Assembly (NCBI GenBank): GCA_964474835.1 | Contig: CAYYUA010000004.1 | Span: 33,848-97,847 of the forward strand | Direction: 5' to 3' | Source: an uncultured Sphingobacteriales bacterium | GTDB lineage: Bacteria; Bacteroidota; Bacteroidia; CAILMK01; CAYYUA01 | DNA length: 64,000 nucleotides | Shown: one piece after another, positions 1-64,000 of the stretch | Layout: the number at the start of each line of letters is the position of its first letter | Position numbering within the stretch: position 1 is the stretch's first letter | Program-made: the position numbers and the translations under genes | The notes under the pieces: model-generated | The model's input: the letters and a program-made list of their open reading frames with translations, nothing else | Databases searched by the model: none | Told to the model about the DNA's origin: nothing

Positions 1-1043
1 AAGGATATAACTGCGGCTTTATCAGAAGACTGCCCAATAACCTGTAGTCCATCTACTGAGCGAAGGGCAGCCGTTGCGTATTCCAGTAGCTCCTTCTCGT
101 AGGACTGAATAGCCTCCCGGCCAATACCTTCAACATACTCAACAGCGCGGCCAAAGGCGATCGTATCGGCAATGTTCGGGGTTCCGGCCTCGAGCTTTAG
201 CGGAACTTCATTGTAGCTGGTCTTTTCGAAAGTCACCGTATCGATCATATCGCCTCCACCCTGGTAAGGTGGCATAGCGTCCAGCACATCGTACTTTCCG
301 TAAAGGATGCCGATCCCGGTTGGACCGAAGATCTTATGGGCGGACATAACATAGAAGTCACAGTCCAGATCCTGAACGTCAACCGGCATGTGCATGGGTG
401 CCTGAGCACCATCTATCAGGACAGCAGCTCCCTTGGCGTGCGCACGGTCAACCAAGTAGCGGGCCGGGTTTACCGTACCCAGTGTATTGGAAACGTGAAT
501 AAAAGCGACCATCTTGGTCCGGTCGCTAAGCTTAGCCTCAAAGTCATCGAGGTCGATGTCACCTTCATCGGTAACGTCAGCCACCTTCAGGGTTGCACCT
601 TGCTCTTCACAGAGCATCTGCCAGGGGACAATGTTGGAGTGATGCTCCATACCAGTGATGAGCACCTCATCACCTTCCTTTACATTCTGCTTACCGTGGG
701 TTTGGGCTACCAGGTTGATCCCTTCGGTAGTACCCCTTACAAACACCATTTCTTCCTTGTACTGAGCATTGAAGAAGTGCTGAAGCTTACCCCTTACCTG
801 CTCATAAGATTCACTGGCCTGTTGGCTCAGGCTGTGGATACCACGGTGTACATTACTGTTAACTTGGGTGTAGTACCAATTCAGGGTATCTATGACCTGT
901 TGCGGCTTCTGCGTTGTAGCTGCATTATCGAGGTAAGCAAGGGGCTTCCCATTCACTTCTTGGTCAAGGATGGGAAAGTCCTTTCGGTATTGCTCCACAT
1001 TCAGCTCTTTTGCCTGAGCTGATAACGTCTCTGCCTTACTCAT
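1..1043 (-). CDS. sufS: Cysteine desulfurase SufS (class V aminotransferase); the 3' end of the gene runs off the window edge
   Basis: The minus-strand frame starting at ATG 1043..1041 translates to MSKAETLSAQAKELNVEQYRKDFPILDQEVNGKPLAYLDNAATTQKP..., the canonical SufS N-terminus. It overlaps the sufD stop by 1 nt and is the last gene of sufBCDS. The + strand ORF 336..1022 is its antisense shadow. Confidence 0.85.
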   Translation of the reverse strand, partial: MSKAETLSAQAKELNVEQYRKDFPILDQEVNGKPLAYLDNAATTQKPQQVIDTLNWYYTQVNSNVHRGIHSLSQQASESYEQVRGKLQHFFNAQYKEEMVFVRGTTEGINLVAQTHGKQNVKEGDEVLITGMEHHSNIVPWQMLCEEQGATLKVADVTDEGDIDLDDFEAKLSDRTKMVAFIHVSNTLGTVNPARYLVDRAHAKGAAVLIDGAQAPMHMPVDVQDLDCDFYVMSAHKIFGPTGIGILYGKYDVLDAMPPYQGGGDMIDTVTFEKTSYNEVPLKLEAGTPNIADTIAFGRAVEYVEGIGREAIQSYEKELLEYATAALRSVDGLQVIGQSSDKAAVIS

Positions 1044-2380
1044 TAAAAGTCTATTTTCAGCTTGTTAGCAACTAAGTTGTTGAAATAATCCTTCACTTCT
1101 TCAATGTCCACATATGCGATCACCTCGGCAGCAAACGCATACACCAGCAGGGATTGAGCAGTTTCGTAATCAATGCCGCGTGCACGCATGTAGAAGAGCT
1201 GGTTCTCATCCAGCTGGCCGGAAGTAGCTCCGTGACTGCATTTAACATCATCCGCCCATATCTCCAGCTGTGGCTTAGCATTCACCGTAGCCTTATCGTC
1301 TAACAGGATGTTCCGGTTAGACTGATACGCATTGGTCTGCTGAGCGTGAGGGCGAACAAACACCTTACCATTGAAGACACTGACTGACCGGTCATCCACA
1401 ATGCCCTTGTAGAGCTCATTGCTTTCACAGCGCGGGACTTTGTGGTCAACAATGGTGTGATTATCGGCAAACTGTTTCCCATCAGTCAGATAGAGCCCGT
1501 AAAGGTTAGTTTCGCAATTCTCACCATTCACCCGGTAGTTGGTATTATTCCGGGTAAAGCCATTGCCGAGGGTAACCGTGTAATTGCTTATCGTACTATC
1601 CTGCTCCTGCGCCATCTCGATCTGTGATACCTGGTAAGCATTCAGTTGATCATTCTGAAGCTTGTAGTGCTTCAGGTGCGCATTAGGCGCTACATGGCCT
1701 TCGATGGTGTAATTCAGGAAGCTGTTGTTATCCCCTAAAGTATGGAAGTTCTCAATAACCTTTAGTTCAGCACTTTGCTCCAGGACCCAGAGGTTCCGGG
1801 GCTGAATGAACAGGTTCTGATCATTCACATCGTGGATGTGCAGAATCTGAACCGGGTATTCTGGTGCTTTATTTTTCGATACATGGATCACAACCCCATC
1901 ATCGATGAAAGCTGTGCTGAGTGCAGAAATGCCATCCTGCGTGTAATCGAGGTACTGCCCGATGTATTGTTGCACAAACTGCGGAGCCTCTACCTGAGCC
2001 TGACGAAGACTACGGATGTATACCTGGTCTTCTCCGTCAATAAGTTGCGAGTGCTCATCAGAATAGCGGCCGTTGATCAGCACTACCAAGTTGGTAGTGA
2101 TGTCTGAAACGCGGGCCTGATCGATTGTTTCCTGGGAAACATTGGGCTTGGCGACCTGATGGCCCAGGTAATAATCGGGCTTCAGAACGTTCTTGAGGCT
2201 TGTGTATTTCCAGTCTTCAATTTTAACGTGAGGAAACCCTAACTGCTCAAAGTATTGGATTGCGTCTTCCCGTACAGGTTTCAGGGTTTCGCGGGTCCCG
2301 TTCAGTTGCGTTTCAAAGTTGTTAAACTCGGAAACCCATTGCTCTTTAAGGTCCTCGCGAACGACAGGCTTTCTCTTCAT
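1043..2380 (-). CDS. sufD: Fe-S cluster assembly protein SufD
   Basis: A 445-aa ORF between sufC and sufS; the beta-helix SufB/SufD family C-terminus (…LFYMRARGIDYETAQSLLVYAFAAEV…) is recognisable. Confidence 0.8.
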   Translation of the reverse strand: MKRKPVVREDLKEQWVSEFNNFETQLNGTRETLKPVREDAIQYFEQLGFPHVKIEDWKYTSLKNVLKPDYYLGHQVAKPNVSQETIDQARVSDITTNLVVLINGRYSDEHSQLIDGEDQVYIRSLRQAQVEAPQFVQQYIGQYLDYTQDGISALSTAFIDDGVVIHVSKNKAPEYPVQILHIHDVNDQNLFIQPRNLWVLEQSAELKVIENFHTLGDNNSFLNYTIEGHVAPNAHLKHYKLQNDQLNAYQVSQIEMAQEQDSTISNYTVTLGNGFTRNNTNYRVNGENCETNLYGLYLTDGKQFADNHTIVDHKVPRCESNELYKGIVDDRSVSVFNGKVFVRPHAQQTNAYQSNRNILLDDKATVNAKPQLEIWADDVKCSHGATSGQLDENQLFYMRARGIDYETAQSLLVYAFAAEVIAYVDIEEVKDYFNNLVANKLKIDF

Positions 2381-2430
2381 AATTAACAGCGCATTTAAGT
2401 TAAGTGAAAATCCATCAGTTTAAAGACTTG

Positions 2431-3186
2431 TTAATCCTGATCGATCTCAGTCTTTAGCCAGTCGTAACCTTTTTCTTCGAGCTCATAGGCCAGATCCTTG
2501 TCGCCTGACTTCACAACCTGTCCATCGTAAAGGACGTGTACATAATCCGGTACAATATGGTTAAGGAGTCGCTGATAGTGCGTAATGATAACGAAAGCAT
2601 TGTCATTGGAGCTTAGCTGATTAACGCCATTGGCAACCGTCTTCAGCGCGTCAATATCCAGCCCGGAGTCTGTCTCATCCATGATGGAAAGCTTCGGCTC
2701 CATCAGGGCCATTTGCAGGATTTCGTTCCGCTTCTTTTCACCGCCGGAAAACCCTTCATTCACGGCCCGCTTCATCATCTGGTCATCGATACCGACCATC
2801 TTGGCCTTTTCCCGCATGAGCTTCAGGAAATCAGCGGATTTCATTTCTTCTTTGCCCTGAGCCTTACGGATCTCGTTTACTGACTGCTTCATGAAGTTGG
2901 TCATCGTCACGCCGGGGATTTCCACCGGGTACTGAAAGGCCAGGAAAAGGCCGGCCCGGGCCCGTTCTTCAGGCTCCATTTCCAGAAGCTGCTGGTTATC
3001 GAAAAGCACCTCTCCCTCTTCGATCTCGTAATCCTCACGACCCGTCAGGACCGATGCAAGCGTGCTTTTACCGGAACCGTTCGGCCCCATGATCGCGTGG
3101 ATCTCTCCGGGTTTGACTTCCATGTCAACGCCCTTTAGTATTTGATTGCCTTCAATAGAGGCCTTAAGGTTTTTTACGCTTAACAT
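2431..3186 (-). CDS. sufC: Fe-S cluster assembly ATPase SufC
   Basis: 251 aa with Walker A GPNGSGKST, the ABC signature, and the SufC-typical MLSVKNLKASIEGNQILKGV N-terminus. Confidence 0.9.
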   Translation of the reverse strand: MLSVKNLKASIEGNQILKGVDMEVKPGEIHAIMGPNGSGKSTLASVLTGREDYEIEEGEVLFDNQQLLEMEPEERARAGLFLAFQYPVEIPGVTMTNFMKQSVNEIRKAQGKEEMKSADFLKLMREKAKMVGIDDQMMKRAVNEGFSGGEKKRNEILQMALMEPKLSIMDETDSGLDIDALKTVANGVNQLSSNDNAFVIITHYQRLLNHIVPDYVHVLYDGQVVKSGDKDLAYELEEKGYDWLKTEIDQD

Positions 3187-3280
3187 AACTTAGTATAATT
3201 ATTTACTGCTTTCTACAAACAAGGATAGGACGCCATGGCTAACTCAATAGCCATGGCATCAGGTATGGGTAGTTTGGAAC

Positions 3281-4735
3281 TTAGCCTACGCTGCCTTCAA
3301 GGCTTACAGCCAGAAGGTTACGGGCTTCAACGGCAAACTCCATCGGGAGCTTGTCTAACACTTCTTTAGCATAGCCATTCACGATCATGGCTGTAGCGGT
3401 TTCTTCATCAATACCGCGTTGCTGGAAGTAGAACATCATGTCTTCCCCGATCTTGGAGGTTGTAGCCTCGTGCTCTACTGTTGAGGACTTGTTGTCAACT
3501 TCCAGATACGGAAAGGTATGGGCACCACAGTGGTCAGTCAGCAAGAGGGAATCACACTCTGAGAAATTCTTGCTGTTAGTGGCATTCTTACCAAACTTCA
3601 CCAGACCACGGTAGCTGTTCTGGCTGGATCCGGCTGAAATACCCTTGGAGATCACGCGGCTCTTCGTATTCTTACCAAAGTGCTGCATCTTGGTGCCAGT
3701 GTCGGCTTGTTGAGCACCTGCTGTGAGCGCTACGCTGTAGAATTCACCAGCAGAGTTATCGCCCTTCAATACACAGCTCGGGTACTTCCAGGTAACAGCT
3801 GAACCAGTTTCTACCTGTGTCCAGGAGATCTTGGAATTATCACCAGCTGCCAGGCCACGCTTGGTTACGAAGTTGTAAACGCCACCTTTACCGAAAGCAT
3901 CACCTGGGTACCAGTTCTGGATAGTGGAGTACTTGACCTCAGCGTTCTTGTGAGCATAAATCTCTACAACAGCTGCGTGAAGCTGATTTTCATCCCGCTG
4001 CGGTGCTGTACAACCTTCCAGGTAACTGACGTAACTGTCTTCATCAGCGATGATGAGGGTACGCTCAAACTGACCGGTTTCCTCAGCATTGATGCGGAAG
4101 TAGGTCGAAAGTTCCATCGGGCAGGTAACACCCTTCGGAACGTAAACGAAAGAGCCATCACTGAATACCGCTGAGTTAAGCGCAGCAAAGTAATTATCGG
4201 AGTGCGGAATTACACTGCCCAGGTACTGCTGTACAAGCTCGGGATAGTTTTGCACAGCCTCACTGATAGAGCAAAAGATGACGCCAGCTTCAGCAAGGGT
4301 TTCCTTGAAAGTGGTGTAAACCGACTCACTATCCATCACAGCATCTACTGCTACACCAGTGAGCGCCTTTTGCTCTTCAAGCGGAATTCCAAGCTTTTCG
4401 TAGGTCTTCAGAAGCTCCGGATCTACCTCATCAATGCTCTCAGGCTTCTTTTCATCGCTCTTACTAGGGGAGGCGTAGTAATAAATATCCTGAAAATCGA
4501 TGGGCGGGAACGCTACGTTCTGCCATTTAGGCATTTCGTCATTCAGCCAGTAGCGGAAAGCTTTCAAACGCTTTTCCAGCATCCATTCGGGCTCACCTTT
4601 CTTGTCCGAGATGAAGCGGATAATATCCTCGTTCAGCCCTTTGGGTGCAAATTCTTCCTCCACATTGGTTACCCAGCCGTGCTCGTACTCTCTCGAGGTA
4701 TACTTCTCTAGTAATTCGTTTTCAGATACTCCCAT
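3281..4735 (-). CDS. sufB: Fe-S cluster assembly scaffold SufB
   Basis: 484 aa with the canonical SufB C-terminal block (…[41 protein letters not shown]…). Confidence 0.9.
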
Positions 4736-5058
4736 TGTTTTCCTGTTTTTGGTTCAGTTCACACACAACAGCTTGTTCTTCGCTCATTCTCACGCTTCTT
4801 AACGCTGATGGTCAGCGTGTGTTTAAGCGCTTTTGCAAATTTCTGAAAAAACAAGCAATACCTAAAACATGGTATTCTAAAAATTCCCGCTTCGATGGTA
4901 CCCCACCCGGTTCAGGCAGCTTGCTGCCCAACCTTTGAGACGTGTAAAAAGCGGGAAAAGTTCGCAGTTGATAATTATTATTGCTTAGTAAGCTTAGCCA
5001 TCCTTTAAGCAAAATTCCAGCCAGTGTAATTTTCAACGAAGGGTAAAATCACAGGCAG

Positions 5059-6606
5059 TCACACGCCAAACTGAATACCCTGAGCCAGCGGCATTTCGGA
5101 GCCGTAATTAATGGTGTTGGTCTGCCGGCGCATGTAGTTCTTCCAGGCATCGGAACCCGCCTCGCGGCTACCGCCTGTCACTTTTTCACCGCCAAAAGCT
5201 CCGCCAATTTCAGCTCCGGAAGTGGCTATGTTTACATTGGAGATCCCCACGTCCGAGCCGGCGGCTGACAGGTAGTGTTCGACTTCCTGAACATTCAGGG
5301 AAAACAGACCTGAGGATAATCCCTGAGGGACGTTGTTGTGGATCTGTAAAGCTTCTTCAAAGGTCTGGTAAGGGGTCAGGTAGAGCAGAGGGCCGAACGT
5401 TTCTTCCTGCAGCATTGGTGTGTCAGCAGCCGCTTCTGCAATAGCAGGATTCACATAAAAACCCGCTTCACAGCCCGGCACTGTGACAGTTTCGCCACCC
5501 TGAACGATCTTTCCGCCCTGATGCTCTACAGTCTGTAAAGCCTGACGGAAATTATCCAGTGCCGCCTGGTCTATAAGAGGGCCGACCATCGTATTATCAT
5601 CCAGAGGATGACCTATCTGCAGCTGCTTGTAAGCATTGATCAGCTTGTGCTTAAAGTCTTCATAAACAGACTCATGGATAATAAGCCGTCTTGTGGAGGT
5701 ACAGCGTTGTCCAGCTGTTCCTACAGCCCCGAAAAGCACAGCCCTGAGTGCCATTTCCAGATCACCGTGCTGTGAGATGATAATGCCGTTATTGCCGCCC
5801 AGCTCGAGGATAGGCCGGCCGAAGCGCTCCTGTACCTTTGGCCCAACTTTCCGGCCCATTGCCACTGAGCCTGTAGCTGAGACAATGGGCAGCCGGGTGT
5901 CCGAAGCAATGCGATTGCCGATATCCGCATCGCCCGCTGCCAGGTTGAAAACGCCTTCCGGCACACCTTCCGCCTCCAGCACTTCCTGGATCAGGTTCTG
6001 GACAGCAATGGCACAAAGCGTGGATTTCTCACTGGGTTTCCAGATTACCGGATCGCCCGCTATGATGGCATTGAAGGTATTCCAGGAGTAGACGGCTACC
6101 GGAAAGTTGAAAGCTGTGATGATACCGACCGGCCCCATCGGGTGCCATTGCTCGAACATCCGGTGATTCGGCCGCTCAGACGCCATCGTGCGGCCGTACA
6201 TCATCCGCGACTGACCCACGCAAAAATCCGCCATGTCGATCATTTCCTGCACTTCACCTAACCCTTCCTGATAGATTTTACCGGCCTCCAGGGAGACCAG
6301 CGTTCCGAGGGCTTCCTTGTACGCCCGGAGCTTCAGGCCGATCTTCCGGATCACCTCGCCCCTCTCCGGTGGTGTAACTGTGCGCCAGTGATGAAAAGCC
6401 TCATTGGCTTTCTCAACCAGTTGCTCAAACTGATCGGCCGAAGCGGGCGTAAATGCAGCCAGCTGCTGGTTATCAGCCGGGGTGTGGCTACTGATCGGGC
6501 TTTCAGCTGCTGTACCGGCAAGCCACTTACGGCCGTTGCTAACGCCCCTATTGGTTTCGGCAATGCCGAGCGTAGTCAGGATTTCGCGGGTTTGTGCTTC
6601 GAACAT
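5059..6606 (-). CDS. ALDH7-family aldehyde dehydrogenase (alpha-aminoadipic semialdehyde / piperideine-6-carboxylate dehydrogenase type)
   Basis: 515 aa. It carries the motifs FGRPILELGGNNGIII, AVGTAGQRCTSTRRLIIHESVY, and the ALDH7-specific C-terminus VNIATSGAEIGGAFGGEKVTGGSREAGSDAWKNYMRRQTNTINY, which matches the human ALDH7A1 pattern. Confidence 0.85.
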   Translation of the reverse strand: MFEAQTREILTTLGIAETNRGVSNGRKWLAGTAAESPISSHTPADNQQLAAFTPASADQFEQLVEKANEAFHHWRTVTPPERGEVIRKIGLKLRAYKEALGTLVSLEAGKIYQEGLGEVQEMIDMADFCVGQSRMMYGRTMASERPNHRMFEQWHPMGPVGIITAFNFPVAVYSWNTFNAIIAGDPVIWKPSEKSTLCAIAVQNLIQEVLEAEGVPEGVFNLAAGDADIGNRIASDTRLPIVSATGSVAMGRKVGPKVQERFGRPILELGGNNGIIISQHGDLEMALRAVLFGAVGTAGQRCTSTRRLIIHESVYEDFKHKLINAYKQLQIGHPLDDNTMVGPLIDQAALDNFRQALQTVEHQGGKIVQGGETVTVPGCEAGFYVNPAIAEAAADTPMLQEETFGPLLYLTPYQTFEEALQIHNNVPQGLSSGLFSLNVQEVEHYLSAAGSDVGISNVNIATSGAEIGGAFGGEKVTGGSREAGSDAWKNYMRRQTNTINYGSEMPLAQGIQFGV

Positions 6607-6726
6607 AGGCTTTGGCTTGTTTTGCAGCCAAAACTAACAAATCACGGCTCAGCTTTTATGGCATGTGCCTGAGTTTGGCTAAAGTTTTGAGCTTTGAAAG
6701 TGAAAACAGCGTAAAACACAGCCTGA

Positions 6727-7896
6727 ATGACACGACTGACCACAAGAATAGGGGTTATTATACCAGCTTTGTTACTGCTTTTCACAAGCTGCTCTGAAGA
6801 GGATAAGCGAAACCAGACCGGCGGCCGGCGGCAGGTAGCTCAGGTACGCGATGATCAGTTCAAGCCAGAGTCGTCCGGCGGAGAGTTCAAAGTTCTGGTT
6901 ATCAATGACCAGATCCGCAGGGATTCAGCGCTTCAGGATGCTTTTGGCCAGGTATTTCGGGAGCCATATCCCGCACTGCCCCAGCCTGAGGCCTGGTTCA
7001 GGCCCTCCTACGTTAATGCTGATGGTTTTAATAAGCTACACAGACGGCACAAGAGTGTTCTGCTGACCTCCGTTATTCCTAATGATAAGCGGACTAACCG
7101 GCTGGCAGCCAACCATGTCTTTTCCCAGGGCGAGCTGCAGGAAATGACGAACACGAATGGCATTAGCATCCGGCACAAATGGGATGTTCACTCCGAGCCT
7201 CAGCTAATGATGATGGTGACGGCCCCATCGCGGGAAATTATGCGGGATAGCCTACCCTATTATGCGGATGAGATCCGCAAGTGGTTCAATAAGCAGGAGA
7301 ACCGCGCCATGCGCAAGCGGGTGTTTAGCGGTGGCACTAAAACCGCACTGGTCAGCCAGCTTAAAAATGAGCTGGACTACTACTTTTTACTGCCAATGGG
7401 CTATGAAAAAGAGATGACCTACTTCGATGAAGCTCCGGGTAATAAACTAAAAGCCAACGATCTGGATCATTTTGCCTGGTACAGCCTGGCGACCAATGAA
7501 ACGGTTCAGAATGTTATGACCTATACGACCCCTTTCGATGACTTCCTTATGACCAAGCAGGGGCTCATGCGCACCCGCAATCAGGTAACGAAGGCTTTTG
7601 TCAAGGGCACCAATGAGGATTCTTACGCTGCCATTGAGGACCGTTACACAGATGTTCCGCTGGATTTTGAAGAAACTACCATTAATGACCAGCAGGTGTA
7701 TGTGCTGAAGGGCCTCTGGCGGATGAAGAACGACTTCATGGGCGGGCCATTCCGGCTGTACGCCATTCCGGATAAAAGCCATGATCAGATCATCTTCATT
7801 GATGGCTTTGTTTACGCGGCCGGGGAGGATAAAAAGCCGCTGATGAAGCGCGTACAAGCGGTCATGCAATCGTTTAAATTGGATAAACCGAGCTGA
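6727..7896 (+). CDS. Hypothetical lipoprotein
   Basis: Signal peptide with lipobox LLLFTSC; 389 aa with no recognisable catalytic motif. Confidence 0.5.
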   Translation: MTRLTTRIGVIIPALLLLFTSCSEEDKRNQTGGRRQVAQVRDDQFKPESSGGEFKVLVINDQIRRDSALQDAFGQVFREPYPALPQPEAWFRPSYVNADGFNKLHRRHKSVLLTSVIPNDKRTNRLAANHVFSQGELQEMTNTNGISIRHKWDVHSEPQLMMMVTAPSREIMRDSLPYYADEIRKWFNKQENRAMRKRVFSGGTKTALVSQLKNELDYYFLLPMGYEKEMTYFDEAPGNKLKANDLDHFAWYSLATNETVQNVMTYTTPFDDFLMTKQGLMRTRNQVTKAFVKGTNEDSYAAIEDRYTDVPLDFEETTINDQQVYVLKGLWRMKNDFMGGPFRLYAIPDKSHDQIIFIDGFVYAAGEDKKPLMKRVQAVMQSFKLDKPS

Positions 7897-7974
7897 TGCC
7901 TCGGGCCCATCCCTACAGCCCTCCGCAGAGTTGCTCAAGCCTTCTAAATTCAGCTAACAGCTTAGCCATCCCTT

Positions 7975-8940
7975 TTACAACCGCTTAGCTGCAAAAAGGG
8001 GGTAGCCTTTTTGCCCATCGGCATTGTAAAAATCCCGGAACTGAAGCTTGTAATAAAAGCCCTTAGCATCCCTGACAATATAAACTTGCCCGGGATTTAT
8101 GGTGTAAGCACCGCTGCTAAAGTTGTAGGTCTTCCAATCAAAGCCGATCAGGTCCCGCCTGTTAGAAAGGGTTAGTTGCCGGGCATCAGACCGCTCAATG
8201 GCGGCAAATGCCCTGCTTGTATCCATGGCGGCCCTCGTTTCGTGCCGGTTAAGCAAAACCCCGGTTACGAGGTAAGGCCGGTAAGGATTGTAGAATATGT
8301 GGGTGTATTGGGTAAAAACCAAGTCATAGGCGTCTTTGGGAGGTTCAATCCGTTTCGTTTCATGGTCATCAAAGCTAAAGGCTACGGTGTTGTATTGCTG
8401 ATCCTTGGTAACCGTTCCCTCGTGAATGCGGCTCCTGTTCATGAAGCTATACTTAAAGCGAAAAGTTTGATCCTTAAGCGCTTTGAGCTGGAGTTTAACC
8501 ATTCCAAGGTCTTCACCACCCGGTCCGGTGCCGCGGTCGATCACATAGATATGACCCCCGGCCCATTGGGGATCAATGGCTAAGCTGTCAGCCCAACCAG
8601 CCGGATGATCAGGCCTGAAAGTATAGGCATCGGCATTGGCTACCGCATCCCAGTTTTTACGGCCGGTATAAGCAGCCTTCATGGCTGTGCTGGTATTCAG
8701 GAACACCTTCCGCGAACTATCCTCGCAATGAAAGGCCAGGTCCCAGTTCAATTTCGGGTTGGTACGCACTACCTCGTTATCGCTTAAGTCATACCAGATC
8801 TGTGTCCGGTATTCCGGCCCCATGGCCACTTGGCGGGTTTCTACTTCTCCGGTTTGGCGAGGTTCTACCGGCTTTTCTCCTTTTTGGCAAGCCCCTAATA
8901 GTGTACCCAGGCTAAGGGCTAAAGCTGTTATCCTCAGCAT
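7975..8940 (-). CDS. HmuY-like heme-binding lipoprotein
   Basis: Lipobox LLGAC; last gene of the heme locus, immediately downstream of the TonB-dependent receptor. It shares blocks with the second paralog at 15653..16972 (WYDL…W.LAF and IGFDWKTY…). Confidence 0.5.
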   Translation of the reverse strand: MLRITALALSLGTLLGACQKGEKPVEPRQTGEVETRQVAMGPEYRTQIWYDLSDNEVVRTNPKLNWDLAFHCEDSSRKVFLNTSTAMKAAYTGRKNWDAVANADAYTFRPDHPAGWADSLAIDPQWAGGHIYVIDRGTGPGGEDLGMVKLQLKALKDQTFRFKYSFMNRSRIHEGTVTKDQQYNTVAFSFDDHETKRIEPPKDAYDLVFTQYTHIFYNPYRPYLVTGVLLNRHETRAAMDTSRAFAAIERSDARQLTLSNRRDLIGFDWKTYNFSSGAYTINPGQVYIVRDAKGFYYKLQFRDFYNADGQKGYPLFAAKRL

Positions 8941-8944
8941 AGTG

Positions 8945-11257
8945 CTAAAATTTTGCAGTTAAACGCGTAAAAAGGGTGCGCCCCATGCCCACAGGCACCT
9001 GTCCGTTACCACCTGAATGGGCTCCTCCACCGCCCGCAGCGGCATTCACGTTGGTTACATCCAGTACATTCTTCATCCCTGCTGAAAGCTTGAGATGGTT
9101 ATCCCAGAGGGATTTGCTTAAAGTCAAATCCACGCGGTGGTAAGGTGCTATGAAATTTTCCCGGATATCGCCATCACTGTTTTGCCGCAAGCGCACTAAC
9201 CGCCCCTGGAATTTGTAAAAGCCGGCCATGGTAAGGTCCGGCTGTTGAAAGTTGTAGCGTAACCGGCCATTGGCTTGAGGGGTAAATTCATAAGCTTCCA
9301 GGCCTTCGGTTTGCCGGCCCAAATCATTGTAGCGGCCAGTATAAGCTGCGCCCATCGATAATTTCAGGCGCTGCCATACAGCCGAAAACTGCAGGTTAGC
9401 TCCGGTTGTCTGGTAATTCCCGATGTTCACGTAGTTAAACCTTGTGCCTTCTCCCTGTGCAAGCGCAATCCGGTTTCGAATGTCATTGAAAAAGGTGGAG
9501 ACTTCAGCTTTGATAAGGGTCTGATCAACCAATTGCTGGTAGTTAGCACTCAAGGCATAATTGTGGGCGTATTCGGCATCCAGGTTCGGATTCCCGTGAA
9601 TGTTGTGGTTGATATCCACGAACCGGAAGTAGAGTTCTTTCAGGCCCGGGGCCCGGAAACCCCGCGCATAAGAGCCCCGTAAGGTGAATTGTCCAAGCTT
9701 ATAACGGACATTCAGGGAAGGCGTTAAGGGAGGATCGTAATCCGTGTTCCAGGCTTTTCTAAGGCCTGGGCGTAGGGTTAAGCCTTCTGCAAGCCCCATC
9801 TCCGCGGTGGCAAACAGGGCGTAATTGTTCATGCCGCGGCTCCTGTTTTCGATGCGTTGCCCCTGCGCTTTTTCCCTCCGGATGTGGTAGCCGATCTCCC
9901 AGTTCAGGAAGCTGCTATCACTGGTGTGAGCCAGGCTGGCCCTGCTCATCCATAAATCAAATTGACTGGTGTCGTGGGCATTGTCATTGGCCCTTAGGGT
10001 CTTTTCCAATGTCGTCAGATCTTTGACATAGGTCTGTTTCCGGTGATCGTATTGGTTAAAGGCGGCCACCGCGTCCAGTTTCCAGTTATCCCCAATCGGT
10101 CCTTTGGCGTTTAGCGAATGGTTGATCCGCCGGGTGGTAAATTGGTCGTCAAAGGCTTTTTCATGGTACGGCGGGCGGGGATTGCCCCTGTTCCATACTT
10201 TCTCATCCATCAAAGATCCCTGATAACCAATGCGCCACTGATCCAGGTGGTATTGGTAATGCACCCGCCCGAAGTATTGCCGTTTCGGATTCCACTGGTC
10301 CGTTCGGTTGGTATCTGCGCGTGTTTTTTCAAATGGGGGCCAGAAATCATCACCGGGTTTCCAACCATCAAAGTAGTTGCGTCCGCCGGAAATACGGAAG
10401 TGGTGGTTCCCAAGCTGAAAGCCGGCATTGCCATTGGCGTTAAAAGTTCCGTTGTTCTCAAAGTAGGTGCCGGCTTCGGCATCAACCCCGGATTTTGCTG
10501 ATTTTTTGGTGATGATGTTGATGGTTCCGCCCAGGGCGTTGGTGCCATAGTTCACGCTTAGCGGGCCTTCAATTACCTCGATCCGCTTAACATCATTGAG
10601 GTTCAGCTGGCTCAGGTCAATGTTGCCATTCTGCCGGCCAATAACGGGAACCCCATCTACCATGATCTTGATGTTCTGCCCGGAAATGCCCTGAAGGCTC
10701 ATGCCGGCACCCAGGATGTTATCCTGCGAAACACGCACATTCAAGGTCTGGGTCATGACATCCCGCAAGTTAACGGCAGCCATTTGCTCTATTTCCGCCT
10801 CATCGATCACGCGGACCCGGTGAACCGCATCGCCTGCTTTTTGCCCTTGGTATTGCCCGGTTACCACCAAGGGATCCAGGGCATTTGGAACGGTTACCAA
10901 AGTCAAGCGATGGGGGGTCCCGGTTTGCAGGATTGTATCCAGGGCCTGCCGCCCCACATAGGTTATCCGGATGGAGAGGGAATCCCTTCCCTGGGTAAAA
11001 TCATCCGGAATGCGAACTTTTCCTTGCTTTCCGCTCACAAAATGCCGCACTTGCTGGGGAGCTTTGACTGCATGCACGTGGGCGTCAGGCAGCGGTTTAC
11101 CGGAAGCCGCATTGGTGATGGTCAGGGTGGTTTGCCCCATTCCCTGGCTTATCCATAAGCAGATAAAGCTGAGCAAAGCCGCCAAACCCTTCCAAAACGA
11201 TTGCCGGGATAGGGTTGACCTTAGGCCTTGATCAGCGATTAGGGAAACCGGCTTCAT
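8945..11257 (-). CDS. TonB-dependent outer-membrane receptor (heme/hemoprotein type)
   Basis: 770 aa with plug-domain motifs (IEVIEGPLSVNYGTNALGGTINIITKK) and a C-terminal aromatic residue (…TRLTAKF). It sits between HemS and HmuY-like genes. Confidence 0.85.
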   Translation of the reverse strand: MKPVSLIADQGLRSTLSRQSFWKGLAALLSFICLWISQGMGQTTLTITNAASGKPLPDAHVHAVKAPQQVRHFVSGKQGKVRIPDDFTQGRDSLSIRITYVGRQALDTILQTGTPHRLTLVTVPNALDPLVVTGQYQGQKAGDAVHRVRVIDEAEIEQMAAVNLRDVMTQTLNVRVSQDNILGAGMSLQGISGQNIKIMVDGVPVIGRQNGNIDLSQLNLNDVKRIEVIEGPLSVNYGTNALGGTINIITKKSAKSGVDAEAGTYFENNGTFNANGNAGFQLGNHHFRISGGRNYFDGWKPGDDFWPPFEKTRADTNRTDQWNPKRQYFGRVHYQYHLDQWRIGYQGSLMDEKVWNRGNPRPPYHEKAFDDQFTTRRINHSLNAKGPIGDNWKLDAVAAFNQYDHRKQTYVKDLTTLEKTLRANDNAHDTSQFDLWMSRASLAHTSDSSFLNWEIGYHIRREKAQGQRIENRSRGMNNYALFATAEMGLAEGLTLRPGLRKAWNTDYDPPLTPSLNVRYKLGQFTLRGSYARGFRAPGLKELYFRFVDINHNIHGNPNLDAEYAHNYALSANYQQLVDQTLIKAEVSTFFNDIRNRIALAQGEGTRFNYVNIGNYQTTGANLQFSAVWQRLKLSMGAAYTGRYNDLGRQTEGLEAYEFTPQANGRLRYNFQQPDLTMAGFYKFQGRLVRLRQNSDGDIRENFIAPYHRVDLTLSKSLWDNHLKLSAGMKNVLDVTNVNAAAGGGGAHSGGNGQVPVGMGRTLFTRLTAKF

Positions 11258-11290
11258 AGGGTAGACTTTTAAGCTTGTTGACCTTATTCA

Positions 11291-11611
11291 TCATTGATCA
11301 GTAAGCACGGCCCTGGCGGCCATCAGGCAGGCTGCCTGGTTCATAAGCTCACTCAGGGCGGCAAGCTCGTAGTAGTTGAGGGTTATCTTGACCTGATGGG
11401 AGCTGGTTTCGCACACAAAAATTTTCTCGTTAGGATTATCCGGGTTGGGTGTTTCGGCAAGTTGTTGATTAGCTCCTTTGAGCATGAATTCAAACTCCGC
11501 ATCCGACAGGGTTAGCCAGCAGGTGCCAAAACTGACATGCAAGGCCTGGCAATGCGGACATTGCGCTACATAGCCAAAATGAGAGGTGTGTAACACATCA
11601 CCATTACACAT
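11291..11611 (-). CDS. Small hypothetical Cys/His-rich protein
   Basis: A 106-aa ORF packed between hemS and the TonB receptor on the same strand, with 33- and 54-nt spacers. The N-terminus MCNGDVLHTSHFGYVAQCPHCQALH is Cys/His rich. No known family was recognised. Confidence 0.35.
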   Translation of the reverse strand: MCNGDVLHTSHFGYVAQCPHCQALHVSFGTCWLTLSDAEFEFMLKGANQQLAETPNPDNPNEKIFVCETSSHQVKITLNYYELAALSELMNQAACLMAARAVLTDQ

Positions 11612-11665
11612 AAATAGAAGAATTTTTGATTGGGTTTTGCCGGGTGCAGAACCTTAATGGTTGTT

Positions 11666-12763
11666 TTAGTAAGCGTGTTGTTCCTCCACGTTTCGCATTA
11701 GCTCCGTCCAGGCGGATAGCTCGGTCTCATTAGGTTTGCGCTCCCCAAAGAGGGTCAATACCAATTCCTGCTGGTGATTGAAGACCTCAAGGGAGGTGAT
11801 CAAACCATTAGCGGAGGGCTTACGAACAATCCAGGTCTGCTCAATGCCGGCCTCATTAAGATGCAAGTTGAAATTCGGGTCCATGACGTTGTACCATGGC
11901 CGGTATTCAACCAACTTCCTGACGGTTCCGGTATGGATCTGGATAAGCCCATCGTTGCCTACAAAGGCCATGATCGGCACCTTGGCTTCAGCGGCTTTTT
12001 CAAGTACGGTACGAATGGCGGCATGGGTAACGGGCACCGCATAATGGCCATCCGGTGCCAGCCGCAAGGCCTGGGTACGGGTTAGTTGGTAGCGCTTTAA
12101 CAACCCATGAAATTCATGGGTATGCTGCATGTTAAGCCAGCTTTCCCGGAAGCCTGCCTGATCAATGGCTTCATCCGGAAGCGCTTCAGGGGATTGGGAT
12201 TCGGTAGGGGTAACGGCTTCCCAAGGCGCTTGGTCTTCATGTTTAAATTCAGCAAAGATTGACTGAAAGCCCGCAATATCACTGTGAGGCGTCTGGTAAA
12301 TCTTTAGAATGGCGGTACCCCTTTGATCGAAAACTTGCAGGCTATGCCGCGGACTATTACCAGGATGATCAACCACCCCAAAGGCTTTGTCCCAATTCCA
12401 CATGAACAGCCGCTGGTCTATATCCTGGCTTACAAACATGCCCATCTTATAGTGGTCGTCAAATTCCGGCTGCGGAAATGTGCCAACCTTTTCATGGACC
12501 ACATCTTCATTGCGGATTATGGATTTAACCTCTGCCAGACGGGCCAAGCTTCTTAAAAGCGAAGGAAAGTCAGGGGTTAAACGGGTCACTTGGAGATCAC
12601 CGGTTTCCCCACAGTACGCTGCTATGAGCTCAGCTTCCGATACACCCAGTTCATGGGCTGCGTCACGGGTGCGCATTTTTGGCCGGGCCTTTTTCAGGTC
12701 CGCCCATTGTTCCTTTAGGTCTGGTTTTGTCTGTTCCATTGCTTTACGTTTTAGGTGATTCAA
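11666..12763 (-). CDS. hemS: Hemin transport/degradation protein HemS/ChuS/HmuS family
   Basis: 365 aa in two homologous halves. Conserved blocks align with Yersinia HemS: LAEVKSIIRNEDVVHEKVG, IMAFVGNDGLIQIHTGTVRKL, and NLHLNEAGIEQTWIVRKPSANGLITSLEVF. Confidence 0.85.
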   Translation of the reverse strand: MNHLKRKAMEQTKPDLKEQWADLKKARPKMRTRDAAHELGVSEAELIAAYCGETGDLQVTRLTPDFPSLLRSLARLAEVKSIIRNEDVVHEKVGTFPQPEFDDHYKMGMFVSQDIDQRLFMWNWDKAFGVVDHPGNSPRHSLQVFDQRGTAILKIYQTPHSDIAGFQSIFAEFKHEDQAPWEAVTPTESQSPEALPDEAIDQAGFRESWLNMQHTHEFHGLLKRYQLTRTQALRLAPDGHYAVPVTHAAIRTVLEKAAEAKVPIMAFVGNDGLIQIHTGTVRKLVEYRPWYNVMDPNFNLHLNEAGIEQTWIVRKPSANGLITSLEVFNHQQELVLTLFGERKPNETELSAWTELMRNVEEQHAY

Positions 12764-12855
12764 TTGGGAATGATGGATAGATTGCGAAGGGTCTAAAACC
12801 CTTCGCTAGAGATAGTTTCAAATCACTCAGCGCTTTTTATCCATAGCCCAGGGTT

Positions 12856-13719
12856 TTATATAAATCTGTCATTGGTAGTGTTAGGCGTTAGGGTTTCGTA
12901 ATTCGCAGAAACCGGAGTATGGCGAAAGGACGAGCGCCCGAAGAAAACCTGCGGGCAAGCTTTGAAGGGATGGGACTGGACCATCACTGGAAACTGGTAG
13001 CATTCAGCCAATAAAGCTTCCTGCAAAACCTCGTCAGGCTTGCCGATGGCCATTTTTTGCCCCTCATTGAGCAAAAGTAGGCGATCGGCATACATAGCCG
13101 CCAGGTTCAGGTCATGCAAAACGGCTATGGCCACGTGGCCCTGACCTGTAAAGGTCCTTACCACTTCCATGATTTCATGCTGATGCCGTACATCAAGGTT
13201 GTTCAACGGTTCATCCAGCAAAAGCAATTTAGGCTGAGCCGCATACTGCCCCGTCCAAACCTGCGCCAGGACCCGGGCCATCTGAACACGCTGTTGCTCA
13301 CCGCCGGATAGGGTTAAGTAATACCGCTTAGCCAAATGCGTAACGCCCGTTTGCTGCATGGCCTCCCGGATAGCCGACCAGTCCGCTTCTCCCGGTTGGT
13401 ATTGAAAGTGCGGATAACGCCCCATCTTCACCACCTCTTCTACCGGGAAATCATAGCTCATCGCAGTATGCTGTGTAAGAACCGCTCGCTCTTTTGCTAA
13501 CTCCGGGCCTTTGAAGGCATTCAGCGGATACTTACCCCACCAAACGCGCCCTCCGGAAAGGCGGCTTTCCCCGCTTAGCAACTGAAGTAGCGTTGATTTT
13601 CCAGCGCCATTCGGGCCCAGGACGCCCAGCAATTCACCAGCTTCAGCGGTGAGATTCAGAGGCTCCAGAATGGGTTTTTGACGGACCCGGTACGTTATGT
13701 TCTCTGCTTGCAAAATCAT
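12856..13719 (-). CDS. hmuV: Hemin ABC transporter ATP-binding protein (FecE/HmuV type)
   Basis: Walker A GPNGAGKST, signature LSGGEQQRV, and Walker B LLLLDEP. It overlaps the permease gene by 4 nt. Confidence 0.85.
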   Translation of the reverse strand: MILQAENITYRVRQKPILEPLNLTAEAGELLGVLGPNGAGKSTLLQLLSGESRLSGGRVWWGKYPLNAFKGPELAKERAVLTQHTAMSYDFPVEEVVKMGRYPHFQYQPGEADWSAIREAMQQTGVTHLAKRYYLTLSGGEQQRVQMARVLAQVWTGQYAAQPKLLLLDEPLNNLDVRHQHEIMEVVRTFTGQGHVAIAVLHDLNLAAMYADRLLLLNEGQKMAIGKPDEVLQEALLAECYQFPVMVQSHPFKACPQVFFGRSSFRHTPVSANYETLTPNTTNDRFI

Positions 13720-14756
13720 ACAACCCCACTTCTGTATTTAACCAGTAAAAACAGGAAAAAAGGGGCTCCGGCTAAGGAGGTGATAATCCCGATCGGGATC
13801 TCAGCGGGGGCCACTACGGTACGGGAAAGGGTATCCGCCCAGCAAAGCAATACGGCTCCACCAAGGGCCGAGGCGGGCAACAAAAAGCGATGATCAGCAC
13901 TGCCCCATAGCCGCAGCATATGGGGCACTACGAGCCCTATGAAACTGATCATCCCACAAAAAGCAACCGTTGCGCCTACGCCAAGGGCTGTCAGCACGAT
14001 CACCCGGCGTTTAACGACCTCGGTCGGTATGCCAATGTGGATGGCTTCCTTCTCTCCTAAAGCCAGGGCATTGAAAGGTTTGTACAAGGGCAGGATGAAG
14101 CCGGTGGCCAACACAGTAGTCAGCGCTACTATTGCTGTATTTTTCCAATTAGCCCCGCCCAGGCTGCCAAGGGTCCAGAAGGTGAGGCTGCGCAACTCTT
14201 CGTTGTCGGCCAGGTAGGTCATCAAACCTGTAAAAGCCCCTGCTAAGGCATTGATGGCAACCCCTGCCAGCAGCATGGTAGCCACGCTGGTCTGCCCGCC
14301 TTTTCGGGCAATGCGGAAAATCAAAAAGGTGGCGGCCGCAGCTCCGGCAAACGTGGCTATTGAAAGCAAAGAAAGCGTGCCAATGGTATAGGCGGTTCCC
14401 AAAAAGCTACCGGCCAAAACGATGACCAGCGATGCAGCCAATGCCCCACCAGCCGAAATGCCAATAATAGAGGGATCAGCCAGGGGGTTCCGGAACAAGC
14501 CCTGCATCGCAGCCCCACAAATCGCCAGGGAGCTTCCCACAAAACAACTCATGAGCACCCTTGGCAAACGGATAGCCCAGAATACAGCCGCTTCCTGCGA
14601 ACTATGGGCTCCCGGCAAACTGATACCGACTTTGCCGGCAACCATGGAAGCGATGGCTTCCAGGTCAATGGCCATGGCACCAATACTGGCTGAGGCCACC
14701 AGGGAAACCGGGACCAATACAGCTAATAAAAGCAGTATGGCCTTGAGCTTATTCAT
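13716..14756 (-). CDS. hmuU: FecCD-family ABC permease (HmuU type)
   Basis: 346 aa, highly hydrophobic, with the FecCD-type conserved Gly-rich C-terminal region. Confidence 0.85.
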   Translation of the reverse strand: MNKLKAILLLLAVLVPVSLVASASIGAMAIDLEAIASMVAGKVGISLPGAHSSQEAAVFWAIRLPRVLMSCFVGSSLAICGAAMQGLFRNPLADPSIIGISAGGALAASLVIVLAGSFLGTAYTIGTLSLLSIATFAGAAAATFLIFRIARKGGQTSVATMLLAGVAINALAGAFTGLMTYLADNEELRSLTFWTLGSLGGANWKNTAIVALTTVLATGFILPLYKPFNALALGEKEAIHIGIPTEVVKRRVIVLTALGVGATVAFCGMISFIGLVVPHMLRLWGSADHRFLLPASALGGAVLLCWADTLSRTVVAPAEIPIGIITSLAGAPFFLFLLVKYRSGVV

Positions 14757-15651
14757 CGGCTACCACCTTCTTCAGCTTTTGGTTCAATTCGAGGACGGCT
14801 TTGCCCAACCGCGGACTGAAACCGGATAAGAGCTGGCCGTCCATGGCGATAAAAGCTTTGTTTTTACCGGCTTTGGTCTGCTCGATGCCTTTGACATTCA
14901 TCAATCCCTTGGTGCCCTGGAGGCTCTTCAACCCACTTTCAAAAAGCAGGATGGCATCGGGGTCGGCCTTGATGAGGGCCTCCGCGTTCAATGGCTTAAA
15001 ATCGCTAAAGCCGGTAATGGCATTCTTACCGCCTGCCAGCGCTATCATGGTCTGCATGGGGGTGCCTTCTCCTGCTACCATCATGTTGCCTCGCCCCCTG
15101 GCATAAATGAACAGAACACTGGGCTCAGGATTGAGGTCTTTCACTTTGTTAAGCTTGCGATCAATGGCCTTTACCATTTTTTGACCAGCGGAGGGCTTCT
15201 TCAGGGTGTCGGTCACCCTTTGGATGAGTTGTTTGGTTCCTTTCACTGTATGGGAATGGTCGAGAAGTAAGAGTCTTACACCTGCTGTTTTTAACTGAGC
15301 GCGAAGCTCAGGCTTCAGGGCTCCTTTCAATGCCCACACCCAATCAGGGTTCTGAGCAAGGATGCCTTCCGCTTGCATATTACGCGTATGGCCCAAATGG
15401 GGCAGATCCTGGACAGCGGGCGGGTAGGTGCTGGTAACATCAACGCCTACCAATTGATCCGTGTAGCCGGCCACAGCAATGATCTCGGTTAAACTCCCGT
15501 CAAGGGATACCATGCGTGTGCTGTCCGTTAAAACGGCCCCGGCCGCCTGATCCTCCTCTTGAGCATCCTGGCAGGCCGGGACCATGAAGCAACAAACAGC
15601 AAAAAACAGAAGCATTTTAAGGGAACGATATCCGCTGAACATATTAACCAT
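14749..15651 (-). CDS. hmuT: Periplasmic hemin/siderophore-binding protein of the ABC system (HmuT type)
   Basis: 300 aa with a signal peptide; cluster-8 substrate-binding-protein architecture; directly upstream of the permease gene. Confidence 0.75.
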   Translation of the reverse strand: MVNMFSGYRSLKMLLFFAVCCFMVPACQDAQEEDQAAGAVLTDSTRMVSLDGSLTEIIAVAGYTDQLVGVDVTSTYPPAVQDLPHLGHTRNMQAEGILAQNPDWVWALKGALKPELRAQLKTAGVRLLLLDHSHTVKGTKQLIQRVTDTLKKPSAGQKMVKAIDRKLNKVKDLNPEPSVLFIYARGRGNMMVAGEGTPMQTMIALAGGKNAITGFSDFKPLNAEALIKADPDAILLFESGLKSLQGTKGLMNVKGIEQTKAGKNKAFIAMDGQLLSGFSPRLGKAVLELNQKLKKVVADE

Positions 15652-15652
15652 T

Positions 15653-16972
15653 TTACCGGATCATTACCTTTTGGGTTTCTATATGATTAGGGCCTTGAAG
15701 CTGCAAAAAGTACATCCCGGGTTCCAGCTTCCCGGTTTTCACTTTTTGCTGGGCTAATTGCCCCGCTGGTAAATTCCGCTGACGGACAATGCGCCCGTTC
15801 ACATCCCTTAAGAGAAGGGTTGATGGGCCTTTGTCTTGTGGGGTATTGTAAGTTACTGTTAAGCGTGAACCTTGTACCGGGTTAGGGAAAACTTTGAGTA
15901 GTGACCCGCGAGCCGAGGTTTTGGCTATCCCGGTTTGCTGCGTGTTCATCGGTTCCTTGAAAAAGTTGAAGTTGCCACTGGCGTTACCGCCAAAACCGGT
16001 AAACACTACCCGCCAGATGTCCTCCGATTGTGTTTTGACAAAATAGACGGTACTATCGGCAATCCGGAATTGGCGTTCCTGCCTGTCAAAGGTTTTCCAA
16101 TCAAACCCGATGGTGTTGATGGCATCTTTGAAAGTATGGCGGCTGTACTTGTCATAAGCTTTGGGATCAGCTACAGGATTTACCTTGACAGCCTGCGCGG
16201 AACCGTTCAACAAAACCCCGGTGACGGGATAGGGCCGGGGTAAAAAAGTGGTGTATTGCGTAAACAGCAATTGCCATTCTGGCTTTTTGGGTGCCGGATC
16301 AAGGGGTTGGTTGTTTTTTAAAGAGTAGTAAGCGAAGGCTTTGTCGGAATAGTCATTCTTGTTGATGGTAGCGGTTTGGGCATTTTGCCCATTAAGGTCA
16401 GCATAATGGAACGTGTAAGTGCGGGAAGCCAGGCGTTCGATCCATACCTGCTTAAAGGTTTTATTACCTAATTGCATGACATAAATACTATCGCCTACCA
16501 CATGATGGGTTGTGGGATTGTAAACGCCCCATCCGAGGTCTACCTGTTTTTCAGGGTTGGCGTTTGCGTTGAAAGCGCCCTGGCTCCATGAGGTATCAGC
16601 ATTGTAAAGTTGGCGAAAGCTTTGTAAGCCGGAAGTGTCCAGCGAAGTCCCAAAGCTGGCACTATCGCCTTTGGGGTACAGCCAGAGTTTGGTCCCGGTA
16701 GCAGGATTAATCCTTATGCCTGATCCTCTTCCTGATACGGAAAAGGCCAGTTCCCATTGGTCTTGGGCCACACGGGCTTGCTCACCTTCTGCCAGGTCAT
16801 ACCATACGCGATCGGCATAGCCTTGCTTTAAGGAAAGGGTATCGCTAATGCCGGTCTGTTGGCCGATTGTAAAAAAGGAGATTCCACAAAGTAGTGTCGT
16901 TAAAAAAGTAATCGTACGTATCATTTTTTTATTATTTTTATTTAGACAAATTCTAAATAATTGGCGATTCAA
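15653..16972 (-). CDS. HmuY-like protein with a C-terminal T9SS type-A sorting domain (Por_Secre_tail)
   Basis: A paralog of 7975..8940 with shared motifs. The C-terminal ~80 aa (LLKVFPNPVQGSRLTVTYN…LLLRDVNGRIVRQ…LEPGMYFLQLQGPNHIETQKVMIR) is a typical T9SS CTD. The real start is probably the internal MIRTITFLTTLL at about 16924. Confidence 0.6.
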   Translation of the reverse strand: MNRQLFRICLNKNNKKMIRTITFLTTLLCGISFFTIGQQTGISDTLSLKQGYADRVWYDLAEGEQARVAQDQWELAFSVSGRGSGIRINPATGTKLWLYPKGDSASFGTSLDTSGLQSFRQLYNADTSWSQGAFNANANPEKQVDLGWGVYNPTTHHVVGDSIYVMQLGNKTFKQVWIERLASRTYTFHYADLNGQNAQTATINKNDYSDKAFAYYSLKNNQPLDPAPKKPEWQLLFTQYTTFLPRPYPVTGVLLNGSAQAVKVNPVADPKAYDKYSRHTFKDAINTIGFDWKTFDRQERQFRIADSTVYFVKTQSEDIWRVVFTGFGGNASGNFNFFKEPMNTQQTGIAKTSARGSLLKVFPNPVQGSRLTVTYNTPQDKGPSTLLLRDVNGRIVRQRNLPAGQLAQQKVKTGKLEPGMYFLQLQGPNHIETQKVMIR

Positions 16973-17187
16973 ACGTACTTTCTACTTGCTCAACTGTCAA
17001 TACCGCAAATGAGGTATTTTTCGAAACCAAGCTAAATAGCTTGGGTAAATCACATTTAAGCGAGCTTTATAAATCAGTCATCCTTTTGCTACCACAGAAA
17101 TTTTCAAGTATTAAAAAAGCTTTCACATCTAAGAATACGGCTCGCGTATTGCTTCTAGTTATTGCTTCAAAATCTATATTGTTAATG

Positions 17188-19062
17188 CTTGATAAGCTTT
17201 TCAAAACCAATCTGAATTTGCCTGGGGTAGGCAAAACAACCCTTGTCACCTGCGCAGCCATTCTTTTTTTGTTAAATGGAGCAATAGCACAACGCAGTGA
17301 TGCATCCCAGAAGGAGAAGTTGGCTGTACAGTATTACCAGAATGAGAAGTTTGAAAAGGCCTTACCCCTGTTCGAAGAGCTTTTTAACGCCAATCCGGGA
17401 TCAGACTACCTGTACGAATATTACCTGAATACCATGCTGAAGACGGAGGCTTATGAGCAGGCCACCACAATGCTGGAAACCCAGACTGACCGCTATCCGC
17501 GGAAGCTTACCTACCGTATTGCCCTGGGCTATGTTCAGGAGCAGCAGGGAAACCCAGAAAAGGCCAAAAGCACCTACGAAAGTGTGCTGGATAACCTGGC
17601 CCCGAGGCGGAATAAGCTTAAGACAGTGGCGAATACTTTCCGGAATCGTGGGAAGCTCAACTATGCCATTAAGACCTACGAGAAAGGGAAGGAGCTGATC
17701 AATGAAGAACAGGCATTCAGCCTGCAGCTGGCCCGCCTGTACCGGGAATCGGGTGACCAGCAGGATGCCATGTTTCAGGCTTACCTTGATGCTTTTCAAC
17801 TGGATGCGCAGTCCGGGGACCTCATCAAGAACGAACTGCAAGAGCTGGTGATGAATGATGCTCCGTTCCGGAATTTCAAAGGCATCCTGCTAAAACGGAT
17901 CAGGAATAACCCCGGAAAGCGCAGGCTGGTCGATCTTTTATCATGGCTGTTTATTCAGAATGAAGCGTTTGACCAGGCATTTGTTCAGCTGCGGGCCCTT
18001 CAGAAGCGGCTGGAAACCAATGGCCGGCGCTTAGTAGAGCTGGCTTCTGTGGCAAGAAAGAACCAAGCCCTCAGCACAGCCGAGCAGGTGTACCGCTACC
18101 TGATCGACCTTGGTCCTGACAATCCCTACTACTTCAGAGCTCGTCAGGGTGTGCTGGAGGTTCAGTATGACCGGATCACCAAGCTAAAGGAGTATGAACA
18201 AGCCGATTTGGTCAAGCTTGAGAAGGGCTATCGGGAGTTCATGAACGATGAGCGCTTTAGCTATGCCAGCAATGGAAAAGTTACATTGCGCCTGGCTAAG
18301 CTTAAGGCGATTTACCTGGACGAAATCGATAAGGCCATCGGCCTTCTGCAAACGCTGATCAATAAGCAAGCAGGCGGCAACAGGACACTGAAAGCCAAAG
18401 CGCGCCTGGCCCTGGCCGATTACTATTTGTTAAAGGGGCAGCATGCAAAGGCACAGCTAACCTACGCCAAGGTTGAGAACATGTTCGAAGGGCATCCTTT
18501 AGGCAACAAGGCTACATACCGGAAAGCCAAGCTTTCCTTCTACAAAGGCAATTTTGACTGGGCCGGCTCCCAGCTCAAGATCCTGAAAGGAGCTACCTCC
18601 AAGATGATTGCCAACAATGCCCTGGAGCTGGATATGCTGATCAAGGACAACCGCGGCCTGGATACCACTGAAGTCCCCTTACAGATCTATGCCCGGGCTG
18701 ATATGTACCTCTTCAAGAATCAGTATGAGGAAGCCCAGCTCCGGCTCGATTCGATCCTTACGCAGTTCCCGGAACACAACCTGACTGACGAAGTGTATTT
18801 TGCCAAAGCCCGGATTGCTAAAGAGAATCGTAACTACGACTCGGCCGTCAGCCTGCTAAAAAAGATCTACAGCAATTACGGGAACGATATTCTGGCTGAT
18901 AATGCCTTGTATAAGGCTGCTCGCATTTACCAGCGTCAGCTTGATGATCAGCAAAAGGCTAAAAAGCTCTATGAAGAGATTGTTACGGAGTACGGCGGCA
19001 GCATCTATCAACTAAAAGCACGGAAAGCTTATCGCAAGCTCAGGGGTGATCGTATCAATTGA
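17188..19062 (+). CDS. Tetratricopeptide-repeat protein with a signal peptide
   Basis: Repeated TPR-like A/Y/L patterns throughout. The ORF opens at 17041, but the likely start is MLDKLF… at 17188, which precedes a hydrophobic signal segment. Confidence 0.65.
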   Translation, partial: LDKLFKTNLNLPGVGKTTLVTCAAILFLLNGAIAQRSDASQKEKLAVQYYQNEKFEKALPLFEELFNANPGSDYLYEYYLNTMLKTEAYEQATTMLETQTDRYPRKLTYRIALGYVQEQQGNPEKAKSTYESVLDNLAPRRNKLKTVANTFRNRGKLNYAIKTYEKGKELINEEQAFSLQLARLYRESGDQQDAMFQAYLDAFQLDAQSGDLIKNELQELVMNDAPFRNFKGILLKRIRNNPGKRRLVDLLSWLFIQNEAFDQAFVQLRALQKRLETNGRRLVELASVARKNQALSTAEQVYRYLIDLGPDNPYYFRARQGVLEVQYDRITKLKEYEQADLVKLEKGYREFMNDERFSYASNGKVTLRLAKLKAIYLDEIDKAIGLLQTLINKQAGGNRTLKAKARLALADYYLLKGQHAKAQLTYAKVENMFEGHPLGNKATYRKAKLSFYKGNFDWAGSQLKILKGATSKMIANNALELDMLIKDNRGLDTTEVPLQIYARADMYLFKNQYEEAQLRLDSILTQFPEHNLTDEVYFAKARIAKENRNYDSAVSLLKKIYSNYGNDILADNALYKAARIYQRQLDDQQKAKKLYEEIVTEYGGSIYQLKARKAYRKLRGDRIN

Positions 19063-19068
19063 TCAGCG

Positions 19069-19551
19069 TCAGCTTTGCGGTCTGGTGATACGCAGACCCA
19101 GGTTCATAATGCCCGGCAGGGTATCAGTCCGCATCAGGTGAACAACACGGAACTGGTGATCACCAGCCTCAGAAAGCTGCATTTTTTTCTGCACAGGAAA
19201 GCGGTGATCGTACAGATCGCCCAGGCCTCGCCCTTTCCATTCTCCGTTTTTCCGGGCCAGTTCAAATTCAGCCTTAATCGAACTTACTTTACCGGAGGGT
19301 GCCCGGTGCTGTACGAGCACCCAGATGTTCCGGTACGGGTAGTTGATTTTATTCCTGAGGTTTACAGCTAAATTATACCGCTTGCCCGTATCCTGAATAG
19401 GTACCGTGTAGCTTATGGTATCAGTGTAGGGCCATTTGTAGTCCGCCAATGCCCTGTACTCCTCGAATACCCGGTCTTGCTGGCATGCGCCTGATCCAAT
19501 CAGTACAAGGATAGCGGCACTCAGAAGCAGGGGGTTGGCCTTACTTACCAT
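19069..19551 (-). CDS. gldH: Gliding motility lipoprotein GldH
   Basis: The internal start MVSKANPLLLSAAILVLIGSGAC gives a lipoprotein signal and a ~160-aa product whose mature part (QDRVFEEYRALADYKWPYTD…) matches the GldH family. It lies downstream of the PSP1 gene as in Flavobacterium johnsoniae. The longer ORF extending to 19821 overlaps the PSP1 gene and was rejected. Confidence 0.65.
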   Translation of the reverse strand: MVSKANPLLLSAAILVLIGSGACQQDRVFEEYRALADYKWPYTDTISYTVPIQDTGKRYNLAVNLRNKINYPYRNIWVLVQHRAPSGKVSSIKAEFELARKNGEWKGRGLGDLYDHRFPVQKKMQLSEAGDHQFRVVHLMRTDTLPGIMNLGLRITRPQS

Positions 19552-20803
19552 GGTTTCCTTTACCGGAATTACGGGGCTTACCCGAACCTTTTGGCTTAGG
19601 CTTGTCACCACCCTGCTTATCGCGGGCCTGATTGCTATCACCTTTTTGTTTCTTGCGGGATTTGCCGGAACGGGATTGTTTGCTGTTGCCCTTTTTTGGC
19701 TTTTCATCAAAACGCGTAATGCTATCAGAGCCCACTGCATCCTGGAAAGCGGCCATCTCCTGCTCTTCCTGCGAGCTTTCCCGGGTAATGGTAAAATCTT
19801 CCAGATCCATAGGCTGCTCACCCTTCTGATTCATCTCCTGAACTGACTTTACGGATTCTGCCGTCAGCTCGTAGGTTTTACTACCCGGGCTCTCCTGCGG
19901 GTAATAAAACCAGAGCAAGCGTTTCAGGATATCGATCTTAAAGACCTTGGCCTTTCCTTTCTGAGTATCCAGCACCGTATCTTCAGATGGAAAATCCTCC
20001 AGGGCCTCGAGGTAGGTTTCCAGCTCATAGTTGAGGCAGCACTTCAGCCGCCCGCACTGGCCGGATAGTTTCAGCGGATTCAGGAAAAGGTTCTGGTACT
20101 TGGCAGCCACTGTAGGCACAGCGTTGAACTCGGTCAGCCAGGTAGAGCAGCAGAGTTCGCGGCCGCAGTCGCCAATACCGCCAATACGGCCAGCCTCCTG
20201 CCGGAGCCCGATCTGCTTCATTTCCACTTTCACCTTGAATTCACGCCCAAGGCGCTTGATCAGCTCCCGGTAGTCTACACGGCCATCGGCAGTGTAGTAA
20301 AAGACGGCCTTTTTGTTATCGCCCTGCACCTCTACATCGCTGACTTTCATCACCAGGCCAAGCTCCTTAGCAAACCGCCTTGTTTCAAACATCATCGGCA
20401 GCTCACGGCCTTTGGCTTCTCTGTAGGTCTCAATGTCCTGCTCGTTGGCCTTCCGCAGGATCTGGGGCAGTTCGGCATCCTCACTGATGCGCTTCTTCTT
20501 CATCTGGAGCTTAACCAGCTCCCCTTTCATCGTTACAGTTCCTATATCGTAACCGATATCGGTTTCGGTCACAACCAGGTCCCCGTTTTCCAGGTCCAGC
20601 TGGCGGGGATTGCTATAGATTTCTTTTCTGGTGGCTTTAAACTGCACCTCCACTTTCGGGCTGATCTGCTCTTCGTCATCGAAGGTGACATTGGCTAACC
20701 AGTCGTGAACATCCAGCATGTTGCCACAGGCCCCGTTGTTCTTGCACCCCGGGTGGATGCCATCTTTGTATTTAAGGCTATTCTCGCAGCTATTACAGGT
20801 CAT
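19541..20803 (-). CDS. PSP1 C-terminal domain protein (RicT/YaaT-like)
   Basis: 420 aa with the PSP1 domain (…GIGDCGRELCCSTWLTEFNAVP…GQCGRLKCCLNYE…) and a basic K/G-rich tail. Confidence 0.8.
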   Translation of the reverse strand: MTCNSCENSLKYKDGIHPGCKNNGACGNMLDVHDWLANVTFDDEEQISPKVEVQFKATRKEIYSNPRQLDLENGDLVVTETDIGYDIGTVTMKGELVKLQMKKKRISEDAELPQILRKANEQDIETYREAKGRELPMMFETRRFAKELGLVMKVSDVEVQGDNKKAVFYYTADGRVDYRELIKRLGREFKVKVEMKQIGLRQEAGRIGGIGDCGRELCCSTWLTEFNAVPTVAAKYQNLFLNPLKLSGQCGRLKCCLNYELETYLEALEDFPSEDTVLDTQKGKAKVFKIDILKRLLWFYYPQESPGSKTYELTAESVKSVQEMNQKGEQPMDLEDFTITRESSQEEQEMAAFQDAVGSDSITRFDEKPKKGNSKQSRSGKSRKKQKGDSNQARDKQGGDKPKPKGSGKPRNSGKGNHGK

Positions 20804-21023
20804 AAGTGTACGCCGTTTATGGGTGATACGCCTGTGCTGAAATAGCCTTAGGGGAGCTAAAAGCTGCTGTTATTCCGGAAGCTAAGTGCCGGTATTACGG
20901 CAGTGGCATTTGGTGTATGCTGTGCGTTTCGAATTTTTGATCGGGTTAGCTTCCTTAGTTGATTGATCAGAACAGCTATGGGCAATATGGTTTCTCAATG
21001 TTATAGAACTTCCCTAAGCGCCT

Positions 21024-22154
21024 CTATTTCAGCACTTTACTAGTGGTCAGAATGCGGTTGATTCGCAAAGATAATCGAAAGAGGACAATTTTTGCGCTTG
21101 CGTTCCGCTCGATATAATAACTTGCCTGATTCAGGCCTTCGTATAAAGCCTCAAAACCTTCATCATCGATGAGCCCGGCAAATTTGCGGGCAAAGTCCTG
21201 ATCTTCTTCGCGCAAACGGGTGTCGCTTGGCATGCCCTTATCCATCAGGAACATGGCTTCCAGCATCTGGATAGCAAAACTCAGGAAGTTCTTTTGCTCC
21301 TCCCGTCCTTTGGATGCCATCTGGTTAATCAGATTCAGCAGTTCTACTCCCTGCTTCCGGTAGCAGACCCGCATCCACTGAATGAACTGCGAGGAATAAG
21401 CCGTCTCGTGCGAGTTAGCCAAAGCTAAGGCCGAACGGAAATTCCCGTCCGCTAGCTGGGCAATATCCCGGGCCTCATTCTCACCGATCCCGGTTTTGTG
21501 CTGCAGCCCCTCCTGAACAGCCTCATTGCTGAGGGGTGGAATACGTACCAGCTGTGTGCGCGACATGATGGTGTTCAGGATCTGCTCACTATCCTCCCCT
21601 ACCAGAAGGAAGTAGGTATCAGGGGCTGGTTCTTCGAGGATTTTGAGCAAGGCATTGCCCTCCTTACCGAGCAGCTCCGGCATCCACAGGACCATTACCT
21701 TTTTACCACCCTCAAAGGGCTTGAGCGAAAGTTTTTTAAGGACCTCCCGGCACTCCTTCATGGAGATATTACCCTGGCTATTCCCGGCTTTGATATACTG
21801 TAGCCAGTCGTACAATCCCAGGTATGGGTTTGTAGTTGCCGCGTCCCGCCACTCCTGAATGAACTCATCAGACAAGGCCTCTCGCTTATCTTTCCGGTTT
21901 ACAGTCGGGAAGGCAAAGTGTACATCCGGATGGATAAGCTTCTGGACTTTCTGGCAGGCGCTGCATTGCCCGCAGGCATCCGCCTTACCGGGCTGGTCAC
22001 ACACCAGGTATTGGGCAAAGGCCAGGGCAAGCGGCAGCGTGCCGCTGCCCTCCGGCCCCAGAAATAGCTGCGTATTGCTCACCTTATCCTGCTGCAAACT
22101 GCGCAGGAGCTTAGCCTTGATCCGCGATTGCCCGATTACCTCCTGAAATAGCAT
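21024..22154 (-). CDS. holB: DNA polymerase III subunit delta-prime
   Basis: Contains the AAA+ clamp-loader P-loop LFLGPEGSGTLPLALAFAQYL and the Zn module CGQCSACQK. The start was set to the internal MLFQEVIGQ at 22154 to avoid an 86-nt overlap with menD. Confidence 0.75.
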   Translation of the reverse strand: MLFQEVIGQSRIKAKLLRSLQQDKVSNTQLFLGPEGSGTLPLALAFAQYLVCDQPGKADACGQCSACQKVQKLIHPDVHFAFPTVNRKDKREALSDEFIQEWRDAATTNPYLGLYDWLQYIKAGNSQGNISMKECREVLKKLSLKPFEGGKKVMVLWMPELLGKEGNALLKILEEPAPDTYFLLVGEDSEQILNTIMSRTQLVRIPPLSNEAVQEGLQHKTGIGENEARDIAQLADGNFRSALALANSHETAYSSQFIQWMRVCYRKQGVELLNLINQMASKGREEQKNFLSFAIQMLEAMFLMDKGMPSDTRLREEDQDFARKFAGLIDDEGFEALYEGLNQASYYIERNASAKIVLFRLSLRINRILTTSKVLK

Positions 22155-22191
22155 AGTTAACGATTGATCAAGCAGTTTAACGCAAAAGCCA

Positions 22192-23949
22192 TCATGATTC
22201 GCCCGCCTCAAGCACAGGTGATAGCCTGGCAGCCAGATCAGCATGAATCGCTGCCTGGTCCCGGAAATTGTTCGCATGGTGAAAGCCGAGCTCCAGGATC
22301 AGGGGGGCATTCCTCCGGGCTCCCAATAAGCTCAGGTTTTCATGATAGCTGCTCCAGTTGTCCGCATACCGGTACGAGCAGCCATGCTGATAAGCTGTGT
22401 ACTGAAAGTGGGTATGCTGAGCTGAGGCAAAGTAGTCTTCCAGTTCAGGCTGCTCCTTTGCCCCTGGAAGGGTGCGGAAAACCCCTCCTCCACTATTGTT
22501 CAATACCACAATACATAAATTATCAGGGAGCTTATCGAGCCACAGTGCATTGCGATCGTACATAAATGCCAGATCGCCCAGAACTGCGTACACAGGCAGG
22601 CTTGTTTGCTTAGCGTAACCAACTGCTGCACTCAGGCAGCCGTCAATTCCGCTCGTTCCACGATTGGCCTTTAGCAGCAGTTTGGTATCTTTCAGTAATG
22701 GCGCCAGGAGTTGGATGTGGCGGACCGGCAGACTGTTACCCAGATGCAGGACAGCTTCTTCCGGTAAGTGCGGGAGCATTGCTTTTAAAGCCCGGATTTC
22801 CGAAAAGGATTCTTCAGCTGTATCAAGCGCTGCGACAGCAGCGCTCCCTTCTTCCTCCAGGCGGTGCCAGGATTGGGCGTAGGCATTTCCGGAGCGGGAC
22901 TGTAGCTTCCCGGTCATTTCCCGGAAAAAGGTAAATGGATTAGTTACCACCCCTTTCGTGAGGGCCTGGAAGGTATCGCTTTCCTCGCCTGCTTCGCTGA
23001 TGTGCCAGTGTTCAGCGGGCTTATGGGCCCGGAGGAACTGCTTCAGGGCTTTGCTGAGCAGCGGGCCGCCAAACGTGATAAGCACCTCCGGCTGAAGATG
23101 CGTCACTTCCTGATCTTTAGCCTTTTTGGCTATGGCATCAACAGTGGTAACAACCTCTGGAAGCGAGTGAGCATTGGCCAGCAGATCATCGATCAGAACT
23201 GCCTGAGTCTGCCTAATAAACTCCCCTAAAACCTGCAACGCTTTCCTGGAAGGCGTGCCCATTCCAGCCACTACCAGGATTTTTGTAGAACTATTAATAG
23301 CTTCCGAAAGCGCTGTAAGTGAGGGCTCTGATAGGCGTGGCTCAGCGTAAACCTTTTCATAGCTTAGGATATCCGGCTCAGGACGGGGCAGTGGCTTTTC
23401 CGGATACAGGGGCTCCCGGAAGGGGACATTAACCTGCACCGGGCCAACTGGTGCGCGACAGGCTGTGTTGATAGCCGTGTTTACCTGCTGATAGGCGTGC
23501 TGCTCATCCATGCTAGGGTGGAGGGAAGGCGGTAGTTGGAAAAAGGCCTTGCTATTGGCAGCATAGATATGCTGCTGATGAATGGTTTGGTTCTCGCCCT
23601 GACCAATCCATTCCGGTGGGCGATCAGCCGTAAAGGCCACGAGTGGTATGCCTTGCCAATAGGCTTCTGCTATAGCGGGCGTGTAATTCAGGGGCGCTGT
23701 TCCAGAAGTGCAGACCAGGCCAACTGGTTTCCCGGTTGCGCTGGCCATACCCAGCGCCTGATAAGCTGCCGAGCGCTCATCAGGAACTACCCGGCATTCA
23801 AACTCACTGTGACGCCAGAATGAGATAGCCAGGGGGGCTGACCGGGAGCCCGGCGATAGCACAATAGCTGTCATACCCTTCTGATGACAGATCTCAGCAA
23901 TGTTTACCAGCGCCTGGTAAGCCGGGCGGTTCGAATCCTGCGTTTCCAT
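22192..23949 (-). CDS. menD: 2-succinyl-5-enolpyruvyl-6-hydroxy-3-cyclohexene-1-carboxylate synthase (thiamine-diphosphate dependent)
   Basis: 585 aa. The N-terminal TPP-enzyme block (AIVLSPGSRSAPLAISF…VCTSGTAPLNYTPAIAEAYWQGIPLVAFTADRPPE) is typical of MenD; it lies adjacent to menF. Confidence 0.85.
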   Translation of the reverse strand: METQDSNRPAYQALVNIAEICHQKGMTAIVLSPGSRSAPLAISFWRHSEFECRVVPDERSAAYQALGMASATGKPVGLVCTSGTAPLNYTPAIAEAYWQGIPLVAFTADRPPEWIGQGENQTIHQQHIYAANSKAFFQLPPSLHPSMDEQHAYQQVNTAINTACRAPVGPVQVNVPFREPLYPEKPLPRPEPDILSYEKVYAEPRLSEPSLTALSEAINSSTKILVVAGMGTPSRKALQVLGEFIRQTQAVLIDDLLANAHSLPEVVTTVDAIAKKAKDQEVTHLQPEVLITFGGPLLSKALKQFLRAHKPAEHWHISEAGEESDTFQALTKGVVTNPFTFFREMTGKLQSRSGNAYAQSWHRLEEEGSAAVAALDTAEESFSEIRALKAMLPHLPEEAVLHLGNSLPVRHIQLLAPLLKDTKLLLKANRGTSGIDGCLSAAVGYAKQTSLPVYAVLGDLAFMYDRNALWLDKLPDNLCIVVLNNSGGGVFRTLPGAKEQPELEDYFASAQHTHFQYTAYQHGCSYRYADNWSSYHENLSLLGARRNAPLILELGFHHANNFRDQAAIHADLAARLSPVLEAGES

Positions 23950-23965
23950 TAAGCAATCGGGCGCT

Positions 23966-25075
23966 TCATTCCTGGAACACGGTTTCCAGGGTCTTCATCT
24001 TTTCCTCGGTTTCAGCCCACTCATCTTCCGATTTGGAGCCTTTCACGATGCCAGCTCCGGCATATATGCTGGCCTTGTGCGGATGTAGCTCCATACAGCG
24101 AAGGTTAACGTAAAGCTCACTCTTACCACCAGGATGATAAGGCCCTAAAAAGCCAGTGTAAAGCTCCCGGTCAAAGGGCTCCTCATTCCGGATGAAGATC
24201 TTCGTAATCTTATAGGGATACCCGCAGACTGCCGGAGTGGGGTGAAGCTTATTGAGCAGGCTTTTCCACACATCCCTATCGTGCCCATTCAGGCCAGCCG
24301 AATAGAAGGTCTTAATATGACTTAGCTTACCAGCCCGGGTCGTTTGGGGGCCTTCTTTCTGGTAGTCGATAGTCAAAGCGTCAAAGCACGCCTCGATGTA
24401 CTGCGAAACCAGGGCCTGCTCCTGCTCCTCCTTTTCGGTAAAGCCCTCTTCATCGGCTGGGGACTTTGTACCAGCCAGGGCCTCTGTATGGATGGATTGC
24501 TGATCAAAACTTAGCAGCAGCTCCGGAGTGGCCCCAATCCACGTCCCGTATTGAGGCGTGCTGGTCAGCGATATGAAAGCTCCCGGATAATGCTGCACCA
24601 GGTTAAAGAAGTAGCTAAGGGGCTCGAACTCTTCCGGAAGATCCACTACCTTTTTATTGGCGGCTACCACCTTATCGAAGGAACCCGCTTTGATCTGCTC
24701 AATGCCGTAGCGGGCCAGTTTTTTAAAATCATCTTTCTCTAGTCCCTCATCCTGGGGTTCGCGCTGATGCCAGGCTAATTCCGATTCCGCTGTCTCTTCC
24801 TCAAGGGTGAAGACCTGCGTGGGCTCAATAGCAAGAAGCTGATTCTGGTAATTAAAGCTTGCTAACAGAAACGCTTCCTTATCGGGAAGATTATCCATAA
24901 AATAAAACTCGCTCGGACCAAATACAAGGCGAATGGTTTCTTCGTGTGGCAACCGGTACAGCGCAATACCAAAGTTGTTAGCAAGCGCTGCTTTCAGGAT
25001 AGGATTCAGGTTTTCTTCTGAAAGCGAGCCCTGCGGGCTTTCTACACGCATACCTGTTTGTTTTTGTGAGGGCAT
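23966..25075 (-). CDS. menF: Isochorismate synthase
   Basis: Chorismate-binding C-terminal domain (…PTPAVCGYPYK…YAGAGIVKGSKSEDEWAETE…); located upstream of menD. Confidence 0.8.
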   Translation of the reverse strand: MPSQKQTGMRVESPQGSLSEENLNPILKAALANNFGIALYRLPHEETIRLVFGPSEFYFMDNLPDKEAFLLASFNYQNQLLAIEPTQVFTLEEETAESELAWHQREPQDEGLEKDDFKKLARYGIEQIKAGSFDKVVAANKKVVDLPEEFEPLSYFFNLVQHYPGAFISLTSTPQYGTWIGATPELLLSFDQQSIHTEALAGTKSPADEEGFTEKEEQEQALVSQYIEACFDALTIDYQKEGPQTTRAGKLSHIKTFYSAGLNGHDRDVWKSLLNKLHPTPAVCGYPYKITKIFIRNEEPFDRELYTGFLGPYHPGGKSELYVNLRCMELHPHKASIYAGAGIVKGSKSEDEWAETEEKMKTLETVFQE

Positions 25076-25159
25076 TGCAAATTTACAAGGAATAAAAAAG
25101 CCGGCTCAGGGGCCGGCTTTTAGCATACTTGTTGGTACTGATCTGGTGGAATTGCCGGT

Positions 25160-25810
25160 TTAACGGCCAGGCTGTTGCTGTGGGCGCCTTTGTTGCTGGC
25201 CACCGCCCTGCATTTCCCGCATCCGCTGCTGTAGCTCGCGGCTTTGGCGGATTTTCTGAAGGATACTGCGGTATTCCTGCATACTCATTCCTTCCTCTTT
25301 GATGGCTGATTCCATCTTCTTCCGCATCTTTTCCTGAACGGGCTGAAGGTTCTTTTTGGCCTGGTTGAATTTCTTCAGCTGTTCTTCAGAAATATCGGAG
25401 CTTCCGCTGTTGCCTTGCATGCCCTGGCCACCACCCCGTTGCTTCCGGTCGATCTGCCGGTACTTATTCATGGATAAGCCAGCATCTTTCACGGCCTGCT
25501 GCATCTGAGGCATCATGTTTTGCTGAATCTTCCGGTTGGCATCCATGGCCCCGGAGAATTGCTTCAGTTTTTCGTCTGAGACGCTGTCGCTACCACCGCC
25601 TCCCTGATCGGGGTTAAACTGCGGTGGCTGCTCTTGCTGCTGCTCGGATGAGCTCTGCGGCTGCTCAGTGGATTCTTCAGTGCCTTCATTGCTGCTTCCT
25701 TCACTGGTCCCACTATCACCACTGCCACCGCCTGAGCAGGCAGATAATAGCAAACCGCTTATGATGAACCCACTTGCCAGTAAGCTTGGTATTTGCTGTA
25801 ATCCGCGCAT
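25160..25810 (-). CDS. Low-complexity periplasmic lipoprotein with two internal repeats
   Basis: Lipobox LLSAC. The ORF carries G/S/Q-rich linkers and two ~55-aa repeats (…EKLKQFSGAMDANRKIQQ… and …EQLKKFNQAKKNLQPVQE…). Confidence 0.5.
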   Translation of the reverse strand: MRGLQQIPSLLASGFIISGLLLSACSGGGSGDSGTSEGSSNEGTEESTEQPQSSSEQQQEQPPQFNPDQGGGGSDSVSDEKLKQFSGAMDANRKIQQNMMPQMQQAVKDAGLSMNKYRQIDRKQRGGGQGMQGNSGSSDISEEQLKKFNQAKKNLQPVQEKMRKKMESAIKEEGMSMQEYRSILQKIRQSRELQQRMREMQGGGQQQRRPQQQPGR

Positions 25811-25974
25811 AAATAATCTTCTGATTTTTAAGGTTAATTGTTAAGGTATTAAGGCTAAATTCAAGAGTATTAGGTTTTTAGCAAGCCTTTACTTTCAGCG
25901 CTAAAATAACAAATTCTCACGTTTCCAATAAGATGCACTTAAGTAGCTGAGGTTTCTAAGTGCCCGATAACCAC

Positions 25975-27450
25975 CTAATAGGGGCTGTAGTTAGGGGCCT
26001 CCTTGGTGATCGTTACATCGTGAGGGTGGCTTTCGCGCAGCCCGGAGGCTGTGACTATGATAAGCTTAGCGTCCTGGAGCGCCTGAACTGTAGGAGCACC
26101 CGAGTATCCCATTCCGGCCTGCAGCCCTCCCTTGTACTGCTGCATAACTTCTGATAGCGTTCCTTTGTATGGAACCCGCCCCACAATACCCTCAGGCACA
26201 AGCTTTTTGATCTCCTCTTCCGGATCCTGAAAGTAACGGTTACCCGAACCCTGTTTCATGGCCTCTACCGAGCCCATGCCGCGGTAGGTCTTAAACTTTC
26301 GGCCTTCGTAGATAATGGTTTCACCTGGTGATTCTTCTACGCCTGCGAACAGCGATCCGGCCATAACAGTGCTGGCGCCGGCTGCGATCGCCTTTACAAC
26401 ATCACCAGTGTATTTAATACCCCCGTCTGCTATCAGCGGCACGCCTGTTCCGGCTAAGGCTTTAGCACTTTCGTAGACAGCTGTCAGCTGAGGGACACCA
26501 ATACCAGCCACAACCCGTGTAGTACAGATGGAACCTGGTCCCACACCCACTTTAACAGCATCAGCGCCAGCTTCCATCACGGCCTTAGCCCCTTCATAGG
26601 AGGCGACATTACCCGCCATTAACTCCATATCCGGTGCGTGCTTTTTAACGGCTTTGACCCCGTCCAGCACGCCTGCGGAGTGGCCATGGGCCGAATCAAT
26701 AACAATAAGGTCAACACCGGCTTTGCGGAGTGCTTCCAGGCGGTCAAAGAGCTCATCACTCACCGTTACCGCAGCTCCTACCCGTAGCCGGCCGGCCTCA
26801 TCTTTACAGGCATGAGGGTGATCCTTGACCTTTTTAATATCCTTGAAAGTGATCAGGCCGTTCAGCGTGTAGTCCTGATCCACTACCGGGAGTTTCTCAA
26901 CTTTATGCTGCTTAAGGATGGCTTCAGCCTTGGTAAGGTCTACCCCATTCTCAGCAATTGTCAGGTTATCGGTGGTCATCACTTCCTGAACAGACCGTGA
27001 GTGGTTTTTCTCAAACCGCAGATCCCGGTTAGTAAGTATTCCCTTTAGCTTATTCAGGTTATCCACAATCGGGATACCGCCAATGCGGTTTTCCTTCATG
27101 ATTGCCAGCGCCTCGCTGATCGGAGCGTTCTCATGCAGCGTGATGGGATCATTGATGAGGCCGCTTTCGGAGCGCTTAACCTTCCGCACTTGTGCAGCCT
27201 GTTCCTCAATGGTCATGTTCTTATGAATGATACCTACGCCTCCTTCCCGGGCTATGGCAATAGCCAGCTCTCCTTCTGTGATCGTATCCATTGCGGCTGA
27301 GATCATCGGAAGGTTAATAGAGAGATTACGGGTCAGCTGGGTCTTGAGATCTACCTGGGAGGGCAGGACTTCCGAACGGGCCGGGGCAACTAAAACGTCA
27401 TCGTAAGTAAGGCCTTGATAAAGGAACTTTTCATCGTTGGTATCACTCAT
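25975..27450 (-). CDS. guaB: Inosine-5'-monophosphate dehydrogenase
   Basis: 491 aa with tandem CBS domains, the catalytic Cys loop [20 protein letters not shown], and the N-terminus [11 protein letters not shown]. Confidence 0.95.
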
Positions 27451-27531
27451 AGGTCAGGGTAGCCCTCTTAATGTTTTAATTTTTTTCAGCAACAAGCTGT
27501 TTAACCCTTTCATTCGGAGGCCGGGAATTTT

Positions 27532-28080
27532 TCAGGAAGTTGGCCCTTTCCAGGTTACCTCTTCTACTCCCAGCTTTTGGGACATCAGGCGCGCGAGGAC
27601 GAAAAAGTAATCAGACAAGCGGTTCAGGTAGGTAATGATCAGCGGGTTCACACGCTCATTTTCATTGAGCTGTACGGTTTTCCGTTCCGTCCGCCGGCAT
27701 ACTGTGCGGGCAACATGGCAGGCGGAGATAAGCGGGTGACCACCGGGCAGGATAAAATTCCGCAGCGGTGGTAAGCTCTGCTCCATGTTGTCGATTTCAT
27801 GCTCCAGTTTTTCCACATCTGCCTCGCCAATTTCCGGTAGCTGCATCTGGTTACGGCCGTCAGAAGCCAGAACAGAACCAATTACAAAAAGGTTATTCTG
27901 AACCGTGTACAGGAAGTCGCGGATCGCCTCATCTTCAATGGCATCACGAACCACGGCCACCTGGGCATTGAGCTCATCAGCGGAGCCATAGGCAGCAATC
28001 CGGTAATGAAACTTGGCTACCTGGGTTCCGCCAATCAGGGATGTAGTGCCCGCATCCCCTTTTCTGGTGTATATTTTCAT
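27532..28080 (-). CDS. ATP:cob(I)alamin adenosyltransferase, PduO type
   Basis: 182 aa with the diagnostic N-terminus MKIYTRKGDAGTTSL. Confidence 0.85.
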   Translation of the reverse strand: MKIYTRKGDAGTTSLIGGTQVAKFHYRIAAYGSADELNAQVAVVRDAIEDEAIRDFLYTVQNNLFVIGSVLASDGRNQMQLPEIGEADVEKLEHEIDNMEQSLPPLRNFILPGGHPLISACHVARTVCRRTERKTVQLNENERVNPLIITYLNRLSDYFFVLARLMSQKLGVEEVTWKGPTS

Positions 28081-28132
28081 TGTTCTGTATTTTGATGTTT
28101 GCGGTTAGCTTCCGGTACACTCAACTAAGCGT

Positions 28133-28843
28133 CTAAGAAGAATCAGTGGCTATTTCCGGCTCGTGGGTTTGGTCGGTTTCTACCAGCCCATCCATGAGGC
28201 GGATGATCCGCCGGCTCCGGTTAGCAATATCCGGCTCGTGAGTAACCAGAATGATGGTGTTGCCTTGCCGATAAAGGTCATCAAACAGCCCCATGATTTC
28301 ATTACTGGTTTTGCTATCCAGGTTACCAGTGGGCTCATCAGCCAGGATGATGGAGGGATTGTTAACCAGGGCACGTGCTGTAGAAACCCGTTGCCGCTGC
28401 CCACCTGAGAGTTCGTTAGGCTTGTGGTGCAGGCGATCTGCTAAGCCCACATCAGTCATAGCTTTTTCAGCCCGTTCCAGCCGGTCGTCCTTACCCACGC
28501 CTGCGTAAACCAGCGGCAAGGCCACATTCTCCAGGGCTGACATTCGGGGAATGAGGTTAAACGTCTGGAAAATGAACCCAATCTCTTGGTTCCGGACTGC
28601 TGCCAGTGCATTGTCGCTCATTTCACTCACATCCTGATCATTCAGGAAATACTGGCCGTTTGTAGGCGTATCCAAGCAGCCAAGCAGGTTCATCAGCGTT
28701 GATTTTCCGGAACCTGAAGGTCCGGTAAAAGCCACATACTCGTTCCGCTGAATGGAAATGGAGATGGAACGGAGGGCGTACACTGTTTCCTGCCCTATCT
28801 CGTATAACTTGGAAACCGAATTGGTTTCAATAATGCCTTTCAT
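28133..28843 (-). CDS. ABC transporter ATP-binding protein (LolD/MacB-like); no cognate permease in the vicinity
   Basis: Walker [10 protein letters not shown], signature LSGGQRQRV, Walker [12 protein letters not shown]. Confidence 0.85.
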
Positions 28844-28849
28844 AGCCTG

Positions 28850-29140
28850 CTACCGGTTAAAGACCTTAGGCACCTTAAAATAGTCTGAATCCCGCTCAGG
28901 GGCATTTTTCAGCGCCTCTTCCTTGCTTACAGTTTCTTCTGACGTATCCGGGCGAAGGCTATTGTACTCGCTTGAGAGAAAGATAAGCGGCTGTACGTTC
29001 GAGGTATCCACAGCTTCCAGACTCTCGCACATGTCAAGGATCTCGTTCAGATCAGCTTTTATATCATCATGTGCTTTTCCTTCAAACGAAAGCTTGGCCA
29101 GGGAAGCCACCCGGTTTACAATCTCATCATTCACTTGCAT
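28850..29140 (-). CDS. gatC: Asp/Glu-tRNA amidotransferase subunit C
   Basis: A ~96-aa product from the internal start MQVNDEIV… with the typical GatC layout (…LRPD…ALKNAPE…YFKVPKV). The ORF's own upstream start would add 17 aa. Confidence 0.7.
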   Translation of the reverse strand: MQVNDEIVNRVASLAKLSFEGKAHDDIKADLNEILDMCESLEAVDTSNVQPLIFLSSEYNSLRPDTSEETVSKEEALKNAPERDSDYFKVPKVFNR

Positions 29141-29222
29141 GGCTGAACCTTTTTCCTGTTCAAAAGTACTGCTTATCTCCGCCCTATCCATATCAGAATT
29201 CCTCTAAACAAGCAAGGTGCCG

Positions 29223-29939
29223 CTATTGTGTTAGCCCGGTTGCAATCTGCTGCCTTACACGGTTCTGCAGGTCATCCACCGCCTGATGGCCAGCTTCTAA
29301 AACCGGATGCAGCACTACGCTAACAGGCTGCGGACTCCCGACTTTCTGACGAGGGTGCAGCACACGCCAGGTATTGTTGATAGTGACCGGAAGAAGCGGG
29401 GTTTGGGTACTGTGTGCAAGGCGGAAAGCTCCCTGTTTGAAAGGATGGAGTTCAGGCGGCTCCCCCTTAATGCCTCCCTCAGGAAAAATAACGATGTTCC
29501 GGCCGCTTTTCAGTTGTTGAATAGCGGCCTTAAAGCTACTGGAGGCTTTGGCCGCATCCTTCCGGTTAACCGTTACATCCAGCGCCTGAAAAAAGCGCCC
29601 GAAAAGCGGGATCTGCGCCAGTGTCTGCTTCCCCAGAAAAGCGTATTTACCCGAGAAAACGCTGAGGATCACCAGGATATCCAGCTCTGAAAAGTGGTTA
29701 CTGCACAGGATCACCGGGTGCTGCTTAGTGGAGTCGGACCGCTTATCTACCACCTTTATCTGCACACCGTTCAGCCTCAGAAACCATTTGGACAGCCAGC
29801 TACGCGCCTTGTAGGCATAACCATACCAAGCCGGGCGGCTGATCAGTACAGCCAGTACTGGATATGAAACGGTAAACCACAGGGCGAGCGCCAGGTAAAA
29901 GTAATAGAACCAGACAGCTTGGAGGAAACGCTTAATCAT
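29223..29939 (-). CDS. plsC: 1-acyl-sn-glycerol-3-phosphate acyltransferase
   Basis: Contains the NHx4D motif (NHFSELD) and FPEGG motifs. Confidence 0.8.
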   Translation of the reverse strand: MIKRFLQAVWFYYFYLALALWFTVSYPVLAVLISRPAWYGYAYKARSWLSKWFLRLNGVQIKVVDKRSDSTKQHPVILCSNHFSELDILVILSVFSGKYAFLGKQTLAQIPLFGRFFQALDVTVNRKDAAKASSSFKAAIQQLKSGRNIVIFPEGGIKGEPPELHPFKQGAFRLAHSTQTPLLPVTINNTWRVLHPRQKVGSPQPVSVVLHPVLEAGHQAVDDLQNRVRQQIATGLTQ

Positions 29940-30099
29940 ACAGCTAAGATAAAGCAGGAAACAAGGAATCAGCGACTATTTGCCCTTATTCAGCTATCGC
30001 AAGTGGACCCTTTACGCACTCATACATTCAGAATCCGGGGCGAAATCAGAAATTCGCAAAGGGCACTTGCCCTGACAGGGATTTAAATGCTAAGCATCC

Positions 30100-31107
30100 A
30101 TGGCCAATAACACCACTGTGGTAAGCGGTATTCGCTCCACCGGGTTTCTTCACTTAGGCAATTACTTCGGGGCTGTTAAGCAGTTTCTGGATATTCAGGA
30201 ACAGCAGCAGTGCTACTTTTTCATTGCTGATCTCCACTCGCTCACCACCCATCCAAAGCCGGATGATTTTTTTGAGAACACCAAGCAAGTGCTGGCTGAA
30301 TACCTGGCATGCGGGCTGGACCCGGAGAAGGCCGTCATCTACCGGCAAAGTGATATCAATGAGATCACGGAGCTCTACCTTTACTTCAACATGATTGCTT
30401 ACCTGGGTGAGCTGGAACGGGTCCCAACCTTTAAGGAAAAAGCCCGCCAGCAACCGGATAACGTGAATGCCGGATTGCTTACCTACCCTACGCTGATGGC
30501 AGCTGATATCCTGATCCACAAAGGGGAGCGCGTACCGGTAGGCCGGGACCAGGAGCAGAACCTGGAGATGGCCCGCAAGTTTGCCCGCCGCTTCAATGAG
30601 CTGTATGACCAGGCCATTTTTCCTGAACCTCAGCCTTACCAGTTTGAGGAGCAGGAGCTCGTTAAGATTCCAGGCCTTGACGGCTCCGGCAAAATGGGGA
30701 AAAGCGAGGGGGAAGGCAACGCTGTCTTCATCAATGATGAGCCCGAGGTGATCCGTAAGAAGGTGATGCGTGCCGTTACTGACTCGGGCCCTACGGCCGA
30801 GAATCAGCCAAAATCAGCGGAGGTTCAGAACCTTTTCACCCTGGTTTACCACATATCAGGCCAGGAAGCCCACGACTATCATGATGAGCAGTACCGTAAA
30901 GCCACAGTCCGGTACGGGGATATGAAGAAGCAGCTCGCTCAGGATCTGATCACATTCACTGAGCCCCTGCGCGAGCGGATACGGGAACTGATGGCAGAGC
31001 CGGAATACCTGCGCAAGGTTGCAACTGAGGGGGCTGAGCAGGCCCGTGCCAGCGCCCGGCATACCATCGAGGAGGTCCGCCATGCTGTGGGGCACCAATC
31101 ATTCTGA
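30100..31107 (+). CDS. trpS: Tryptophan--tRNA ligase
   Basis: Class I motifs: HIGH-like HLGNYFGA and KMGKS. Confidence 0.95.
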   Translation: MANNTTVVSGIRSTGFLHLGNYFGAVKQFLDIQEQQQCYFFIADLHSLTTHPKPDDFFENTKQVLAEYLACGLDPEKAVIYRQSDINEITELYLYFNMIAYLGELERVPTFKEKARQQPDNVNAGLLTYPTLMAADILIHKGERVPVGRDQEQNLEMARKFARRFNELYDQAIFPEPQPYQFEEQELVKIPGLDGSGKMGKSEGEGNAVFINDEPEVIRKKVMRAVTDSGPTAENQPKSAEVQNLFTLVYHISGQEAHDYHDEQYRKATVRYGDMKKQLAQDLITFTEPLRERIRELMAEPEYLRKVATEGAEQARASARHTIEEVRHAVGHQSF

Positions 31108-31158
31108 ACCCGTAAACTCAGCCCCGTTCCCTGAAGTGCTGACCCTATAACACCCTTT

Positions 31159-31806
31159 ATGAGTCATGACCTCTCTGCTAAGCCAGACTTTCACCACATT
31201 GCCATTGCTGGTAACATTGGTTCCGGCAAAACCACGCTTGCTCAGCTTCTGGCGCGGCATTACGGCTGGGAGCCTCATTTTGAGGAAGTGGAGCGGAACC
31301 CCTACATCAGCGACTTTTACTCCAACATGGAGCGCTGGTCCTTTCATATGCAGATCTACTACCTGAACCGGCGCTTCCAGCAGATCGTCCAGATCCGGCA
31401 GGGAGGGCAGAGTGTAGTTCAGGACCGGACGATCTATGAGGATGCCCATATTTTTGCGCCTAACCTGCATGCGATGGGGCTTATGAGCTCCCGGGATTTT
31501 CACAATTACCTGAACCTGTTTGCCACCCTCGAGCAGTTTATCCAGCCGCCTGACCTGCTGATTTACCTGCGCGCCAGCGTTCCTACGCTGGTGAGCCAGA
31601 TCCAGAAGCGCGGACGGGAATTTGAGGATGCTATACGCCTGGATTACCTTAAGCGTCTGAACGAGCGGTACGAGGAGTGGATCGATGGCTATCAGGGCAA
31701 TCGTTTGTTAGTTATTGATGTGGATAGCCATGATTTTGCCACAAGCCGGGAAAACCTGGGCGCTATCATTAACCGGATCGAGGCTGAGCGGGCTGGCTTG
31801 GTGTAA
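31159..31806 (+). CDS. Deoxynucleoside kinase (dAK/dGK/dCK family)
   Basis: P-loop GNIGSGKTT and dNK family blocks (ERW/YxxNRR). Confidence 0.85.
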   Translation: MSHDLSAKPDFHHIAIAGNIGSGKTTLAQLLARHYGWEPHFEEVERNPYISDFYSNMERWSFHMQIYYLNRRFQQIVQIRQGGQSVVQDRTIYEDAHIFAPNLHAMGLMSSRDFHNYLNLFATLEQFIQPPDLLIYLRASVPTLVSQIQKRGREFEDAIRLDYLKRLNERYEEWIDGYQGNRLLVIDVDSHDFATSRENLGAIINRIEAERAGLV

Positions 31807-31811
31807 TCTGT

Positions 31812-32705
31812 TTGCTTATGGCTCTGACTGAATCCCTGCAAGCCAGTATAGCAGAAAGCCTTCGCCCCCTGTTCGGGAATGACGTGCGGATGCTGGAATA
31901 CCAGCCTGTAAGTGGCGGGTGTATCAACAATGGAGGGTACCTGCGCACCAACCGGGGCGTGTTTTTCCTCAAGTACAACCACAGCCGCTATGAAGGGATG
32001 TTTGAGACTGAGGCCCGTGGGCTTAGACTGCTGGCTGAACCGGATGCCCTGCACATACCGGCTGTGTACACCACTGGTGCTAGTGAAGACCAGCAGCGTT
32101 TTATCATTATGGAGTGGATCGGTACCGGCAGGCCTGTTTCTGACTTCTGGGAGGTGCTCGGGCACGGGTTGGCCAGGCTTCACAGCCGGTCTAACCCTTC
32201 ATTCGGGCTGGATTATGACAACTACATAGGCTCGCTCCCGCAATACAATGCAATGCACGAAAGCTGGCCGGAATTTTTTCAGCAGCAGCGGCTGGAACCC
32301 CAGCTTCAGCTGGCGCTTAGCCAGAACCAGCTTTCGCCGGAACTTGCCAAGCAGCTGAGGGCACTCTATCCCAGAATGGCTGAGTGGTTTCCGGAAGAAC
32401 CGCCATCGCTCCTGCACGGGGACTTGTGGGGTGGCAATCTGATCGTGGATGAAGCCGGGCAGCCAGCGCTGATCGATCCGGCCGTTTACTTCGGGCACCG
32501 GGAAATAGAATTAGCTTTTACAGGCCTCTTTGGAGGTTTTAATCAGAGATTCTATGCAGCTTACCGCGAAGCGTGGCCTCTTGCCGCGGACTTCAGCAGC
32601 CGGATTGACCTGTATAACCTTTATCCGCTTTTGGTGCACGTCAACCTGTTTGGCGGATCCTACCGCGGGGAGGTAGCAAGCATTGTAGAGCGGTATAGCT
32701 CATAA
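31812..32705 (+). CDS. Fructosamine/ketosamine-3-kinase family protein
   Basis: Protein-kinase-like fold with HGDLWGGNLIVDEAGQPALIDPA and Brenner motifs. Confidence 0.8.
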   Translation: MLMALTESLQASIAESLRPLFGNDVRMLEYQPVSGGCINNGGYLRTNRGVFFLKYNHSRYEGMFETEARGLRLLAEPDALHIPAVYTTGASEDQQRFIIMEWIGTGRPVSDFWEVLGHGLARLHSRSNPSFGLDYDNYIGSLPQYNAMHESWPEFFQQQRLEPQLQLALSQNQLSPELAKQLRALYPRMAEWFPEEPPSLLHGDLWGGNLIVDEAGQPALIDPAVYFGHREIELAFTGLFGGFNQRFYAAYREAWPLAADFSSRIDLYNLYPLLVHVNLFGGSYRGEVASIVERYSS

Positions 32706-32775
32706 TTGCTTGAGCTGGCCGCATTCGTTAATTTTCAAGAAAATAAGGGAGTGCCTGAAGGCGTTTTTAAAGCCT

Positions 32776-33597
32776 ATGCGAATACTGCTCGGTAGCTTGG
32801 TCCTGTTTATTCTGATAGTTGGCACCCCCGCTTTTACCATAGCTCAGGAAGGGCATCACATTTCAATTATGGGAGGTGGGCAATTAACCCGGATTAATAA
32901 CCGGAGCGATTATGATGGCCGCTCCCGGGTTGATGAGGATGTTGGTGAGGAAGAGATTTCTCCGGAAAGCACCTATAATCCAGCCTTGCGGCTGCGGTAC
33001 ACCTATAATTTTGAGCCGAATTACGGTTTCCAGACCGGAATCATCTACTCGGTAGCCGGACAAAGCTACGCTGGCCTGATAGCCGATACCGCTGGGCAAT
33101 CCGAAGCGTATCAATCACAGGTCACGCTTAATTACCTCAGGATACCTGCTAAGTTCAGGTTTAATTCCTCGATCAACAGTGATGTTAAGCGGGTTTACCT
33201 CAGCATAGGCGTTGGGTTTAGCGTGGATATTCTTACGAACGTTACCATGAGTAACAATAACTCCGCTATTGGCAGAAGTGAGACCATCGTTGATGGGGAG
33301 CCCGTTGATTACTATGATCTTTACCAGAATGTGACGGCCAGCTTTGTAACCGATGCGCTGCTTAATTTCAAGCTTTCGGACCAAGTATGGCTTAGTACCG
33401 GATTTAACCTTACCTACGGGTTAAGCGATATTGAAAACAAGCAATACGATTTTCCGGATAACACCCCTAAAGAACTGTTTTTCCCGGCTAGTACTAAAAA
33501 GGTTAACAGGCCTGATCTGGAAAGCCGCGATCGGGCGCGGAACTTTACGATAGGATTGGAGCTAGGGCTTAAGTACTACCTGCCGCGTTCTGATTAG
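32776..33597 (+). CDS. Outer-membrane beta-barrel protein (porin-like)
   Basis: Signal peptide MRILLGSLVLFILIVGTPAFTIAQE, alternating amphipathic beta-strands, and a C-terminal aromatic residue. The ORF opens at 32710. Confidence 0.45.
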   Translation: MRILLGSLVLFILIVGTPAFTIAQEGHHISIMGGGQLTRINNRSDYDGRSRVDEDVGEEEISPESTYNPALRLRYTYNFEPNYGFQTGIIYSVAGQSYAGLIADTAGQSEAYQSQVTLNYLRIPAKFRFNSSINSDVKRVYLSIGVGFSVDILTNVTMSNNNSAIGRSETIVDGEPVDYYDLYQNVTASFVTDALLNFKLSDQVWLSTGFNLTYGLSDIENKQYDFPDNTPKELFFPASTKKVNRPDLESRDRARNFTIGLELGLKYYLPRSD

Positions 33598-34529
33598 GAG
33601 GAGGCTGAAACTGAAGAACTCGTGTAAGCACTTACGAACTGATACAGGTTGAAATCCGGTTTCTGAAGCTCAGGCTTTAGCGCAGTAACAAGCTGCTGCT
33701 TGTCAATGTCCTTCATTCGCTCGTTCTGGATAAGCCGGTAAGCTTTTTCAGCTAACAGTGTTGGCTTTTTGTCATGATAGGCCAGATGCTCCCAATGAGC
33801 TTGCAGGGCTTGTTCGAGTGCTTCAATACCAGAGGGTTCAGTGGCTACAACCGGTACAACAGCAGCCTCATATTGGTCACTGGTATTGCGGCTATGCGTC
33901 ATCTGCTGCAGGTAATTCACAAATTTCTGAGCGTTCGGGCGATCAGCTTTGTTGACCACGAACAGATCTCCAACCTCCATCAGCCCTGATTTGATCACCT
34001 GCACTTCATCACCGCCCTCCGGCACTGTTACCACTGCAGTGGTATCTGCTAAGCTTGCAATTTCCACTTCTGACTGACCAACCCCGACTGTTTCAACCAC
34101 TACATAGTCAAAACCTGCGGCTTTCATCAGGTCTACGGTTTCAATAGCTTTGGCTGATATGCCGCCAAGGGCCCCCCGGGTTGCCAGCGAGCGTATAAAG
34201 ACATTTGGGTTGTTGTAGTGATCGTTCATGCGGACGCGATCCCCGAGGATTGATCCCTGATTGAAAGGCGAGGTCGGATCCACAGCCACAATTCCAACTT
34301 GTTTACCCGCGCTCGTCCAGTGGTGAACGAGCGCATTGATCAGGGAACTTTTTCCGGCTCCAGGGGGACCTGTTACGCCTATGGTCGGGACTGAAGCAGG
34401 TATAACAATCTGGGACAGGAGCTCCTCAAATCCCGTCTTGTTATTTTCAATGCCGCTAATGCATCTGGCCAGGGCTCTGCGGTCACCGCTGGTAAGTCGC
34501 CGGGCCAGGTCAGCTGGACGCGTTTCCAT
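33594..34529 (-). CDS. meaB: Methylmalonyl-CoA-mutase-associated G-protein chaperone MeaB/ArgK
   Basis: P-loop GVTGPPGAGKSS and the NKAD G4 motif. Confidence 0.85.
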   Translation of the reverse strand: METRPADLARRLTSGDRRALARCISGIENNKTGFEELLSQIVIPASVPTIGVTGPPGAGKSSLINALVHHWTSAGKQVGIVAVDPTSPFNQGSILGDRVRMNDHYNNPNVFIRSLATRGALGGISAKAIETVDLMKAAGFDYVVVETVGVGQSEVEIASLADTTAVVTVPEGGDEVQVIKSGLMEVGDLFVVNKADRPNAQKFVNYLQQMTHSRNTSDQYEAAVVPVVATEPSGIEALEQALQAHWEHLAYHDKKPTLLAEKAYRLIQNERMKDIDKQQLVTALKPELQKPDFNLYQFVSAYTSSSVSASS

Positions 34530-34531
34530 GA

Positions 34532-34765
34532 CTATTTAACTTGTACCACATAGGAGCGCACGTCATCAATTACCTGCTGTGGAACCTGCTTTGGGAAAAG
34601 GGCTTTTTGAAGGTATTCCTTAAAGCAGCGCTCTGCTTCGTAAAGGTCTTTGCAATTGCAGTTAGTACAGCTGTAGATGTGATCCAGAATTCGCTGCTTT
34701 TCCTGTTCGGGAAGCTCCCCATCCATCAGGAGCTCGAGCTTCTCATAAACTTCATTGCAATTCAT
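34532..34765 (-). CDS. Zinc-finger (ZAS-type) anti-sigma factor, 77 aa, cytoplasmic
   Basis: H-x3-C-x2-C motif (HIYSCTNC); located directly downstream of the ECF sigma gene. Confidence 0.55.
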   Translation of the reverse strand: MNCNEVYEKLELLMDGELPEQEKQRILDHIYSCTNCNCKDLYEAERCFKEYLQKALFPKQVPQQVIDDVRSYVVQVK

Positions 34766-34777
34766 AATAGCCTTGCT

Positions 34778-35425
34778 TTAACCTTTGTATCCCTTTCTGG
34801 AAGCGTAATGCTTTAATTGATCTTTTAACATATTTCTGGCCCGGTGCAGCCTGGATCTGACTGTTCCGATCGGTACGTCTATGATCTTAGCAATTTCTTC
34901 ATACTTGAACCCTTCAATATCGCACAGCAGGATGATTAACCGGTAATCCACCGGAAGTTCGTTCAGAGCGTGCGAAACCTCATCTCCGATAAGGCTGTCA
35001 AACACTTCTTGGCGTAGATCAGTGAAGCTGTTATCCTCGCTATCATCCCCGGTGTAAAAATCTTCAAAGCTCAGGTGAACCGGCTTTTTGGATTTTTTCC
35101 GGTAATCGTTGATGAAAGTGTTCTTCAGGATCCTTAACAACCATGCCTTGGCATTAGTGCCTTTCTGGTAATAATTGATGTACTTGTAGGCACGCAGGTA
35201 TGTTTCCTGAAGGAGATCCTTGGCTTCATCCTCATCATTGGTCAGGTAGAACCCGAAATTGTACAGGGAATCAATATGAGGCAGGAATTCAAGATCGAAA
35301 GTTTCCTGCTTCTCCTGTGGCGATAAGTCCTGTCTCTTCTTTTCTTGAGTTTCCTCTTGTTGCACAGGATTTTCAACCTCTTGCTGAGCTTGATCCTGTG
35401 GATTTTCTTTATTGTTTTCCGCCAT
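34778..35425 (-). CDS. RNA polymerase sigma-70 factor, ECF subfamily, with a ~45-aa acidic/Gln-rich N-terminal extension
   Basis: Region 2 (LLQETYLRAYKYINYY) and region 4 helix-turn-helix (YEEIAKIIDVPIGTVRSRLHRAR). Confidence 0.85.
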   Translation of the reverse strand: MAENNKENPQDQAQQEVENPVQQEETQEKKRQDLSPQEKQETFDLEFLPHIDSLYNFGFYLTNDEDEAKDLLQETYLRAYKYINYYQKGTNAKAWLLRILKNTFINDYRKKSKKPVHLSFEDFYTGDDSEDNSFTDLRQEVFDSLIGDEVSHALNELPVDYRLIILLCDIEGFKYEEIAKIIDVPIGTVRSRLHRARNMLKDQLKHYASRKGYKG

Positions 35426-35979
35426 AGTATAAGGGCTTATTTGGGAATTATCAAAAGGAACTTTTTCCGCAATAGCTTACTTAAAAAGGGCAACTTTCAC
35501 GCCATCCTGGGCGCTTTGAGGTGCCTACTAGCTTACGCACGAAGGCAATCATTACTGGTTTTCCGTTAGAAATGGAACTTGTTGAAATAGCTTTTTAGCG
35601 CTATGGCTATCCCTGTCAAGCACGCATCTGGTTGTTAGCTCAGCACTTTTGATGGGAGAGGTGCTGTTATCTGGCACCCAGGCATTATATGAAACCTGTA
35701 GCAAAGGTAGCTGAGCCAGAACCAGTAAGCGCAGCCTGCATTTGTATCTTGTTTTATACGCAAAACTGCTATATTGTCAGTAAGCTATTATTCAGCATAT
35801 CTGCCTGCAGGTTTGCTAAGTTTACTCAGCATTCACTGCCTGGCCTTTTAGCCAATCCTTAGTAACATTTATCAGCTATCTTGTTAAAAAACTGTAAACC
35901 ACCGAGTTGCCGCGCTTTATTTCCTAATCCGGACCTTTATTTTTTTGCTACATTTGTGTAAATCAAACATTATAACATA

Positions 35980-37380
35980 ATGGATGAGTTTGAAAACAGT
36001 TATGAGGGCGAGACACGGGACTTGGTTCAGCGGTACGAGGAGCTGATCAAAAACAACGCAAGCTTCTTTCTGGAGGTCGAAGAGTTTGAAAACATCATAG
36101 AGTACTACCTTAGCCGGAACCACATAGATAAGGCCCTGGAAGTAACAGATACTGCACTTGACCAACATCCGTTTGTCGTCAATTTTATGACGCGGAAGGC
36201 CGAACTTTTACTGTTTGACCAGGCATTTGAAGAGGCGCTCGAACTGTTAGAAAAGGCTCAAACGCTGGAGCCCTCTAACCACGACATCTACCTTCTTATT
36301 GCAAGCGTTTATGAAGACATGGAGGACTTCAGTGCCGCCATTGAATCCTACGATACAGCGCTCAACCTTCAGAGTGGCAATACTGACGAGATCTATCTCC
36401 TGAAAGCTTTTACCTATGAAGGATGGGACCGGTTTGACGATGCCATTGATTGCCTGAAATTAGCCCTTCAAAACAATCCTAATAACAAGCAGGCGCTGTA
36501 CGAGCTGGCTTACTGTTACGATCAGCAGAACGAGCCGGAGAAAAGCATAGAGTTTTACCAGCAATTTATTGATGAGGATCCTTTTGCTTACCAGGCGTGG
36601 TACAACTTAGGGCTCCTTTACACCAAGATCAACATGCTGGAGAAAGCTACCGAGGCTTTTGACTATGCGATAGTTATAAAGGAGGACTATGCCCCCGGCC
36701 ATCAGCAGCTGGGTAAAACTTATTTAGTGCTGGGTAATTACGAAAAGGCCATTGAGCACTTAACTTTTTACATTCAGCATACAAGACCCAATGTAGCTAC
36801 TTACTGCCAGATCGCAGACTGCTACCAAAACCTGGAAAAGCAAGAGCTGGCCCGGGATTACTACCGCAAAGCGCTTGACGTTAACAATGATTACGCAGAA
36901 GCTTGGTACGGCATGGGGATCACTTACCAAAAGGAAATGCGATACCAGCAGGCTATTCCTTTTCTGGAAAAAGCCGTGGGATTAAAAGAAGAAGAAGATT
37001 ACTGGTTTGCCCTGGCTGATAGTTATAATTTTTTAAGCCGGGAAGAGCAGGCCAAGGGCGCTTATCGCAAAGCTATTGAGATTGACCCTACCTTAATTGA
37101 AGCGTGGACTGAGTTTGCCCTGATGCTTTATGAGATCGGGCAAGGTGAGGCCAGCGCTGACCTGGTAAAAGAGGGGTTAAGGGAAAACCCGGATTCTGAC
37201 GAGCTGTACCTCCTTTTAAGTGGGATGCTTGTGGAAAAAGGAGCTAAAACTGAAGCCTCTTTTTACCTGGAAAACGGTCTGCGCCTCAATCCGGAAGGTC
37301 CTGAGCTGTTATTTGAATACTTTCCGCACCTTGAGCAGGACAGTTGGCTCCTGAATTTTATCCAAAACAATCAGTCATAG
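35980..37380 (+). CDS. Tetratricopeptide-repeat protein
   Basis: At least eight TPR units (the AxxYxxAL…P.… pattern), with no signal peptide. Confidence 0.75.
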   Translation: MDEFENSYEGETRDLVQRYEELIKNNASFFLEVEEFENIIEYYLSRNHIDKALEVTDTALDQHPFVVNFMTRKAELLLFDQAFEEALELLEKAQTLEPSNHDIYLLIASVYEDMEDFSAAIESYDTALNLQSGNTDEIYLLKAFTYEGWDRFDDAIDCLKLALQNNPNNKQALYELAYCYDQQNEPEKSIEFYQQFIDEDPFAYQAWYNLGLLYTKINMLEKATEAFDYAIVIKEDYAPGHQQLGKTYLVLGNYEKAIEHLTFYIQHTRPNVATYCQIADCYQNLEKQELARDYYRKALDVNNDYAEAWYGMGITYQKEMRYQQAIPFLEKAVGLKEEEDYWFALADSYNFLSREEQAKGAYRKAIEIDPTLIEAWTEFALMLYEIGQGEASADLVKEGLRENPDSDELYLLLSGMLVEKGAKTEASFYLENGLRLNPEGPELLFEYFPHLEQDSWLLNFIQNNQS

Positions 37381-37383
37381 GCT

Positions 37384-38181
37384 ATGTCAGTCAATTTTGA
37401 TCTGAGAGATATACCAGAGCGTACCCAGAAGAACCGCGATCATGGCTTAACCATGGTAATGGATAAGGGGTTGAGCTGTAAAATGGTGGAAGACCTCCTC
37501 GATACTGCAGGAGAGTACATCGATATTGTGAAGCTTGGCTTCGGTAGTGCTTTTGTAACTCCTAATCTGGAAGAGAAACTACAGGTTTACCGCAGCTTTG
37601 ATGTGCCAACCTACTTTGGGGGTACCCTCTTTGAAGCCTTTGTTATCCGCAATCAGTATGAGGACTACAAGCGCCTGATGGAGCAATACCACATCAAGCA
37701 CGTAGAAGTGTCTGATGGATCACTGCTAATACCCCATGATAAGAAGTGCGAATTCATAGAGGATCTGGCCCGCGACTTTACGGTTCTTTCGGAAGTGGGT
37801 TCAAAAGATGCTGAAACCATTATCCCTCCCTACAAGTGGATTGAGCTAATGCGGAAAGAGTACGATGCTGGTAGTGATAAAGTGATAGCTGAGGCTCGTG
37901 AGAGCGGAACAGTTGGAATTTTCCGGGAAACAGGTGAAGTGCGGTCCGGGCTGGTGGATGAAATCCTAACCCAGATCGATGGACGCAAAATTATCTGGGA
38001 GGCGCCTCAGAAGTCCCAGCAAGTCTGGTTCATCAAGCTTCTGGGCCAGAATGTAAACCTTGGCAACATCGCACCACAGGAAGTCATACCCCTTGAGACC
38101 ATGCGGGTCGGTATGCGGGCTGATACCTTCGCCGATTTCCTTTACAAGAACCATTCTAACTTCGAGCTGCGACAGGTTTAA
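37384..38181 (+). CDS. comA: (2R)-phospho-3-sulfolactate synthase (ComA family)
   Basis: 265 aa with the family blocks KNRDHGLTMVMDKG, DIVKLGFGSAFV, and HVEVSDGS. Confidence 0.8.
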   Translation: MSVNFDLRDIPERTQKNRDHGLTMVMDKGLSCKMVEDLLDTAGEYIDIVKLGFGSAFVTPNLEEKLQVYRSFDVPTYFGGTLFEAFVIRNQYEDYKRLMEQYHIKHVEVSDGSLLIPHDKKCEFIEDLARDFTVLSEVGSKDAETIIPPYKWIELMRKEYDAGSDKVIAEARESGTVGIFRETGEVRSGLVDEILTQIDGRKIIWEAPQKSQQVWFIKLLGQNVNLGNIAPQEVIPLETMRVGMRADTFADFLYKNHSNFELRQV

Positions 38182-38325
38182 ACTCCTGATTCCCGGTGTG
38201 GCCTTGATGTAGATCATTCGTTGCATTAGCATTCCCTACCTGAGCATTCTGGATTCCGTTTAGTTTTCAATAGTTTGGGCTTTCTTCTGATTGGTGCCAA
38301 CTCCTATTGAAATTAGCTTTTATCC

Positions 38326-41295
38326 ATGCTCAGAGCCTGCTTAGTCATCCTTGCCATTTTCGCTGGTTTTCTGCTGAATCCCGTCAAAGCTTTTGACCAT
38401 ACTGCCATCACTCCCGAAAGGCGGTCAGAAGCTCAGCATTGGGCGGATTCTGTTTACCAGGCGCTTAGTCCTGAAAAGCGGATCGCACAACTCATGATGG
38501 TGGCCGCTTACAGCAATAGAGGTGAGGGCCACAAGCAGAAAATCCTGAATCTGGTAAACCAGTACGGGGTTGGAGGGCTGATATTTTTTCAGGGTAAGCC
38601 AACCAGCCAACTGCAGCTGACAAATACCTACCAGAACAATGCAGATGTTCCTTTACTTATAGGGATGGATGCTGAGTGGGGTTTGGGCATGCGGCTGAAC
38701 CAAACCATGGATTTTCCGCGGCAGATGACCCTGGGTGCGGTTCAGGACCATTCCCTGATTAAACGAATGGGAAGGCACATCGGGCAGCAGTGCCGGCGGA
38801 TAGGCGTTCACATCAATTTTGCACCGGTCGTGGACGTCAATAGTAATCCACAGAATCCCGTTATTCACATGCGCTCATTCGGTGAAATTCCCGAACAGGT
38901 GGCGGAGCGGGCCTCAGCTTACCTTGATGGCTTGCAGCAAGCTGGCGTAATGGGAGTCGCTAAGCACTTCCCCGGCCATGGCGATACCGATCAGGATTCC
39001 CACAAAGCCCTCCCCGTGCTCGATCAGTCCAGAAAGGAGCTTCAGCGTACTGAACTTTATCCATTCAGGCGGATGATCAAGGAGCACGCTGGTGGTATCA
39101 TGAGTGGCCACCTTGCTGTTCCTTCGATGACCGGATCTGACAAAGCGCCTGCTTCCCTTTCCCCGAAAATGATACAGGGATACCTGCGGGACAGCCTTGG
39201 GTATCAGAATCTTGTTTTCACAGATGCCCTCAATATGCAGGGCGTCACGGATCAGTACGGGCCGGCTCGGGTAGCCGTCAAAGCCCTTCAGGCGGGAAAT
39301 GACATCCTGTTGTACCCGGAGGCTGTACCGCAGGCCATTAAACGCATTCAGTTTGCTGTTCAGAATCAGGCTATAGATACTGCAATGCTCCGGAAGCGCG
39401 TGAAAAAAGTTCTGCGGGCCAAATACTATGCAGGTCTTTCGGAATTCAATGCTTTAGCTGCGGAAGGCGTGCAGGACGACCTTCATTCGCCGGAAGCGCT
39501 CGATGTAAAGCATCAACTGGCTGAAGGCGCTATGACCCTGGTAAAAGACCCCCTTGAGCTCGTGCCCTTGAAAGATCTATCCAAAGTATCAATTGCCTCC
39601 CTGGCAATAGGCGGAAGCGATGAGAATGCCTTTCAGGACCGGTTAGGGCAGTATGCAGACGTCAGGCAGTTTCACTTACCTCACGATGCCGGTGTTGAAG
39701 CCTTTTCCCGCATGAAGGCAAAGCTTAAGGATTACAACAGGGTGATCCTGAGCGTACATGGGCAGAGCTTCCGGGTAAACCAGAACTTCGGACTTTCTGA
39801 AGAATTGATAGATCAGGTTAATGAACTTGCCAAAGACCAGCTTACCATCCTGGTCAATTTTGGGTCTCCCTATGCCTTAGCCCTCTACAACAATAACCAG
39901 GCTGTTTTGCAGGCCTATGAGGGTGATAAAACCTTCCAGGAAGCTGCAGCTCAGGCGCTGTTTGGTGGGTTTAAGATTACAGGAGAGCTGCCTGTAAGCG
40001 TTCAGGATCGCTATCAGGCTGGGGATGGGATAAAGACCAGTGATGCTTTGAGATTTAACTACACGCTGCCTGAACGGCTTGGTATCAGCTCGGCTTTTTT
40101 GAGCCATCACATCGACTCTCTGGTACAAACGGCTCTTGAAAAAGAAGCTACTCCCGGTTGTCAGGTATTTGTGGCTAAAGAGGGCAATGTTATCTTTAAC
40201 CAAGGGTATGGACACTATACCTACGGAGACACACAGGCTGTGAATTCCCAAACCATCTATGATATCGCTTCTATTACGAAGATCGGAGCGACTGTTCCGG
40301 TGGTTATGCAGCTTTATGAGGAGGACCGTATTGACCTTCGGGACTCACTCGGGAAGTATCTGAACCGGTACCTTGATTCCATTAAGCGTGATCTTCAGCT
40401 TAAGGAATTGCTGACCCATCAGGCCGGTCTTACTGCGTGGATCCCTTTCTACCGCTATACGCTGAATGACCAGGGTTTTTGTGATTCAAACTATTGCTAC
40501 CGACCCAACAGCTTCTACTCGATGCAGGTAGCTGAAGACCTTTACTTACAGCGGGGTTACCGCGACTCAATCTGGCGTACCATAGCAGAGTCCGAAATGC
40601 ACGAAAGGGGCAGCTACAACTATAGCGACCTGGGCTTTTTTTACCTGAAAAAGGTCATTGAGCAATTTCTTGACAGGCCCTTCCGCCAGTATGCCCGGCA
40701 GGAGTTTTTCCGACCACTCGGTATGAACCGGACTGTTTTCAAACCGCTTGAGCAGTTTCCCTTATCCCGCATAGTACCTACGGAGGATGATGATTACTTC
40801 CGTCACCAGCTGGTGCATGGGTATGTTCATGACCCGGCTGCTGCAATGCTGGGTGGCGTAGCTGGTCATGCCGGCCTTTTCAGCACTACCCATGATTTTG
40901 CTAAACTAATGCAGATGTTGCTCAATGAGGGGGCCTATGGTGGGAAGCGGTACTTTGATCCTGCAACTGTTCAATTGTTTACTTCCCAACAGTATGAAGA
41001 TAACCGGAAAGGATTAGGCTTTGACAAGCCTGAGCCTGATACCAGCAAAGTGAGCCCAACTGGTGAATTGGCGTCATTGCAGACATTCGGTCACACTGGA
41101 TTCACCGGAACCTGTATCTGGGCTGATCCGAAGCATGACCTGATCTACGGCTTCTTTTCCAACCGGGTTCATCCGGATGCCGATAATGAGAAGCTTATCT
41201 CCATGGATTTTCGCACCAAAATTCAGGATGCCATTTACCGGTCATTCCTTGACAAGAATGCGATTGAGAAACGGCAAGGTCAAACTGTTCAGTGA
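38326..41295 (+). CDS. Bifunctional glycoside hydrolase family 3 (NagZ-like beta-N-acetylhexosaminidase) / serine beta-lactamase-like hydrolase
   Basis: An N-terminal GH3 domain (KHFPGHGDTDQDSHK) is fused to a C-terminal class-C/AmpH-like domain with the SxxK motif (IASITKIGATV). Confidence 0.8.
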   Translation: MLRACLVILAIFAGFLLNPVKAFDHTAITPERRSEAQHWADSVYQALSPEKRIAQLMMVAAYSNRGEGHKQKILNLVNQYGVGGLIFFQGKPTSQLQLTNTYQNNADVPLLIGMDAEWGLGMRLNQTMDFPRQMTLGAVQDHSLIKRMGRHIGQQCRRIGVHINFAPVVDVNSNPQNPVIHMRSFGEIPEQVAERASAYLDGLQQAGVMGVAKHFPGHGDTDQDSHKALPVLDQSRKELQRTELYPFRRMIKEHAGGIMSGHLAVPSMTGSDKAPASLSPKMIQGYLRDSLGYQNLVFTDALNMQGVTDQYGPARVAVKALQAGNDILLYPEAVPQAIKRIQFAVQNQAIDTAMLRKRVKKVLRAKYYAGLSEFNALAAEGVQDDLHSPEALDVKHQLAEGAMTLVKDPLELVPLKDLSKVSIASLAIGGSDENAFQDRLGQYADVRQFHLPHDAGVEAFSRMKAKLKDYNRVILSVHGQSFRVNQNFGLSEELIDQVNELAKDQLTILVNFGSPYALALYNNNQAVLQAYEGDKTFQEAAAQALFGGFKITGELPVSVQDRYQAGDGIKTSDALRFNYTLPERLGISSAFLSHHIDSLVQTALEKEATPGCQVFVAKEGNVIFNQGYGHYTYGDTQAVNSQTIYDIASITKIGATVPVVMQLYEEDRIDLRDSLGKYLNRYLDSIKRDLQLKELLTHQAGLTAWIPFYRYTLNDQGFCDSNYCYRPNSFYSMQVAEDLYLQRGYRDSIWRTIAESEMHERGSYNYSDLGFFYLKKVIEQFLDRPFRQYARQEFFRPLGMNRTVFKPLEQFPLSRIVPTEDDDYFRHQLVHGYVHDPAAAMLGGVAGHAGLFSTTHDFAKLMQMLLNEGAYGGKRYFDPATVQLFTSQQYEDNRKGLGFDKPEPDTSKVSPTGELASLQTFGHTGFTGTCIWADPKHDLIYGFFSNRVHPDADNEKLISMDFRTKIQDAIYRSFLDKNAIEKRQGQTVQ

Positions 41296-41311
41296 CCGTT
41301 GGTTCTACCTG

Positions 41312-41325
41312 GTTTCATGTGAAAC
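41312..41325. repeat. 14-bp inverted repeat GTTTCATGTGAAAC, copy 1; identical copy at 45135..45148
   Basis: An exact 14-mer located 17 nt after the NagZ/beta-lactamase stop codon and 70 nt before the histidine-kinase start. Confidence 0.6.
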
Positions 41326-41395
41326 AATTCCGGTTTTTCTGGATTTTTGGGTAGAGGGCTTTTGCTCTCGGCAATAAACTAAGACCAGCATTCCA

Positions 41396-44300
41396 TTGAA
41401 GCCTCAGCCAGAAAAAATCCTCAAACGATACCCGCTTCTAGTAGCAGGGGTTGCAGTCCTGCTTCTTTCGCTGCTGTTGGATTATGCCCTGTTACCCGCC
41501 TATTATAAGTATAAAGCGAATAACCTTCCGGAAACTATCCAAAAGCAGGTCATTGCGCAGGAGGCAGTTGCTGACTCACTTGCAGCTGAAATCAGGCGCA
41601 GGAATCAAGCCGGCACCGAAGTGGACTTTAAGCCCTTAGCCGATCGCGCAGCGCGTGAGGATCTGCTGGTTTACGTGTACCGGGGTGGCAAACTGGTTTA
41701 CTGGCAGACGAATCAGGTGCTTCCCAGGCCCGGCCCTGAGGTTTATCAAGCCTTCAGAACCGTTGAGCGAGGCAAGGGTGTTTACTTACAGCGCGGAAGC
41801 CGGGCAGGCCCCTATACCGTACGCGTTCTTAAACCCCTTAAACAGGATTATTCGCTCGAGAACGAGTACCTGAAATCGCGGCTACTGCTTGCGGATGTTA
41901 ACGCACAGCACCTGGCTTTTAACCGTAATCAGCAAGGTGCGGCCATCCTTAATAGCAATCAGGATTACCTCTTTAGCCTTAAACCAGATAGCTCTGCAGG
42001 TCACCGATCCGGCGGCCTTAAATGGCTATACCTGCTGGGTACCGTGTTGGGAACTTTCGGTTTCACCAGTCTTATCAGTCGCTTGTTGTTCCGGCGGTAC
42101 TACAAGGCCGGCATGGGCATGCTGGCTATGAGCTCGTTTTTACTAATGCTTAACCACCTTTACCTGCAGTTCCCTGCCTTAATTTACCAGGGCGCGCTTT
42201 TCGAGCCTGGTAAGCTGCCCCAAGGCTTATTTTTTTCCTCAGTTGGCGGGTTTGCCTTAGTTGTTTTGCTGCTCACCTTCTTTATCCACTATGTTACCAA
42301 ACACCTACAACTTCCCTCCTACCTTGGTAGCCGTGCTAATTACCTTGGACTTCTCGGGTTGTTTTTCATGCTGACGGTCGGAGCCAGCCATTGTGTTGTG
42401 ATGGCCCTTCAAAACCTGGTTATTGATTCGGCAGTTTACCTTAACGTGAAGGAAGTTAAGCGGCTGGACCTTCTCTCTTTGGTTACCATCGTGACTACGT
42501 TTCTGCTTTTTTATAACCTCATTGTTTCAGCTTTTTGGTTTTACAACCAGCTAAAAACGTTCATCAAGAATAATTACGTGCTGGTGATCGGCTGCTTTTT
42601 GGTACTTATTCTCTCCTACCAGCTTTTCAGCCAGTTCTCGCTTTACGCCAATCATTACGCTGGCTTATTCGCCCTCCTCCTCTGGCTGGGTTTCCTGGCA
42701 TTTTACCCCAGTAACCCTTCCTTCTACGGCCCCCTTATTTACCTTATCCTGATAAGCTCAGGCTTTGCTGCCATTCATCTAATCAACTTTAATGAGAACA
42801 AGTCCCTCCAGCGGCAGAAACGATTTGCCACGCAGGTGACCTACCAGCGGGATGCGGTTGCTGAGGAGCTTTTTGGAAATGTTTCACGTGAAATCAAACA
42901 GGACCAGTATACCAAGAACTATTTCCTGAGCCCCCTCCTTCCCAAGAGTTTTTTAAAAAGGCGTATTAAACAGCTTTACCTGAGTCGCTACCTGAATAAA
43001 TACAATTTTAAGCTTCATACTTACAAGTACGGAGGAATTCCCTACAAAGGGAGTTCAGAACACTCGCTGGATTACTTCAGGCAGCTAGTCGAGAAATATG
43101 GCCTAAAGGCATCGGCTAAAAATCTTTACTACATCAATAAGACCGGCACCAACTCATCGTATCTGGCCATCTACAACTTCAATGCTTATGGCGGTCAGTT
43201 CGGTACGATGGTCATCGAGCTTCAGAAGAAAGTGTTCTATGAAGACCGCATTTATCCAGCACTCCTCCTCAGAGGTGATCTGAAGAACAAAGACCGAACT
43301 CATGATTACAATTACGCGATATACAAGAACAACCGCCTGATTGCCCAAAAAGGTAATTACCCCTACACCATAACTGATCAGTTCGAGGGTGGTAGTGGCG
43401 TCTACAATGATTTCAAAGAGGGCCAGTACCATCACCTATCCCATCAGGTCAGTCACAATACTTTTGTTGTAGTTAGCCGGCAGACCTCCAATGTGCTGAA
43501 TAAGCTGTCTGTCTTTTCATTCCTGTTTATTCTGTTCTTCATCCTCTCCGTTATCAGCATTAGCTTTCAGAAACAAAATTTTCAGCAGGTAAAGGATCTG
43601 AGCCGGGCTGTTTATCAAAGGGATCTGCGGTACTTTAAGCCTTTTAAGCATCTGCTTTTTCAGCGAAAAATTCAGTTGGTGATCCTGCTTACCGCCCTGA
43701 TGGTGATGGTCACAGTTGGCGTTAGCACGGTTAACTATCTGCGCTACAGTTTCAACGAGCAACTCAACAGTGAGCTTAGCCAGAAAACCAAAAAGATCAT
43801 CCCGCTTATAGAGCAGTTCCTTAAGGAAAATGAAGGTGGAAGGCCGATCTACAGCAACCGCGAAGAGCTGTTTGCTGAGGTCAAAAAGCTCACCCGCCGG
43901 TTTCAGACGGATATTAACCTCTACAACACTGATGGAGAGCTAATAACCACCTCCCAGCCCCGTATTTACAAAAAAGGAATTCTTACCCGTCAAATGGATC
44001 CGCTTGCTTTCAAGCGAATGAAAGTTGATAAACAAGCTCAGACCATTCAGAACGAGCAAATCGGAAAGCTTGAATACCTGGCCTCTTATGCCCCGATAAG
44101 GGATTCCGACAATAAAATCATTGGCTTTTTAAACCTCCCCTATTTTTCAAAACAGCCCGTCCTTCAGCAGGAGATCTCATCCCTGCTCGTTACCCTTGTC
44201 GATCTCTACGTGCTGATATTTCTCTTTGTGCTGATCATCTCCCTTTTTATATCCAATACACTGACGCAGCCGCTGGACCTGATCCGGGAGAAACTGCGAA

Positions 44301-45133
44301 AGACCCAGCTCGGTCAGACCAACGAACCCATCAACTGGGAAAGCCGCGATGAACTAGGCCAACTTATCCAGGAGTATAACCAGATGGTGAGTGAGCTGGA
44401 GCGAAACGCTGCTACATTAGCTCAGTCTGAAAGGGAAGGCGCCTGGCGGGAGATGGCCAGGCAGGTGGCTCATGAGATCAAGAACCCCCTAACACCCATG
44501 AAGCTGAATATCCAGCGCCTGCAGCAACAGTTCCCCCAGAATGGCAGTGATCAGAATCAGCATGTTCACCGGGTAAGTAAGATTCTTACAACCCAGATTG
44601 ACCACTTATCCAAGATCGCAACCGATTTCTCAGCCTTTGCGCAACTGTCCCTCGGTAGCCCGGTGTCACTAGATATTCACCAGGAGCTAGAGAACCTGGT
44701 GGAGTTCTTTGACCAGGAAGAGAGAAGCCGGGTAACCTTAGACCTGTCGCCTACCCCGCCCTATGTGTGGATTGACCCTAACCATTTCAACCGGATCCTG
44801 ACAAACCTGATCAAAAACGCCTTTGAAGCCATTCCTGAGGACCGGGAAGGCAGGGTTGAAATTGGTACCTGCGGTATAAAAGATCAGTACGTCTGCTTAT
44901 GGGTCAGTGATAATGGCAAAGGGATCCCCACCGATGAACAGGCTCATATCTTTCAGCCCAATTTCAGCACCAAAGGGTCAGGGACTGGCTTAGGGTTAGC
45001 CATGATAAACAAGATGATGGAAAGTGCCGGCGGAAGCATTACGTTTACCTCATTGCCTGACGAGGGCACCACTTTTTACCTCTACTTCCAGGTAGTATCA
45101 CATCAAGAGGCGACCCACCGAGTACCGGAGTAG
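41396..45133 (+). CDS. Multi-pass membrane sensor histidine kinase with no receiver domain and no adjacent response regulator
   Basis: 1245 aa with about 11 predicted TM segments and two large non-cytoplasmic loops. It carries an HisKA H-box (HEIKNPLTPMKL) and HATPase_c G-boxes (DNGKGIP, GSGTGLGLAMINK). Confidence 0.85.
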   Translation: MKPQPEKILKRYPLLVAGVAVLLLSLLLDYALLPAYYKYKANNLPETIQKQVIAQEAVADSLAAEIRRRNQAGTEVDFKPLADRAAREDLLVYVYRGGKLVYWQTNQVLPRPGPEVYQAFRTVERGKGVYLQRGSRAGPYTVRVLKPLKQDYSLENEYLKSRLLLADVNAQHLAFNRNQQGAAILNSNQDYLFSLKPDSSAGHRSGGLKWLYLLGTVLGTFGFTSLISRLLFRRYYKAGMGMLAMSSFLLMLNHLYLQFPALIYQGALFEPGKLPQGLFFSSVGGFALVVLLLTFFIHYVTKHLQLPSYLGSRANYLGLLGLFFMLTVGASHCVVMALQNLVIDSAVYLNVKEVKRLDLLSLVTIVTTFLLFYNLIVSAFWFYNQLKTFIKNNYVLVIGCFLVLILSYQLFSQFSLYANHYAGLFALLLWLGFLAFYPSNPSFYGPLIYLILISSGFAAIHLINFNENKSLQRQKRFATQVTYQRDAVAEELFGNVSREIKQDQYTKNYFLSPLLPKSFLKRRIKQLYLSRYLNKYNFKLHTYKYGGIPYKGSSEHSLDYFRQLVEKYGLKASAKNLYYINKTGTNSSYLAIYNFNAYGGQFGTMVIELQKKVFYEDRIYPALLLRGDLKNKDRTHDYNYAIYKNNRLIAQKGNYPYTITDQFEGGSGVYNDFKEGQYHHLSHQVSHNTFVVVSRQTSNVLNKLSVFSFLFILFFILSVISISFQKQNFQQVKDLSRAVYQRDLRYFKPFKHLLFQRKIQLVILLTALMVMVTVGVSTVNYLRYSFNEQLNSELSQKTKKIIPLIEQFLKENEGGRPIYSNREELFAEVKKLTRRFQTDINLYNTDGELITTSQPRIYKKGILTRQMDPLAFKRMKVDKQAQTIQNEQIGKLEYLASYAPIRDSDNKIIGFLNLPYFSKQPVLQQEISSLLVTLVDLYVLIFLFVLIISLFISNTLTQPLDLIREKLRKTQLGQTNEPINWESRDELGQLIQEYNQMVSELERNAATLAQSEREGAWREMARQVAHEIKNPLTPMKLNIQRLQQQFPQNGSDQNQHVHRVSKILTTQIDHLSKIATDFSAFAQLSLGSPVSLDIHQELENLVEFFDQEERSRVTLDLSPTPPYVWIDPNHFNRILTNLIKNAFEAIPEDREGRVEIGTCGIKDQYVCLWVSDNGKGIPTDEQAHIFQPNFSTKGSGTGLGLAMINKMMESAGGSITFTSLPDEGTTFYLYFQVVSHQEATHRVPE

Positions 45134-45134
45134 C

Positions 45135-45148
45135 GTTTCATGTGAAAC
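45135..45148. repeat. 14-bp inverted repeat GTTTCATGTGAAAC, copy 2
   Basis: An exact copy beginning 2 nt after the histidine-kinase stop codon. Confidence 0.6.
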
Positions 45149-45199
45149 ATGCCTGATTAGGAGGACCTATCGGGTAATTGTACTTTTGCGGAAAACAGA

Positions 45200-46171
45200 A
45201 TGGCAATGGCCACAGGCGGCATACTAATAATAGGTTCAGAAGGACAAGTCGGATCAGAACTAGTTGCAGCTCTCCGCAGCCATTACCGGCCTTCCCGGGT
45301 TATAGCAGCAGACCTTAAAAGTCCGGAATCGGTAGAGGGTCATGAAGGGCCCTATGAGCAGCTTGACGTTCTGGATAAGGATCACATCGAGCGCATCATT
45401 CAGAAGAATCAGGTTACGGAGGTTTACAACCTTGCTGCCCTTTTATCCGCATCAGCGGAGGCAAAACCTATGATGGGCTGGAGCCTGAACATGAATGGCC
45501 TGCTAAACACCCTTCAACTGGCGAAGGACACTGGTATAAAACGGGTTTTCTGGCCGAGCTCTATTGCCGTTTTTGGTCCAACCACGCCAAAAACAGCTAC
45601 GCCTCAGCATACGGTCATGGATCCCAACACGGTATATGGGATTTCCAAGCTAGCCGGAGAACGGTGGTGCCAGTACTTTCACAATCAGTATGGAATAGAT
45701 ACGCGAAGTATTCGGTATCCGGGGCTGATTAGCTACAAAACGGAACCCGGAGGCGGCACCACTGACTATGCAGTAGATATTTTTCACCAGGCGTTGTCCA
45801 CAAGTACGTACACATCGTTCCTGAAACCGGATACCTACCTGCCCATGCTGTATATGCCGGACGCCATCCGGGGCACCGTTGAGCTGATGCATGCGGACGC
45901 TTCCAGATTGAGCCTGCACAGCAGCTATAACCTTGGTGGCCTGAGCCTGGCCCCCGAAACGCTGGCGGATACTATCCAGCAACAGGTTCCGGATTTTTCA
46001 ATCCAGTATGAACCAGACTTCCGGCAGGCCATTGCAGATACCTGGCCTAGCTCTATTGATGATTCCATAGCCCGAGCAGACTGGGGATGGAAACCGGCTT
46101 ATTCCCTCAATGGCATGGTGATGGATATGTTAAAGCAGTTAAGAGCTCAAAAGGACTCAAGCAAAGCATGA
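45200..46171 (+). CDS. tdh: NAD-dependent epimerase/dehydratase-family L-threonine 3-dehydrogenase
   Basis: Contains the blocks SIRYPGLIS, GGGTTDYAVDIFH, and YEPDFRQAIADTWPSSIDDS, characteristic of short-chain/epimerase-type TDH. Confidence 0.75.
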   Translation: MAMATGGILIIGSEGQVGSELVAALRSHYRPSRVIAADLKSPESVEGHEGPYEQLDVLDKDHIERIIQKNQVTEVYNLAALLSASAEAKPMMGWSLNMNGLLNTLQLAKDTGIKRVFWPSSIAVFGPTTPKTATPQHTVMDPNTVYGISKLAGERWCQYFHNQYGIDTRSIRYPGLISYKTEPGGGTTDYAVDIFHQALSTSTYTSFLKPDTYLPMLYMPDAIRGTVELMHADASRLSLHSSYNLGGLSLAPETLADTIQQQVPDFSIQYEPDFRQAIADTWPSSIDDSIARADWGWKPAYSLNGMVMDMLKQLRAQKDSSKA

Positions 46172-47313
46172 AAATTGGTATTGTTGGCTACCCAACCTTC
46201 GGCGGAAGCGGAGTGGTAGCAACTGAGCTTGGCAAAGCCCTGGCCGCAAAAGGCCACCAGGTTCACTTTGTTTCTTACAAGCAGCCAGTAAGGCTGGATA
46301 ATCAGGGTGAGAATATTTTCTTCCACGAGGTGAATATTGTAAAGTATCCCCTATTCGAGTACCCGCCTTACGAACTGGCTTTGATCAGCAAGCTTGTGGA
46401 CCTGATCAACTACGAGCACCTGGATATCCTGCATGTGCACTATGCCATTCCCCATGCTTTTGCGGCTTACATGGCGAAGACTATGCTGGCTCAGAATGGC
46501 TATACGATTCCAATCGTGACCACTCTTCACGGTACTGACATTACCTTGGTTGGCAATGATCCCACCTTTGAAACAGCAGTTACTTATTCTATTAATCACT
46601 CGGATGCCGTAACGGCAGTTTCGCAATACCTCAAAAAGGCAACTTACGAGTCGTTTGACGTTTCTAAGGATATTCTGCACGTTCCGAACTTTATCGATAC
46701 CAAAACTTTCCCCGAGCCACCAGAACCCGGATTCCGTAATTCGATAGCAGACCCAGCAACCCCTATCCTGACTCATATTTCTAATTTCCGGGAGGTTAAG
46801 CGTGTGGAGGATGTGGTTAAACTATTTTCAGAAGTCCGGCAAACGATACCGGCTAAGCTGCTAATGGTTGGAGATGGCCCTGAGCGGACCAAGGCAGAAA
46901 AAGCCTGCCGCGAACTGGCTTATTGTAATGATGTGCGTTTTATGGGCAAGATGGATGATGTGGCCAGGATCCTGAACATTTCAGACCTCTTTCTGCTGCC
47001 ATCAGCCACCGAAAGTTTTGGCCTGGCCGCCCTGGAGGCCATGACGGCAGGTGTTCCTGTTATTTCTTCGGATACAGGGGGGCTGCCGGAAGTTAATATT
47101 AGTGGTAAAACAGGCTTTACAGCACCCGTTGGGCACACGAAGGAGATGGCTCATAAAGCGCTTAAGCTGCTGTCCAATCAATCAATGATGACGCAATTCA
47201 AGGAACAGGCAGTAGCCCAGGCAAAAGCTTTTGATATCAGCAAGGTAATGCCAATATATGAGCGGCTCTATGAAGACTTGCTGGAAGCCCAGGCAGTTCC
47301 GGAGTCTTATTAG
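46168..47313 (+). CDS. bshA: GT4 glycosyltransferase BshA (N-acetyl-alpha-D-glucosaminyl L-malate synthase, bacillithiol pathway)
   Basis: The internal start [22 protein letters not shown]… makes an ATGA overlap with tdh. Blocks [38 protein letters not shown], and [18 protein letters not shown] closely match B. subtilis BshA. Confidence 0.8.
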
Positions 47314-47315
47314 GC

Positions 47316-48953
47316 TTATTGCCCGGTTGCCTTCATCATTTCCTCCACATCAAATGTCAGATCCCGCATTTCCCAGTTAGCCTTAACGTCCAGAACCTGT
47401 GGATAAAAGAGAACAGGTTCCGGGCGCAGGCCATCAAAAAATTCACCTTCATCCCAGAATCCATTCCCGTTCCGGTCCACAATGGCCTTAATCCGGTATT
47501 TACCGGGCTTTAGCTGCTTGTAAGTAACTGTACTATCAGCGGTATTCAGGAAGTCTTCCCTTAGCACATTTCCATCTTTATCAAGCAGGTTCAGGATGAC
47601 CTGGCCCTTATCAAGCGGCGGCACTTCAACATTTATAACAGCGAGCCCGAGCTCCTCAGGCGAGAAAACCTTCACTGACCTGCTAACACTGTCGTTGGAA
47701 TTACCGTAAAGGTCAGTTACACCGCCCGAGTCAACGATCAGGCGGTAAGCGGAATCGGGTTTAAAAGGTCCGTCAATCAGCAGCTGCTTTTGGTTGGCCC
47801 CTTTAATAGCGGGTTTCAGCTTACGAATAGGCAGGGAATCTTTGAAAGCTAAAAACTCCTTGGTATCAACAGCTGTAAGCGGATGGTTGCTATGAAAGAC
47901 AATAGCTGAGTCAGGTCTGACTTTCTCGCGCTTAAGGGTAAGAGAAAGGGTCGTATCTGCAGGTTGATCTTTTGCAAAGCCGGCAGACCGGTTAATAGTT
48001 ACCGTATCCTGAACGGCTTTATTGAGGGTCAGCACCAGCTCTAATGAGTCATCAGCAGAAGGCGGGTGATAAATAATTCCTTCCGCTCCCTGTTTCTGAA
48101 GGTGCCAGTAACGTTCCGCCACACTGAATTGATCGATCCGGAAAGTGTCCAGGGCCTGATTGAACGTCAGTGAAACCTTGCCCCTGGCTTTGCTTTTGGC
48201 CTCGATGATCTCAGGCTGCTGCAGTTTTTCTTCGAAGAGCGGTATTGGCTGAAGGACCGTATCGCCCTGAAGTGTTAGCGTATTTCCTAAAAGCCCAACT
48301 TGCTCACCCGGATCGTACTGAAGGTTATTGTTCAGGTCTTTAAGGGCATAAACCTGATAATCACCGGCTTTCAGGTACTGGAACCCAAACTGGCCCTGTT
48401 CGTCAGCTTCCGTGTAAAAATAAGGCCGTTTTGTTTTAATAGCCTCAGGGTCCGGATCCTGGTACAGTAGAATGCTAACATCAGACACGGAATCACGGGT
48501 AAAGGCATCCACTACCCGGCCATTCAGATTGAGCGAGTCAACTGTTTCACCCGTACTGAACACATAAACGAATCCTTTAGCAGGATTACCCTCTGTAATG
48601 TCCCGAATGGCTTTCCCAAACTGAATGGTATGCGTTGTATTGGGCTTCAGCGAGTCTTTTGGTAAAAGGATGTCAATACTTCGCTTCCGCCTGATAAGCT
48701 CATAGTTCTGAACAGGCGGGCTGAACAGAATATTTTTCCGCTTATTCTTAAGCTTTAGGAATTCATTGAAGTAAAGGGTGATCAACTCCGGGCGAACCTC
48801 TGAGCTGGCCATAGCAGGATTGGCCCTTATGAACTGGGGAGGTTCTTTATCCTTTGGCCCACCTTGCGGAGAAACAACCTGCGCGCAGGCTGCCAGCAAA
48901 AGCAGCCCAGCGCCCAGGCTCAGGATCCATAGTTTGGCGTAAGAAACCTTCAA
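47316..48953 (-). CDS. Bacterial Ig-like domain-containing lipoprotein
   Basis: Lipobox LLLAAC with predicted beta-rich Ig-like repeats; it ends 3 nt from mnmG on the same strand. Confidence 0.5.
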   Translation of the reverse strand: MKVSYAKLWILSLGAGLLLLAACAQVVSPQGGPKDKEPPQFIRANPAMASSEVRPELITLYFNEFLKLKNKRKNILFSPPVQNYELIRRKRSIDILLPKDSLKPNTTHTIQFGKAIRDITEGNPAKGFVYVFSTGETVDSLNLNGRVVDAFTRDSVSDVSILLYQDPDPEAIKTKRPYFYTEADEQGQFGFQYLKAGDYQVYALKDLNNNLQYDPGEQVGLLGNTLTLQGDTVLQPIPLFEEKLQQPEIIEAKSKARGKVSLTFNQALDTFRIDQFSVAERYWHLQKQGAEGIIYHPPSADDSLELVLTLNKAVQDTVTINRSAGFAKDQPADTTLSLTLKREKVRPDSAIVFHSNHPLTAVDTKEFLAFKDSLPIRKLKPAIKGANQKQLLIDGPFKPDSAYRLIVDSGGVTDLYGNSNDSVSRSVKVFSPEELGLAVINVEVPPLDKGQVILNLLDKDGNVLREDFLNTADSTVTYKQLKPGKYRIKAIVDRNGNGFWDEGEFFDGLRPEPVLFYPQVLDVKANWEMRDLTFDVEEMMKATGQ

Positions 48954-48955
48954 GG

Positions 48956-50821
48956 TTACCGGCCTAAATAAACCAAAAGGACGCTGATGTCAGAAGGCGA
49001 AACCCCACTGATGCGGCTGGCTTGCCCGATGGTTTCGGGGAGCACCTGGTTTAGCTTTTCGCGGCCTTCGGTGGACAACGCCTTGATATCGTCATAGTTG
49101 ATATTCTGGTGGATCGGGATATCCTCAAGCCGGTTCATCTTTTCCACCATTTCCCGCTCTTTGTCAATAAAGCCGCCATACTTCATCTGCACTTCGGCTT
49201 CCTCCAGTATTTCAGCATCAAACTGACCGAAGAATGAGTCAGCTTTTGGCACGTTCTCCCGGAGGGTTTCAACGGTCACTTCAGGTCTTGAAAGAATTTT
49301 TTCCAGCTTATGCTTTTGCTTCACAGGCTGGGAGCCTACAGCTTCCAGCGTAGCGTTGAGCTCCGTTTCCGGAGCGTTCTCCTTCTTCAGAAAGTCCTGT
49401 ATCTGCTGGATGGCTTCTTCCTTTTCCTGTACCCGCCTGTACTGCTCTTCTGAAGCTAAACCAATCTGAAAAGCCAGCGGGGTCAGGCGCAGATCAGCAT
49501 TGTCCTGCCTCAGGAGCATCCGGTATTCGGCCCGGCTGGTAAACATCCGGTACGGTTCGTTAGTACCCTTGTTGATAAGGTCATCAATAAGCACCCCGAT
49601 GTACCCATCAGACCGCTTCAGGACGACCGGGCTCAGGTTCTTGCCTTTGCGGTGGGCATTAATACCGGCCATCAGCCCCTGGCAGCCTGCTTCTTCATAC
49701 CCGGTAGTTCCATTGATCTGTCCAGCAAAGAACAGGTTTTCAACAGGCTTGGTCTCAAGCGAGTGCTTCAGCTGGTGCGGCTGGAAGTAATCGTACTCGA
49801 TGGCGTATCCCGGGCGGAAAAGCTTGGCGTTTTCTAAGCCGGCTACTTTCCGTATAGCTGATTCCTGGATATCGTGCGGCAGGGAGGTGCTAAAACCATT
49901 TACATAGACTTCCACAGTGTCCCAGCCTTCAGGCTCTACAAAAAGCTGATGGCTTTCTTTGTCCTTAAAGCGATCGATTTTGTCTTCAATAGAAGGACAG
50001 TACCGCGGCCCTACACTCTGAATACGCCCGTTAAACATCGGTGAGCGATCAAAGCCTTCCTCCAGGGTCTTGTGCACCTCAGGATTGGTATAGGTGATGT
50101 AGCAGCTCAGCTGGCGCTTGGGTGGCTCAGTTTCAGATGAAAACGAGAATTTGCCGGGAACTTCATCACCCGGCTGCTCTTCCATCTGGCTATAATCGAT
50201 AGACCGGCCGTCAATCCGGGGAGGCGTTCCGGTTTTCATCCGGCCGGTTTCAAAGCCGCGGTCCAGTAACTGCTTGGATAGCCCGGTTACAGCCTTTTCA
50301 CCAGCGCGCCCTCCTCCAAAATTCACATCACCAATGTGGATAAGTCCATTCAGGAAGGTGCCATTGGTGAGGACGACTGAGTTGGCATAAAAAGGGATTC
50401 CGAGTTGGGTCTTAACGCCAACTACCCGGTCTTCATCAAAAATCAGCTCTTTCCCCATTTCCTGCCAGAAATCCACATTCTCGATCTGCTCCAGGGTCAG
50501 CCGCCAGTATTCAGCAAAGCGCATGCGGTCATTCTGGGTGCGGGGACTCCACATAGCCGGGCCTTTAGAGCGGTTGAGCATCCGGTACTGCACCATGCTC
50601 TTATCGGCAACAACTCCGCTCATTCCGCCCATGGCATCGATCTCGCGCACAATCTGCCCCTTGGCAATACCACCCATGGCTGGATTGCACGACATCTGGG
50701 CAATCTTATTCATGTCCATGGTGACCAGAAGAACACTTGAGCCAAGCTTAGCTGCAGCTGCAGCGGCTTCGCAGCCAGCGTGGCCTCCACCGACAACTAT
50801 AACATCGTACTTATCTGGCAT
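48956..50821 (-). CDS. mnmG: tRNA uridine 5-carboxymethylaminomethyl modification enzyme MnmG (GidA)
   Basis: FAD motif DVIVVGGGHAGCEAA; 621 aa; canonical MnmG blocks. Confidence 0.95.
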   Translation of the reverse strand: MPDKYDVIVVGGGHAGCEAAAAAAKLGSSVLLVTMDMNKIAQMSCNPAMGGIAKGQIVREIDAMGGMSGVVADKSMVQYRMLNRSKGPAMWSPRTQNDRMRFAEYWRLTLEQIENVDFWQEMGKELIFDEDRVVGVKTQLGIPFYANSVVLTNGTFLNGLIHIGDVNFGGGRAGEKAVTGLSKQLLDRGFETGRMKTGTPPRIDGRSIDYSQMEEQPGDEVPGKFSFSSETEPPKRQLSCYITYTNPEVHKTLEEGFDRSPMFNGRIQSVGPRYCPSIEDKIDRFKDKESHQLFVEPEGWDTVEVYVNGFSTSLPHDIQESAIRKVAGLENAKLFRPGYAIEYDYFQPHQLKHSLETKPVENLFFAGQINGTTGYEEAGCQGLMAGINAHRKGKNLSPVVLKRSDGYIGVLIDDLINKGTNEPYRMFTSRAEYRMLLRQDNADLRLTPLAFQIGLASEEQYRRVQEKEEAIQQIQDFLKKENAPETELNATLEAVGSQPVKQKHKLEKILSRPEVTVETLRENVPKADSFFGQFDAEILEEAEVQMKYGGFIDKEREMVEKMNRLEDIPIHQNINYDDIKALSTEGREKLNQVLPETIGQASRISGVSPSDISVLLVYLGR

Positions 50822-50823
50822 AG

Positions 50824-51264
50824 TTAGTTAGCATTTAAATGGTTCAAGTAGTGTGATTCCAATCTCCGCATTTCCTCAACCTGGTCATCGGCTTTATCGG
50901 TCAGCCCGCCCAGGTGCAGCACACCGTGGATGACAACGCGGCCAAGTTCATCTTTCACTTGCGTGTTGTAGTGTTGAGCGTTAGCAACCACCCGGCTCAG
51001 GCTAATGTAAAGCTCCCCTTCTATAACCTTGGCTTCTTCACTCAGGTTGAAAGTGATAATATCGGTGTAGTAATCGTGCTGAAGAAAATCCTGGTTAATC
51101 TGCCTCAGTTGCTCATCATCAAGAAAAACCACATTCAAGCTCTTAAGTTGACGGTGAAAATCATCCATAACAGCCCTGATAACCTGCCTTAACCGCTTAA
51201 AGTCAGGGATAAACAGAAAAGCTTCCACCGATTCCTCAAAAAACCTGATCGGGTGGTCTTCCAT
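50824..51264 (-). CDS. ybeY: rRNA maturation endoribonuclease YbeY
   Basis: 146 aa with the Zn-binding HGVLHLGG motif. Confidence 0.85.
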   Translation of the reverse strand: MEDHPIRFFEESVEAFLFIPDFKRLRQVIRAVMDDFHRQLKSLNVVFLDDEQLRQINQDFLQHDYYTDIITFNLSEEAKVIEGELYISLSRVVANAQHYNTQVKDELGRVVIHGVLHLGGLTDKADDQVEEMRRLESHYLNHLNAN

Positions 51265-51270
51265 AAATAT

Positions 51271-53028
51271 TTAGCGTATAACAGTCAGGGTACCAGACTC
51301 GGTAGAAGTTGTCTGGTCAATACCCACGATGGTCATTTTGTAAAAGTATTCGCCCTGCTGAACAGCTTCTCCGTCAGCGGTCCCATCCCAGCCTTGGTTG
51401 AGGTTGTCTGAGCTGTAGACTTCTTCACCCCACCTGTTATAGATCGCCATGGACGAGGCCTCATAATCGATAAAGCGGCCCTGAGGCTTGAATTCACTGT
51501 TAACGCCACCCGGCACGATAGCATTGGGAACGTACACCACCGGGTCATTAAACAGGCAGACAACATTGGACAGCGCTTCTTCCTGATAACCATATTCATT
51601 GTTACCACCTTCTACTGCCTGAATCCGGAAACATGTGCGCCTTTCCTCTGAATCGCGGAATTCATTCAGCTTAGTGTACTCGAGATCATCAGCTCCCACA
51701 GTAGCGAGGGTTTCCCAGTTTTCCACATCGCCAGCCCGCGTCTGGCGCTGAATAAGGTAGTTTTCCACACCACTGTTGAAAACTTCATAAGCTTGCCAGT
51801 TAAGGCGGATAGAATCATCAATAGCCTTAACATCAAGTACCATATTGCGGGCTATGTTGCTGGTTTCCGTGCTGTTGGCACATAAGCCGTTACTCCTTAC
51901 CTGGTAGTAAGTCTCTTCGGCCTGGGGATTGGCAAGGGAATCCCTGATAGTAAAATCCGAACCTGTAACAGGACTAATGCTCCGGAACGTGGCTAATTCC
52001 CCCGGATTGGGTCCCTTTAAAACAGTGATACGCTGTAGTCCGGCGCCATTCTCAACAGAAAACCGGATTTCATTCACACTATCAACCACCGAAACGGCCC
52101 TGAGGTAGGCAAATCCCAACGATCCGGCAGAACCAAGGCGCAGGCTTCGCTGATTAGAGGTAGAGGATGCATCCCCACCTGCTTTCAATGCTCTGATGGA
52201 AACATCATAAGTAAATCCGCCCTCAAGCGTATCGATTACAGCCTCCGTTTCGCTACCATCCACGCTTTCCACGATCTGTGGATTTTCTCCATCTTTAGCG
52301 GCTACAATCCGGTATTCTGCAACATCCCACCCTTTATAGGCCGACCAGTTCAGCTCGATCTTTCGTTCGCAGGTATCCACATCTGGTTCCTGCAGGAATA
52401 TTGAGCTATGCGTATTGACGCTAACGGTGCTCTCATTCATACAGCTGTCGAAGGCGCCTAGGCGGAATTTTTCAACCTGTCCGTCCGGAGCGCTGAGGTC
52501 ATTCTCCGTGTACGAGGTATTCTTATGCCCGAGTACCTGATCAATCTTACGGGTTTGGCCTCCGTCCACATAGTAGATGGTATAGCCCTTAATGGCGGGA
52601 TTAGGATGCGGGGACCACCCAAGCTGAACATTTCCGTTTTTCACGGTTAGCGAGTCCAGTTCCAGCGATGCGGGACGCTCTTTGTCCACACCGATGGTAT
52701 CGGTGTAGGCCTCAGCATCCGGACAGGCCGTGGTGGCTTTGATGTAGTATTGCCACTCATCCAGGTTGTCCGTGTTTCCGGGTACATGCTCGAACTGTTG
52801 CAGATCAGGCTCCTCGAGGGTTTCTACCAATTGAAAAGGCTGGCCGGGGTTGGCCTGCCAGTAAACTTCGTAGGTGAGAAACGCTCCACAGGTATCCGTA
52901 ACAGGGTTAAAATTCAGGGTAAACGTATCGTTACTCTGGCAGATCCGGTAAAGGTTAAACCCTGAGGCCTGTAAACTAAGCAAACTTAGCAGTAAACCCA
53001 CCAATAAGGCACAACGAAACTGACGCAT
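51271..53028 (-). CDS. Secreted FN3/Ig-like repeat protein with a T9SS type-B C-terminal domain (gliding-motility-associated CTD)
   Basis: The C-terminus YVPNAIVPGGVNSEFKPQG…AIYNRWGEEVYSS…GWDGTADGEAVQQGEYFYKMTIVG matches the TIGR04131-type CTD. The signal peptide starts at the internal MRQFRCALLVGLLLSLLSL. Confidence 0.75.
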   Translation of the reverse strand: MRQFRCALLVGLLLSLLSLQASGFNLYRICQSNDTFTLNFNPVTDTCGAFLTYEVYWQANPGQPFQLVETLEEPDLQQFEHVPGNTDNLDEWQYYIKATTACPDAEAYTDTIGVDKERPASLELDSLTVKNGNVQLGWSPHPNPAIKGYTIYYVDGGQTRKIDQVLGHKNTSYTENDLSAPDGQVEKFRLGAFDSCMNESTVSVNTHSSIFLQEPDVDTCERKIELNWSAYKGWDVAEYRIVAAKDGENPQIVESVDGSETEAVIDTLEGGFTYDVSIRALKAGGDASSTSNQRSLRLGSAGSLGFAYLRAVSVVDSVNEIRFSVENGAGLQRITVLKGPNPGELATFRSISPVTGSDFTIRDSLANPQAEETYYQVRSNGLCANSTETSNIARNMVLDVKAIDDSIRLNWQAYEVFNSGVENYLIQRQTRAGDVENWETLATVGADDLEYTKLNEFRDSEERRTCFRIQAVEGGNNEYGYQEEALSNVVCLFNDPVVYVPNAIVPGGVNSEFKPQGRFIDYEASSMAIYNRWGEEVYSSDNLNQGWDGTADGEAVQQGEYFYKMTIVGIDQTTSTESGTLTVIR

Positions 53029-53073
53029 TTCTGGCGTTGCTTTTATTGTGCTAGTATGTAAAACCAACACACC

Positions 53074-53817
53074 ATGAAACATTCTGAACAACCCTCCTCA
53101 CGCGGTATACGGCTAAACCGGTATCTGGCTGAGTGCGGGATTGCATCCCGCCGGAAGGCAGAAGCACTAATTCAGGCTGGCAAAATTAAAGTAAATGGGA
53201 AGACTGTTACAGCCCTCAGTACCCGGGTCACCGCAAGTGACACTGTCAAATACAATGGGCAAACCCTAAAGCAAGAGGCTTCGGTCTACCTTATGCTGAA
53301 TAAGCCCAAGGACACCCTTACCACAAAAAAGGACCATCAGGGCCGCAAAAAGGTTTTTGATCTGCTCACGGATACTCGTTTGCCGGAAGTTTTTGCAGTA
53401 GGGCGCCTTGACCGTAATACATCCGGCATTTTAATCCTTACCAATGATGGTGAGCTTGCCAACCGGCTAATGCACCCTAAGCGGGCCGTAGAGAAAGGCT
53501 ACCAGATAACCGTGGACCAGCCGGTTCCAGCTTCCAGGCTCGAGGCAATGGCGCAGCCCCAGTACGTGGATGATGATTATTTGATTCCGGAGAGCCTTGC
53601 TTTTGCTGACTTTAAGGACCGCAAGCGGTTACTCCTCAGTATCCACTCAGGGCAGAACCGGATTGTTAGGAGAATGTTGACAAAATGGGGATATCGTGTG
53701 AAAAACTTAGACCGGATTTCCTACGCCGGACTGGGGAAAAACAGTCTTAAACCCGCGCAGTGGCGGCATTTAAAAAAGCGTGAGGTCAATATGTTGAAAA
53801 ATAAGGCCGGTTTGTAG
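53074..53817 (+). CDS. rluB: rRNA pseudouridine synthase, RsuA/RluB family
   Basis: An S4 domain (IRLNRYLAECGIASRRKAEALIQAGKIKVNGK) plus a catalytic Asp block (FAVGRLDRNTSGILILTNDG). Confidence 0.85.
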   Translation: MKHSEQPSSRGIRLNRYLAECGIASRRKAEALIQAGKIKVNGKTVTALSTRVTASDTVKYNGQTLKQEASVYLMLNKPKDTLTTKKDHQGRKKVFDLLTDTRLPEVFAVGRLDRNTSGILILTNDGELANRLMHPKRAVEKGYQITVDQPVPASRLEAMAQPQYVDDDYLIPESLAFADFKDRKRLLLSIHSGQNRIVRRMLTKWGYRVKNLDRISYAGLGKNSLKPAQWRHLKKREVNMLKNKAGL

Positions 53818-53837
53818 CGTCCACATTATCCCCTACT

Positions 53838-54116
53838 TTTTCCACAACTTTTTAACTGGTTTTGAACATTACATAGCTATTGTAAACTATCCACACCGTC
53901 CACCCGGGGATGTTAACTGGAATTGTGGAAAACTGCCTTTAATAGCCCGCATAGGGGTTTTAGCCTGTGGACGGCTTGTGGAAAACTTGTTTTCCTGTTG
54001 AGTTCTCCGGAAGTGACCAAAACAATAACCGTTTTCTTTTCCGCAAGTCCACATCCCTGATGATGCTGATGAGGGTTTTTTAAATTCCTTTAGATCTTAT
54101 ACACAGGTGTGGAAAA
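53838..54116. promoter_or_regulatory. DnaA-box cluster with an AT-rich tract (candidate oriC, DnaA-titration site, or DnaA-regulated promoter)
   Basis: Four perfect TTTTCCACA 9-mers: 53838-53846 on the + strand; 53924-53932, 53977-53985 and 54108-54116 on the - strand. In addition there are CTATCCACA at 53887-53895, TTTTCCGCA at 54037-54045, and weaker GTCCACA sites. A ~70% AT stretch at 53846-53890 lies between the first two boxes. Confidence 0.5.
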
Positions 54117-54190
54117 CTAAACGTAAGCAGGCAGGCTGCCTGAACAATTGAAAAATGGGCGGTTTATTGTTACATTTGCTATAAGCAAAA

Positions 54191-54217
54191 GAGGGGACAT
54201 GGGTCCCCTTTTTTATT
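54191..54217 (+). terminator. Intrinsic-terminator-like hairpin (AGGGGAC-ATGG-GTCCCCT followed by a T6ATT tract) 20 nt upstream of the rimP start codon
   Basis: A 7-bp GC-rich stem with a 4-nt loop and a U-tract. A TAnnTTTG Bacteroidota -7 element (TACATTTG, 54174-54181) lies just upstream. Confidence 0.5.
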
Positions 54218-54238
54218 GGTATAGTAGACTGGTATCAG

Positions 54239-54658
54239 ATGAAAGCCGATCTTGAGGCCTACTTGACAGCAAACCTTCCGGCCGATATCTTCGTGGTGGA
54301 CATTGTGGTCAGTAAAAACAACAACCACATCAATGTCTACCTGGATGGGGATGCCGGTTTGAATGTGGATACTTGTGGAAAAGTAAGCCGCAAACTTGAA
54401 GCCTGGCTGGATGAAGCCGATCAAATTCCACAGCAATACACCCTGAATGTAAGCTCAGCCGGGGTTGATCAGCCACTGAATAAAAGACGCCAGTTCAGGA
54501 AAAACGTGAACCGGAACCTTAAGGTTAGAACTTCAACAACAGCATACAGCGGCAAGCTTGTCCTTATCGATAACGACAACCTGGTGCTGAAGACTGATAA
54601 GCGGAAAACCGTGCCTCTGGCTTTTGAGGATGTGAAAGACGCCAGAGTTGAAATTTAA
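54239..54658 (+). CDS. rimP: Ribosome maturation factor RimP
   Basis: 139 aa; first gene of the canonical rimP-nusA-infB arrangement. Confidence 0.85.
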   Translation: MKADLEAYLTANLPADIFVVDIVVSKNNNHINVYLDGDAGLNVDTCGKVSRKLEAWLDEADQIPQQYTLNVSSAGVDQPLNKRRQFRKNVNRNLKVRTSTTAYSGKLVLIDNDNLVLKTDKRKTVPLAFEDVKDARVEI

Positions 54659-54671
54659 AAGTGCTTAGACG

Positions 54672-55910
54672 ATGAATGTAGATGAGTTAAGAGAGTCATT
54701 TGCGGACTTCAGAGAATTCAAAAATGTGGATCGTGCTACCATGATGCGCGTTCTGGAGGAAGTTTTCCGCAACATGCTTAGAAAGAAGTACGGCACGGAT
54801 GAAAACTTTGATATCATTATCAATGTAGAAAAAGGAGATATTGAGGTCTGGCAGAACCGGACCATCGTAGAAGATGGAAAGGTCACAGACGAAACTTCGG
54901 AGGTAGAGCTTTCGGAGGCTGTGAAGGTAGAGCCAGACTTTGAGGTTGGCGAGGATCTGTCTGAAGAGGTCAAGTTGGCTTCTTTTGGCCGGCGGGCTAT
55001 CATGGCCGCCCGGCAGAATCTGATCAACAAGATTCTTGAGCTGCAGAAGGAAGAAGTGTTTAACCTGTACCAGGATCGTATCGGGGAGATCGTTTCAGGT
55101 GAGGTTTACCAGGTATGGCGGAAAGAGCTTTTGGTGCTGGATGATGAGGGCAACGAACTCATCCTGCCGAAAGAGGAGATGATACCGCGGGATTTCTTCA
55201 AGAAAGGGGATACCCTTCGCGCTGTCGTTAAGAGCGTGGACACCCGGAACTCGGCTCCGCTTATCCTTCTCTCCCGGACTGCTCCTGATTTTCTGGAACG
55301 CTTGTTTGAACTGGAGGTCCCGGAAATCGCCGATGGCTTGATAACCATCCACAAAATTGTGAGAGAGCCAGGCGAGCGGGCCAAAGTCGCTGTTGAATCC
55401 TATGACGACCGCATCGATCCAGTTGGAGCCTGTGTAGGGATGAAGGGCTCCAGAATTCACGGTATTGTTCGTGAGCTGCGGAATGAGAATATCGATGTTA
55501 TCAACTATACCACGAATACGCGGTTGTATATTAGCAGGGCACTAAGCCCGGCACGCGTAAGTACTGTGGATCTGGATGAAGAGAATAACAAAGCGGATGT
55601 CTACCTTAAATCCGATAGTGTTTCATTAGCTATTGGCAAGGGTGGCCTGAACATTAAGCTGGCCGCAAAGCTTACTGATTATGAGATAGATGTGTTCCGG
55701 GAAACTGATGGTGACGACTACGATATCGACCTGGATGAATTTAGCGATGAACTGGAAGGCTGGATTCTGGATGAGCTGAAGGAGATCGGCTGTGATTCAG
55801 CCAAGAGTGTGTTGGAACTATCAATTGAGGAATTGGTTAGACGAACTAACCTTGAGGAAGAGACGATAAAGGAAGTCTTATCGGTGCTGAATGCCGAATT
55901 TGAGCAATAA
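54672..55910 (+). CDS. nusA: Transcription termination/antitermination factor NusA
   Basis: S1 and KH domains (GxxG: IGKGGLNIKLA) and the N-terminal RNAP-binding domain. Confidence 0.95.
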   Translation: MNVDELRESFADFREFKNVDRATMMRVLEEVFRNMLRKKYGTDENFDIIINVEKGDIEVWQNRTIVEDGKVTDETSEVELSEAVKVEPDFEVGEDLSEEVKLASFGRRAIMAARQNLINKILELQKEEVFNLYQDRIGEIVSGEVYQVWRKELLVLDDEGNELILPKEEMIPRDFFKKGDTLRAVVKSVDTRNSAPLILLSRTAPDFLERLFELEVPEIADGLITIHKIVREPGERAKVAVESYDDRIDPVGACVGMKGSRIHGIVRELRNENIDVINYTTNTRLYISRALSPARVSTVDLDEENNKADVYLKSDSVSLAIGKGGLNIKLAAKLTDYEIDVFRETDGDDYDIDLDEFSDELEGWILDELKEIGCDSAKSVLELSIEELVRRTNLEEETIKEVLSVLNAEFEQ

Positions 55911-55924
55911 GGGGAAGTTGATAT

Positions 55925-58900
55925 ATGCCAGAAACTAAAACACCAAAGAGGTTACAACGGGTAGCAAAAGACCTGAACGTGGCTACCACCACTATTAAGG
56001 AATACCTGCAAAAGCAGGGCATTGATGTCGGGACAAACCCCAATATCAAGCTATCCGAGGAAACCTATGAGCTCTTGCTCGAGAAGTTCCAGACAGATAA
56101 GCAGGCCAGGGAAAAGGCAGAGCAAGTTGTGTTACCCGGCTCCGAGAAAAAGAGCCAGAAAAAAGAGGAAGAGGCTACCTCAACCCAATCGCCCAGTAAA
56201 TCCCAGGAAGCAGAAGAATCTACACAAGCAGATACCTCATCCCCTGCTGGAAAAGAAGAAGAAGCTGGTACAACTCAGGCTGAAGCATCACAAACTGTAA
56301 CTGAGGAGCAACCACCTCAGGAAACAGCCGGGCAGGAAGGCGATGAAACAGCAACTGACGAACCGGCATCAGGGCAAGCGGACGAAAGCACCCAGCCATC
56401 GGAGGAAAGCAGTGAAACCCAGAATGGGCCCAAGGTTCTTGGAAAAATAGATGTTGATCAGCTAGACACTTCAAAGAAAAAGAAGTCCGGAAAGAAGTCA
56501 GCTGATAAGGATACCAAGCAAAAAGCACCAGCAGCTAGCAACGAACAAGCTGAGCAACCGGAAGAGCCTGTTACTGCCGGTCAGTCCGGTCAGCAGCAGC
56601 CAGGTGAGGAAGAAGAGGTTACCCAGGAAGTAGTAACAGAAGAAGAAACCAACCCAGAAAGTGATACGGAAGGGGTTTCCGATACTGATACCGCTCAGGA
56701 AACAGAAGATACAGCAGACCAACAGGCTGAAGCGCCTGATACAACTGAAGCTGAAACCCCGCCGGAAGAACAAGCTGACGACTCCTCGCAAAAAGCCCCT
56801 GAAGCGCAGAAAGGTGAGGAAGCTTCAGAAACCGTATCCAAGAAAGAAGATTACAGCCTGAGTGGCCCCACTGTGGTTGGAAAAATTGACCTTGATCAGG
56901 TCAAATCCAATAAGCCCAAGAAGAAAGAGCCCGTTGCATCTACCTCGGATATGTCCACTACCCGTAAAAAGCGGCGTAAGCGGAGACCTGTAAAAGGTGA
57001 AGAAGGGGAAAAGGCAGCCGACTCAACCAAGCAGGGAGATAAAGCGGCTAAAAAGGACACAGACAAAGCTGCTCCTGAAAAGCAGAAGGCCCAGCCCAAA
57101 AAGAAAGGCAAGAAGAAACAGGATAAAGAAGAGATTGACAGTAGCCAGGTACAAGAGCAGCTAAAGGAAACGCTCAACAAGCTATCTGGCGGCAACAAGT
57201 CCAGCCGCTCCAAATTCCGTAAGAAGAAGCGGGATGAAGAGCGGCAGCGGGAAGAAGCCCGTCAGGAAGAAATTGCTGAGAGCGAAAAGAACAAGCTTGA
57301 GGTGACGGAATTCATTACCGTTAACGAGCTGGCAAACCTTATGGATGTGCAGGTAACCGAGCTTATCGGTACCTGTATGAACATTGGTATCATGGTCAGC
57401 ATGAATCAGCGTATTGATGCCGAGACCATTACCGTCCTGGCTGATGAGTACGGCTATGATGTCGAGTTCACGGAAGCCGAGATGGACGAGCCTGCTCTGG
57501 AAGAGGAGGATAATCCGGAAAATTATACCCAAAAGCCGCCCGTTGTTAGTATCATGGGTCACGTTGACCACGGTAAGACGTCACTGCTTGACTACATCCA
57601 GGGGTCTAAGATCATTGCTGGTGAGTCCGGCAGCATTACTCAGCACATCGGGGCTTACGAAATTACCCTGCAGGATAACCGCAACATCACTTTCCTTGAC
57701 ACACCGGGGCACGAGGCCTTCACAGCCATGCGTGCGCGCGGAGCTAAAGCTACAGATGTTGCGATCATCATTATAGCAGCCGATGATGATATTAAGCCAC
57801 AGACCAAAGAGGCCATTAGCCACGCTCAGGCAGCGGGTGTGCCGATGATATTTGCCATCAACAAGGTAGATAAAGAGGGAGCCAGCCCGGACCGTATCCG
57901 CCAGCAACTGGCTGAAATGAACATCCTTGTGGAAGAATGGGGTGGCAAGTACCAGTCACAAGAGATCTCAGCTAAGCACGGGGATCAGGTTGATGACCTG
58001 CTTGAGAAAGTGCTGCTGGAAGCCGAACTGTTAGACCTGAAAGCAGACCCTGAAAAGCGGGCAGCTGGAACGGTTGTAGAGGCCTGGCTGGACAAAGGCA
58101 AGGGCTACGTTACCAACCTGCTGGTAGAGGGCGGAACCCTCCAGGTAGGCGATCCGGTGCTTGCCGGTGCTAACATGGCCCGTATCCGGGCAATGATGGA
58201 TGAGCGGGGCAACCGTATCCAGAAGGCAAAGCCCGGTACTCCGGTTCAGGTATTAGGGTTTGATGGTGCACCACAAGCAGGAGAACGCTTTTACGTGGCT
58301 GAAGAAGAACAAACTGCCAAGGAAATTGCGAATGAGCGCGCCCAGCTGATTCGCGAACAGGGCATCCGGGCGACCAAGCATGTAACACTTGATGAACTTG
58401 GCCGCCGCTTAGCCATCGGTAATTTCCAGGAACTCAATGTTGTGATCAAAGGTGACGTTGATGGCTCAATAGAAGCGATTGCTGACTCGCTTCAGAAGCT
58501 TTCTACTGAAGAAGTTCAGATTAATGTTATCCACAAGGGTGTTGGCCAGATATCAGAATCGGACGTTCTGCTGGCTTCTGCCTCAGATGCTATCATTGTT
58601 GGCTTCCAAGTCCGGCCCTCTTCCAATGCGCGCAGATTAGCAGACCAGGAGCAGATCGATCTTCGCCTTTACTCCGTTATTTACGATGCCGTCCAGGAGG
58701 TCAAGTCGGCTATGGAAGGCATGCTAAAACCAAGGGTAGAAGAGAAGATTGTCGGAAATGTTGAAGTCCGGCAGGTCTTTAAGGTATCCAAGGTTGGCAC
58801 AGTAGCTGGCTCGAAGGTGACAAGTGGAAAGATCACTCGTAACGCTAAGGTTCGGGTTATCCGGGAAGGCGTTGTAGTTCATACCGGTGAAATTGATACC

Positions 58901-59041
58901 CTGAAGCGTTACAAGGATGACGTGAAGGAAGTCGCCTCCGGTTACGAATGCGGGCTGAATATCAAGAACTTCAATGATATACAGGAAGGTGACTACTTAG
59001 AGGTCTACGAAGAGTACGAAGTCAAGCGTTCACTTAACTAG
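55925..59041 (+). CDS. infB: Translation initiation factor IF-2
   Basis: G-domain motifs [17 protein letters not shown] and NKVD. It has a ~430-aa low-complexity E/K/Q/T-rich N-terminal region. Confidence 0.95.
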
Positions 59042-59073
59042 ATGAGCAAAGCCTGTAAATATTTTTGATTCAG

Positions 59074-59111
59074 AGCGCCGGGCTGATGATTTTCAGTTCG
59101 GCGCTTTTTTT
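59074..59111 (+). terminator. Rho-independent terminator downstream of infB
   Basis: Stem AGCGCCG/CGGCGCT with an inner CTGA/TCAG helix, followed by T7. Confidence 0.6.
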
Positions 59112-59235
59112 GGCCTCTGGTCAGGAAACCCATAGCGGCTAACCCTTTCCGGTAGTTTGAAGGAGGTGGCTGCAGAGGGCTACTTATCCACCTTTTCCAT
59201 AATTTTGAAAATCAGGGCACTACACCAATACAGGT

Positions 59236-60033
59236 ATGGTAAAGTTAAACTCGAGCCTTCCTTCAAAGCCCCTTTACAAGCGCGGGGTGGTGCTATCTGG
59301 TGGCGGCTCCCGGGGTGTTGCGCACCTGGGAGTGCTCAAGGCTATGGAAGAGCACGGGCTCTCGCCTGATTTTATCTGCGGGGTAAGCTCCGGAGCTATT
59401 GTCGGGGCCTTTTACGCAGACGGATGGAAGCCTACTGATATCTTCGACCTTTTTCAGGATCAGCACTTCTTCAACTTTGTAAGGCTTTCCTTCCCGGTTA
59501 CGGGCATGCTGAAGCTCAGTGGGTTTACTAAGCTGCTCAAGGAGAACTTATCGGTCACGCACTTCGAGGGGCTGAAGAAACGCCTGATGGTCATGACGAC
59601 CAATTTCAATGAAGGCAGTCCGGCCTTTTTTGACCAGGGTGACCTCATACAGCCTACCCTGGCTTCCTCGTCTATTCCGGTTCTTTTTAGCCCGGTGCGG
59701 ATCGGGAACGACCTCTATGTGGATGGGGGCCTTATGGATAACCTGCCCTATGAGCCAGCCAATGCCTATTGCGAGGACTTAACGGGTGTCCACGTTAATC
59801 CGCTTGGCCGTAATCCTAACATCGGCAACATGATAGATGTGGCTGAGCGAACATTTCAGCTAAGTGTTGTCGCTAACATCTGGGATAAGTACGATAAATT
59901 CAACCTGCTGATCGAACCCAAGGGTCTGGATCAGTTTAACATTCTGCGGCTTGCCCATGCTCAGCGCATTTTTGACATTGGCTATGAAGGCGCCTGCCGC
60001 ACGATAGAAGAAATGCACAATGTTCCTGACTAA
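59236..60033 (+). CDS. Patatin-like phospholipase
   Basis: Oxyanion motif GGGSRG, nucleophile GVSSG, and the catalytic Asp in DGG. Confidence 0.8.
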   Translation: MVKLNSSLPSKPLYKRGVVLSGGGSRGVAHLGVLKAMEEHGLSPDFICGVSSGAIVGAFYADGWKPTDIFDLFQDQHFFNFVRLSFPVTGMLKLSGFTKLLKENLSVTHFEGLKKRLMVMTTNFNEGSPAFFDQGDLIQPTLASSSIPVLFSPVRIGNDLYVDGGLMDNLPYEPANAYCEDLTGVHVNPLGRNPNIGNMIDVAERTFQLSVVANIWDKYDKFNLLIEPKGLDQFNILRLAHAQRIFDIGYEGACRTIEEMHNVPD

Positions 60034-60078
60034 GGTTCTGCTGGAAGCGCTGAGGCTAGCTCCATCGGCTACAGTTGG

Positions 60079-60987
60079 CTAAAGATCACCTTCATAGGAA
60101 AGCTTCGCGCCAGCCTCATCCACCCTAAGTTGTGCCTGCATTCCGAGGTAAAAGCTCTGGTTGGCTGCAATATGCCCGGCTGGAAATCCAAACGCTACTG
60201 GTACTGGTAGACTGGATAAGTGGTCGTACAGCATTTCCTCTGCCGTTAAACCAAAGGGCACTTCATTATCCTTCATATTGGTCATAGTACCAATCACAAG
60301 CCCTGCTAAGCCCTGAAGCTTTCCGGCCCGCCTGAAGGTGCTAAGCATACGGTCCAGGTGGTACAAGTACTCATCCACTTCTTCCAGAAAAAGGATTTTC
60401 CCGGCTGGTTGAAAGGATTCCGGACTTTCGAGGAGGCTGTAAAGGATACTCAGGTTCCCGCCGATCACCGTTCCTGTTGCTGTCCCATGCTTGTTAAACG
60501 GATGAGCTGCAACTTCCAGCAAAGCTGGCCTTCCTAGTAGCGTCTGAGCTAAGCTCACTAAAGCCCCTTCTTGGTCAGGAGTAGATGCTGAGAGGCTGGC
60601 CATTGGGCCGTGGATAGAGGGGATACCTAAGCAATGATTGAGATGGGCATGCAGCACAGTTACATCACTAAAGCCTGTAAGCCACTTGGGCTGTTGCCTG
60701 AAGGATGTAAAGTCCAGCCTGTCCAGTATCCGGACGGTCCCATAGCCACCCTTTGCGGGCATAATAGCGCTTACCGAAGGGTCATCCAGCATCTGCTGGA
60801 GGTCTGCTGCCCGCACCTGATCATCACCGGCAAACTGGTGATACGCTGCTCCAATGGTCTGCCCGAGCCGGACCTTAAATCCCCGGGCTTCCAGTAGTGT
60901 CTTGGCCGGCTGAACTGCATTCAGGCTGATCTTCCGGGCTGTGCTGAGAACACCAACGGTGTCACCAGTTTTTAAATAGGGGGGCAC
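60079..60987 (-). CDS. ldcA: LD-carboxypeptidase (peptidase S66, LdcA/MccF family)
   Basis: Family blocks (GDTVGVLSTARK, GFSDVTVLH). The start codon is GTG. Confidence 0.8.
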   Translation of the reverse strand: MPPYLKTGDTVGVLSTARKISLNAVQPAKTLLEARGFKVRLGQTIGAAYHQFAGDDQVRAADLQQMLDDPSVSAIMPAKGGYGTVRILDRLDFTSFRQQPKWLTGFSDVTVLHAHLNHCLGIPSIHGPMASLSASTPDQEGALVSLAQTLLGRPALLEVAAHPFNKHGTATGTVIGGNLSILYSLLESPESFQPAGKILFLEEVDEYLYHLDRMLSTFRRAGKLQGLAGLVIGTMTNMKDNEVPFGLTAEEMLYDHLSSLPVPVAFGFPAGHIAANQSFYLGMQAQLRVDEAGAKLSYEGDL

Positions 60988-61032
60988 CGAAGCCTTAATT
61001 TTGCTATTTGCTAAAAGCTAAAGCTACAAACA

Positions 61033-63111
61033 ATGACGCAATATCCGCGGCACCTGATCACTTCCGCCCTGCCCTATGGCAATGGCCCTATTCACATTGG
61101 GCAGTTAGCAGGGGCCTACCTGCCGGCTGATATCTATGTCCGTTACCTGAGGGCCAAAAACGAGGATGTGATTTTTATCTGCGGAGGCGATGAGCACGGA
61201 GTGCCGATAACCCTGCAGGCCCGGAAAGAGGGCGTCCATCCACAAGCAGTTGTCGATAAGTATTATGAGGTGAACAAGCAGAGCTTCGCCAGCTTCGGGA
61301 TTGACTTCGATATCTTTCACAGGACAAGCGCTTCCCTGCATCATGAAACTGCCCAGGAGTTCTTCAGGCACCTCTATGACAAAGGCATCCTCTTCGAAGA
61401 AACCGCAGAGCAGTACTTTGACTCCGAGGCTCAGCAGTTCCTGGCTGACCGGTATATCATCGGTACCTGCCCGAAGTGTGGCTTTGAGGAAGCCTATGGT
61501 GACCAGTGCGAGCGCTGCGGCAGCAGTCTGAGCCCCGATGAACTCATCAATCCCAAATCAACCCTTAGCGGTAACGATCCCGAGCTGAAAGAGACCAAGC
61601 ACTGGTATTTACCACTGGATCAGTACGAGGACTGGCTCCGTCAGTGGATCCTGGATGAGCATAAAGATGACTGGAAAACCAACGTGTACGGTCAGTGCAA
61701 ATCCTGGCTGGATCAGGGGCTGAAGGCCCGCGCTATTACACGCGACCTGGAGTGGGGGGTTTCTGTGCCCCTGGAAGAGGCCAGCGATAAGGTTCTGTAC
61801 GTGTGGTTTGATGCGCCTATTGGCTATATATCAGCCACCAAAGCCCTCTTCCAGCAAAAAGCTGAGCAGGATCCGGATCATTACAGTGCAGAAGACTGGC
61901 AACGTTACTGGAGCCGCTCAGACACCCACCTTGTGCACTTCATTGGTAAAGATAACATTGTCTTCCACTGCATTATTTTCCCGGCAATGCTTCACAGCCA
62001 TGACAACTACATCGTGCCTGATAATGTGCCGGCCAATGAATTCCTGAACCTGGAGGGCCAAAAGCTATCGACCAGCCGTAACTGGGCCGTCTGGCTGAAC
62101 GAATACCTGGAGGACTGGCCCGGAAAGCAGGACGTCCTTCGCTATGTACTGACAGCCAATGCTCCTGAGACAAAAGACAATGATTTCACGTGGCCGGATT
62201 TTCAGGCCAAGAATAACAATGAGCTGGTAGGAGTCCTGGGCAATTTTATCAACCGGGTTGTCGTCCTGACCAACAAATACTTCGGGGGCCAGGTACCGGC
62301 TGTTGAAGAAAAAGATACCGCAGATCAGGAAGTCAAAGACCAGATCAGCCACTTTCCGGGTGCTATCGGGGAAGGACTGGAAAACTACCGTCAGCGGGAA
62401 GCCCTGAATGAAATGATGCGCCTGGCCCGGCTGGGCAATAAGTACCTGACGGAAACCGAGCCCTGGAAGCTCTGGAAAGCCAACCGCATAGCCCGTGTTA
62501 AGACGATCATGAATTACAGCCTTCAGGTTGTGGCCAACCTTACCACCCTGGCTGAGCCTTTTATTCCGGATGCCATGGCACGTACCCGGCAGATGCTGAA
62601 TGTGGATTTTATACCGTGGGATCAGATCGGGAACCTTGAGCTGATACCCGTTGGGCACCAGGTTAACCAGGCTGAGCTCTTGTTCGAGAAGATATCAGAT
62701 GAGCGTATCCAGCAGCAGCAGGCTAAGCTTTATGCACAATCCGGCCAGAAGGCAGAAGCGTCCTCAGGGCAAGAGCCGGAAAAAGCTACCATCGGCTTTG
62801 AGGACTTTAATAAGTTTGATGTGCGCATCGTACAGGTCAGGGATGCAGAGCCGGTTCCTAAAGCAGATAAACTCCTTAAGCTAACGATTGACACCGGATC
62901 TGAGGAGCGAACGGTGGTGGCCGGCCTTGCCAAGCACTATAGACCTGAGACTTTGATCGGAGAGAAAGTGGCCATGCTCCTGAACCTGGAGCCTAAGCAA
63001 ATGAAGGGAGTAGAGTCACAGGGTATGCTCCTGATGGCAGAAGATGAGGCCGGAAGCCTGTCATTCCTCAGGCCGGATGGGGGCACACCGCTGGGCGCCA
63101 AGATCCGCTGA
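61033..63111 (+). CDS. metG: Methionine--tRNA ligase with a C-terminal EMAP/tRNA-binding domain
   Basis: HIGH-like motif PYGNGPIHIGQ, Zn knuckle CPKCG…CERCG, and a C-terminal OB-fold domain (VRIVQVRDAEPVPKADKLLKLTID). Confidence 0.95.
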   Translation: MTQYPRHLITSALPYGNGPIHIGQLAGAYLPADIYVRYLRAKNEDVIFICGGDEHGVPITLQARKEGVHPQAVVDKYYEVNKQSFASFGIDFDIFHRTSASLHHETAQEFFRHLYDKGILFEETAEQYFDSEAQQFLADRYIIGTCPKCGFEEAYGDQCERCGSSLSPDELINPKSTLSGNDPELKETKHWYLPLDQYEDWLRQWILDEHKDDWKTNVYGQCKSWLDQGLKARAITRDLEWGVSVPLEEASDKVLYVWFDAPIGYISATKALFQQKAEQDPDHYSAEDWQRYWSRSDTHLVHFIGKDNIVFHCIIFPAMLHSHDNYIVPDNVPANEFLNLEGQKLSTSRNWAVWLNEYLEDWPGKQDVLRYVLTANAPETKDNDFTWPDFQAKNNNELVGVLGNFINRVVVLTNKYFGGQVPAVEEKDTADQEVKDQISHFPGAIGEGLENYRQREALNEMMRLARLGNKYLTETEPWKLWKANRIARVKTIMNYSLQVVANLTTLAEPFIPDAMARTRQMLNVDFIPWDQIGNLELIPVGHQVNQAELLFEKISDERIQQQQAKLYAQSGQKAEASSGQEPEKATIGFEDFNKFDVRIVQVRDAEPVPKADKLLKLTIDTGSEERTVVAGLAKHYRPETLIGEKVAMLLNLEPKQMKGVESQGMLLMAEDEAGSLSFLRPDGGTPLGAKIR

Positions 63112-63115
63112 CAGC

Positions 63116-64000
63116 TCAGTAGTTATAGTGAATCAGGCTTCCCCGCTCATGGTCATTTTCAACTGACAGGGACGTTTCCAGGCCTTCCTTAAGCTCCTCC
63201 ACGTGCGAAATGATCCCCACGATCCGGTTCTCTTTGCGCAGCCTGTTAAGCGTATCGAAGACCAGGCTGAGGGCATTGCGGTCCAGAGAGCCAAAGCCTT
63301 CGTCAAGAAAGAAGAAGTTCTGAGCAGATTGGGTGAGTTGTTGAATCCGTTCAGCCAGGGCTAGCGCCAGAGACAGGGAAACCTGGAAAGTCTGCCCGCC
63401 TGAAAGGGTCTTGACATGCCGGGGGCGCCCGTCATTCAGCAGATCCCGGATCTGCAGGCCGGCCTCATCCGTGACCTCTAGCTGTAGCTGGTTATTCGTT
63501 AGCTTCCGGAACCGCTCGTTAGCCGCTTCACAGAGCTCCTCCATGAAGATCAGGGAAATGTACCTGACAAAGCCTTTGCCCTTGAAAAGGGAATCAAGGG
63601 TTTTCAGGTTATTAGCGCGGTTCTGCAGCATCTGCTGCTCGGCCTCTAGCTGCTGCTTAAAGGCCAGCTGAACCTGATGTCGCTGAATAGTTTCCCGCCG
63701 GATGGCTAATTGCTCCTGCGCTGTTTTGAGGCGCTGCGCAGCCTGTTCGCGGGCATTGGTGGCTTCCTCAAAAGCCTGAGGGTCGTAAGAGCCTGTATTT
63801 TCCAGCTGTTGCTCCAGCTCCTTAAGCGTGTCATGCTGAGCGTTGTACTGCTGCTGAAACTGGCTTAGCTCATCCTCTCTGGCCGAAAGATCCACATCCT
63901 GGTAATCGTCCAACAGCCTTTGCACGGCCCCAAGGCTATCAAACTCTGACTGACCGAGCAGGTGATCCAGCTCCTCCCGTACTGCTCTCCACTGCCGTTG
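63116..64000 (-). CDS. sbcC: SbcC/Rad50-family DNA repair ATPase, C-terminal part; the N-terminus lies beyond the window
   Basis: ABC signature LSGGQTFQVSLSLALAL, Walker B FFFLDEGFGSLD, and a long coiled-coil upstream. The reading frame stays open to the window edge. Confidence 0.7.
   Translation of the reverse strand, partial: QRQWRAVREELDHLLGQSEFDSLGAVQRLLDDYQDVDLSAREDELSQFQQQYNAQHDTLKELEQQLENTGSYDPQAFEEATNAREQAAQRLKTAQEQLAIRRETIQRHQVQLAFKQQLEAEQQMLQNRANNLKTLDSLFKGKGFVRYISLIFMEELCEAANERFRKLTNNQLQLEVTDEAGLQIRDLLNDGRPRHVKTLSGGQTFQVSLSLALALAERIQQLTQSAQNFFFLDEGFGSLDRNALSLVFDTLNRLRKENRIVGIISHVEELKEGLETSLSVENDHERGSLIHYNY

Follow-up and report, generated by a model that had tools for sequence, protein, structure and literature searches.

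The locus lies on the minus strand of a 64,000-nt stretch of DNA from an uncultured Bacteroidota bacterium, which was analysed as a whole and is referred to as the window. A first-pass annotation had placed eight genes here, and the ORF list and profile searches recovered all of them at those positions with the domains it had assigned. In the order of transcription, they encode a secreted HmuY-like protein denoted as YCTD (15653..16924, 423 aa), the lipoprotein-type periplasmic heme-binding protein HmuT of an ABC importer (14749..15651), the FecCD-type permease HmuU (13716..14756), the heme ABC transporter ATPase HmuV (12856..13719), a cytoplasmic heme-binding or heme-degrading protein of the HemS/PhuS/ChuS type (11666..12739, 357 aa), a small DUF6686 protein (11291..11611, 106 aa), a TonB-dependent outer-membrane receptor (8945..11257, 770 aa), and an HmuY-like lipoprotein denoted as YLipo (7975..8940, 321 aa). 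Gene content and tight spacing identify the locus as a predicted eight-gene heme-uptake operon, in which the two HmuY-like proteins flank the receptor, the ABC importer and HemS. The YCTD ORF was listed as 15653-16972, and its assumed TTG start at 16972 had to be corrected to ATG 16924, because a 98%-identical database protein (P0001) has 423 aa and because an operator-like palindrome falls inside the supposed 5' extension. The HemS ORF was listed as 11666-12763; its start is most likely ATG 12739, giving the 357 aa also seen in L082, a 98% relative.

The ABC genes overlap by 8 nt (hmuT/hmuU, 14749-14756) and 4 nt (hmuU/hmuV, 13716-13719), in agreement with the 4-8 nt noted earlier. The locus had also been called almost certainly one operon. 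The tight spacing speaks for this; however, the hmuV-hemS gap is 116 nt long and holds a hairpin with a 9-bp stem, GCGAAGGGT-TTTAG-ACCCTTCGC (12784..12806, minus strand, read from the sequence, with no T-run behind it), which could split the genes into two transcripts. Because of this gap and its hairpin, we consider one transcript for all eight genes likely rather than nearly certain. A sigma-70 promoter and intrinsic-terminator scan, a method unsuited to Bacteroidota promoters, stayed at background level. The composition bears no island signature; GC is 0.515-0.527 within the locus, compared to 0.46-0.52 next to it. No T9SS gene, TonB/ExbBD gene, Fur gene or further CTD protein was found within the 64-kb window.

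The central genes were proposed earlier to follow the logic of the proteobacterial HemS/HmuTUV systems, and HmuT, HmuV and HemS are indeed closest to proteobacterial heme proteins. HmuT carries a lipobox (VPAC) and a Peripla_BP_2 domain (90 bits). Its best relatives in the PDB are RhuT (5gj3, E 2.3e-48), BhuT, Y. pestis HmuT (1.6e-37), ShuT, PhuT and HutB. The matches to these heme-specific class III binding proteins range from E 2e-48 to 1e-27, compared to 1e-7 for BtuF, and no NCBIfam equivalog cut-off was reached by HmuT. HmuU matches FecCD with 288 bits, and HmuV passes the heme equivalog NF010068 with 312 bits (cut-off 261). HemS is a two-domain protein, with 216 bits for the HemS domain and 165 bits for ChuX_HutX. 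It matches PhuS (4imh) over its full length with E 2.6e-80, as well as ChuS and HemS, and its THEFH motif lines up with THHFH in PhuS. The 106-aa protein, which the first-pass annotation had left as an unknown, belongs to DUF6686 (PF20391, 29.6 bits) and has no evident signal peptide. Its Cys2 and a CxxC motif are conserved in 19 aligned sequences, including those of the window and of truncated loci. A search of the PDB gave no relative of this protein, and a word-based search found only three close homologs.

The receptor consists of a CarboxypepD_reg-like domain, a plug and a barrel. Its best NCBIfam model is TonB-hemin TIGR01785 with 119.5 bits, which is far under the cut-off of 316.85. The box GFRAPGLKELYFRFVDINHNIHGNPNL with its invariant His is kept in 66/66 receptors of related loci. 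The stretch GFRAP-x19-NPNL holds His residues, one of them invariant in the same 66 receptors; however, flanking boxes of the FRAP/NPNL type are also present in non-heme receptors such as BtuB.

The two HmuY-like genes had been described as paralogs, and they are true ones, with 25% identity (E 8e-19) and a profile comparison (hhalign) of E 2.5e-50; judged by sequence, YCTD and YLipo are sister families. Both contain an internally duplicated, double-size HmuY module of about 300 residues. YLipo had been considered a classical lipoprotein partner of the receptor. The lipobox (LLGAC, with Cys18) and the position of its gene 4 nt after the receptor gene agree with a lipoprotein partner, but the duplicated module of about 300 residues is not classical. 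The match of YLipo to the HmuY profile PF14064 is above the gathering score (76.1 bits). N-termini of the YLipo family carry C-x-K-E-E, which we take to be the Bacteroidota lipoprotein surface-export signal; such a signal was reportedly described by Lauber et al. in 2016. YCTD itself is no lipoprotein. It begins with a Sec signal peptide (residues 1 to about 22), whose sequence MIRTITFLTTLLCGISFFTIGQQ is hydrophobic and Sec-type by direct reading, and the signal peptides of its family end in AQ. The duplicated HmuY-like region follows at residues 25 to 328 approximately (window 15941-16852), and then a disordered linker (330-338) and a T9SS type-A CTD (342-423, window 15656-15901). YCTD scores 27.6 bits against PF14064, which is marginal against a cut-off of 27. 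Owing to the internal duplication, this match stretches over 282 residues for 147 profile positions. A phmmer search of YCTD alone against PDB sequences gave no match. The Por_Secre_tail that had been assigned to the first gene was recovered by both PF18962 (40 bits, cut-off 27) and TIGR04183 (38.5 bits, cut-off 23), with the profile matches spanning residues 361-439 in the numbering of the 439-aa ORF. The tail has the Ig-like beta-sandwich fold of T9SS-type CTDs.

The two paralogs were compared to the HmuY structures 3H8T, 6EU8, 6R2H and 8B6A. The expectation that both would have the HmuY fold with its heme ligands was borne out in part: the all-beta HmuY fold was found in both, but the known heme ligands are not conserved. 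Of their positions, only that of His166 in HmuY could be matched, and it corresponds to Phe274 of YLipo; neither His134 nor the Met/Met pairs of other HmuYs (Tfo, PinO, Bvu) could be placed in the alignment. The YLipo family alignment contains no invariant His or Met. In the YCTD family, Tyr135 and His140 are invariant and lie on the equivalent hairpin of the N-terminal half, at shifted positions. The non-conserved His166 position and a receptor score under the heme subfamily cut-off would fit proteins that handle something other than iron-heme, for which a corrinoid, a product of chlorophyll breakdown, protoporphyrin IX or a different metalloporphyrin could be named. Binding of PPIX or of porphyrins lacking iron is described for HusA and some HmuY homologs (PMC12094164), and most related loci have a CbiX-type class II chelatase lipoprotein in their middle cassette. 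We nevertheless consider another ligand for the receptor and both paralogs improbable, given that HmuV meets the heme equivalog, that HmuT and HemS are nearest to heme-specific proteins (with E-values for BtuF poorer by about 30-40 orders of magnitude), and that the candidate operator of Fur-family type suits iron acquisition. We also considered a cobalamin riboswitch, whose presence would have changed our reading of the locus; an Rfam search matched neither this nor any other RNA family.

In order to place the locus among its relatives, we used a scan for related loci built on a 12-sequence alignment. The family is large, with no fewer than 650 clusters at the 50% identity level and 238 GTDB species; cultured carriers are Salibacter halophilus (KCTC 52047) and Nemorincola caseinilytica, the latter with a locus of the CbiX type (L049). 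The module of CTD-HmuY, TonB receptor and lipoprotein HmuY is kept in 65 of the 71 informative loci (92%), where the genes for YCTD, the receptor and YLipo all point the same way inside 9 kb, and the same applies to the locus L203. The remaining six have YCTD with no receptor nearby. The middle gene cassettes vary between loci. The HmuTUV and HemS type of the window is a minority (7/65), and in most loci the cassette contains the CbiX-type lipoprotein. Another group, the DUF6607-type relatives, has a DoxX gene. Of the 65 loci with the core module, 16 have a DUF6686 gene directly upstream of the receptor gene, and these span three cassette types. The operon layout of the window is also seen in cultured S. 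halophilus (L022). Many environmental relatives keep the layout, so the locus represents an established system in a little-studied variant, not a new kind.

A palindrome of the 7-1-7 type, TTTAGAATTTGTCTAAA (16941..16957, strand-neutral; family consensus TTTAGAATnATTCTAAA), starts 33 nt and ends 17 nt upstream of ATG 16924 and occurs once in the window. Matches to it (n=78) were found in 1.46 Mb of related loci. Fifty of these lie at most 300 nt upstream of a CTD-HmuY gene, in 43 of 83 sequences, and 11 are located upstream of a response-regulator gene lying adjacent. The enrichment upstream of YCTD genes is approximately 37-fold. The exact palindrome also occurs in metagenome contigs that are unrelated, where it precedes three FUR-family genes, dps, rubrerythrin, sufS/B/E, hemA, ahpC, katG and TonB receptors. 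Since it precedes fur-family, iron and peroxide-stress genes elsewhere, a repressor of the Fur family is predicted to act at this candidate operator. The adjacent LuxR/GerE response regulator was also considered as the protein that binds the palindrome. This was rejected as the main reading, because the palindrome is also found before a receptor gene and before the gene of an AraC regulator, in loci that do not have that regulator, and before the fur-family and iron/peroxide-stress genes of the unrelated contigs.

The genomic context also bears on whether YCTD takes part in heme uptake at all. It could be a T9SS cargo protein with an HmuY-like beta-sandwich for a role such as adhesion or glycan binding, merely co-regulated or co-located with the other genes. 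The marginal Pfam score, the six loci with no receptor near YCTD, and the lack of a phenotype in an F. columnare mutant (PMC9618737) would be in line with this. However, the co-orientation with the receptor and YLipo in 92% of informative loci extends over at least four cassette types, the candidate operator for the whole operon sits at the YCTD gene, the families of YCTD and of the receptor-linked lipoprotein are sisters, and the YCTD-YLipo pair is adjacent in a Kapaibacterium contig even with no receptor. We therefore regard a heme-unrelated YCTD as very improbable.

Our preferred reading is that the locus is probably an iron-regulated heme-acquisition operon running from YCTD to YLipo and the receptor, then to HmuTUV and finally to HemS. 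When iron is scarce, a Fur-family repressor would leave the palindrome at 16941-16957 and the operon would be transcribed. YCTD would cross the inner membrane via Sec and the outer membrane by means of type IX secretion, lose its CTD, and then be released or tethered to the cell surface. Its duplicated HmuY-like body may capture heme, possibly via the hairpin with the invariant Tyr135 and His140. Heme would then pass to the presumably surface-exposed YLipo and the TonB-dependent receptor and enter the periplasm. There, HmuT may hand heme over to the HmuUV importer, and HemS would receive it in the cytoplasm for storage, trafficking or degradation. Besides the gene content and spacing, this reading rests on the HmuY fold of both paralogs and the CTD fold of the tail, on the sister families whose linkage to the receptor is kept in 65/71 loci, on the heme equivalog of HmuV and the solved heme proteins nearest to HmuT and HemS, and on the missing riboswitch match, the invariant receptor His, the C-x-K-E-E of the YLipo family and the palindrome enrichment. 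Precedents in F. columnare (PMC9618737) and F. psychrophilum (PMC9331221) support it further. It is weakened by the change of His166 to Phe274 and the lack of an invariant His/Met in the YLipo family, by the scores of YCTD (marginal) and the receptor (under the TIGR01785 cut-off), by FRAP/NPNL-type boxes that are not heme-specific, by a 64-kb window with no T9SS, TonB/ExbBD or Fur gene, by the hairpin-bearing 116-nt gap that could separate two transcripts, and by the F. columnare hmuY deletion with no phenotype (PMC9618737).

Within the same pathway, YCTD could be covalently attached to the surface after CTD cleavage, where it would either serve hemoproteins as a docking receptor or store heme at the surface and feed it to YLipo and the receptor. 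We consider this rather unlikely. A type-A CTD alone is silent on release versus anchoring, and the YCTD sequence has no feature that discriminates between the two fates. Many type-A CTD cargo proteins of Flavobacteriia are found soluble, which counts against an anchored YCTD. The HmuY of F. columnare is likewise described as secreted/extracellular (PMC9618737). In P. gingivalis, on the other hand, T9SS cargo is anchored to A-LPS (PMC12094164), and HBP35 is a heme-binding protein delivered to the surface by the T9SS (PMC10202324); its thioredoxin-type fold is unlike YCTD.

Compared to known systems, the locus combines features that are otherwise described separately. The proteobacterial HemR-HemSTUV and PhuR-PhuSTUV systems (Hem/Hmu/Shu/Chu/Phu) share the logic of receptor, binding protein, FecCD permease, ATPase and HemS/PhuS, but they have neither HmuY-type accessories nor T9SS cargo. 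In addition, the binding protein is a lipoprotein here and the receptor carries a CarboxypepD_reg-like domain at its N-terminus. The type I secreted HasA systems share the outline of a secreted heme scavenger, a dedicated TonB-dependent receptor and Fur control, which is predicted here, whereas fold and secretion route are unrelated to those of YCTD, and the window has an extra lipoprotein paralog at the receptor. The heme ligands of HasA are His32 and Tyr75, and the candidate His/Tyr of YCTD is reminiscent of them. In the HmuY-HmuR system of P. gingivalis (hmuYRSTUV; 3H8T), HmuY is a single domain of about 190 residues with His134 and His166 as ligands, in contrast to the duplicated modules of about 300 residues here; the order here is receptor then lipoprotein, and there is a second, T9SS-tailed paralog. 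Whereas HmuSTUV of P. gingivalis consists of a CobN-like protein and unrelated membrane proteins (PMC12094164), the window has an ABC importer and HemS. P. gingivalis IhtB, a CbiK-like lipoprotein proposed to strip iron from heme (PMC12094164), is similar to the CbiX lipoprotein found in place of HmuTUV/HemS in most related loci. The window itself has no CbiX cassette.

Two fish pathogens provide further parallels, both compared by description. The F. columnare protein C6N29_01035 combines HmuY_like (pfam14064) with Por_Secre_tail (TIGR04183), the reported architecture of YCTD, and is stated to be T9SS-secreted (PMC9618737, citing Thunes et al. 2022). Its deletion had no growth or virulence phenotype, and a linked receptor, lipoprotein and ABC genes are not described there. 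With this precedent (PMC9618737) and the S. halophilus layout, a T9SS-tailed HmuY is less new than the first-pass annotation implied. In F. psychrophilum, HfpR-(DoxX)-HfpY is an iron-repressed receptor with an HmuY-like protein; HfpY binds heme 1:1 and has <26% identity to known HmuYs (PMC9331221). The order of receptor then HmuY-like protein is shared with our locus, and DoxX is shared with the DUF6607-type relatives. A T9SS paralog, ABC importer and HemS are not described for the hfp operon.

The related loci also suggest a broader and more tentative idea. It is possible, though doubtful, that a two-step relay from secreted scavenger to surface lipoprotein and TonB receptor is an old portable Fur-operator module of environmental Bacteroidota, combined with at least four unrelated back ends, three of which would extract heme iron outside the cytoplasm, and that YCTD binds via His140/Tyr135. 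Such a heme pair would differ from every characterised HmuY. The back ends seen are HmuTUV with HemS (cytoplasmic import), CbiX lipoprotein with PepSY_TM, CbiX with an FMN/Fe-S membrane protein, and DUF6607 with DoxX.

What is understood of heme uptake in Bacteroidota comes almost entirely from two fish pathogens and from anaerobes of the mouth and gut. The locus is a member of a large uncharacterised family that pairs secreted and lipid-anchored HmuY-like proteins around one receptor. The conserved palindrome TTTAGAATnATTCTAAA may be used to predict the Fur-family regulon in poorly studied lineages, and the cultured carriers S. halophilus and N. caseinilytica make these ideas testable. If the relay is true, it would place a T9SS-dependent hemophore route beside the two already known, type I secretion (HasA) and the lipoprotein route (HmuY), and would account for some of the cargo that environmental Bacteroidota send through the T9SS. 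The alternative cassettes would then allow a comparison of how iron is freed from heme in aerobic Bacteroidota.

The eight minus-strand open reading frames (ORFs) were recovered at exactly the coordinates of the first-pass annotation, together with the overlaps of 8 and 4 nt between the ABC genes, and each of its gene assignments was confirmed by domain scans. From high to low coordinates, the ORF of YCTD, the secreted HmuY-like paralog with a T9SS type-A CTD (15653-16972; Por_Secre_tail/TIGR04183 and a marginal HmuY match, 27.6 bits vs a cut-off of 27), is followed by HmuT (14749-15651; Peripla_BP_2), HmuU (13716-14756; FecCD), HmuV (12856-13719; heme ABC ATPase equivalog NF010068, 312 bits vs a cut-off of 261), the ORF of the two-domain HemS/ChuX protein HemS (11666-12763), and, both identified by domain scan, a DUF6686 protein (11291-11611) and a TonB-dependent receptor of 770 aa (8945-11257). 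The last gene is that of the HmuY-like lipoprotein YLipo (7975-8940; clear HmuY-family match of 76 bits, lipobox LLGAC). The DUF6686 protein is the 106-aa unknown of the first-pass annotation. The start of YCTD had to be moved from 16972 to the ATG at 16924 (423 aa), because the 98%-identical protein P0001 has 423 aa and because the supposed 5' extension is taken up by a leader rich in A and by a palindrome resembling an operator. HemS most likely starts at ATG 12739 (357 aa), with the same length in the 98% relative. In the window and 18 related loci, DUF6686 has about 106 aa and no evident signal peptide; it begins with a conserved Met-Cys and shares the motif G-[YF]-[VI]-x-x-C-x-x-C. Across three cassette types, its gene without exception immediately precedes that of the receptor. 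A hairpin with a 9-bp stem GCGAAGGGT/ACCCTTCGC and loop TTTAG was also seen at 12784-12806, in the 116-nt hmuV-hemS gap; no T-run follows it, and it could act in RNA processing or stability, or terminate transcription in part.

Several features bear on whether the substrate is heme. The HmuV score above the heme equivalog cut-off favours it; the best solved relatives of HmuT all bind heme (E 2e-48 to 1e-27, with BtuF at 1e-7); and HemS can be aligned over its full length with PhuS, ChuS and HemS (E 2.6e-80 to 8e-55), with THHFH of PhuS lying opposite its own motif THEFH. We counted it as further support that no riboswitch was found. The receptor is less telling: it resembles solved receptors overall only at plug level and scores under the TIGR01785 cut-off. 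It carries GFRAP-x19-NPNL, in which the contained His is invariant in 66 of 66 related receptors; this is no more than suggestive of a heme receptor, since non-heme receptors have the flanking boxes too.

AlphaFold2 was run on the family alignments of the two HmuY-like proteins, and both models were confident (pLDDT 91.7 for YCTD; pLDDT 93.8 and pTM 0.86 for YLipo). In the YCTD model, residues 330-338 form a disordered linker and residues 342-422 a C-terminal beta-sandwich of their own. With 25% identity over 311 columns (E 8e-19) and an alignment probability of 100% between family profiles (E 2.5e-50), the two proteins are true paralogs, and their families are sisters. Of the about 300 residues of each module, only 130-155 can be aligned to any single-domain HmuY structure. 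In profile searches the N- and C-terminal BfrB HmuY motifs fell at 7-112 and 284-319 of YLipo, and at 181-223 and 139-170 of YCTD, respectively; hhalign matched the N-half to the C-half with probabilities of 79% in YCTD and 91% in YLipo (E about 1e-6 to 1e-7), and strand patterns recur between the two halves in both. The HmuY module is therefore very probably internally duplicated in each protein. Five relatives of 700-990 aa (P0242, P0245, P0246, P0361 and P0335), four of which have two matched stretches, carry the double-HmuY region more than once, so that larger multi-module versions of the secreted protein exist.

Of the known heme ligands of HmuY, the single position that could be aligned is not conserved in YLipo: His166 of P. 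gingivalis HmuY aligned with Phe274, and the family alignment has no invariant His or Met, with His214 in 64% of members, Met87 in 66%, and Tyr212, Tyr223 and Tyr305 near-invariant. In YCTD, Tyr135 and His140 are kept by 54 of 54 homologs, whose overall identity to the window protein is only 33-57%. The two residues lie on an N-half hairpin (W132-G-x-Y-N-x-x-T-H) that is the counterpart of the His166 hairpin in HmuY and is deleted in YLipo, and they are candidate heme ligands only. Ligand divergence is no argument against heme binding, since F. psychrophilum HfpY binds heme 1:1 at <26% identity to known HmuYs (PMC9331221). Heme binding by the paralogs, and the direction of transfer, are what we infer. 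Members of the YCTD family have Sec signal peptides with an ...AQ end, and in those of the YLipo family the residues after the lipobox Cys are x-K-E-E-[LI]-P. The sequence K-(D/E)2 is said, by Lauber et al. in 2016, to be the surface-export signal of Bacteroidota lipoproteins, and we take the YLipo-family motif to match it; in the window it is present in degenerate form, as CQKGEKPV. YCTD is thus predicted to be exported by the T9SS and YLipo to be flipped to the cell surface.

A word-indexed search gave 258 clusters at 90% identity of HmuY+CTD proteins of about 415 aa, and an exhaustive phmmer search with the HmuY part of YCTD gave 1646 representatives at 50% identity (650 with E<=1e-30), mostly of 400-425 aa with a few of 700-990 aa having two copies. 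A relative is encoded in 238 GTDB species genomes, most of them from Flavobacteriales (Crocinitomicaceae, Salibacteraceae, Vicingaceae, Fluviicola, Owenweeksia) and Chitinophagales; Salibacter halophilus and Nemorincola caseinilytica are among the cultured carriers. We surveyed 81 loci by tblastn of the window proteins, 71 of which had enough flank to be informative. In 65 of these 71, a receptor of the same type and YLipo share the orientation of YCTD. Middle cassettes of the 65 core-bearing loci, assigned by Pfam on representative loci, were CbiX lipoprotein with PepSY_TM_like_2 (+/- DUF6686) in 30 (one of which also has DUF6607), DUF6607 (+/- DoxX, +/- DUF6686) in 14, nothing between YCTD and receptor in 10, the window type HmuTUV+HemS (+/- DUF6686) in 7, CbiX with an FMN_bind/Fer4_5 protein in 3, and DUF6686 only in 1. 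With the middle varying in this way, it is the outer-membrane trio (YCTD, receptor, YLipo) that is conserved as a unit. The mixture of Porphyromonas and proteobacterial logic noted in the first-pass annotation is present, but only as one back end among several, found in a minority of loci (7/65); a further 4-Mb metagenome contig (L203) also has the window-type operon. The CbiX + PepSY_TM_like_2, DUF6607 + DoxX-like and CbiX + FMN_bind/Fer4_5 back ends, with L049 11321-12863, L044 11252-12621 and L001 11277-13565 among the examples of such alternative cassettes, may strip heme of its iron outside the cytoplasm. In the commonest cassette the CbiX lipoprotein is reminiscent of P. gingivalis IhtB, which has been proposed to be a reverse ferrochelatase (PMC12094164); this likeness points to a metalloporphyrin substrate. 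At L204 7715-10005 (Candidatus Kapaibacterium) the CTD-bearing protein adjoins the HmuY-like lipoprotein, with no TonB receptor within 9 kb of the pair; upstream of them this locus also has an iron repressor of the DtxR type that includes a FeoA domain.

The palindrome TTTAGAATTTGTCTAAA (16941-16957), the single copy in the window, begins 33 nt upstream of the YCTD ATG and belongs to a conserved 8-1-8 family with consensus TTTAGAATnATTCTAAA. Allowing <=1 arm mismatch, 78 matches were found in 1.46 Mb of related loci; 50 lie <=300 nt upstream of YCTD (43 of 83 sequences), in some loci as two copies about 70 nt apart. Another 11 are upstream of a LuxR/GerE response-regulator gene, which in at least 12 loci stands just before YCTD, and further copies stand before another response-regulator gene, before an AraC regulator gene and before a receptor gene. 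Unrelated metagenome contigs were scanned with the exact palindrome (ten downstream products Pfam-confirmed, others read from sequence). Directly downstream were genes for FUR-family proteins (n=3), dps, ahpC, katG (n=2), rubrerythrin, rubrerythrin-VIT1 (n=4), sufS (n=2), sufB, sufE, hemA (n=3), TonB receptors, GerE response regulators (n=3) and a DoxX gene. The FUR-family, dps, rubrerythrin, suf, hemA, ahpC and katG genes give this set a Fur-family operator signature, and in these lineages the palindrome is probably an operator of Fur/PerR type. The B. subtilis PerR box is TTATAATnATTATAA and the Fur box TGATAATnATTATCA; the 7-1-7 core TTAGAATnATTCTAA has one mismatch per half-site vs the former and two vs the latter. 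The 7-1-7 concept and the similarity of the two boxes have been described (PMC3293774). From the signature and the box likeness we predict that the operon is repressed by a Fur or PerR-type metalloregulator, which fits the measured iron repression of hfpRY (PMC9331221). The identity of the regulator we infer; the 64-kb window has no fur gene.

The locus has no island signature in GC content, and its flanks are ordinary chromosome (sufBD, aldehyde dehydrogenase, DUF4837, TPR protein, PSP1, holB, menD, menF). The SufB/SufD-type genes (1043-4735), which lie 3 kb away from the operon, have no palindrome copy at <=3 mismatches in the window, in contrast to sufS and sufB of some metagenome contigs. 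In L082, a 98%-identical metagenome contig, a LuxR/GerE response-regulator gene with its own palindrome copy (L082 620-1261) stands between the TPR gene and YCTD. In the window an unrelated 304-bp segment (17017-17320) replaces 1129 bp of L082 (270-1398), the 5' end of the TPR gene differs, and no homolog of this regulator occurs anywhere in the 64 kb. This window-specific segment, which lies upstream of the operon, contains a perfect inverted repeat, CCAAGCTA-TT-TAGCTTGG (17027-17044), that L082 lacks.

An HmuY_like + Por_Secre_tail protein has already been listed in F. columnare and stated to be T9SS-secreted, and its deletion gave no phenotype (PMC9618737). Pairs of a receptor with an HmuY-like protein are known from F. 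psychrophilum and T. maritimum (PMC9331221, PMC5561996), HBP35 is a heme-binding T9SS cargo (PMC10202324), and a figure legend places T9SS-sorting-domain genes near hmu loci in Porphyromonas species (PMC12106395). In the literature searched we found no description of the conserved trio in which a receptor is accompanied by a secreted and a lipoprotein paralog, of the duplicated HmuY architecture, of the interchangeable back ends or of the operator palindrome. The parts of the window locus are ordinary and its organisation is moderately interesting: it is a genuine, well-formed member of an under-studied variant of Bacteroidota heme uptake.

Follow-up and report, generated by a model that had tools for sequence, protein, structure and literature searches.

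A NagZ/beta-lactamase fusion enzyme and an adjacent orphan sensor kinase of a large Bacteroidota-wide family in an uncultured Sphingobacteriales bacterium

Introduction

The GH3-GH3_C-beta-lactamase architecture is already known, having been characterised in RmNag3 (Rmar_0925) of Rhodothermus marinus, a signal peptide-bearing enzyme that hydrolyses pNP-beta-GlcNAc and chito-oligosaccharides and has been proposed to take part in peptidoglycan turnover in the periplasm; no kinase is among its listed gene neighbours (PMC6987092). RmNag3 is from a different phylum-level lineage than the enzyme described here, and the two are likened by described architecture. NagZ-family GH3 enzymes share the motif KH(F/I)PG(H/L)Gx4D(S/T)H, which carries an Asp-His dyad, and in Bacillus subtilis the beta-lactamase-fold MurNAc-L-Ala amidase AmiE (YbbE) acts after NagZ (YbbD).

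Sensor kinases of the NtrY/NtrX, AtoS/AtoC and ZraS/ZraR systems have two to four transmembrane (TM) helices, a single periplasmic domain and an adjacent regulator gene. WalK (YycG), from a Firmicutes system, has only two TM helices, a cytoplasmic PAS domain and an adjacent WalR gene, and PorY (PGN_2001), an orphan kinase of type IX secretion, is small at ~400 aa. The combination of a polytopic membrane bundle with extracellular domains that feed a signalling output is represented by MASE1 (8 TM) and 7TMR-DISM.

Here we describe two neighbouring genes within a 64-kb stretch of DNA (the window) from an uncultured Sphingobacteriales bacterium. A preliminary description had read them as a NagZ/beta-lactamase fusion and an orphan kinase forming a possible cell-wall-fragment sensing module. 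ORF calling confirmed both genes at the positions it gave, on the + strand and separated by 100 nt.

Results

The NagZ/beta-lactamase fusion gene

The upstream gene encodes a three-domain enzyme with the following features:

38326..41295, + strand: secreted enzyme of 989 aa with NagZ-type GH3, GH3_C and beta-lactamase-fold serine hydrolase domains, an RmNag3-type fusion (ORF, Pfam, PDB homologues)
38326..38391, + strand: predicted signal peptide MLRACLVILAIFAGFLLNPVKA (N-terminal hydrophobic leader read from the translation)
38473..39417, + strand: GH3 N-terminal catalytic domain, with NagZ motif KHFPGHGDTDQDSH at residues 213-226 and the FTDA nucleophile region at 298-301 (Pfam, motif scan)
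40111..41190, + strand: beta-lactamase-fold (PBP4B/AmiE-like) serine hydrolase domain, with SITK at residues 649-652 and HTG at 923-925 (Pfam, NCBIfam, motifs)

Pfam places Glyco_hydro_3 (PF00933; E 1e-78, 265 bits) at residues 50-364, a weak Glyco_hydro_3_C match (PF01915) at 491-564 and Beta-lactamase (PF00144; E 2e-45) at 596-955. The order of the three domains is that of RmNag3, as is the predicted signal peptide. The best PDB homologues of the GH3 half are NagZ/YbbD GH3 N-acetylglucosaminidases (E 1e-57 to 1e-61), among them B. subtilis NagZ (YbbD; 4e-58), and PF00933 together with KHFPGHGDTDQDSH, which includes the NagZ Asp-His motif, identifies a NagZ-type GH3 beta-N-acetylglucosaminidase. 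The NCBIfam equivalog for cytoplasmic NagZ scores 161, short of its cutoff of 207.

The C-terminal half had been called AmpH-type. The fusion to a beta-lactamase-fold domain stands, but that label is imprecise: the best NCBIfam match is E. coli PBP4B (YfeW; 5e-50, score 170 vs cutoff 385), ahead of AmpH (1e-14, 54 vs 266), and class C beta-lactamase scores 38 against a cutoff of 415. The SxxK and HxG motifs are present as SITK and HTG, and the middle (YxN) motif is indistinct. Judged from these matches, the domain is a PF00144 superfamily member outside every named equivalog. The window enzyme carries in one polypeptide the two activities that B. subtilis divides between YbbD and AmiE (YbbE). 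A plausible role is the processing of muropeptides or GlcNAc in the periplasm: the enzyme would probably remove GlcNAc from chito-oligosaccharides or muropeptides and may also act on the MurNAc-peptide that is left.

The kinase and its transmitter core

The downstream gene encodes a protein with the same length as database protein P0001, to which it is 99% identical. Its features are as follows:

41396..45133, + strand: orphan sensor histidine kinase of 1245 aa with 12 TM helices and a TTG start, member of a Bacteroidota-wide family (ORF, Pfam, homologues)
41630..41986, + strand: periplasmic domain D1 (residues 79-197) with a PDC/Cache-like alpha/beta fold and with W103, G128, N156 and F193 among its conserved residues
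42011..42790, + strand: eight-helix TM bundle (residues 206-465), with P260, F269, P271, S282, G284 and S345 conserved in periplasmic loops (hydropathy, AlphaFold, conservation)
42854..43483, + strand: periplasmic domain D2 (residues 487-696), PDC/dCache-like (AlphaFold, conservation)
43493..43732, + strand: TM10 (residues 700-722), unconserved cytoplasmic loop (723-754) and TM11 (755-779) (hydropathy, AlphaFold, conservation)
43733..44182, + strand: periplasmic domain D3 (residues 780-929), single-Cache, sCache_3-like (Pfam, AlphaFold)
44183..44401, + strand: TM12 (residues 930-948) and HAMP domain (951-1002) (Pfam, hydropathy, AlphaFold)
44444..45091, + strand: transmitter core; HisKA/DHp carries the phospho-accepting His1026 (AHEIKNPLTP), and the N, G1, F and G2 boxes of HATPase_c are family-invariant (Pfam, family alignment)

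HisKA (PF00512; residues 1017-1084, 33 bits) and HATPase_c (PF02518; 1127-1232, 82 bits) both score over cutoff. With the H-box His in the DHp domain and the N, G1, F and G2 boxes in place, the protein is a class I (HisKA/HATPase_c) sensor histidine kinase, and H1026, N1137, N1141, D1172, G1174, G1176, F1186, F1190, G1196, G1198 and G1200 are invariant among 31 family members.

The core is most similar to AtoS (NCBIfam 2e-50) and also resembles ZraS (NCBIfam 5e-35; PDB 9jfj, 2e-24, TM-score 0.81), with scores of 172 and 121 that lie under the cutoffs of 646 and 479. WalK likewise scores 134 against 725, and identity with it was rejected. The AtoS, ZraS and WalK matches span residues ~1000-1238 only. 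Several family members are labelled 'NtrY' by JGI. An NtrY identity was rejected here: there is no PF19312 (NtrY_N) or PAS domain, HisKA starts at 1017 after HAMP ends at 1002, and no regulator adjoins the gene. Resemblance to NtrY, AtoS or ZraS is limited to the transmitter core; those kinases have few TM helices, one periplasmic domain and an adjacent regulator gene, whereas the window kinase has 12 TM helices, three periplasmic domains and no adjacent regulator.

Topology and the sensor half

Topology was derived from hydropathy and two AlphaFold models (pLDDT 80 and 78). The N-terminal TM helix, the ~170-aa outside segment that follows it (which includes D1), the eight clustered TM helices and further outside loops (here D2 and D3) had been described before; the number of helices is 12 rather than the ~11 given then, and with an inside N-terminus 12 is also the count that leaves HAMP cytoplasmic.

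Each outside domain lies between TM helices on the periplasmic side and has a long helix at its N-terminus and then a central antiparallel sheet, as is typical of Cache/PDC domains. In the window kinase the Pfam match to sCache_3_3 is weak (residues 827-912); the model matched 14 of 31 family members, with a best E of 2e-7. Among the same 31 proteins no Pfam family at E <= 0.05 was found in residues 1-760, and the models for MASE1, 7TMR-DISM and 5TMR-LYT were unmatched in the TM bundle, which differs from MASE1 and 7TMR-DISM in having Cache-like domains on both sides.

Across 188 members, sensor-half positions with at least 80% identity fall nearly all in D1, D2, D3 or periplasmic loops, the remainder being a few residues in the TM10-TM12 helices, and the cytoplasmic loop 723-754 is unconserved. 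Aromatic and acidic side chains are frequent among the conserved residues of D2 (D486, E490, D503, Y532, Y536, Y589, Y638, Y643, Y657 and H680). That the strongly conserved residues of the sensor half are placed almost exclusively in the periplasm suggests that sensing takes place on that side.

A large Bacteroidota-wide family

The kinase is one member of a large, uniform and unnamed Bacteroidota-wide family of ~1230 aa proteins. Its N-terminal 760 aa alone retrieve 1352 cluster representatives (50%-identity clustering), almost all of 1190-1260 aa, and the kinase matches at least 585 Bacteroidota species genomes. Full-length homologues are collinear, sensor half included, at 24-60% identity and 91-99% coverage, and an ORF of ~1236 aa is present in 70 of the 80 best kinase loci. 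The sensor half of the family is covered by no Pfam or NCBIfam model and existing names are generic, in keeping with the earlier view of an undescribed type; the protein is not one of a kind.

Orphan status and the partner regulator

Pfam finds no Response_reg domain in the protein, and tblastn with four receiver queries found no receiver-like sequence in the 64-kb window (best E 0.37). A hybrid kinase or a linked two-component pair is thereby ruled out, and the kinase is a true orphan, as had been proposed. As a positive control, the identical queries picked up regulators within 10 kb of the kinase in six of 80 related loci (E 1e-9 to 1e-18) and in none of the others.

In NCBIfam and the PDB the core is closest to AtoS, ZraS and NtrB, kinases that are paired with sigma-54 regulators. 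A Rec-AAA+ regulator of NtrC/NtrX type adjoins the kinase gene convergently in locus L073, and one 39% identical lies 1.9 kb from the kinase in L037; the two loci belong to different orders. Core similarity and these two of 80 loci point to an unlinked NtrC/NtrX-type (sigma-54 AAA+) regulator as the most likely partner.

Gene linkage and the intergenic spacer

The adjacency of the enzyme and kinase genes could reflect a co-transcribed module in which peptidoglycan turnover products, freed by the enzyme in the periplasm, are sensed by the outside domains of the kinase. Both products would act in the periplasm, the conserved periplasmic kinase residues are aromatic- and acid-rich like those of sugar-binding sites, and the C-terminal half of the kinase resembles the cell-wall sensor WalK in general layout, although WalK membership fails on score as given above. 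The same-strand arrangement, with gaps of 85-100 nt, recurs in three relatives (47-60% kinase identity). In the 100-nt spacer neither a strong terminator nor a recognisable promoter was found, so co-transcription is possible. The spacer has otherwise diverged but contains a conserved palindrome, found again behind the kinase gene, which hints at separate control or processing:

41312..41326, no strand: palindrome GTTTCATGTGAAACA in the GH3/bla-kinase spacer, conserved in two relatives, L081 and L082, and in part in L083
45135..45149, no strand: second exact copy of GTTTCATGTGAAACA, 1 nt past the kinase stop codon and 50 nt ahead of the SDR start

L083 belongs to the same clade as the window.

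Comparative genomics does not support the proposed cell-wall-fragment sensing module. Among 80 diverse Bacteroidota loci, 68 of which have at least 3.1 kb of upstream sequence, only one has a GH3/beta-lactamase-like gene within 10 kb, placed 8.5 kb from the kinase on the opposite strand. Co-occurrence in other genomes, named beforehand as a test of the link, therefore fails at neighbourhood level. Adjacency is confined to the three close relatives, in which a whole ~20-kb block (TPR-ComA-GH3/bla-HK-SDR-BshA-Big_5-MnmG-YbeY) is syntenic; because every neighbour is kept, unrelated housekeeping genes included, adjacency carries no specific signal. Since linkage occurs in one locus of 80 and adjacency only within syntenic close relatives, functional coupling is not supported and the module is improbable. 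A clade-specific link between the kinase and the GH3/bla gene may exist, adjacency persisting to 47% kinase identity, and unlinked genes may still be functionally related despite absent neighbourhood conservation.

Two rival readings start from other neighbours of the family. A gene for a large, ~1165-aa protein follows the kinase gene directly, on its strand and after a median gap of 54 nt, in 13 loci of Cytophagales type as well as in L083. The protein has a signal peptide and a C-terminal Phe and matches nothing in Pfam or NCBIfam; homology between its Cytophagales-type and L083 versions extends from end to end (26% identity, E 4e-123). The kinase might then sense outer-membrane or cell-surface biogenesis together with this secreted, probably outer-membrane, protein, perhaps analogously to PorY/PorX of type IX secretion; like PorY, to which it is likened by description only, the kinase family is orphan and Bacteroidota-restricted (PMC10951265). 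The ~1165-aa gene is, however, missing from the 64-kb window, L081 and L082, it neighbours the kinase in just one lineage, and NCBIfam type IX secretion models are unmatched, which leaves this an unlikely reading.

Still less probable, to the point of being very doubtful, is that the kinase monitors respiration or membrane energetics. In ~15 Cytophagales loci it lies downstream, on the same strand, of a cytochrome c oxidase cluster with SCO1 and DUF420 (Pfam) and CoxII-like, heme O synthase-like and CoxIII-like genes (read from the sequences), but this linkage is limited to one lineage and absent from the window, and it is the periplasmic domains, not the membrane-embedded parts, that are conserved.

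Discussion

We favour, with a probability of roughly 0.6, two neighbouring genes without a detectable functional link, one for an RmNag3-type periplasmic enzyme and the other for an orphan sensor kinase of a Bacteroidota family. The kinase displays three PDC/Cache-like domains and the conserved loops of the 8-TM bundle to the periplasm. For its mechanism we infer the direction of signalling: a periplasmic or outer-leaflet signal would pass through TM12 and HAMP to the class I transmitter, which would autophosphorylate His1026 and hand the phosphate to a response regulator encoded elsewhere, most probably of NtrC/NtrX type (sigma-54 AAA+).

A broader and rather unlikely proposal is that the family is an uncharacterised envelope sensor shared by much of the Bacteroidota, in which the triple-Cache and 8-TM module would detect a signal of glycan or lipid nature at the interface of periplasm and outer leaflet. 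An unlinked NtrC-like regulator without a DNA-binding domain would then connect the kinase to a sigma-54 regulon. Candidate signals would be peptidoglycan turnover products in the present clade, or relay by the ~1165-aa secreted partner in Cytophagales. If true, both the sensor module and the regulatory axis, the latter conserved in the phylum, would be new.

The fusion enzyme gene

Two long open reading frames lie on the forward strand, separated by a spacer of 100 nt, just as the preliminary description had placed them:

38326–41295, + strand: ORF1, fusion of a NagZ-like GH3 domain and a beta-lactamase-type domain (989 aa, ATG start)
41396–45133, + strand: ORF2, sensor histidine kinase (1245 aa, TTG start)

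The ORF1 product has a hydrophobic leader at its N-terminus and contains the following domains and motifs:

Residues 50–364: Glyco_hydro_3 (Pfam, E 1e-78)
Residues 213–226: NagZ signature KHFPGHGDTDQDSH
Residues 491–564: Glyco_hydro_3_C (Pfam, sub-threshold)
Residues 596–955: Beta-lactamase (Pfam, E 2e-45)
Residues 649–652: SITK
Residues 923–925: HTG

Among solved structures, the N-terminal half best matches GH3 N-acetylglucosaminidases, including B. subtilis YbbD/NagZ, and the initial reading of ORF1 as a NagZ-like GH3 and serine hydrolase fusion stands. The AmpH label attached to the hydrolase is imprecise: for the C-terminal half PBP4B is the top NCBIfam match (5e-50), versus 1e-14 for AmpH, and neither reaches its cutoff. 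ORF1 is an enzyme of an already known kind, the RmNag3 type, and the role in muropeptide processing proposed for it is plausible.

Directly upstream (35980–38181) are genes for a TPR protein and a ComA-type phosphosulfolactate synthase, a pair that the three close relatives all keep. Outside methanogens ComA is uncommon, and here it may be linked to sulfonolipid synthesis.

Architecture of the sensor kinase

Pfam assigns domains only to the C-terminal part of the ORF2 product and finds no receiver domain in the protein:

Residues 827–912: sCache_3_3 (weak)
Residues 951–1002: HAMP
Residues 1017–1084: HisKA
Residues 1127–1232: HATPase_c

Topology was derived from hydropathy and two AlphaFold2 models (residues 1–790, pLDDT 80.4; residues 690–1245, pLDDT 78.3). 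In the predicted arrangement the first transmembrane helix (TM1) extends into a long helix followed by an alpha/beta domain (D1, 79–197), eight transmembrane helices (206–465) and a second alpha/beta domain (D2, 487–696). TM10, a 30-residue cytoplasmic loop, TM11 and a Cache-type domain (D3, 780–929) come next, and the protein is predicted to end with TM12, HAMP, the DHp domain and the ATPase domain. This gives twelve transmembrane helices with the N-terminus inside and D1, D2 and D3 outside; the multiple membrane spans, outside domains and HAMP/HisKA/HATPase core first reported are retained, but the count of about 11 falls one short.

Of the sensor-half positions that reach 80% identity or more among 188 family members, nearly all fall in D1, D2, D3 or the bundle's periplasmic loops, the exceptions being a few residues in helices TM10–TM12; the cytoplasmic loop is unconserved. 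By its sequence, the transmitter is catalytically complete.

A large and unnamed kinase family

The suggestion that the kinase belongs to an undescribed family is borne out. No Pfam match lies within residues 1–760 in any of 31 family members, and literature searches (NtrY/NtrX in Bacteroidota; orphan kinases) found no paper on the family. Public names are generic, such as 'ATP-binding protein', 'sensor histidine kinase' and 'MFS domain-containing histidine kinase'. A distant member (database protein P0027) carries the precomputed Pfam accession PF26769. ORF2 adds a new member to this family, which is large, unnamed and uncharacterised.

A protein search returned ~30 full-length clusters of 1190–1300 aa. 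The family count comes from an exhaustive HMMER search whose query was limited to the N-terminal 760 aa. It gave 1352 representatives at 50%-identity clustering (1037 at E ≤ 1e-10), almost all 1190–1260 aa long; a second, word-indexed protein search with the same query added no new sequences. Matches in a genome scan span at least 585 species; the best 80 loci, which were kept, are all from Bacteroidota. They include Chitinophaga, Sphingobacterium, Algoriphagus, Hymenobacter, Pontibacter, Flammeovirga, Arcicella and Carboxylicivirga, together with Saprospiraceae, Muribaculaceae and other Bacteroidales. One database protein (P0280, 1248 aa), which shares its length and a 90%-identity cluster with the Arcicella kinase, is a EukProt entry under the eukaryote Colpodella angusta, and most likely represents bacterial contamination of that transcriptome.

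A kinase ORF of ~1236 aa is present in 70 of the 80 loci. Thirteen loci, several of them from Flavobacteriales, have a short form of ~486 aa (e.g. L056, L068, L077, L079 and L080). Because this form matches only residues ~760–1230 (TM-Cache-TM-HAMP-kinase), the N-terminal 750-aa sensor module is either dispensable or lost in that lineage. An enoyl-CoA hydratase gene then follows in six of the 13.

Genomic neighbourhoods of the kinase

The preliminary description had joined enzyme and kinase in a possible module for sensing cell-wall fragments. Coupling was evaluated at the 80 kinase loci; in 68 of these, the sequence upstream extends for 3.1 kb or more. Within 10 kb of the kinase, a GH3/beta-lactamase-like gene occurs at a single locus, even at E ≤ 1e-3, and there (L011) it is 8.5 kb away on the opposite strand. 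Neighbours are instead lineage-specific: a cytochrome oxidase cluster upstream and an unannotated secreted protein of ~1165 aa downstream in Cytophagales, MazG in Chitinophagaceae, RlmH in Bacteroidales and enoyl-CoA hydratase at short-form loci. The two genes adjoin only in the three close relatives (L081, L082 and L083; 47–60% kinase identity), which keep the entire TPR-ComA-GH3/bla-HK-SDR-BshA-Big_5-MnmG-YbeY block.

The neighbourhood of RmNag3, a characterised fusion enzyme, includes an 'ATPase' and a 'transcriptional regulator' and was considered as a recurrence of the pair; this was rejected, since the listed neighbours (rlmN, the ATPase, methylmalonyl-CoA mutase and others) include no kinase (PMC6987092). 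The rarity of the enzyme gene at kinase loci, the lineage-specific neighbours, the whole-block synteny and the kinase-free RmNag3 neighbourhood leave the functional module without support from comparative genomics, and cell-wall-fragment sensing should therefore not be propagated as an annotation. Overall, the original observations are confirmed with small corrections and their interpretation is partly supported.

The ~1165-aa protein is the sole candidate for a conserved functional neighbour. Its gene immediately follows the kinase gene, in the same orientation, in 13 Cytophagales-type loci and in L083, and is absent from the window. The protein carries a signal peptide, ends in Phe and matches no model in Pfam or NCBIfam. 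Examples are:

L083, 13058–16567: ~1165-aa protein gene
L053, 11927–15430: ~1165-aa protein gene
L033, 13723–17214: ~1165-aa protein gene (one of 12 further Cytophagales-type loci)

The spacer and flanking sequences

Exact 15-nt copies of the palindrome GTTTCATGTGAAACA (also given as TGTTTCATGTGAAACA) lie on both sides of the kinase gene:

41312–41326: upstream copy, after the ORF1 stop codon
45135–45149: downstream copy, 1 nt past the kinase stop codon
L081, 9920–9935 and 13698–13713: copies in a close relative
L082, 9925–9940: copy in a close relative

The relatives' spacers have diverged apart from the upstream copy, which is conserved in them. The palindrome may serve as an operator for a transcription factor or as a small hairpin just past a stop codon. 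Its contexts fold no better than shuffled sequences (z −0.3 to −1.5), and a structured RNA or a strong terminator was therefore rejected. An intrinsic-terminator scan of the spacer shows only a weak 5-bp hairpin and T-run (41329–41351). The window has no Rfam matches, and a Sigma-70-type promoter scan, whose model does not cover Bacteroidota promoters, gave nothing informative.

A Bacteroidota-type −7 element, TACTTTTG, is situated ~12 nt upstream of the start of the SDR epimerase ORF (45200–46171). As mechanically called, this ORF overlaps the BshA ORF (46087–47313) by 85 nt; since alignment to the BshA model begins at residue 28 and the relatives' genes overlap by 4 nt, the true BshA start is probably near 46168. 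Farther right, a 412-aa ORF (54672–55910), matching in length the NusA gene of relatives, precedes a 1038-aa ORF (55925–59041) within which there is strong AT skew (0.37; 56001–58000).

A candidate partner regulator

The kinase was described as an orphan, and tblastn with four receiver queries indeed finds no receiver domain, and hence no linked response regulator, in the 64-kb window. The same queries detect regulators at six of the 80 related loci, showing that the method works. At two related loci, from distant orders, regulators of the NtrC/NtrX type (receiver plus sigma-54 AAA+) are convergent to the kinase, apparently without a C-terminal DNA-binding domain:

L073, 10688–11863, − strand: NtrC/NtrX-type regulator (~390 aa)
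L037, 6901–8082, − strand: NtrC/NtrX-type regulator (~390 aa)

The transmitter most resembles those of AtoS, ZraS and NtrB, all of them kinases with sigma-54 regulators as partners, and JGI labels family members 'NtrY'. From these similarities, the labels and the two regulators, we infer an unlinked NtrC-type partner. The triple-Cache/8-TM module would sense a periplasmic or outer-leaflet signal, which would then be passed to this regulator. By the tests that define membership, the kinase falls outside NtrY, WalK, AtoS and ZraS, although it may work like those systems.

The locus itself is of moderate to low interest; the family as a whole would be a worthwhile target. It comprises over 1000 clusters at 50% identity, ranges from gut Bacteroidales to soil Chitinophagaceae, and ranks with the most widespread and uniform of the Bacteroidota sensor kinases. 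For its 760-aa sensor half there is no domain model, close solved structural relative or name. Thousands of genes would gain an annotation from one genetic or phosphotransfer study in a tractable species.

Follow-up and report, generated by a model that had tools for sequence, protein, structure and literature searches.

A conserved DnaA-box and unwinding-type module upstream of rimP, a candidate chromosomal replication origin of an uncultured Bacteroidota clade

The 421-bp spacer that separates a pseudouridine synthase gene from rimP, in the genome of an uncultured Sphingobacteriales bacterium, is probably the chromosomal replication origin (oriC) of this organism, and we present it as a candidate of the ordinary DnaA-dependent type. 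The spacer was analyzed within a 64,000-nucleotide stretch of DNA (hereafter the window, to which all coordinates refer), where the first-pass annotation had seen either a replication origin or another DnaA-controlled element. The origin reading is the best supported one, by box cores that bear the mark of selection and by a conserved module with the geometry of the basal unwinding system. The comparisons reported here show, as far as sequences can, that the density of DnaA boxes is exceptional and that both the module geometry and a low-stability tract (by calculation) are conserved and independent of the rimP promoter; from there, we infer that DnaA would bind the spacer, unwind it and start replication in it.

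The spacer begins after the synthase gene, whose stop codon ends at 53817, and runs up to the rimP ATG (54239). The synthase gene (53074-53817, + strand) belongs to the RsuA/RluB/RluF family; the name rluB given to it earlier is approximate, as the gene product passed the subfamily model and failed the RluB equivalog cut-off. Downstream, rimP, nusA and infB follow on the + strand (54239-59041), while a CHU_C protein gene (i.e. a carrier of the T9SS C-terminal sorting domain; 51271-53091), ybeY (50824-51264) and mnmG/gidA (48956-50821) are encoded to the left on the - strand, which places mnmG at 3 kb from the spacer with three genes between. The earlier statement that dnaA lies outside the window agrees with a motif scan, in which no DnaA signature was found in the 64 kb; neither dnaA nor dnaN is nearby. 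The window derives from a metagenome contig; NusA sequences identical to its own were recovered from 30 contigs (JGI, ENA and Logan assemblies), and a scan of 185,579 species genomes yielded a best NusA match of 71% identity (in Flavobacteriales and Crocinitomicaceae MAGs), with no box cluster near nusA among the best matches. The spacer had no similarity to plasmids and phages (BLAST). A structured RNA gene was rejected: a permissive Rfam scan of 53000-55000 returned chance-level matches only (inside the spacer nothing better than E = 2.5), RNAalifold predicted 0 pairs on the conserved core of six lineages, and the single-sequence fold of the spacer (z = -1.0) was no better than that of shuffles.

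The whole array of DnaA boxes, which delimits the candidate oriC, extends over ~300 bp (53817-54116) and comprises six boxes with at most one mismatch to TTATCCACA and five weaker ones (or, by an alternative tally of the same spacer, four exact TTTTCCACA and seven weaker DnaA-type boxes). The four exact TTTTCCACA copies, together with the CTATCCACA and TTTTCCGCA sites, had all been placed correctly by the first-pass annotation, which lacked TTATACACA (54097) and the weak boxes GCGTCCACA, CCGTCCACC, CCGTCCACA and AAGTCCACA. From left to right, the array opens with GCGTCCACA (53817-53825, +), a weak box that overlaps the synthase stop codon and is invariant in seven strains of the species, and continues with TTTTCCACA (53838-53846, +), CTATCCACA (53887-53895, +) and, in tandem with the latter, weak CCGTCCACC (53896-53904, +). 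Two TTTTCCACA boxes follow on the - strand (53924-53932, strain-invariant, and 53977-53985), the second being preceded at an 11-bp spacing by the tandem weak box CCGTCCACA (53966-53974, -). The right part holds the two halves of a conserved tandem pair, TTTTCCGCA upstream (54037-54045, +) and AAGTCCACA downstream (54045-54053, +), both strain-invariant, and a head-to-head pair formed by TTATACACA (54097-54105, +; strain-invariant) and the inverted TTTTCCACA (54108-54116, -), which closes an AT-rich tract. The spacer thereby contains three tandem box pairs (spacing 8-11 bp), and four of the weaker sites (53817, 53896, 53966 on the - strand, and 54045) retain an intact GTCCAC core. The extended repeat described earlier (TTGTGGAAAACT / GTGTGGAAAACT) was recovered by the repeat finder for the three minus-strand TTTTCCACA copies and does not extend to the plus-strand copy. 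A further tandem pair, GTATCCACA + TTTTCCACA, is found inside rimP (54364-54382, -), and its membership in the origin is uncertain; we set it aside as an origin element, for it is explained by the conserved RimP peptide VDTCGK (TGT GGA AAA = Cys-Gly-Lys), and coding constraint alone may account for it.

The density of these boxes was appraised against shuffled sequence and against an empirical null of 163 unrelated Bacteroidota loci (2.05 Mb), in which boxes were counted as 9-mers with at most one mismatch to TTATCCACA. The dense cluster claimed for the spacer is borne out, since its six boxes per 421 bp compare with a maximum of three in the 2.05 Mb of control loci. In the whole window TTTTCCACA occurs ten times where 0.67 occurrences are expected (none of 100 dinucleotide-preserving shuffles reached ten), with four of the ten copies falling in the spacer, and TTWTNCACA 19 times against an expectation of 4.5. 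We stress that the motif also occurs outside the spacer: the other six TTTTCCACA copies, all intragenic, amount to ~ten times expectation, and the rest of the window carries 0.63 boxes per kb vs 0.33 per kb in controls. The density in the spacer is nevertheless above that of every control, against the suspicion that the motif might be a common repeat lacking local enrichment.

Six further contigs of this species, aligned with the window to give a set of seven near-identical strains, allowed us to ask how the boxes behave over short evolutionary distances. Of the 421 columns of the spacer, 33 were variable (7.8%), compared with 3.3-6.1% at third codon positions in the genes on either side, from which it follows that the spacer, for the most part, changes no more slowly than synonymous sites do. 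Among the 66 positions that make up the box cores (TCCACA) none was variable in the seven strains (hypergeometric P = 0.003). The variable positions that do fall inside boxes are four, all of them at box positions 2-3, which are known to be degenerate: the 53838 box differs only in its degenerate W, the window having TTTTCCACA and each of the six remaining strains TTATCCACA, the 53887 box, with its TCCACA core invariant, has the variants CTG.. and CGG.. (positions 2-3), and the 53896 box varies at position 2 only. The box cores are, judging by this alignment, under purifying selection, and the pattern of variation is the one that would be expected of DnaA boxes (TTWTNCACA), not of an arbitrary repeat.

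Five related lineages were available for comparison, and are designated here L087 (93% NusA identity to the window), L088 and L089 (83% each), L090 (77%) and L093 (74%). The gene order mnmG-ybeY-CHU_C-synthase-(400-500 bp)-rimP-nusA-infB is common to L087, L088, L089 and L090, while P0050, P0033 and P0047 (73-74% NusA identity) had a different upstream gene order where their DNA was read. The spacers of the relatives align poorly (54% mean column identity, with many gaps) and have one block in common. This block is the module present in all five relatives: a 9-mer box, an 8-mer box, 3 nt, CTR ATG-type triplets and an AT-rich tract. The counterpart of the 54037-54045 box is TTTTCC(G/C)C(A/T) in L087, L088, L089 and L093 and ATTTACCCA in L090; that of the downstream tandem box (54046-54053) is nnnT(C/T)CAC(A/T) in five of five relatives; and the inverted box that closes the shared block (pattern TGTGGAAA(A/T), equivalent to 54108-54116) takes the form TGTGGAAAA, TGTGGAAAT or TGTGAATAG in L087, L088, L089 and L093. 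Outside the block, the 53924-53932 box is also found in L087, the position of the 53977-53985 box is kept in L087 and L088 and degenerate in L089, and the site homologous to 53966 is a perfect TTATCCACA in L087. Consensus boxes become sparser in the relatives at 77-83% identity, and the L090 spacer has none with at most one mismatch. The expectation that the array should be conserved at the same junction is thus confirmed for the module, which was kept in five relatives over 93-74% NusA identity; the combination of box pair, trio-like run and AT-rich tract is, on these alignments, conserved over a family-level clade. Neither the module nor the cluster was found in more distant families of Bacteroidota (80 nusA loci and 80 synthase-gene loci).

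Immediately to the right of the tandem pair lies a run that resembles DnaA-trios (54057-54071, - strand), top-strand CTG ATG ATG CTG ATG, which corresponds to bottom-strand 3'-GAC TAC TAC GAC TAC-5' and whose first triplet begins at a distance of 11 bp from the upstream box (54037-54045). The first four triplets are invariant in the strains. Four relatives have CTA ATG (A/G)TA or CTA ATA ATA at the same place and open with CTA (3'-GAT-5'), the preferred trio, where the window has GAC/TAC and not GAT; in L093 the triplets are CTG ACT TAA and the rule of three NTN fails. The run is followed by an AT-rich tract of low stability (54072-54104), our candidate DNA-unwinding element: by nearest-neighbour calculation only, no 30-bp window of 53000-55000 is less stable than 54075-54104. 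Over the 1.6-2 kb scanned in each lineage, five of the six (the window, L087, L088, L089 and L093) have their least stable 30-bp window between +31 and +42, counted from the start of the module, and in L090 this place ties for first. The tract reaches 87-90% AT in the relatives vs 70% in the window species, where 54072-54100 has seven variable columns among strains with AT-richness retained; a single copy of AGATCT, located in the tract, is polymorphic among the strains.

The unwinding element had formerly been sought farther to the left, in an AT tract at 53846-53890 (here delimited as 53847-53886, 33% GC). The tract is real and AT-rich, but it ranks only third in instability among the 30-bp windows of 53000-55000 and has no box pair or trio run beside it, and we rejected it as the main unwinding element. 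All five relatives have a low-stability region of this type between -132 and -186 relative to the module, so that the left tract is, by the same calculations, a second, weaker conserved region of low stability. The likely unwinding element would be 54057-54104, beside the tandem boxes 54037-54053.

The arrangement of the module was compared with the basal unwinding system as defined by Pelliciari et al. (PMC8287927). According to these authors, a DnaA box with at most two mismatches is usually accompanied by a second, weaker tandem box (searched for with at most four mismatches), and is separated by no more than 16 bp (most often 10-13 bp, counted from the better box) from the first of a run of three or more triplets, each with adenine in the middle when the strand is read 3' to 5' (PMC8287927). 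As their table is written 3' to 5', the order on the top strand is a TTATCCACA-type box, a spacer and NTN triplets. The window module falls within these limits, with two mismatches in TTTTCCGCA, three in AAGTCCACA, a spacer of 11 bp and five NAN triplets. The published limits are permissive (the controls contain 0.16 instances per kb of a box followed by five NTN), and we also used a stricter pattern, composed of tandem boxes, a distance of at most 5 nt, at least three NTN and at least 65% AT over the next 30 nt. On both strands of the 64-kb window this pattern matches only at 54037, and it also matches the homologous sites of L087 and L088. In the controls it was found 20 times per 2.05 Mb, equivalent to ~0.004 expected per 421 bp, a figure that overstates the significance because the pattern was devised after the module had been seen.

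The closest published counterpart from the phylum is the table entry for Salinibacter ruber (Bacteroidetes), which reads TTATCCACA-TTTCCACA-CGA-CTA ATA ATA (PMC8287927) and has the same succession of 9-mer, 8-mer, 3 nt and triplets as the window module; its trio GAT TAT TAT is identical to the L090 reading. With the incC-type basal unwinding system of B. subtilis the module shares the tandem boxes, the 11 bp, the three or more triplets and the AT-rich tract. It differs from the basal unwinding system in its GAC/TAC triplets and in a C-to-G change in the better box (TTTTCCGCA), and in having an inverted box pair that closes the AT-rich tract, and it is known from sequence alone.

We reason that, if the spacer is an origin, its parts may act as follows. 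DnaA would fill the array of TTWTCCACA-type boxes, with the left boxes (53817-53985) building the initiation complex and the tandem pair at 54037-54053 serving as its platform. From this platform a DnaA oligomer would spread onto the NAN triplets of the bottom strand (54057-54071) and open the AT-rich tract (54072-54104), whose far side would be bounded by the head-to-head boxes (54097-54116).

The general layout has precedents in other bacteria. In E. coli, oriC (gidA-oriC-mioC) is situated away from dnaA and has 9-mer boxes in two orientations beside an AT-rich unwinding element; the spacer resembles it in being apart from dnaA and close to mnmG/gidA (an accepted, origin-proximal indicator gene used by Ori-Finder) and in combining a box array with an AT-rich element, and is different in that mnmG is 3 kb off, with the three intervening genes, and that 13-mer repeats are missing. 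Within Bacteroidetes, origins far from dnaA are reported to be common (PMC4755523), and an intergenic box cluster far from dnaA, as seen here, also characterizes the predicted origin of Prevotella intermedia (PMC4755523), which we compared by description only. The same applies to Cytophaga hutchinsonii, whose oriC is reported to have been experimentally confirmed with oriC plasmids (PMC3531139), and to which the spacer is likened, as a Bacteroidetes origin, by description only. The preferred 9-mer of the spacer, TTTTCCACA instead of TTATCCACA, serves as DnaA box in cyanobacterial and chlamydial origins (PMC3531139, PMC2275245); these belong to other phyla and have other flanking genes (dnaN in cyanobacteria), and set against them, TTTTCCACA and TTATCCACA are interchangeable here.

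Extragenic clusters of boxes that bind DnaA are also known as datA and DARS in E. coli and as the DnaA-box clusters of B. subtilis. The spacer, in which DnaA boxes are likewise clustered outside genes, could be such a titration or recycling site, tuning initiation without being the origin; we regard this, the main rival reading, as unlikely, yet deserving of serious weight. Box density and core selection would suit any functional DnaA-binding array, dnaA is not nearby, and box-like 9-mers are enriched in the rest of the window, too. A further argument for a titration site comes from strand composition, in which we found no switch at fourfold-degenerate sites. In its raw form, the cumulative GC skew does have its minimum at 52-54 kb of the window, as an origin would demand (with only 10 kb of the right arm covered). 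At fourfold-degenerate sites of the + strand the left arm has a skew of +0.021 and the right arm of -0.047, with no switch; since the signal is lost there, the raw skew stems from the purine-rich nusA and infB coding strands, and we discarded its minimum as support for an origin. When the window was pooled with 10 kb from each side in the five relatives, the strand-by-side interactions had the signs expected for an origin, a pattern that the window alone does not have; the GC interaction (0.066 +/- 0.042) was not significant, and the AT interaction (-0.134 +/- 0.042) owed its significance entirely to a few orthologous genes that recur from relative to relative. Gene orientation (26 of 40 genes on the - strand to the left, five of seven on the + strand to the right) is compatible with an origin but weak, and strand-skewed 8-mers were absent from the left arm of the window.

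What a titration site leaves unexplained is the geometry: the box pair, trio run and AT tract, in fixed register, are the most conserved feature of the spacer in the clade, and a non-coding spacer of 400-500 bp was retained across lineages of very different GC content. Titration sites are not known to need these three elements in such a register, and no conserved trio run that is aligned, together with an unwinding tract, to paired boxes has to our knowledge been described for datA, DARS or the B. subtilis clusters, from which the spacer differs in this very respect. Nor do we know of any datA/DARS-like site in Bacteroidota. A variant of this explanation takes the module into account, in that a box cluster other than the origin, provided with its own unwinding-type module, might act as a datA/DARS-like regulator of initiation, DnaA occupancy being possibly linked to the expression of rimP-nusA-infB; we consider such an arrangement to be quite unlikely.

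A purely regulatory role, in which DnaA (a known transcription factor in other bacteria) or another TGTGGAAAA-recognising factor would control rimP-nusA-infB or the synthase gene, is in our view very improbable. It draws on the proximity of the 54108-54116 box, which sits ~30 bp upstream of the -33 element of a Bacteroidetes-type rimP promoter common to all relatives (-33 TTGAAA at 54148-54153, -7 TACATTTG at 54171-54178, followed by a hairpin and T-run at 54187-54214). The two are separated in L093 (449-kb contig), where the synthase gene and rimP are parted by a gene for a 1512-aa PKD/CHU_C protein (4.5 kb): the module has kept its place next to the synthase gene, in a 362-bp spacer, and the rimP promoter and its leader hairpin occupy a 90-bp spacer free of boxes, 4.5 kb from the module. 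Moreover, no box cluster was found upstream of rimP in 80 nusA loci of other Bacteroidota families, or at 80 loci of distantly related synthases (42-48% identical) among the matches listed in a metagenome scan. Together, the split in L093 and the rimP loci without cluster indicate that the module stands on its own, is specific to the clade and does not belong to the regulation of rimP; they contradict the DnaA-regulated rimP promoter that had been proposed as one of the alternatives. Eleven sites over 300 bp and an AT-rich tract in register far exceed what an operator needs, and as to another factor, the TTTTCCACA/TTATCCACA switch among strains and the perfect TTATCCACA in L087 indicate DnaA instead. 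Chance, or a repeat spread over the genome without any local function (to which the six intragenic TTTTCCACA copies and the peptide-explained pair in rimP might have pointed), is effectively refuted by the shuffles, by the lack of any control locus of matching local density, and by cores that stay invariant while the spacer outpaces synonymous sites and whose positions are kept in relatives.

The oriC reading, if true, adds a newly annotated origin to this lineage; it would be of standard bacterial build and not a new kind of element, leaving the understanding of origins unchanged. Few of the origins of Bacteroidota, which are located away from dnaA, have been tested, and the spacer would fix the origin for an uncultured clade of the phylum whose best NusA identity is the above-mentioned 71%. 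It would also offer a comparative example, accompanied by strain-level evidence of selection, of a module of box pair, trio run and AT-rich tract operating in Bacteroidota, and would give replichore analysis, as well as the estimation of growth rates from metagenomic read depth, a point of reference.

A search of 185,579 species genomes turned up no close relative of the lineage; the nearest NusA reached 71% identity. It is nevertheless common in metagenomes (a NusA identical to that of the window was found on 30 contigs, and same-species contigs extend up to 249 kb), and two NCBI MAGs (GCA_964595485.1 and GCA_964549595.1) stand at 83% identity. As for the general oligomer make-up of the window, TGATCA occurs in 49 copies (roughly 16 being expected under uniform composition), and the commonest 9-mer, GCTGATCAA/TTGATCAGC, occurs 13 times without strand bias. 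At their 5' ends, the longest open reading frames of the synthase gene (RsuA/RluB/RluF family) and of its divergent neighbour, the T9SS-domain gene with a TTG start, share 18 bp (53074-53091). Since gene callers disagree on the synthase start on other contigs (174 aa versus 247 aa), one of the two starts is probably mis-assigned.

DnaA-type boxes were also encountered outside the spacer that separates the synthase gene from rimP. Six further copies of TTTTCCACA, about 10 times the expectation, lie within genes (among them those at 24262, 27809, 37230, 51719 and 51761). Boxes with at most one mismatch to TTATCCACA reached 0.63 per kb in the window outside the spacer, whereas the control Bacteroidota DNA (2.05 Mb) gave 0.33 per kb. 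Their density in the window peaked at 36-52 kb, with 16 boxes over 16 kb. Such an excess could stem from codon usage, or boxes could be truly enriched close to the origin. Within rimP, a tandem pair (GTATCCACA and TTTTCCACA, 54364-54382) overlies the conserved RimP peptide VDTCGK (TGT GGA AAA); because this peptide is kept in relatives, coding constraint may fully explain these boxes.

The AT-rich tract of the spacer holds a single AGATCT (54092-54097), the 6-mer known as the "ATP-DnaA box" of enterobacterial origins. Judging from the aligned strains, in which the site is polymorphic (AAACTT, AGACTT), it is probably non-functional in this lineage. In the relative L093 (74% NusA identity to the window), an inserted gene for a 1512-aa PKD/CHU_C protein (T9SS-sorted) lies between rimP and the DnaA-box module (L093:4571-9560), a natural rearrangement that parts the module from the rimP promoter.

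This promoter is conserved and of the Bacteroidetes type (-33 TTGAAA, 54148-54153; -7 TACATTTG, 54171-54178). Within about 10 nt downstream of it comes a strong hairpin with a T-run (54187-54214; GAGGGGAC-loop-GTCCCCTC-TTTTTT), and the rimP ATG follows some 25 nt further on (promoter and leader, 54148-54238). Among 71 distant Bacteroidota loci, at least 33 carry the same stem sequence and T-run 20-57 nt 5' of rimP, the groups concerned being Flavobacteriales, Pedobacter and Chitinophagales; across loci the loops differ, and the seventh pair covaries (A-T, T-A, G-C, C-G). A search of Rfam returned no family match for the hairpin. We propose that the rimP-leader hairpin may act as a NusA-autoregulatory leader terminator, of the sort found in the nusA operons of E. 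coli and B. subtilis.
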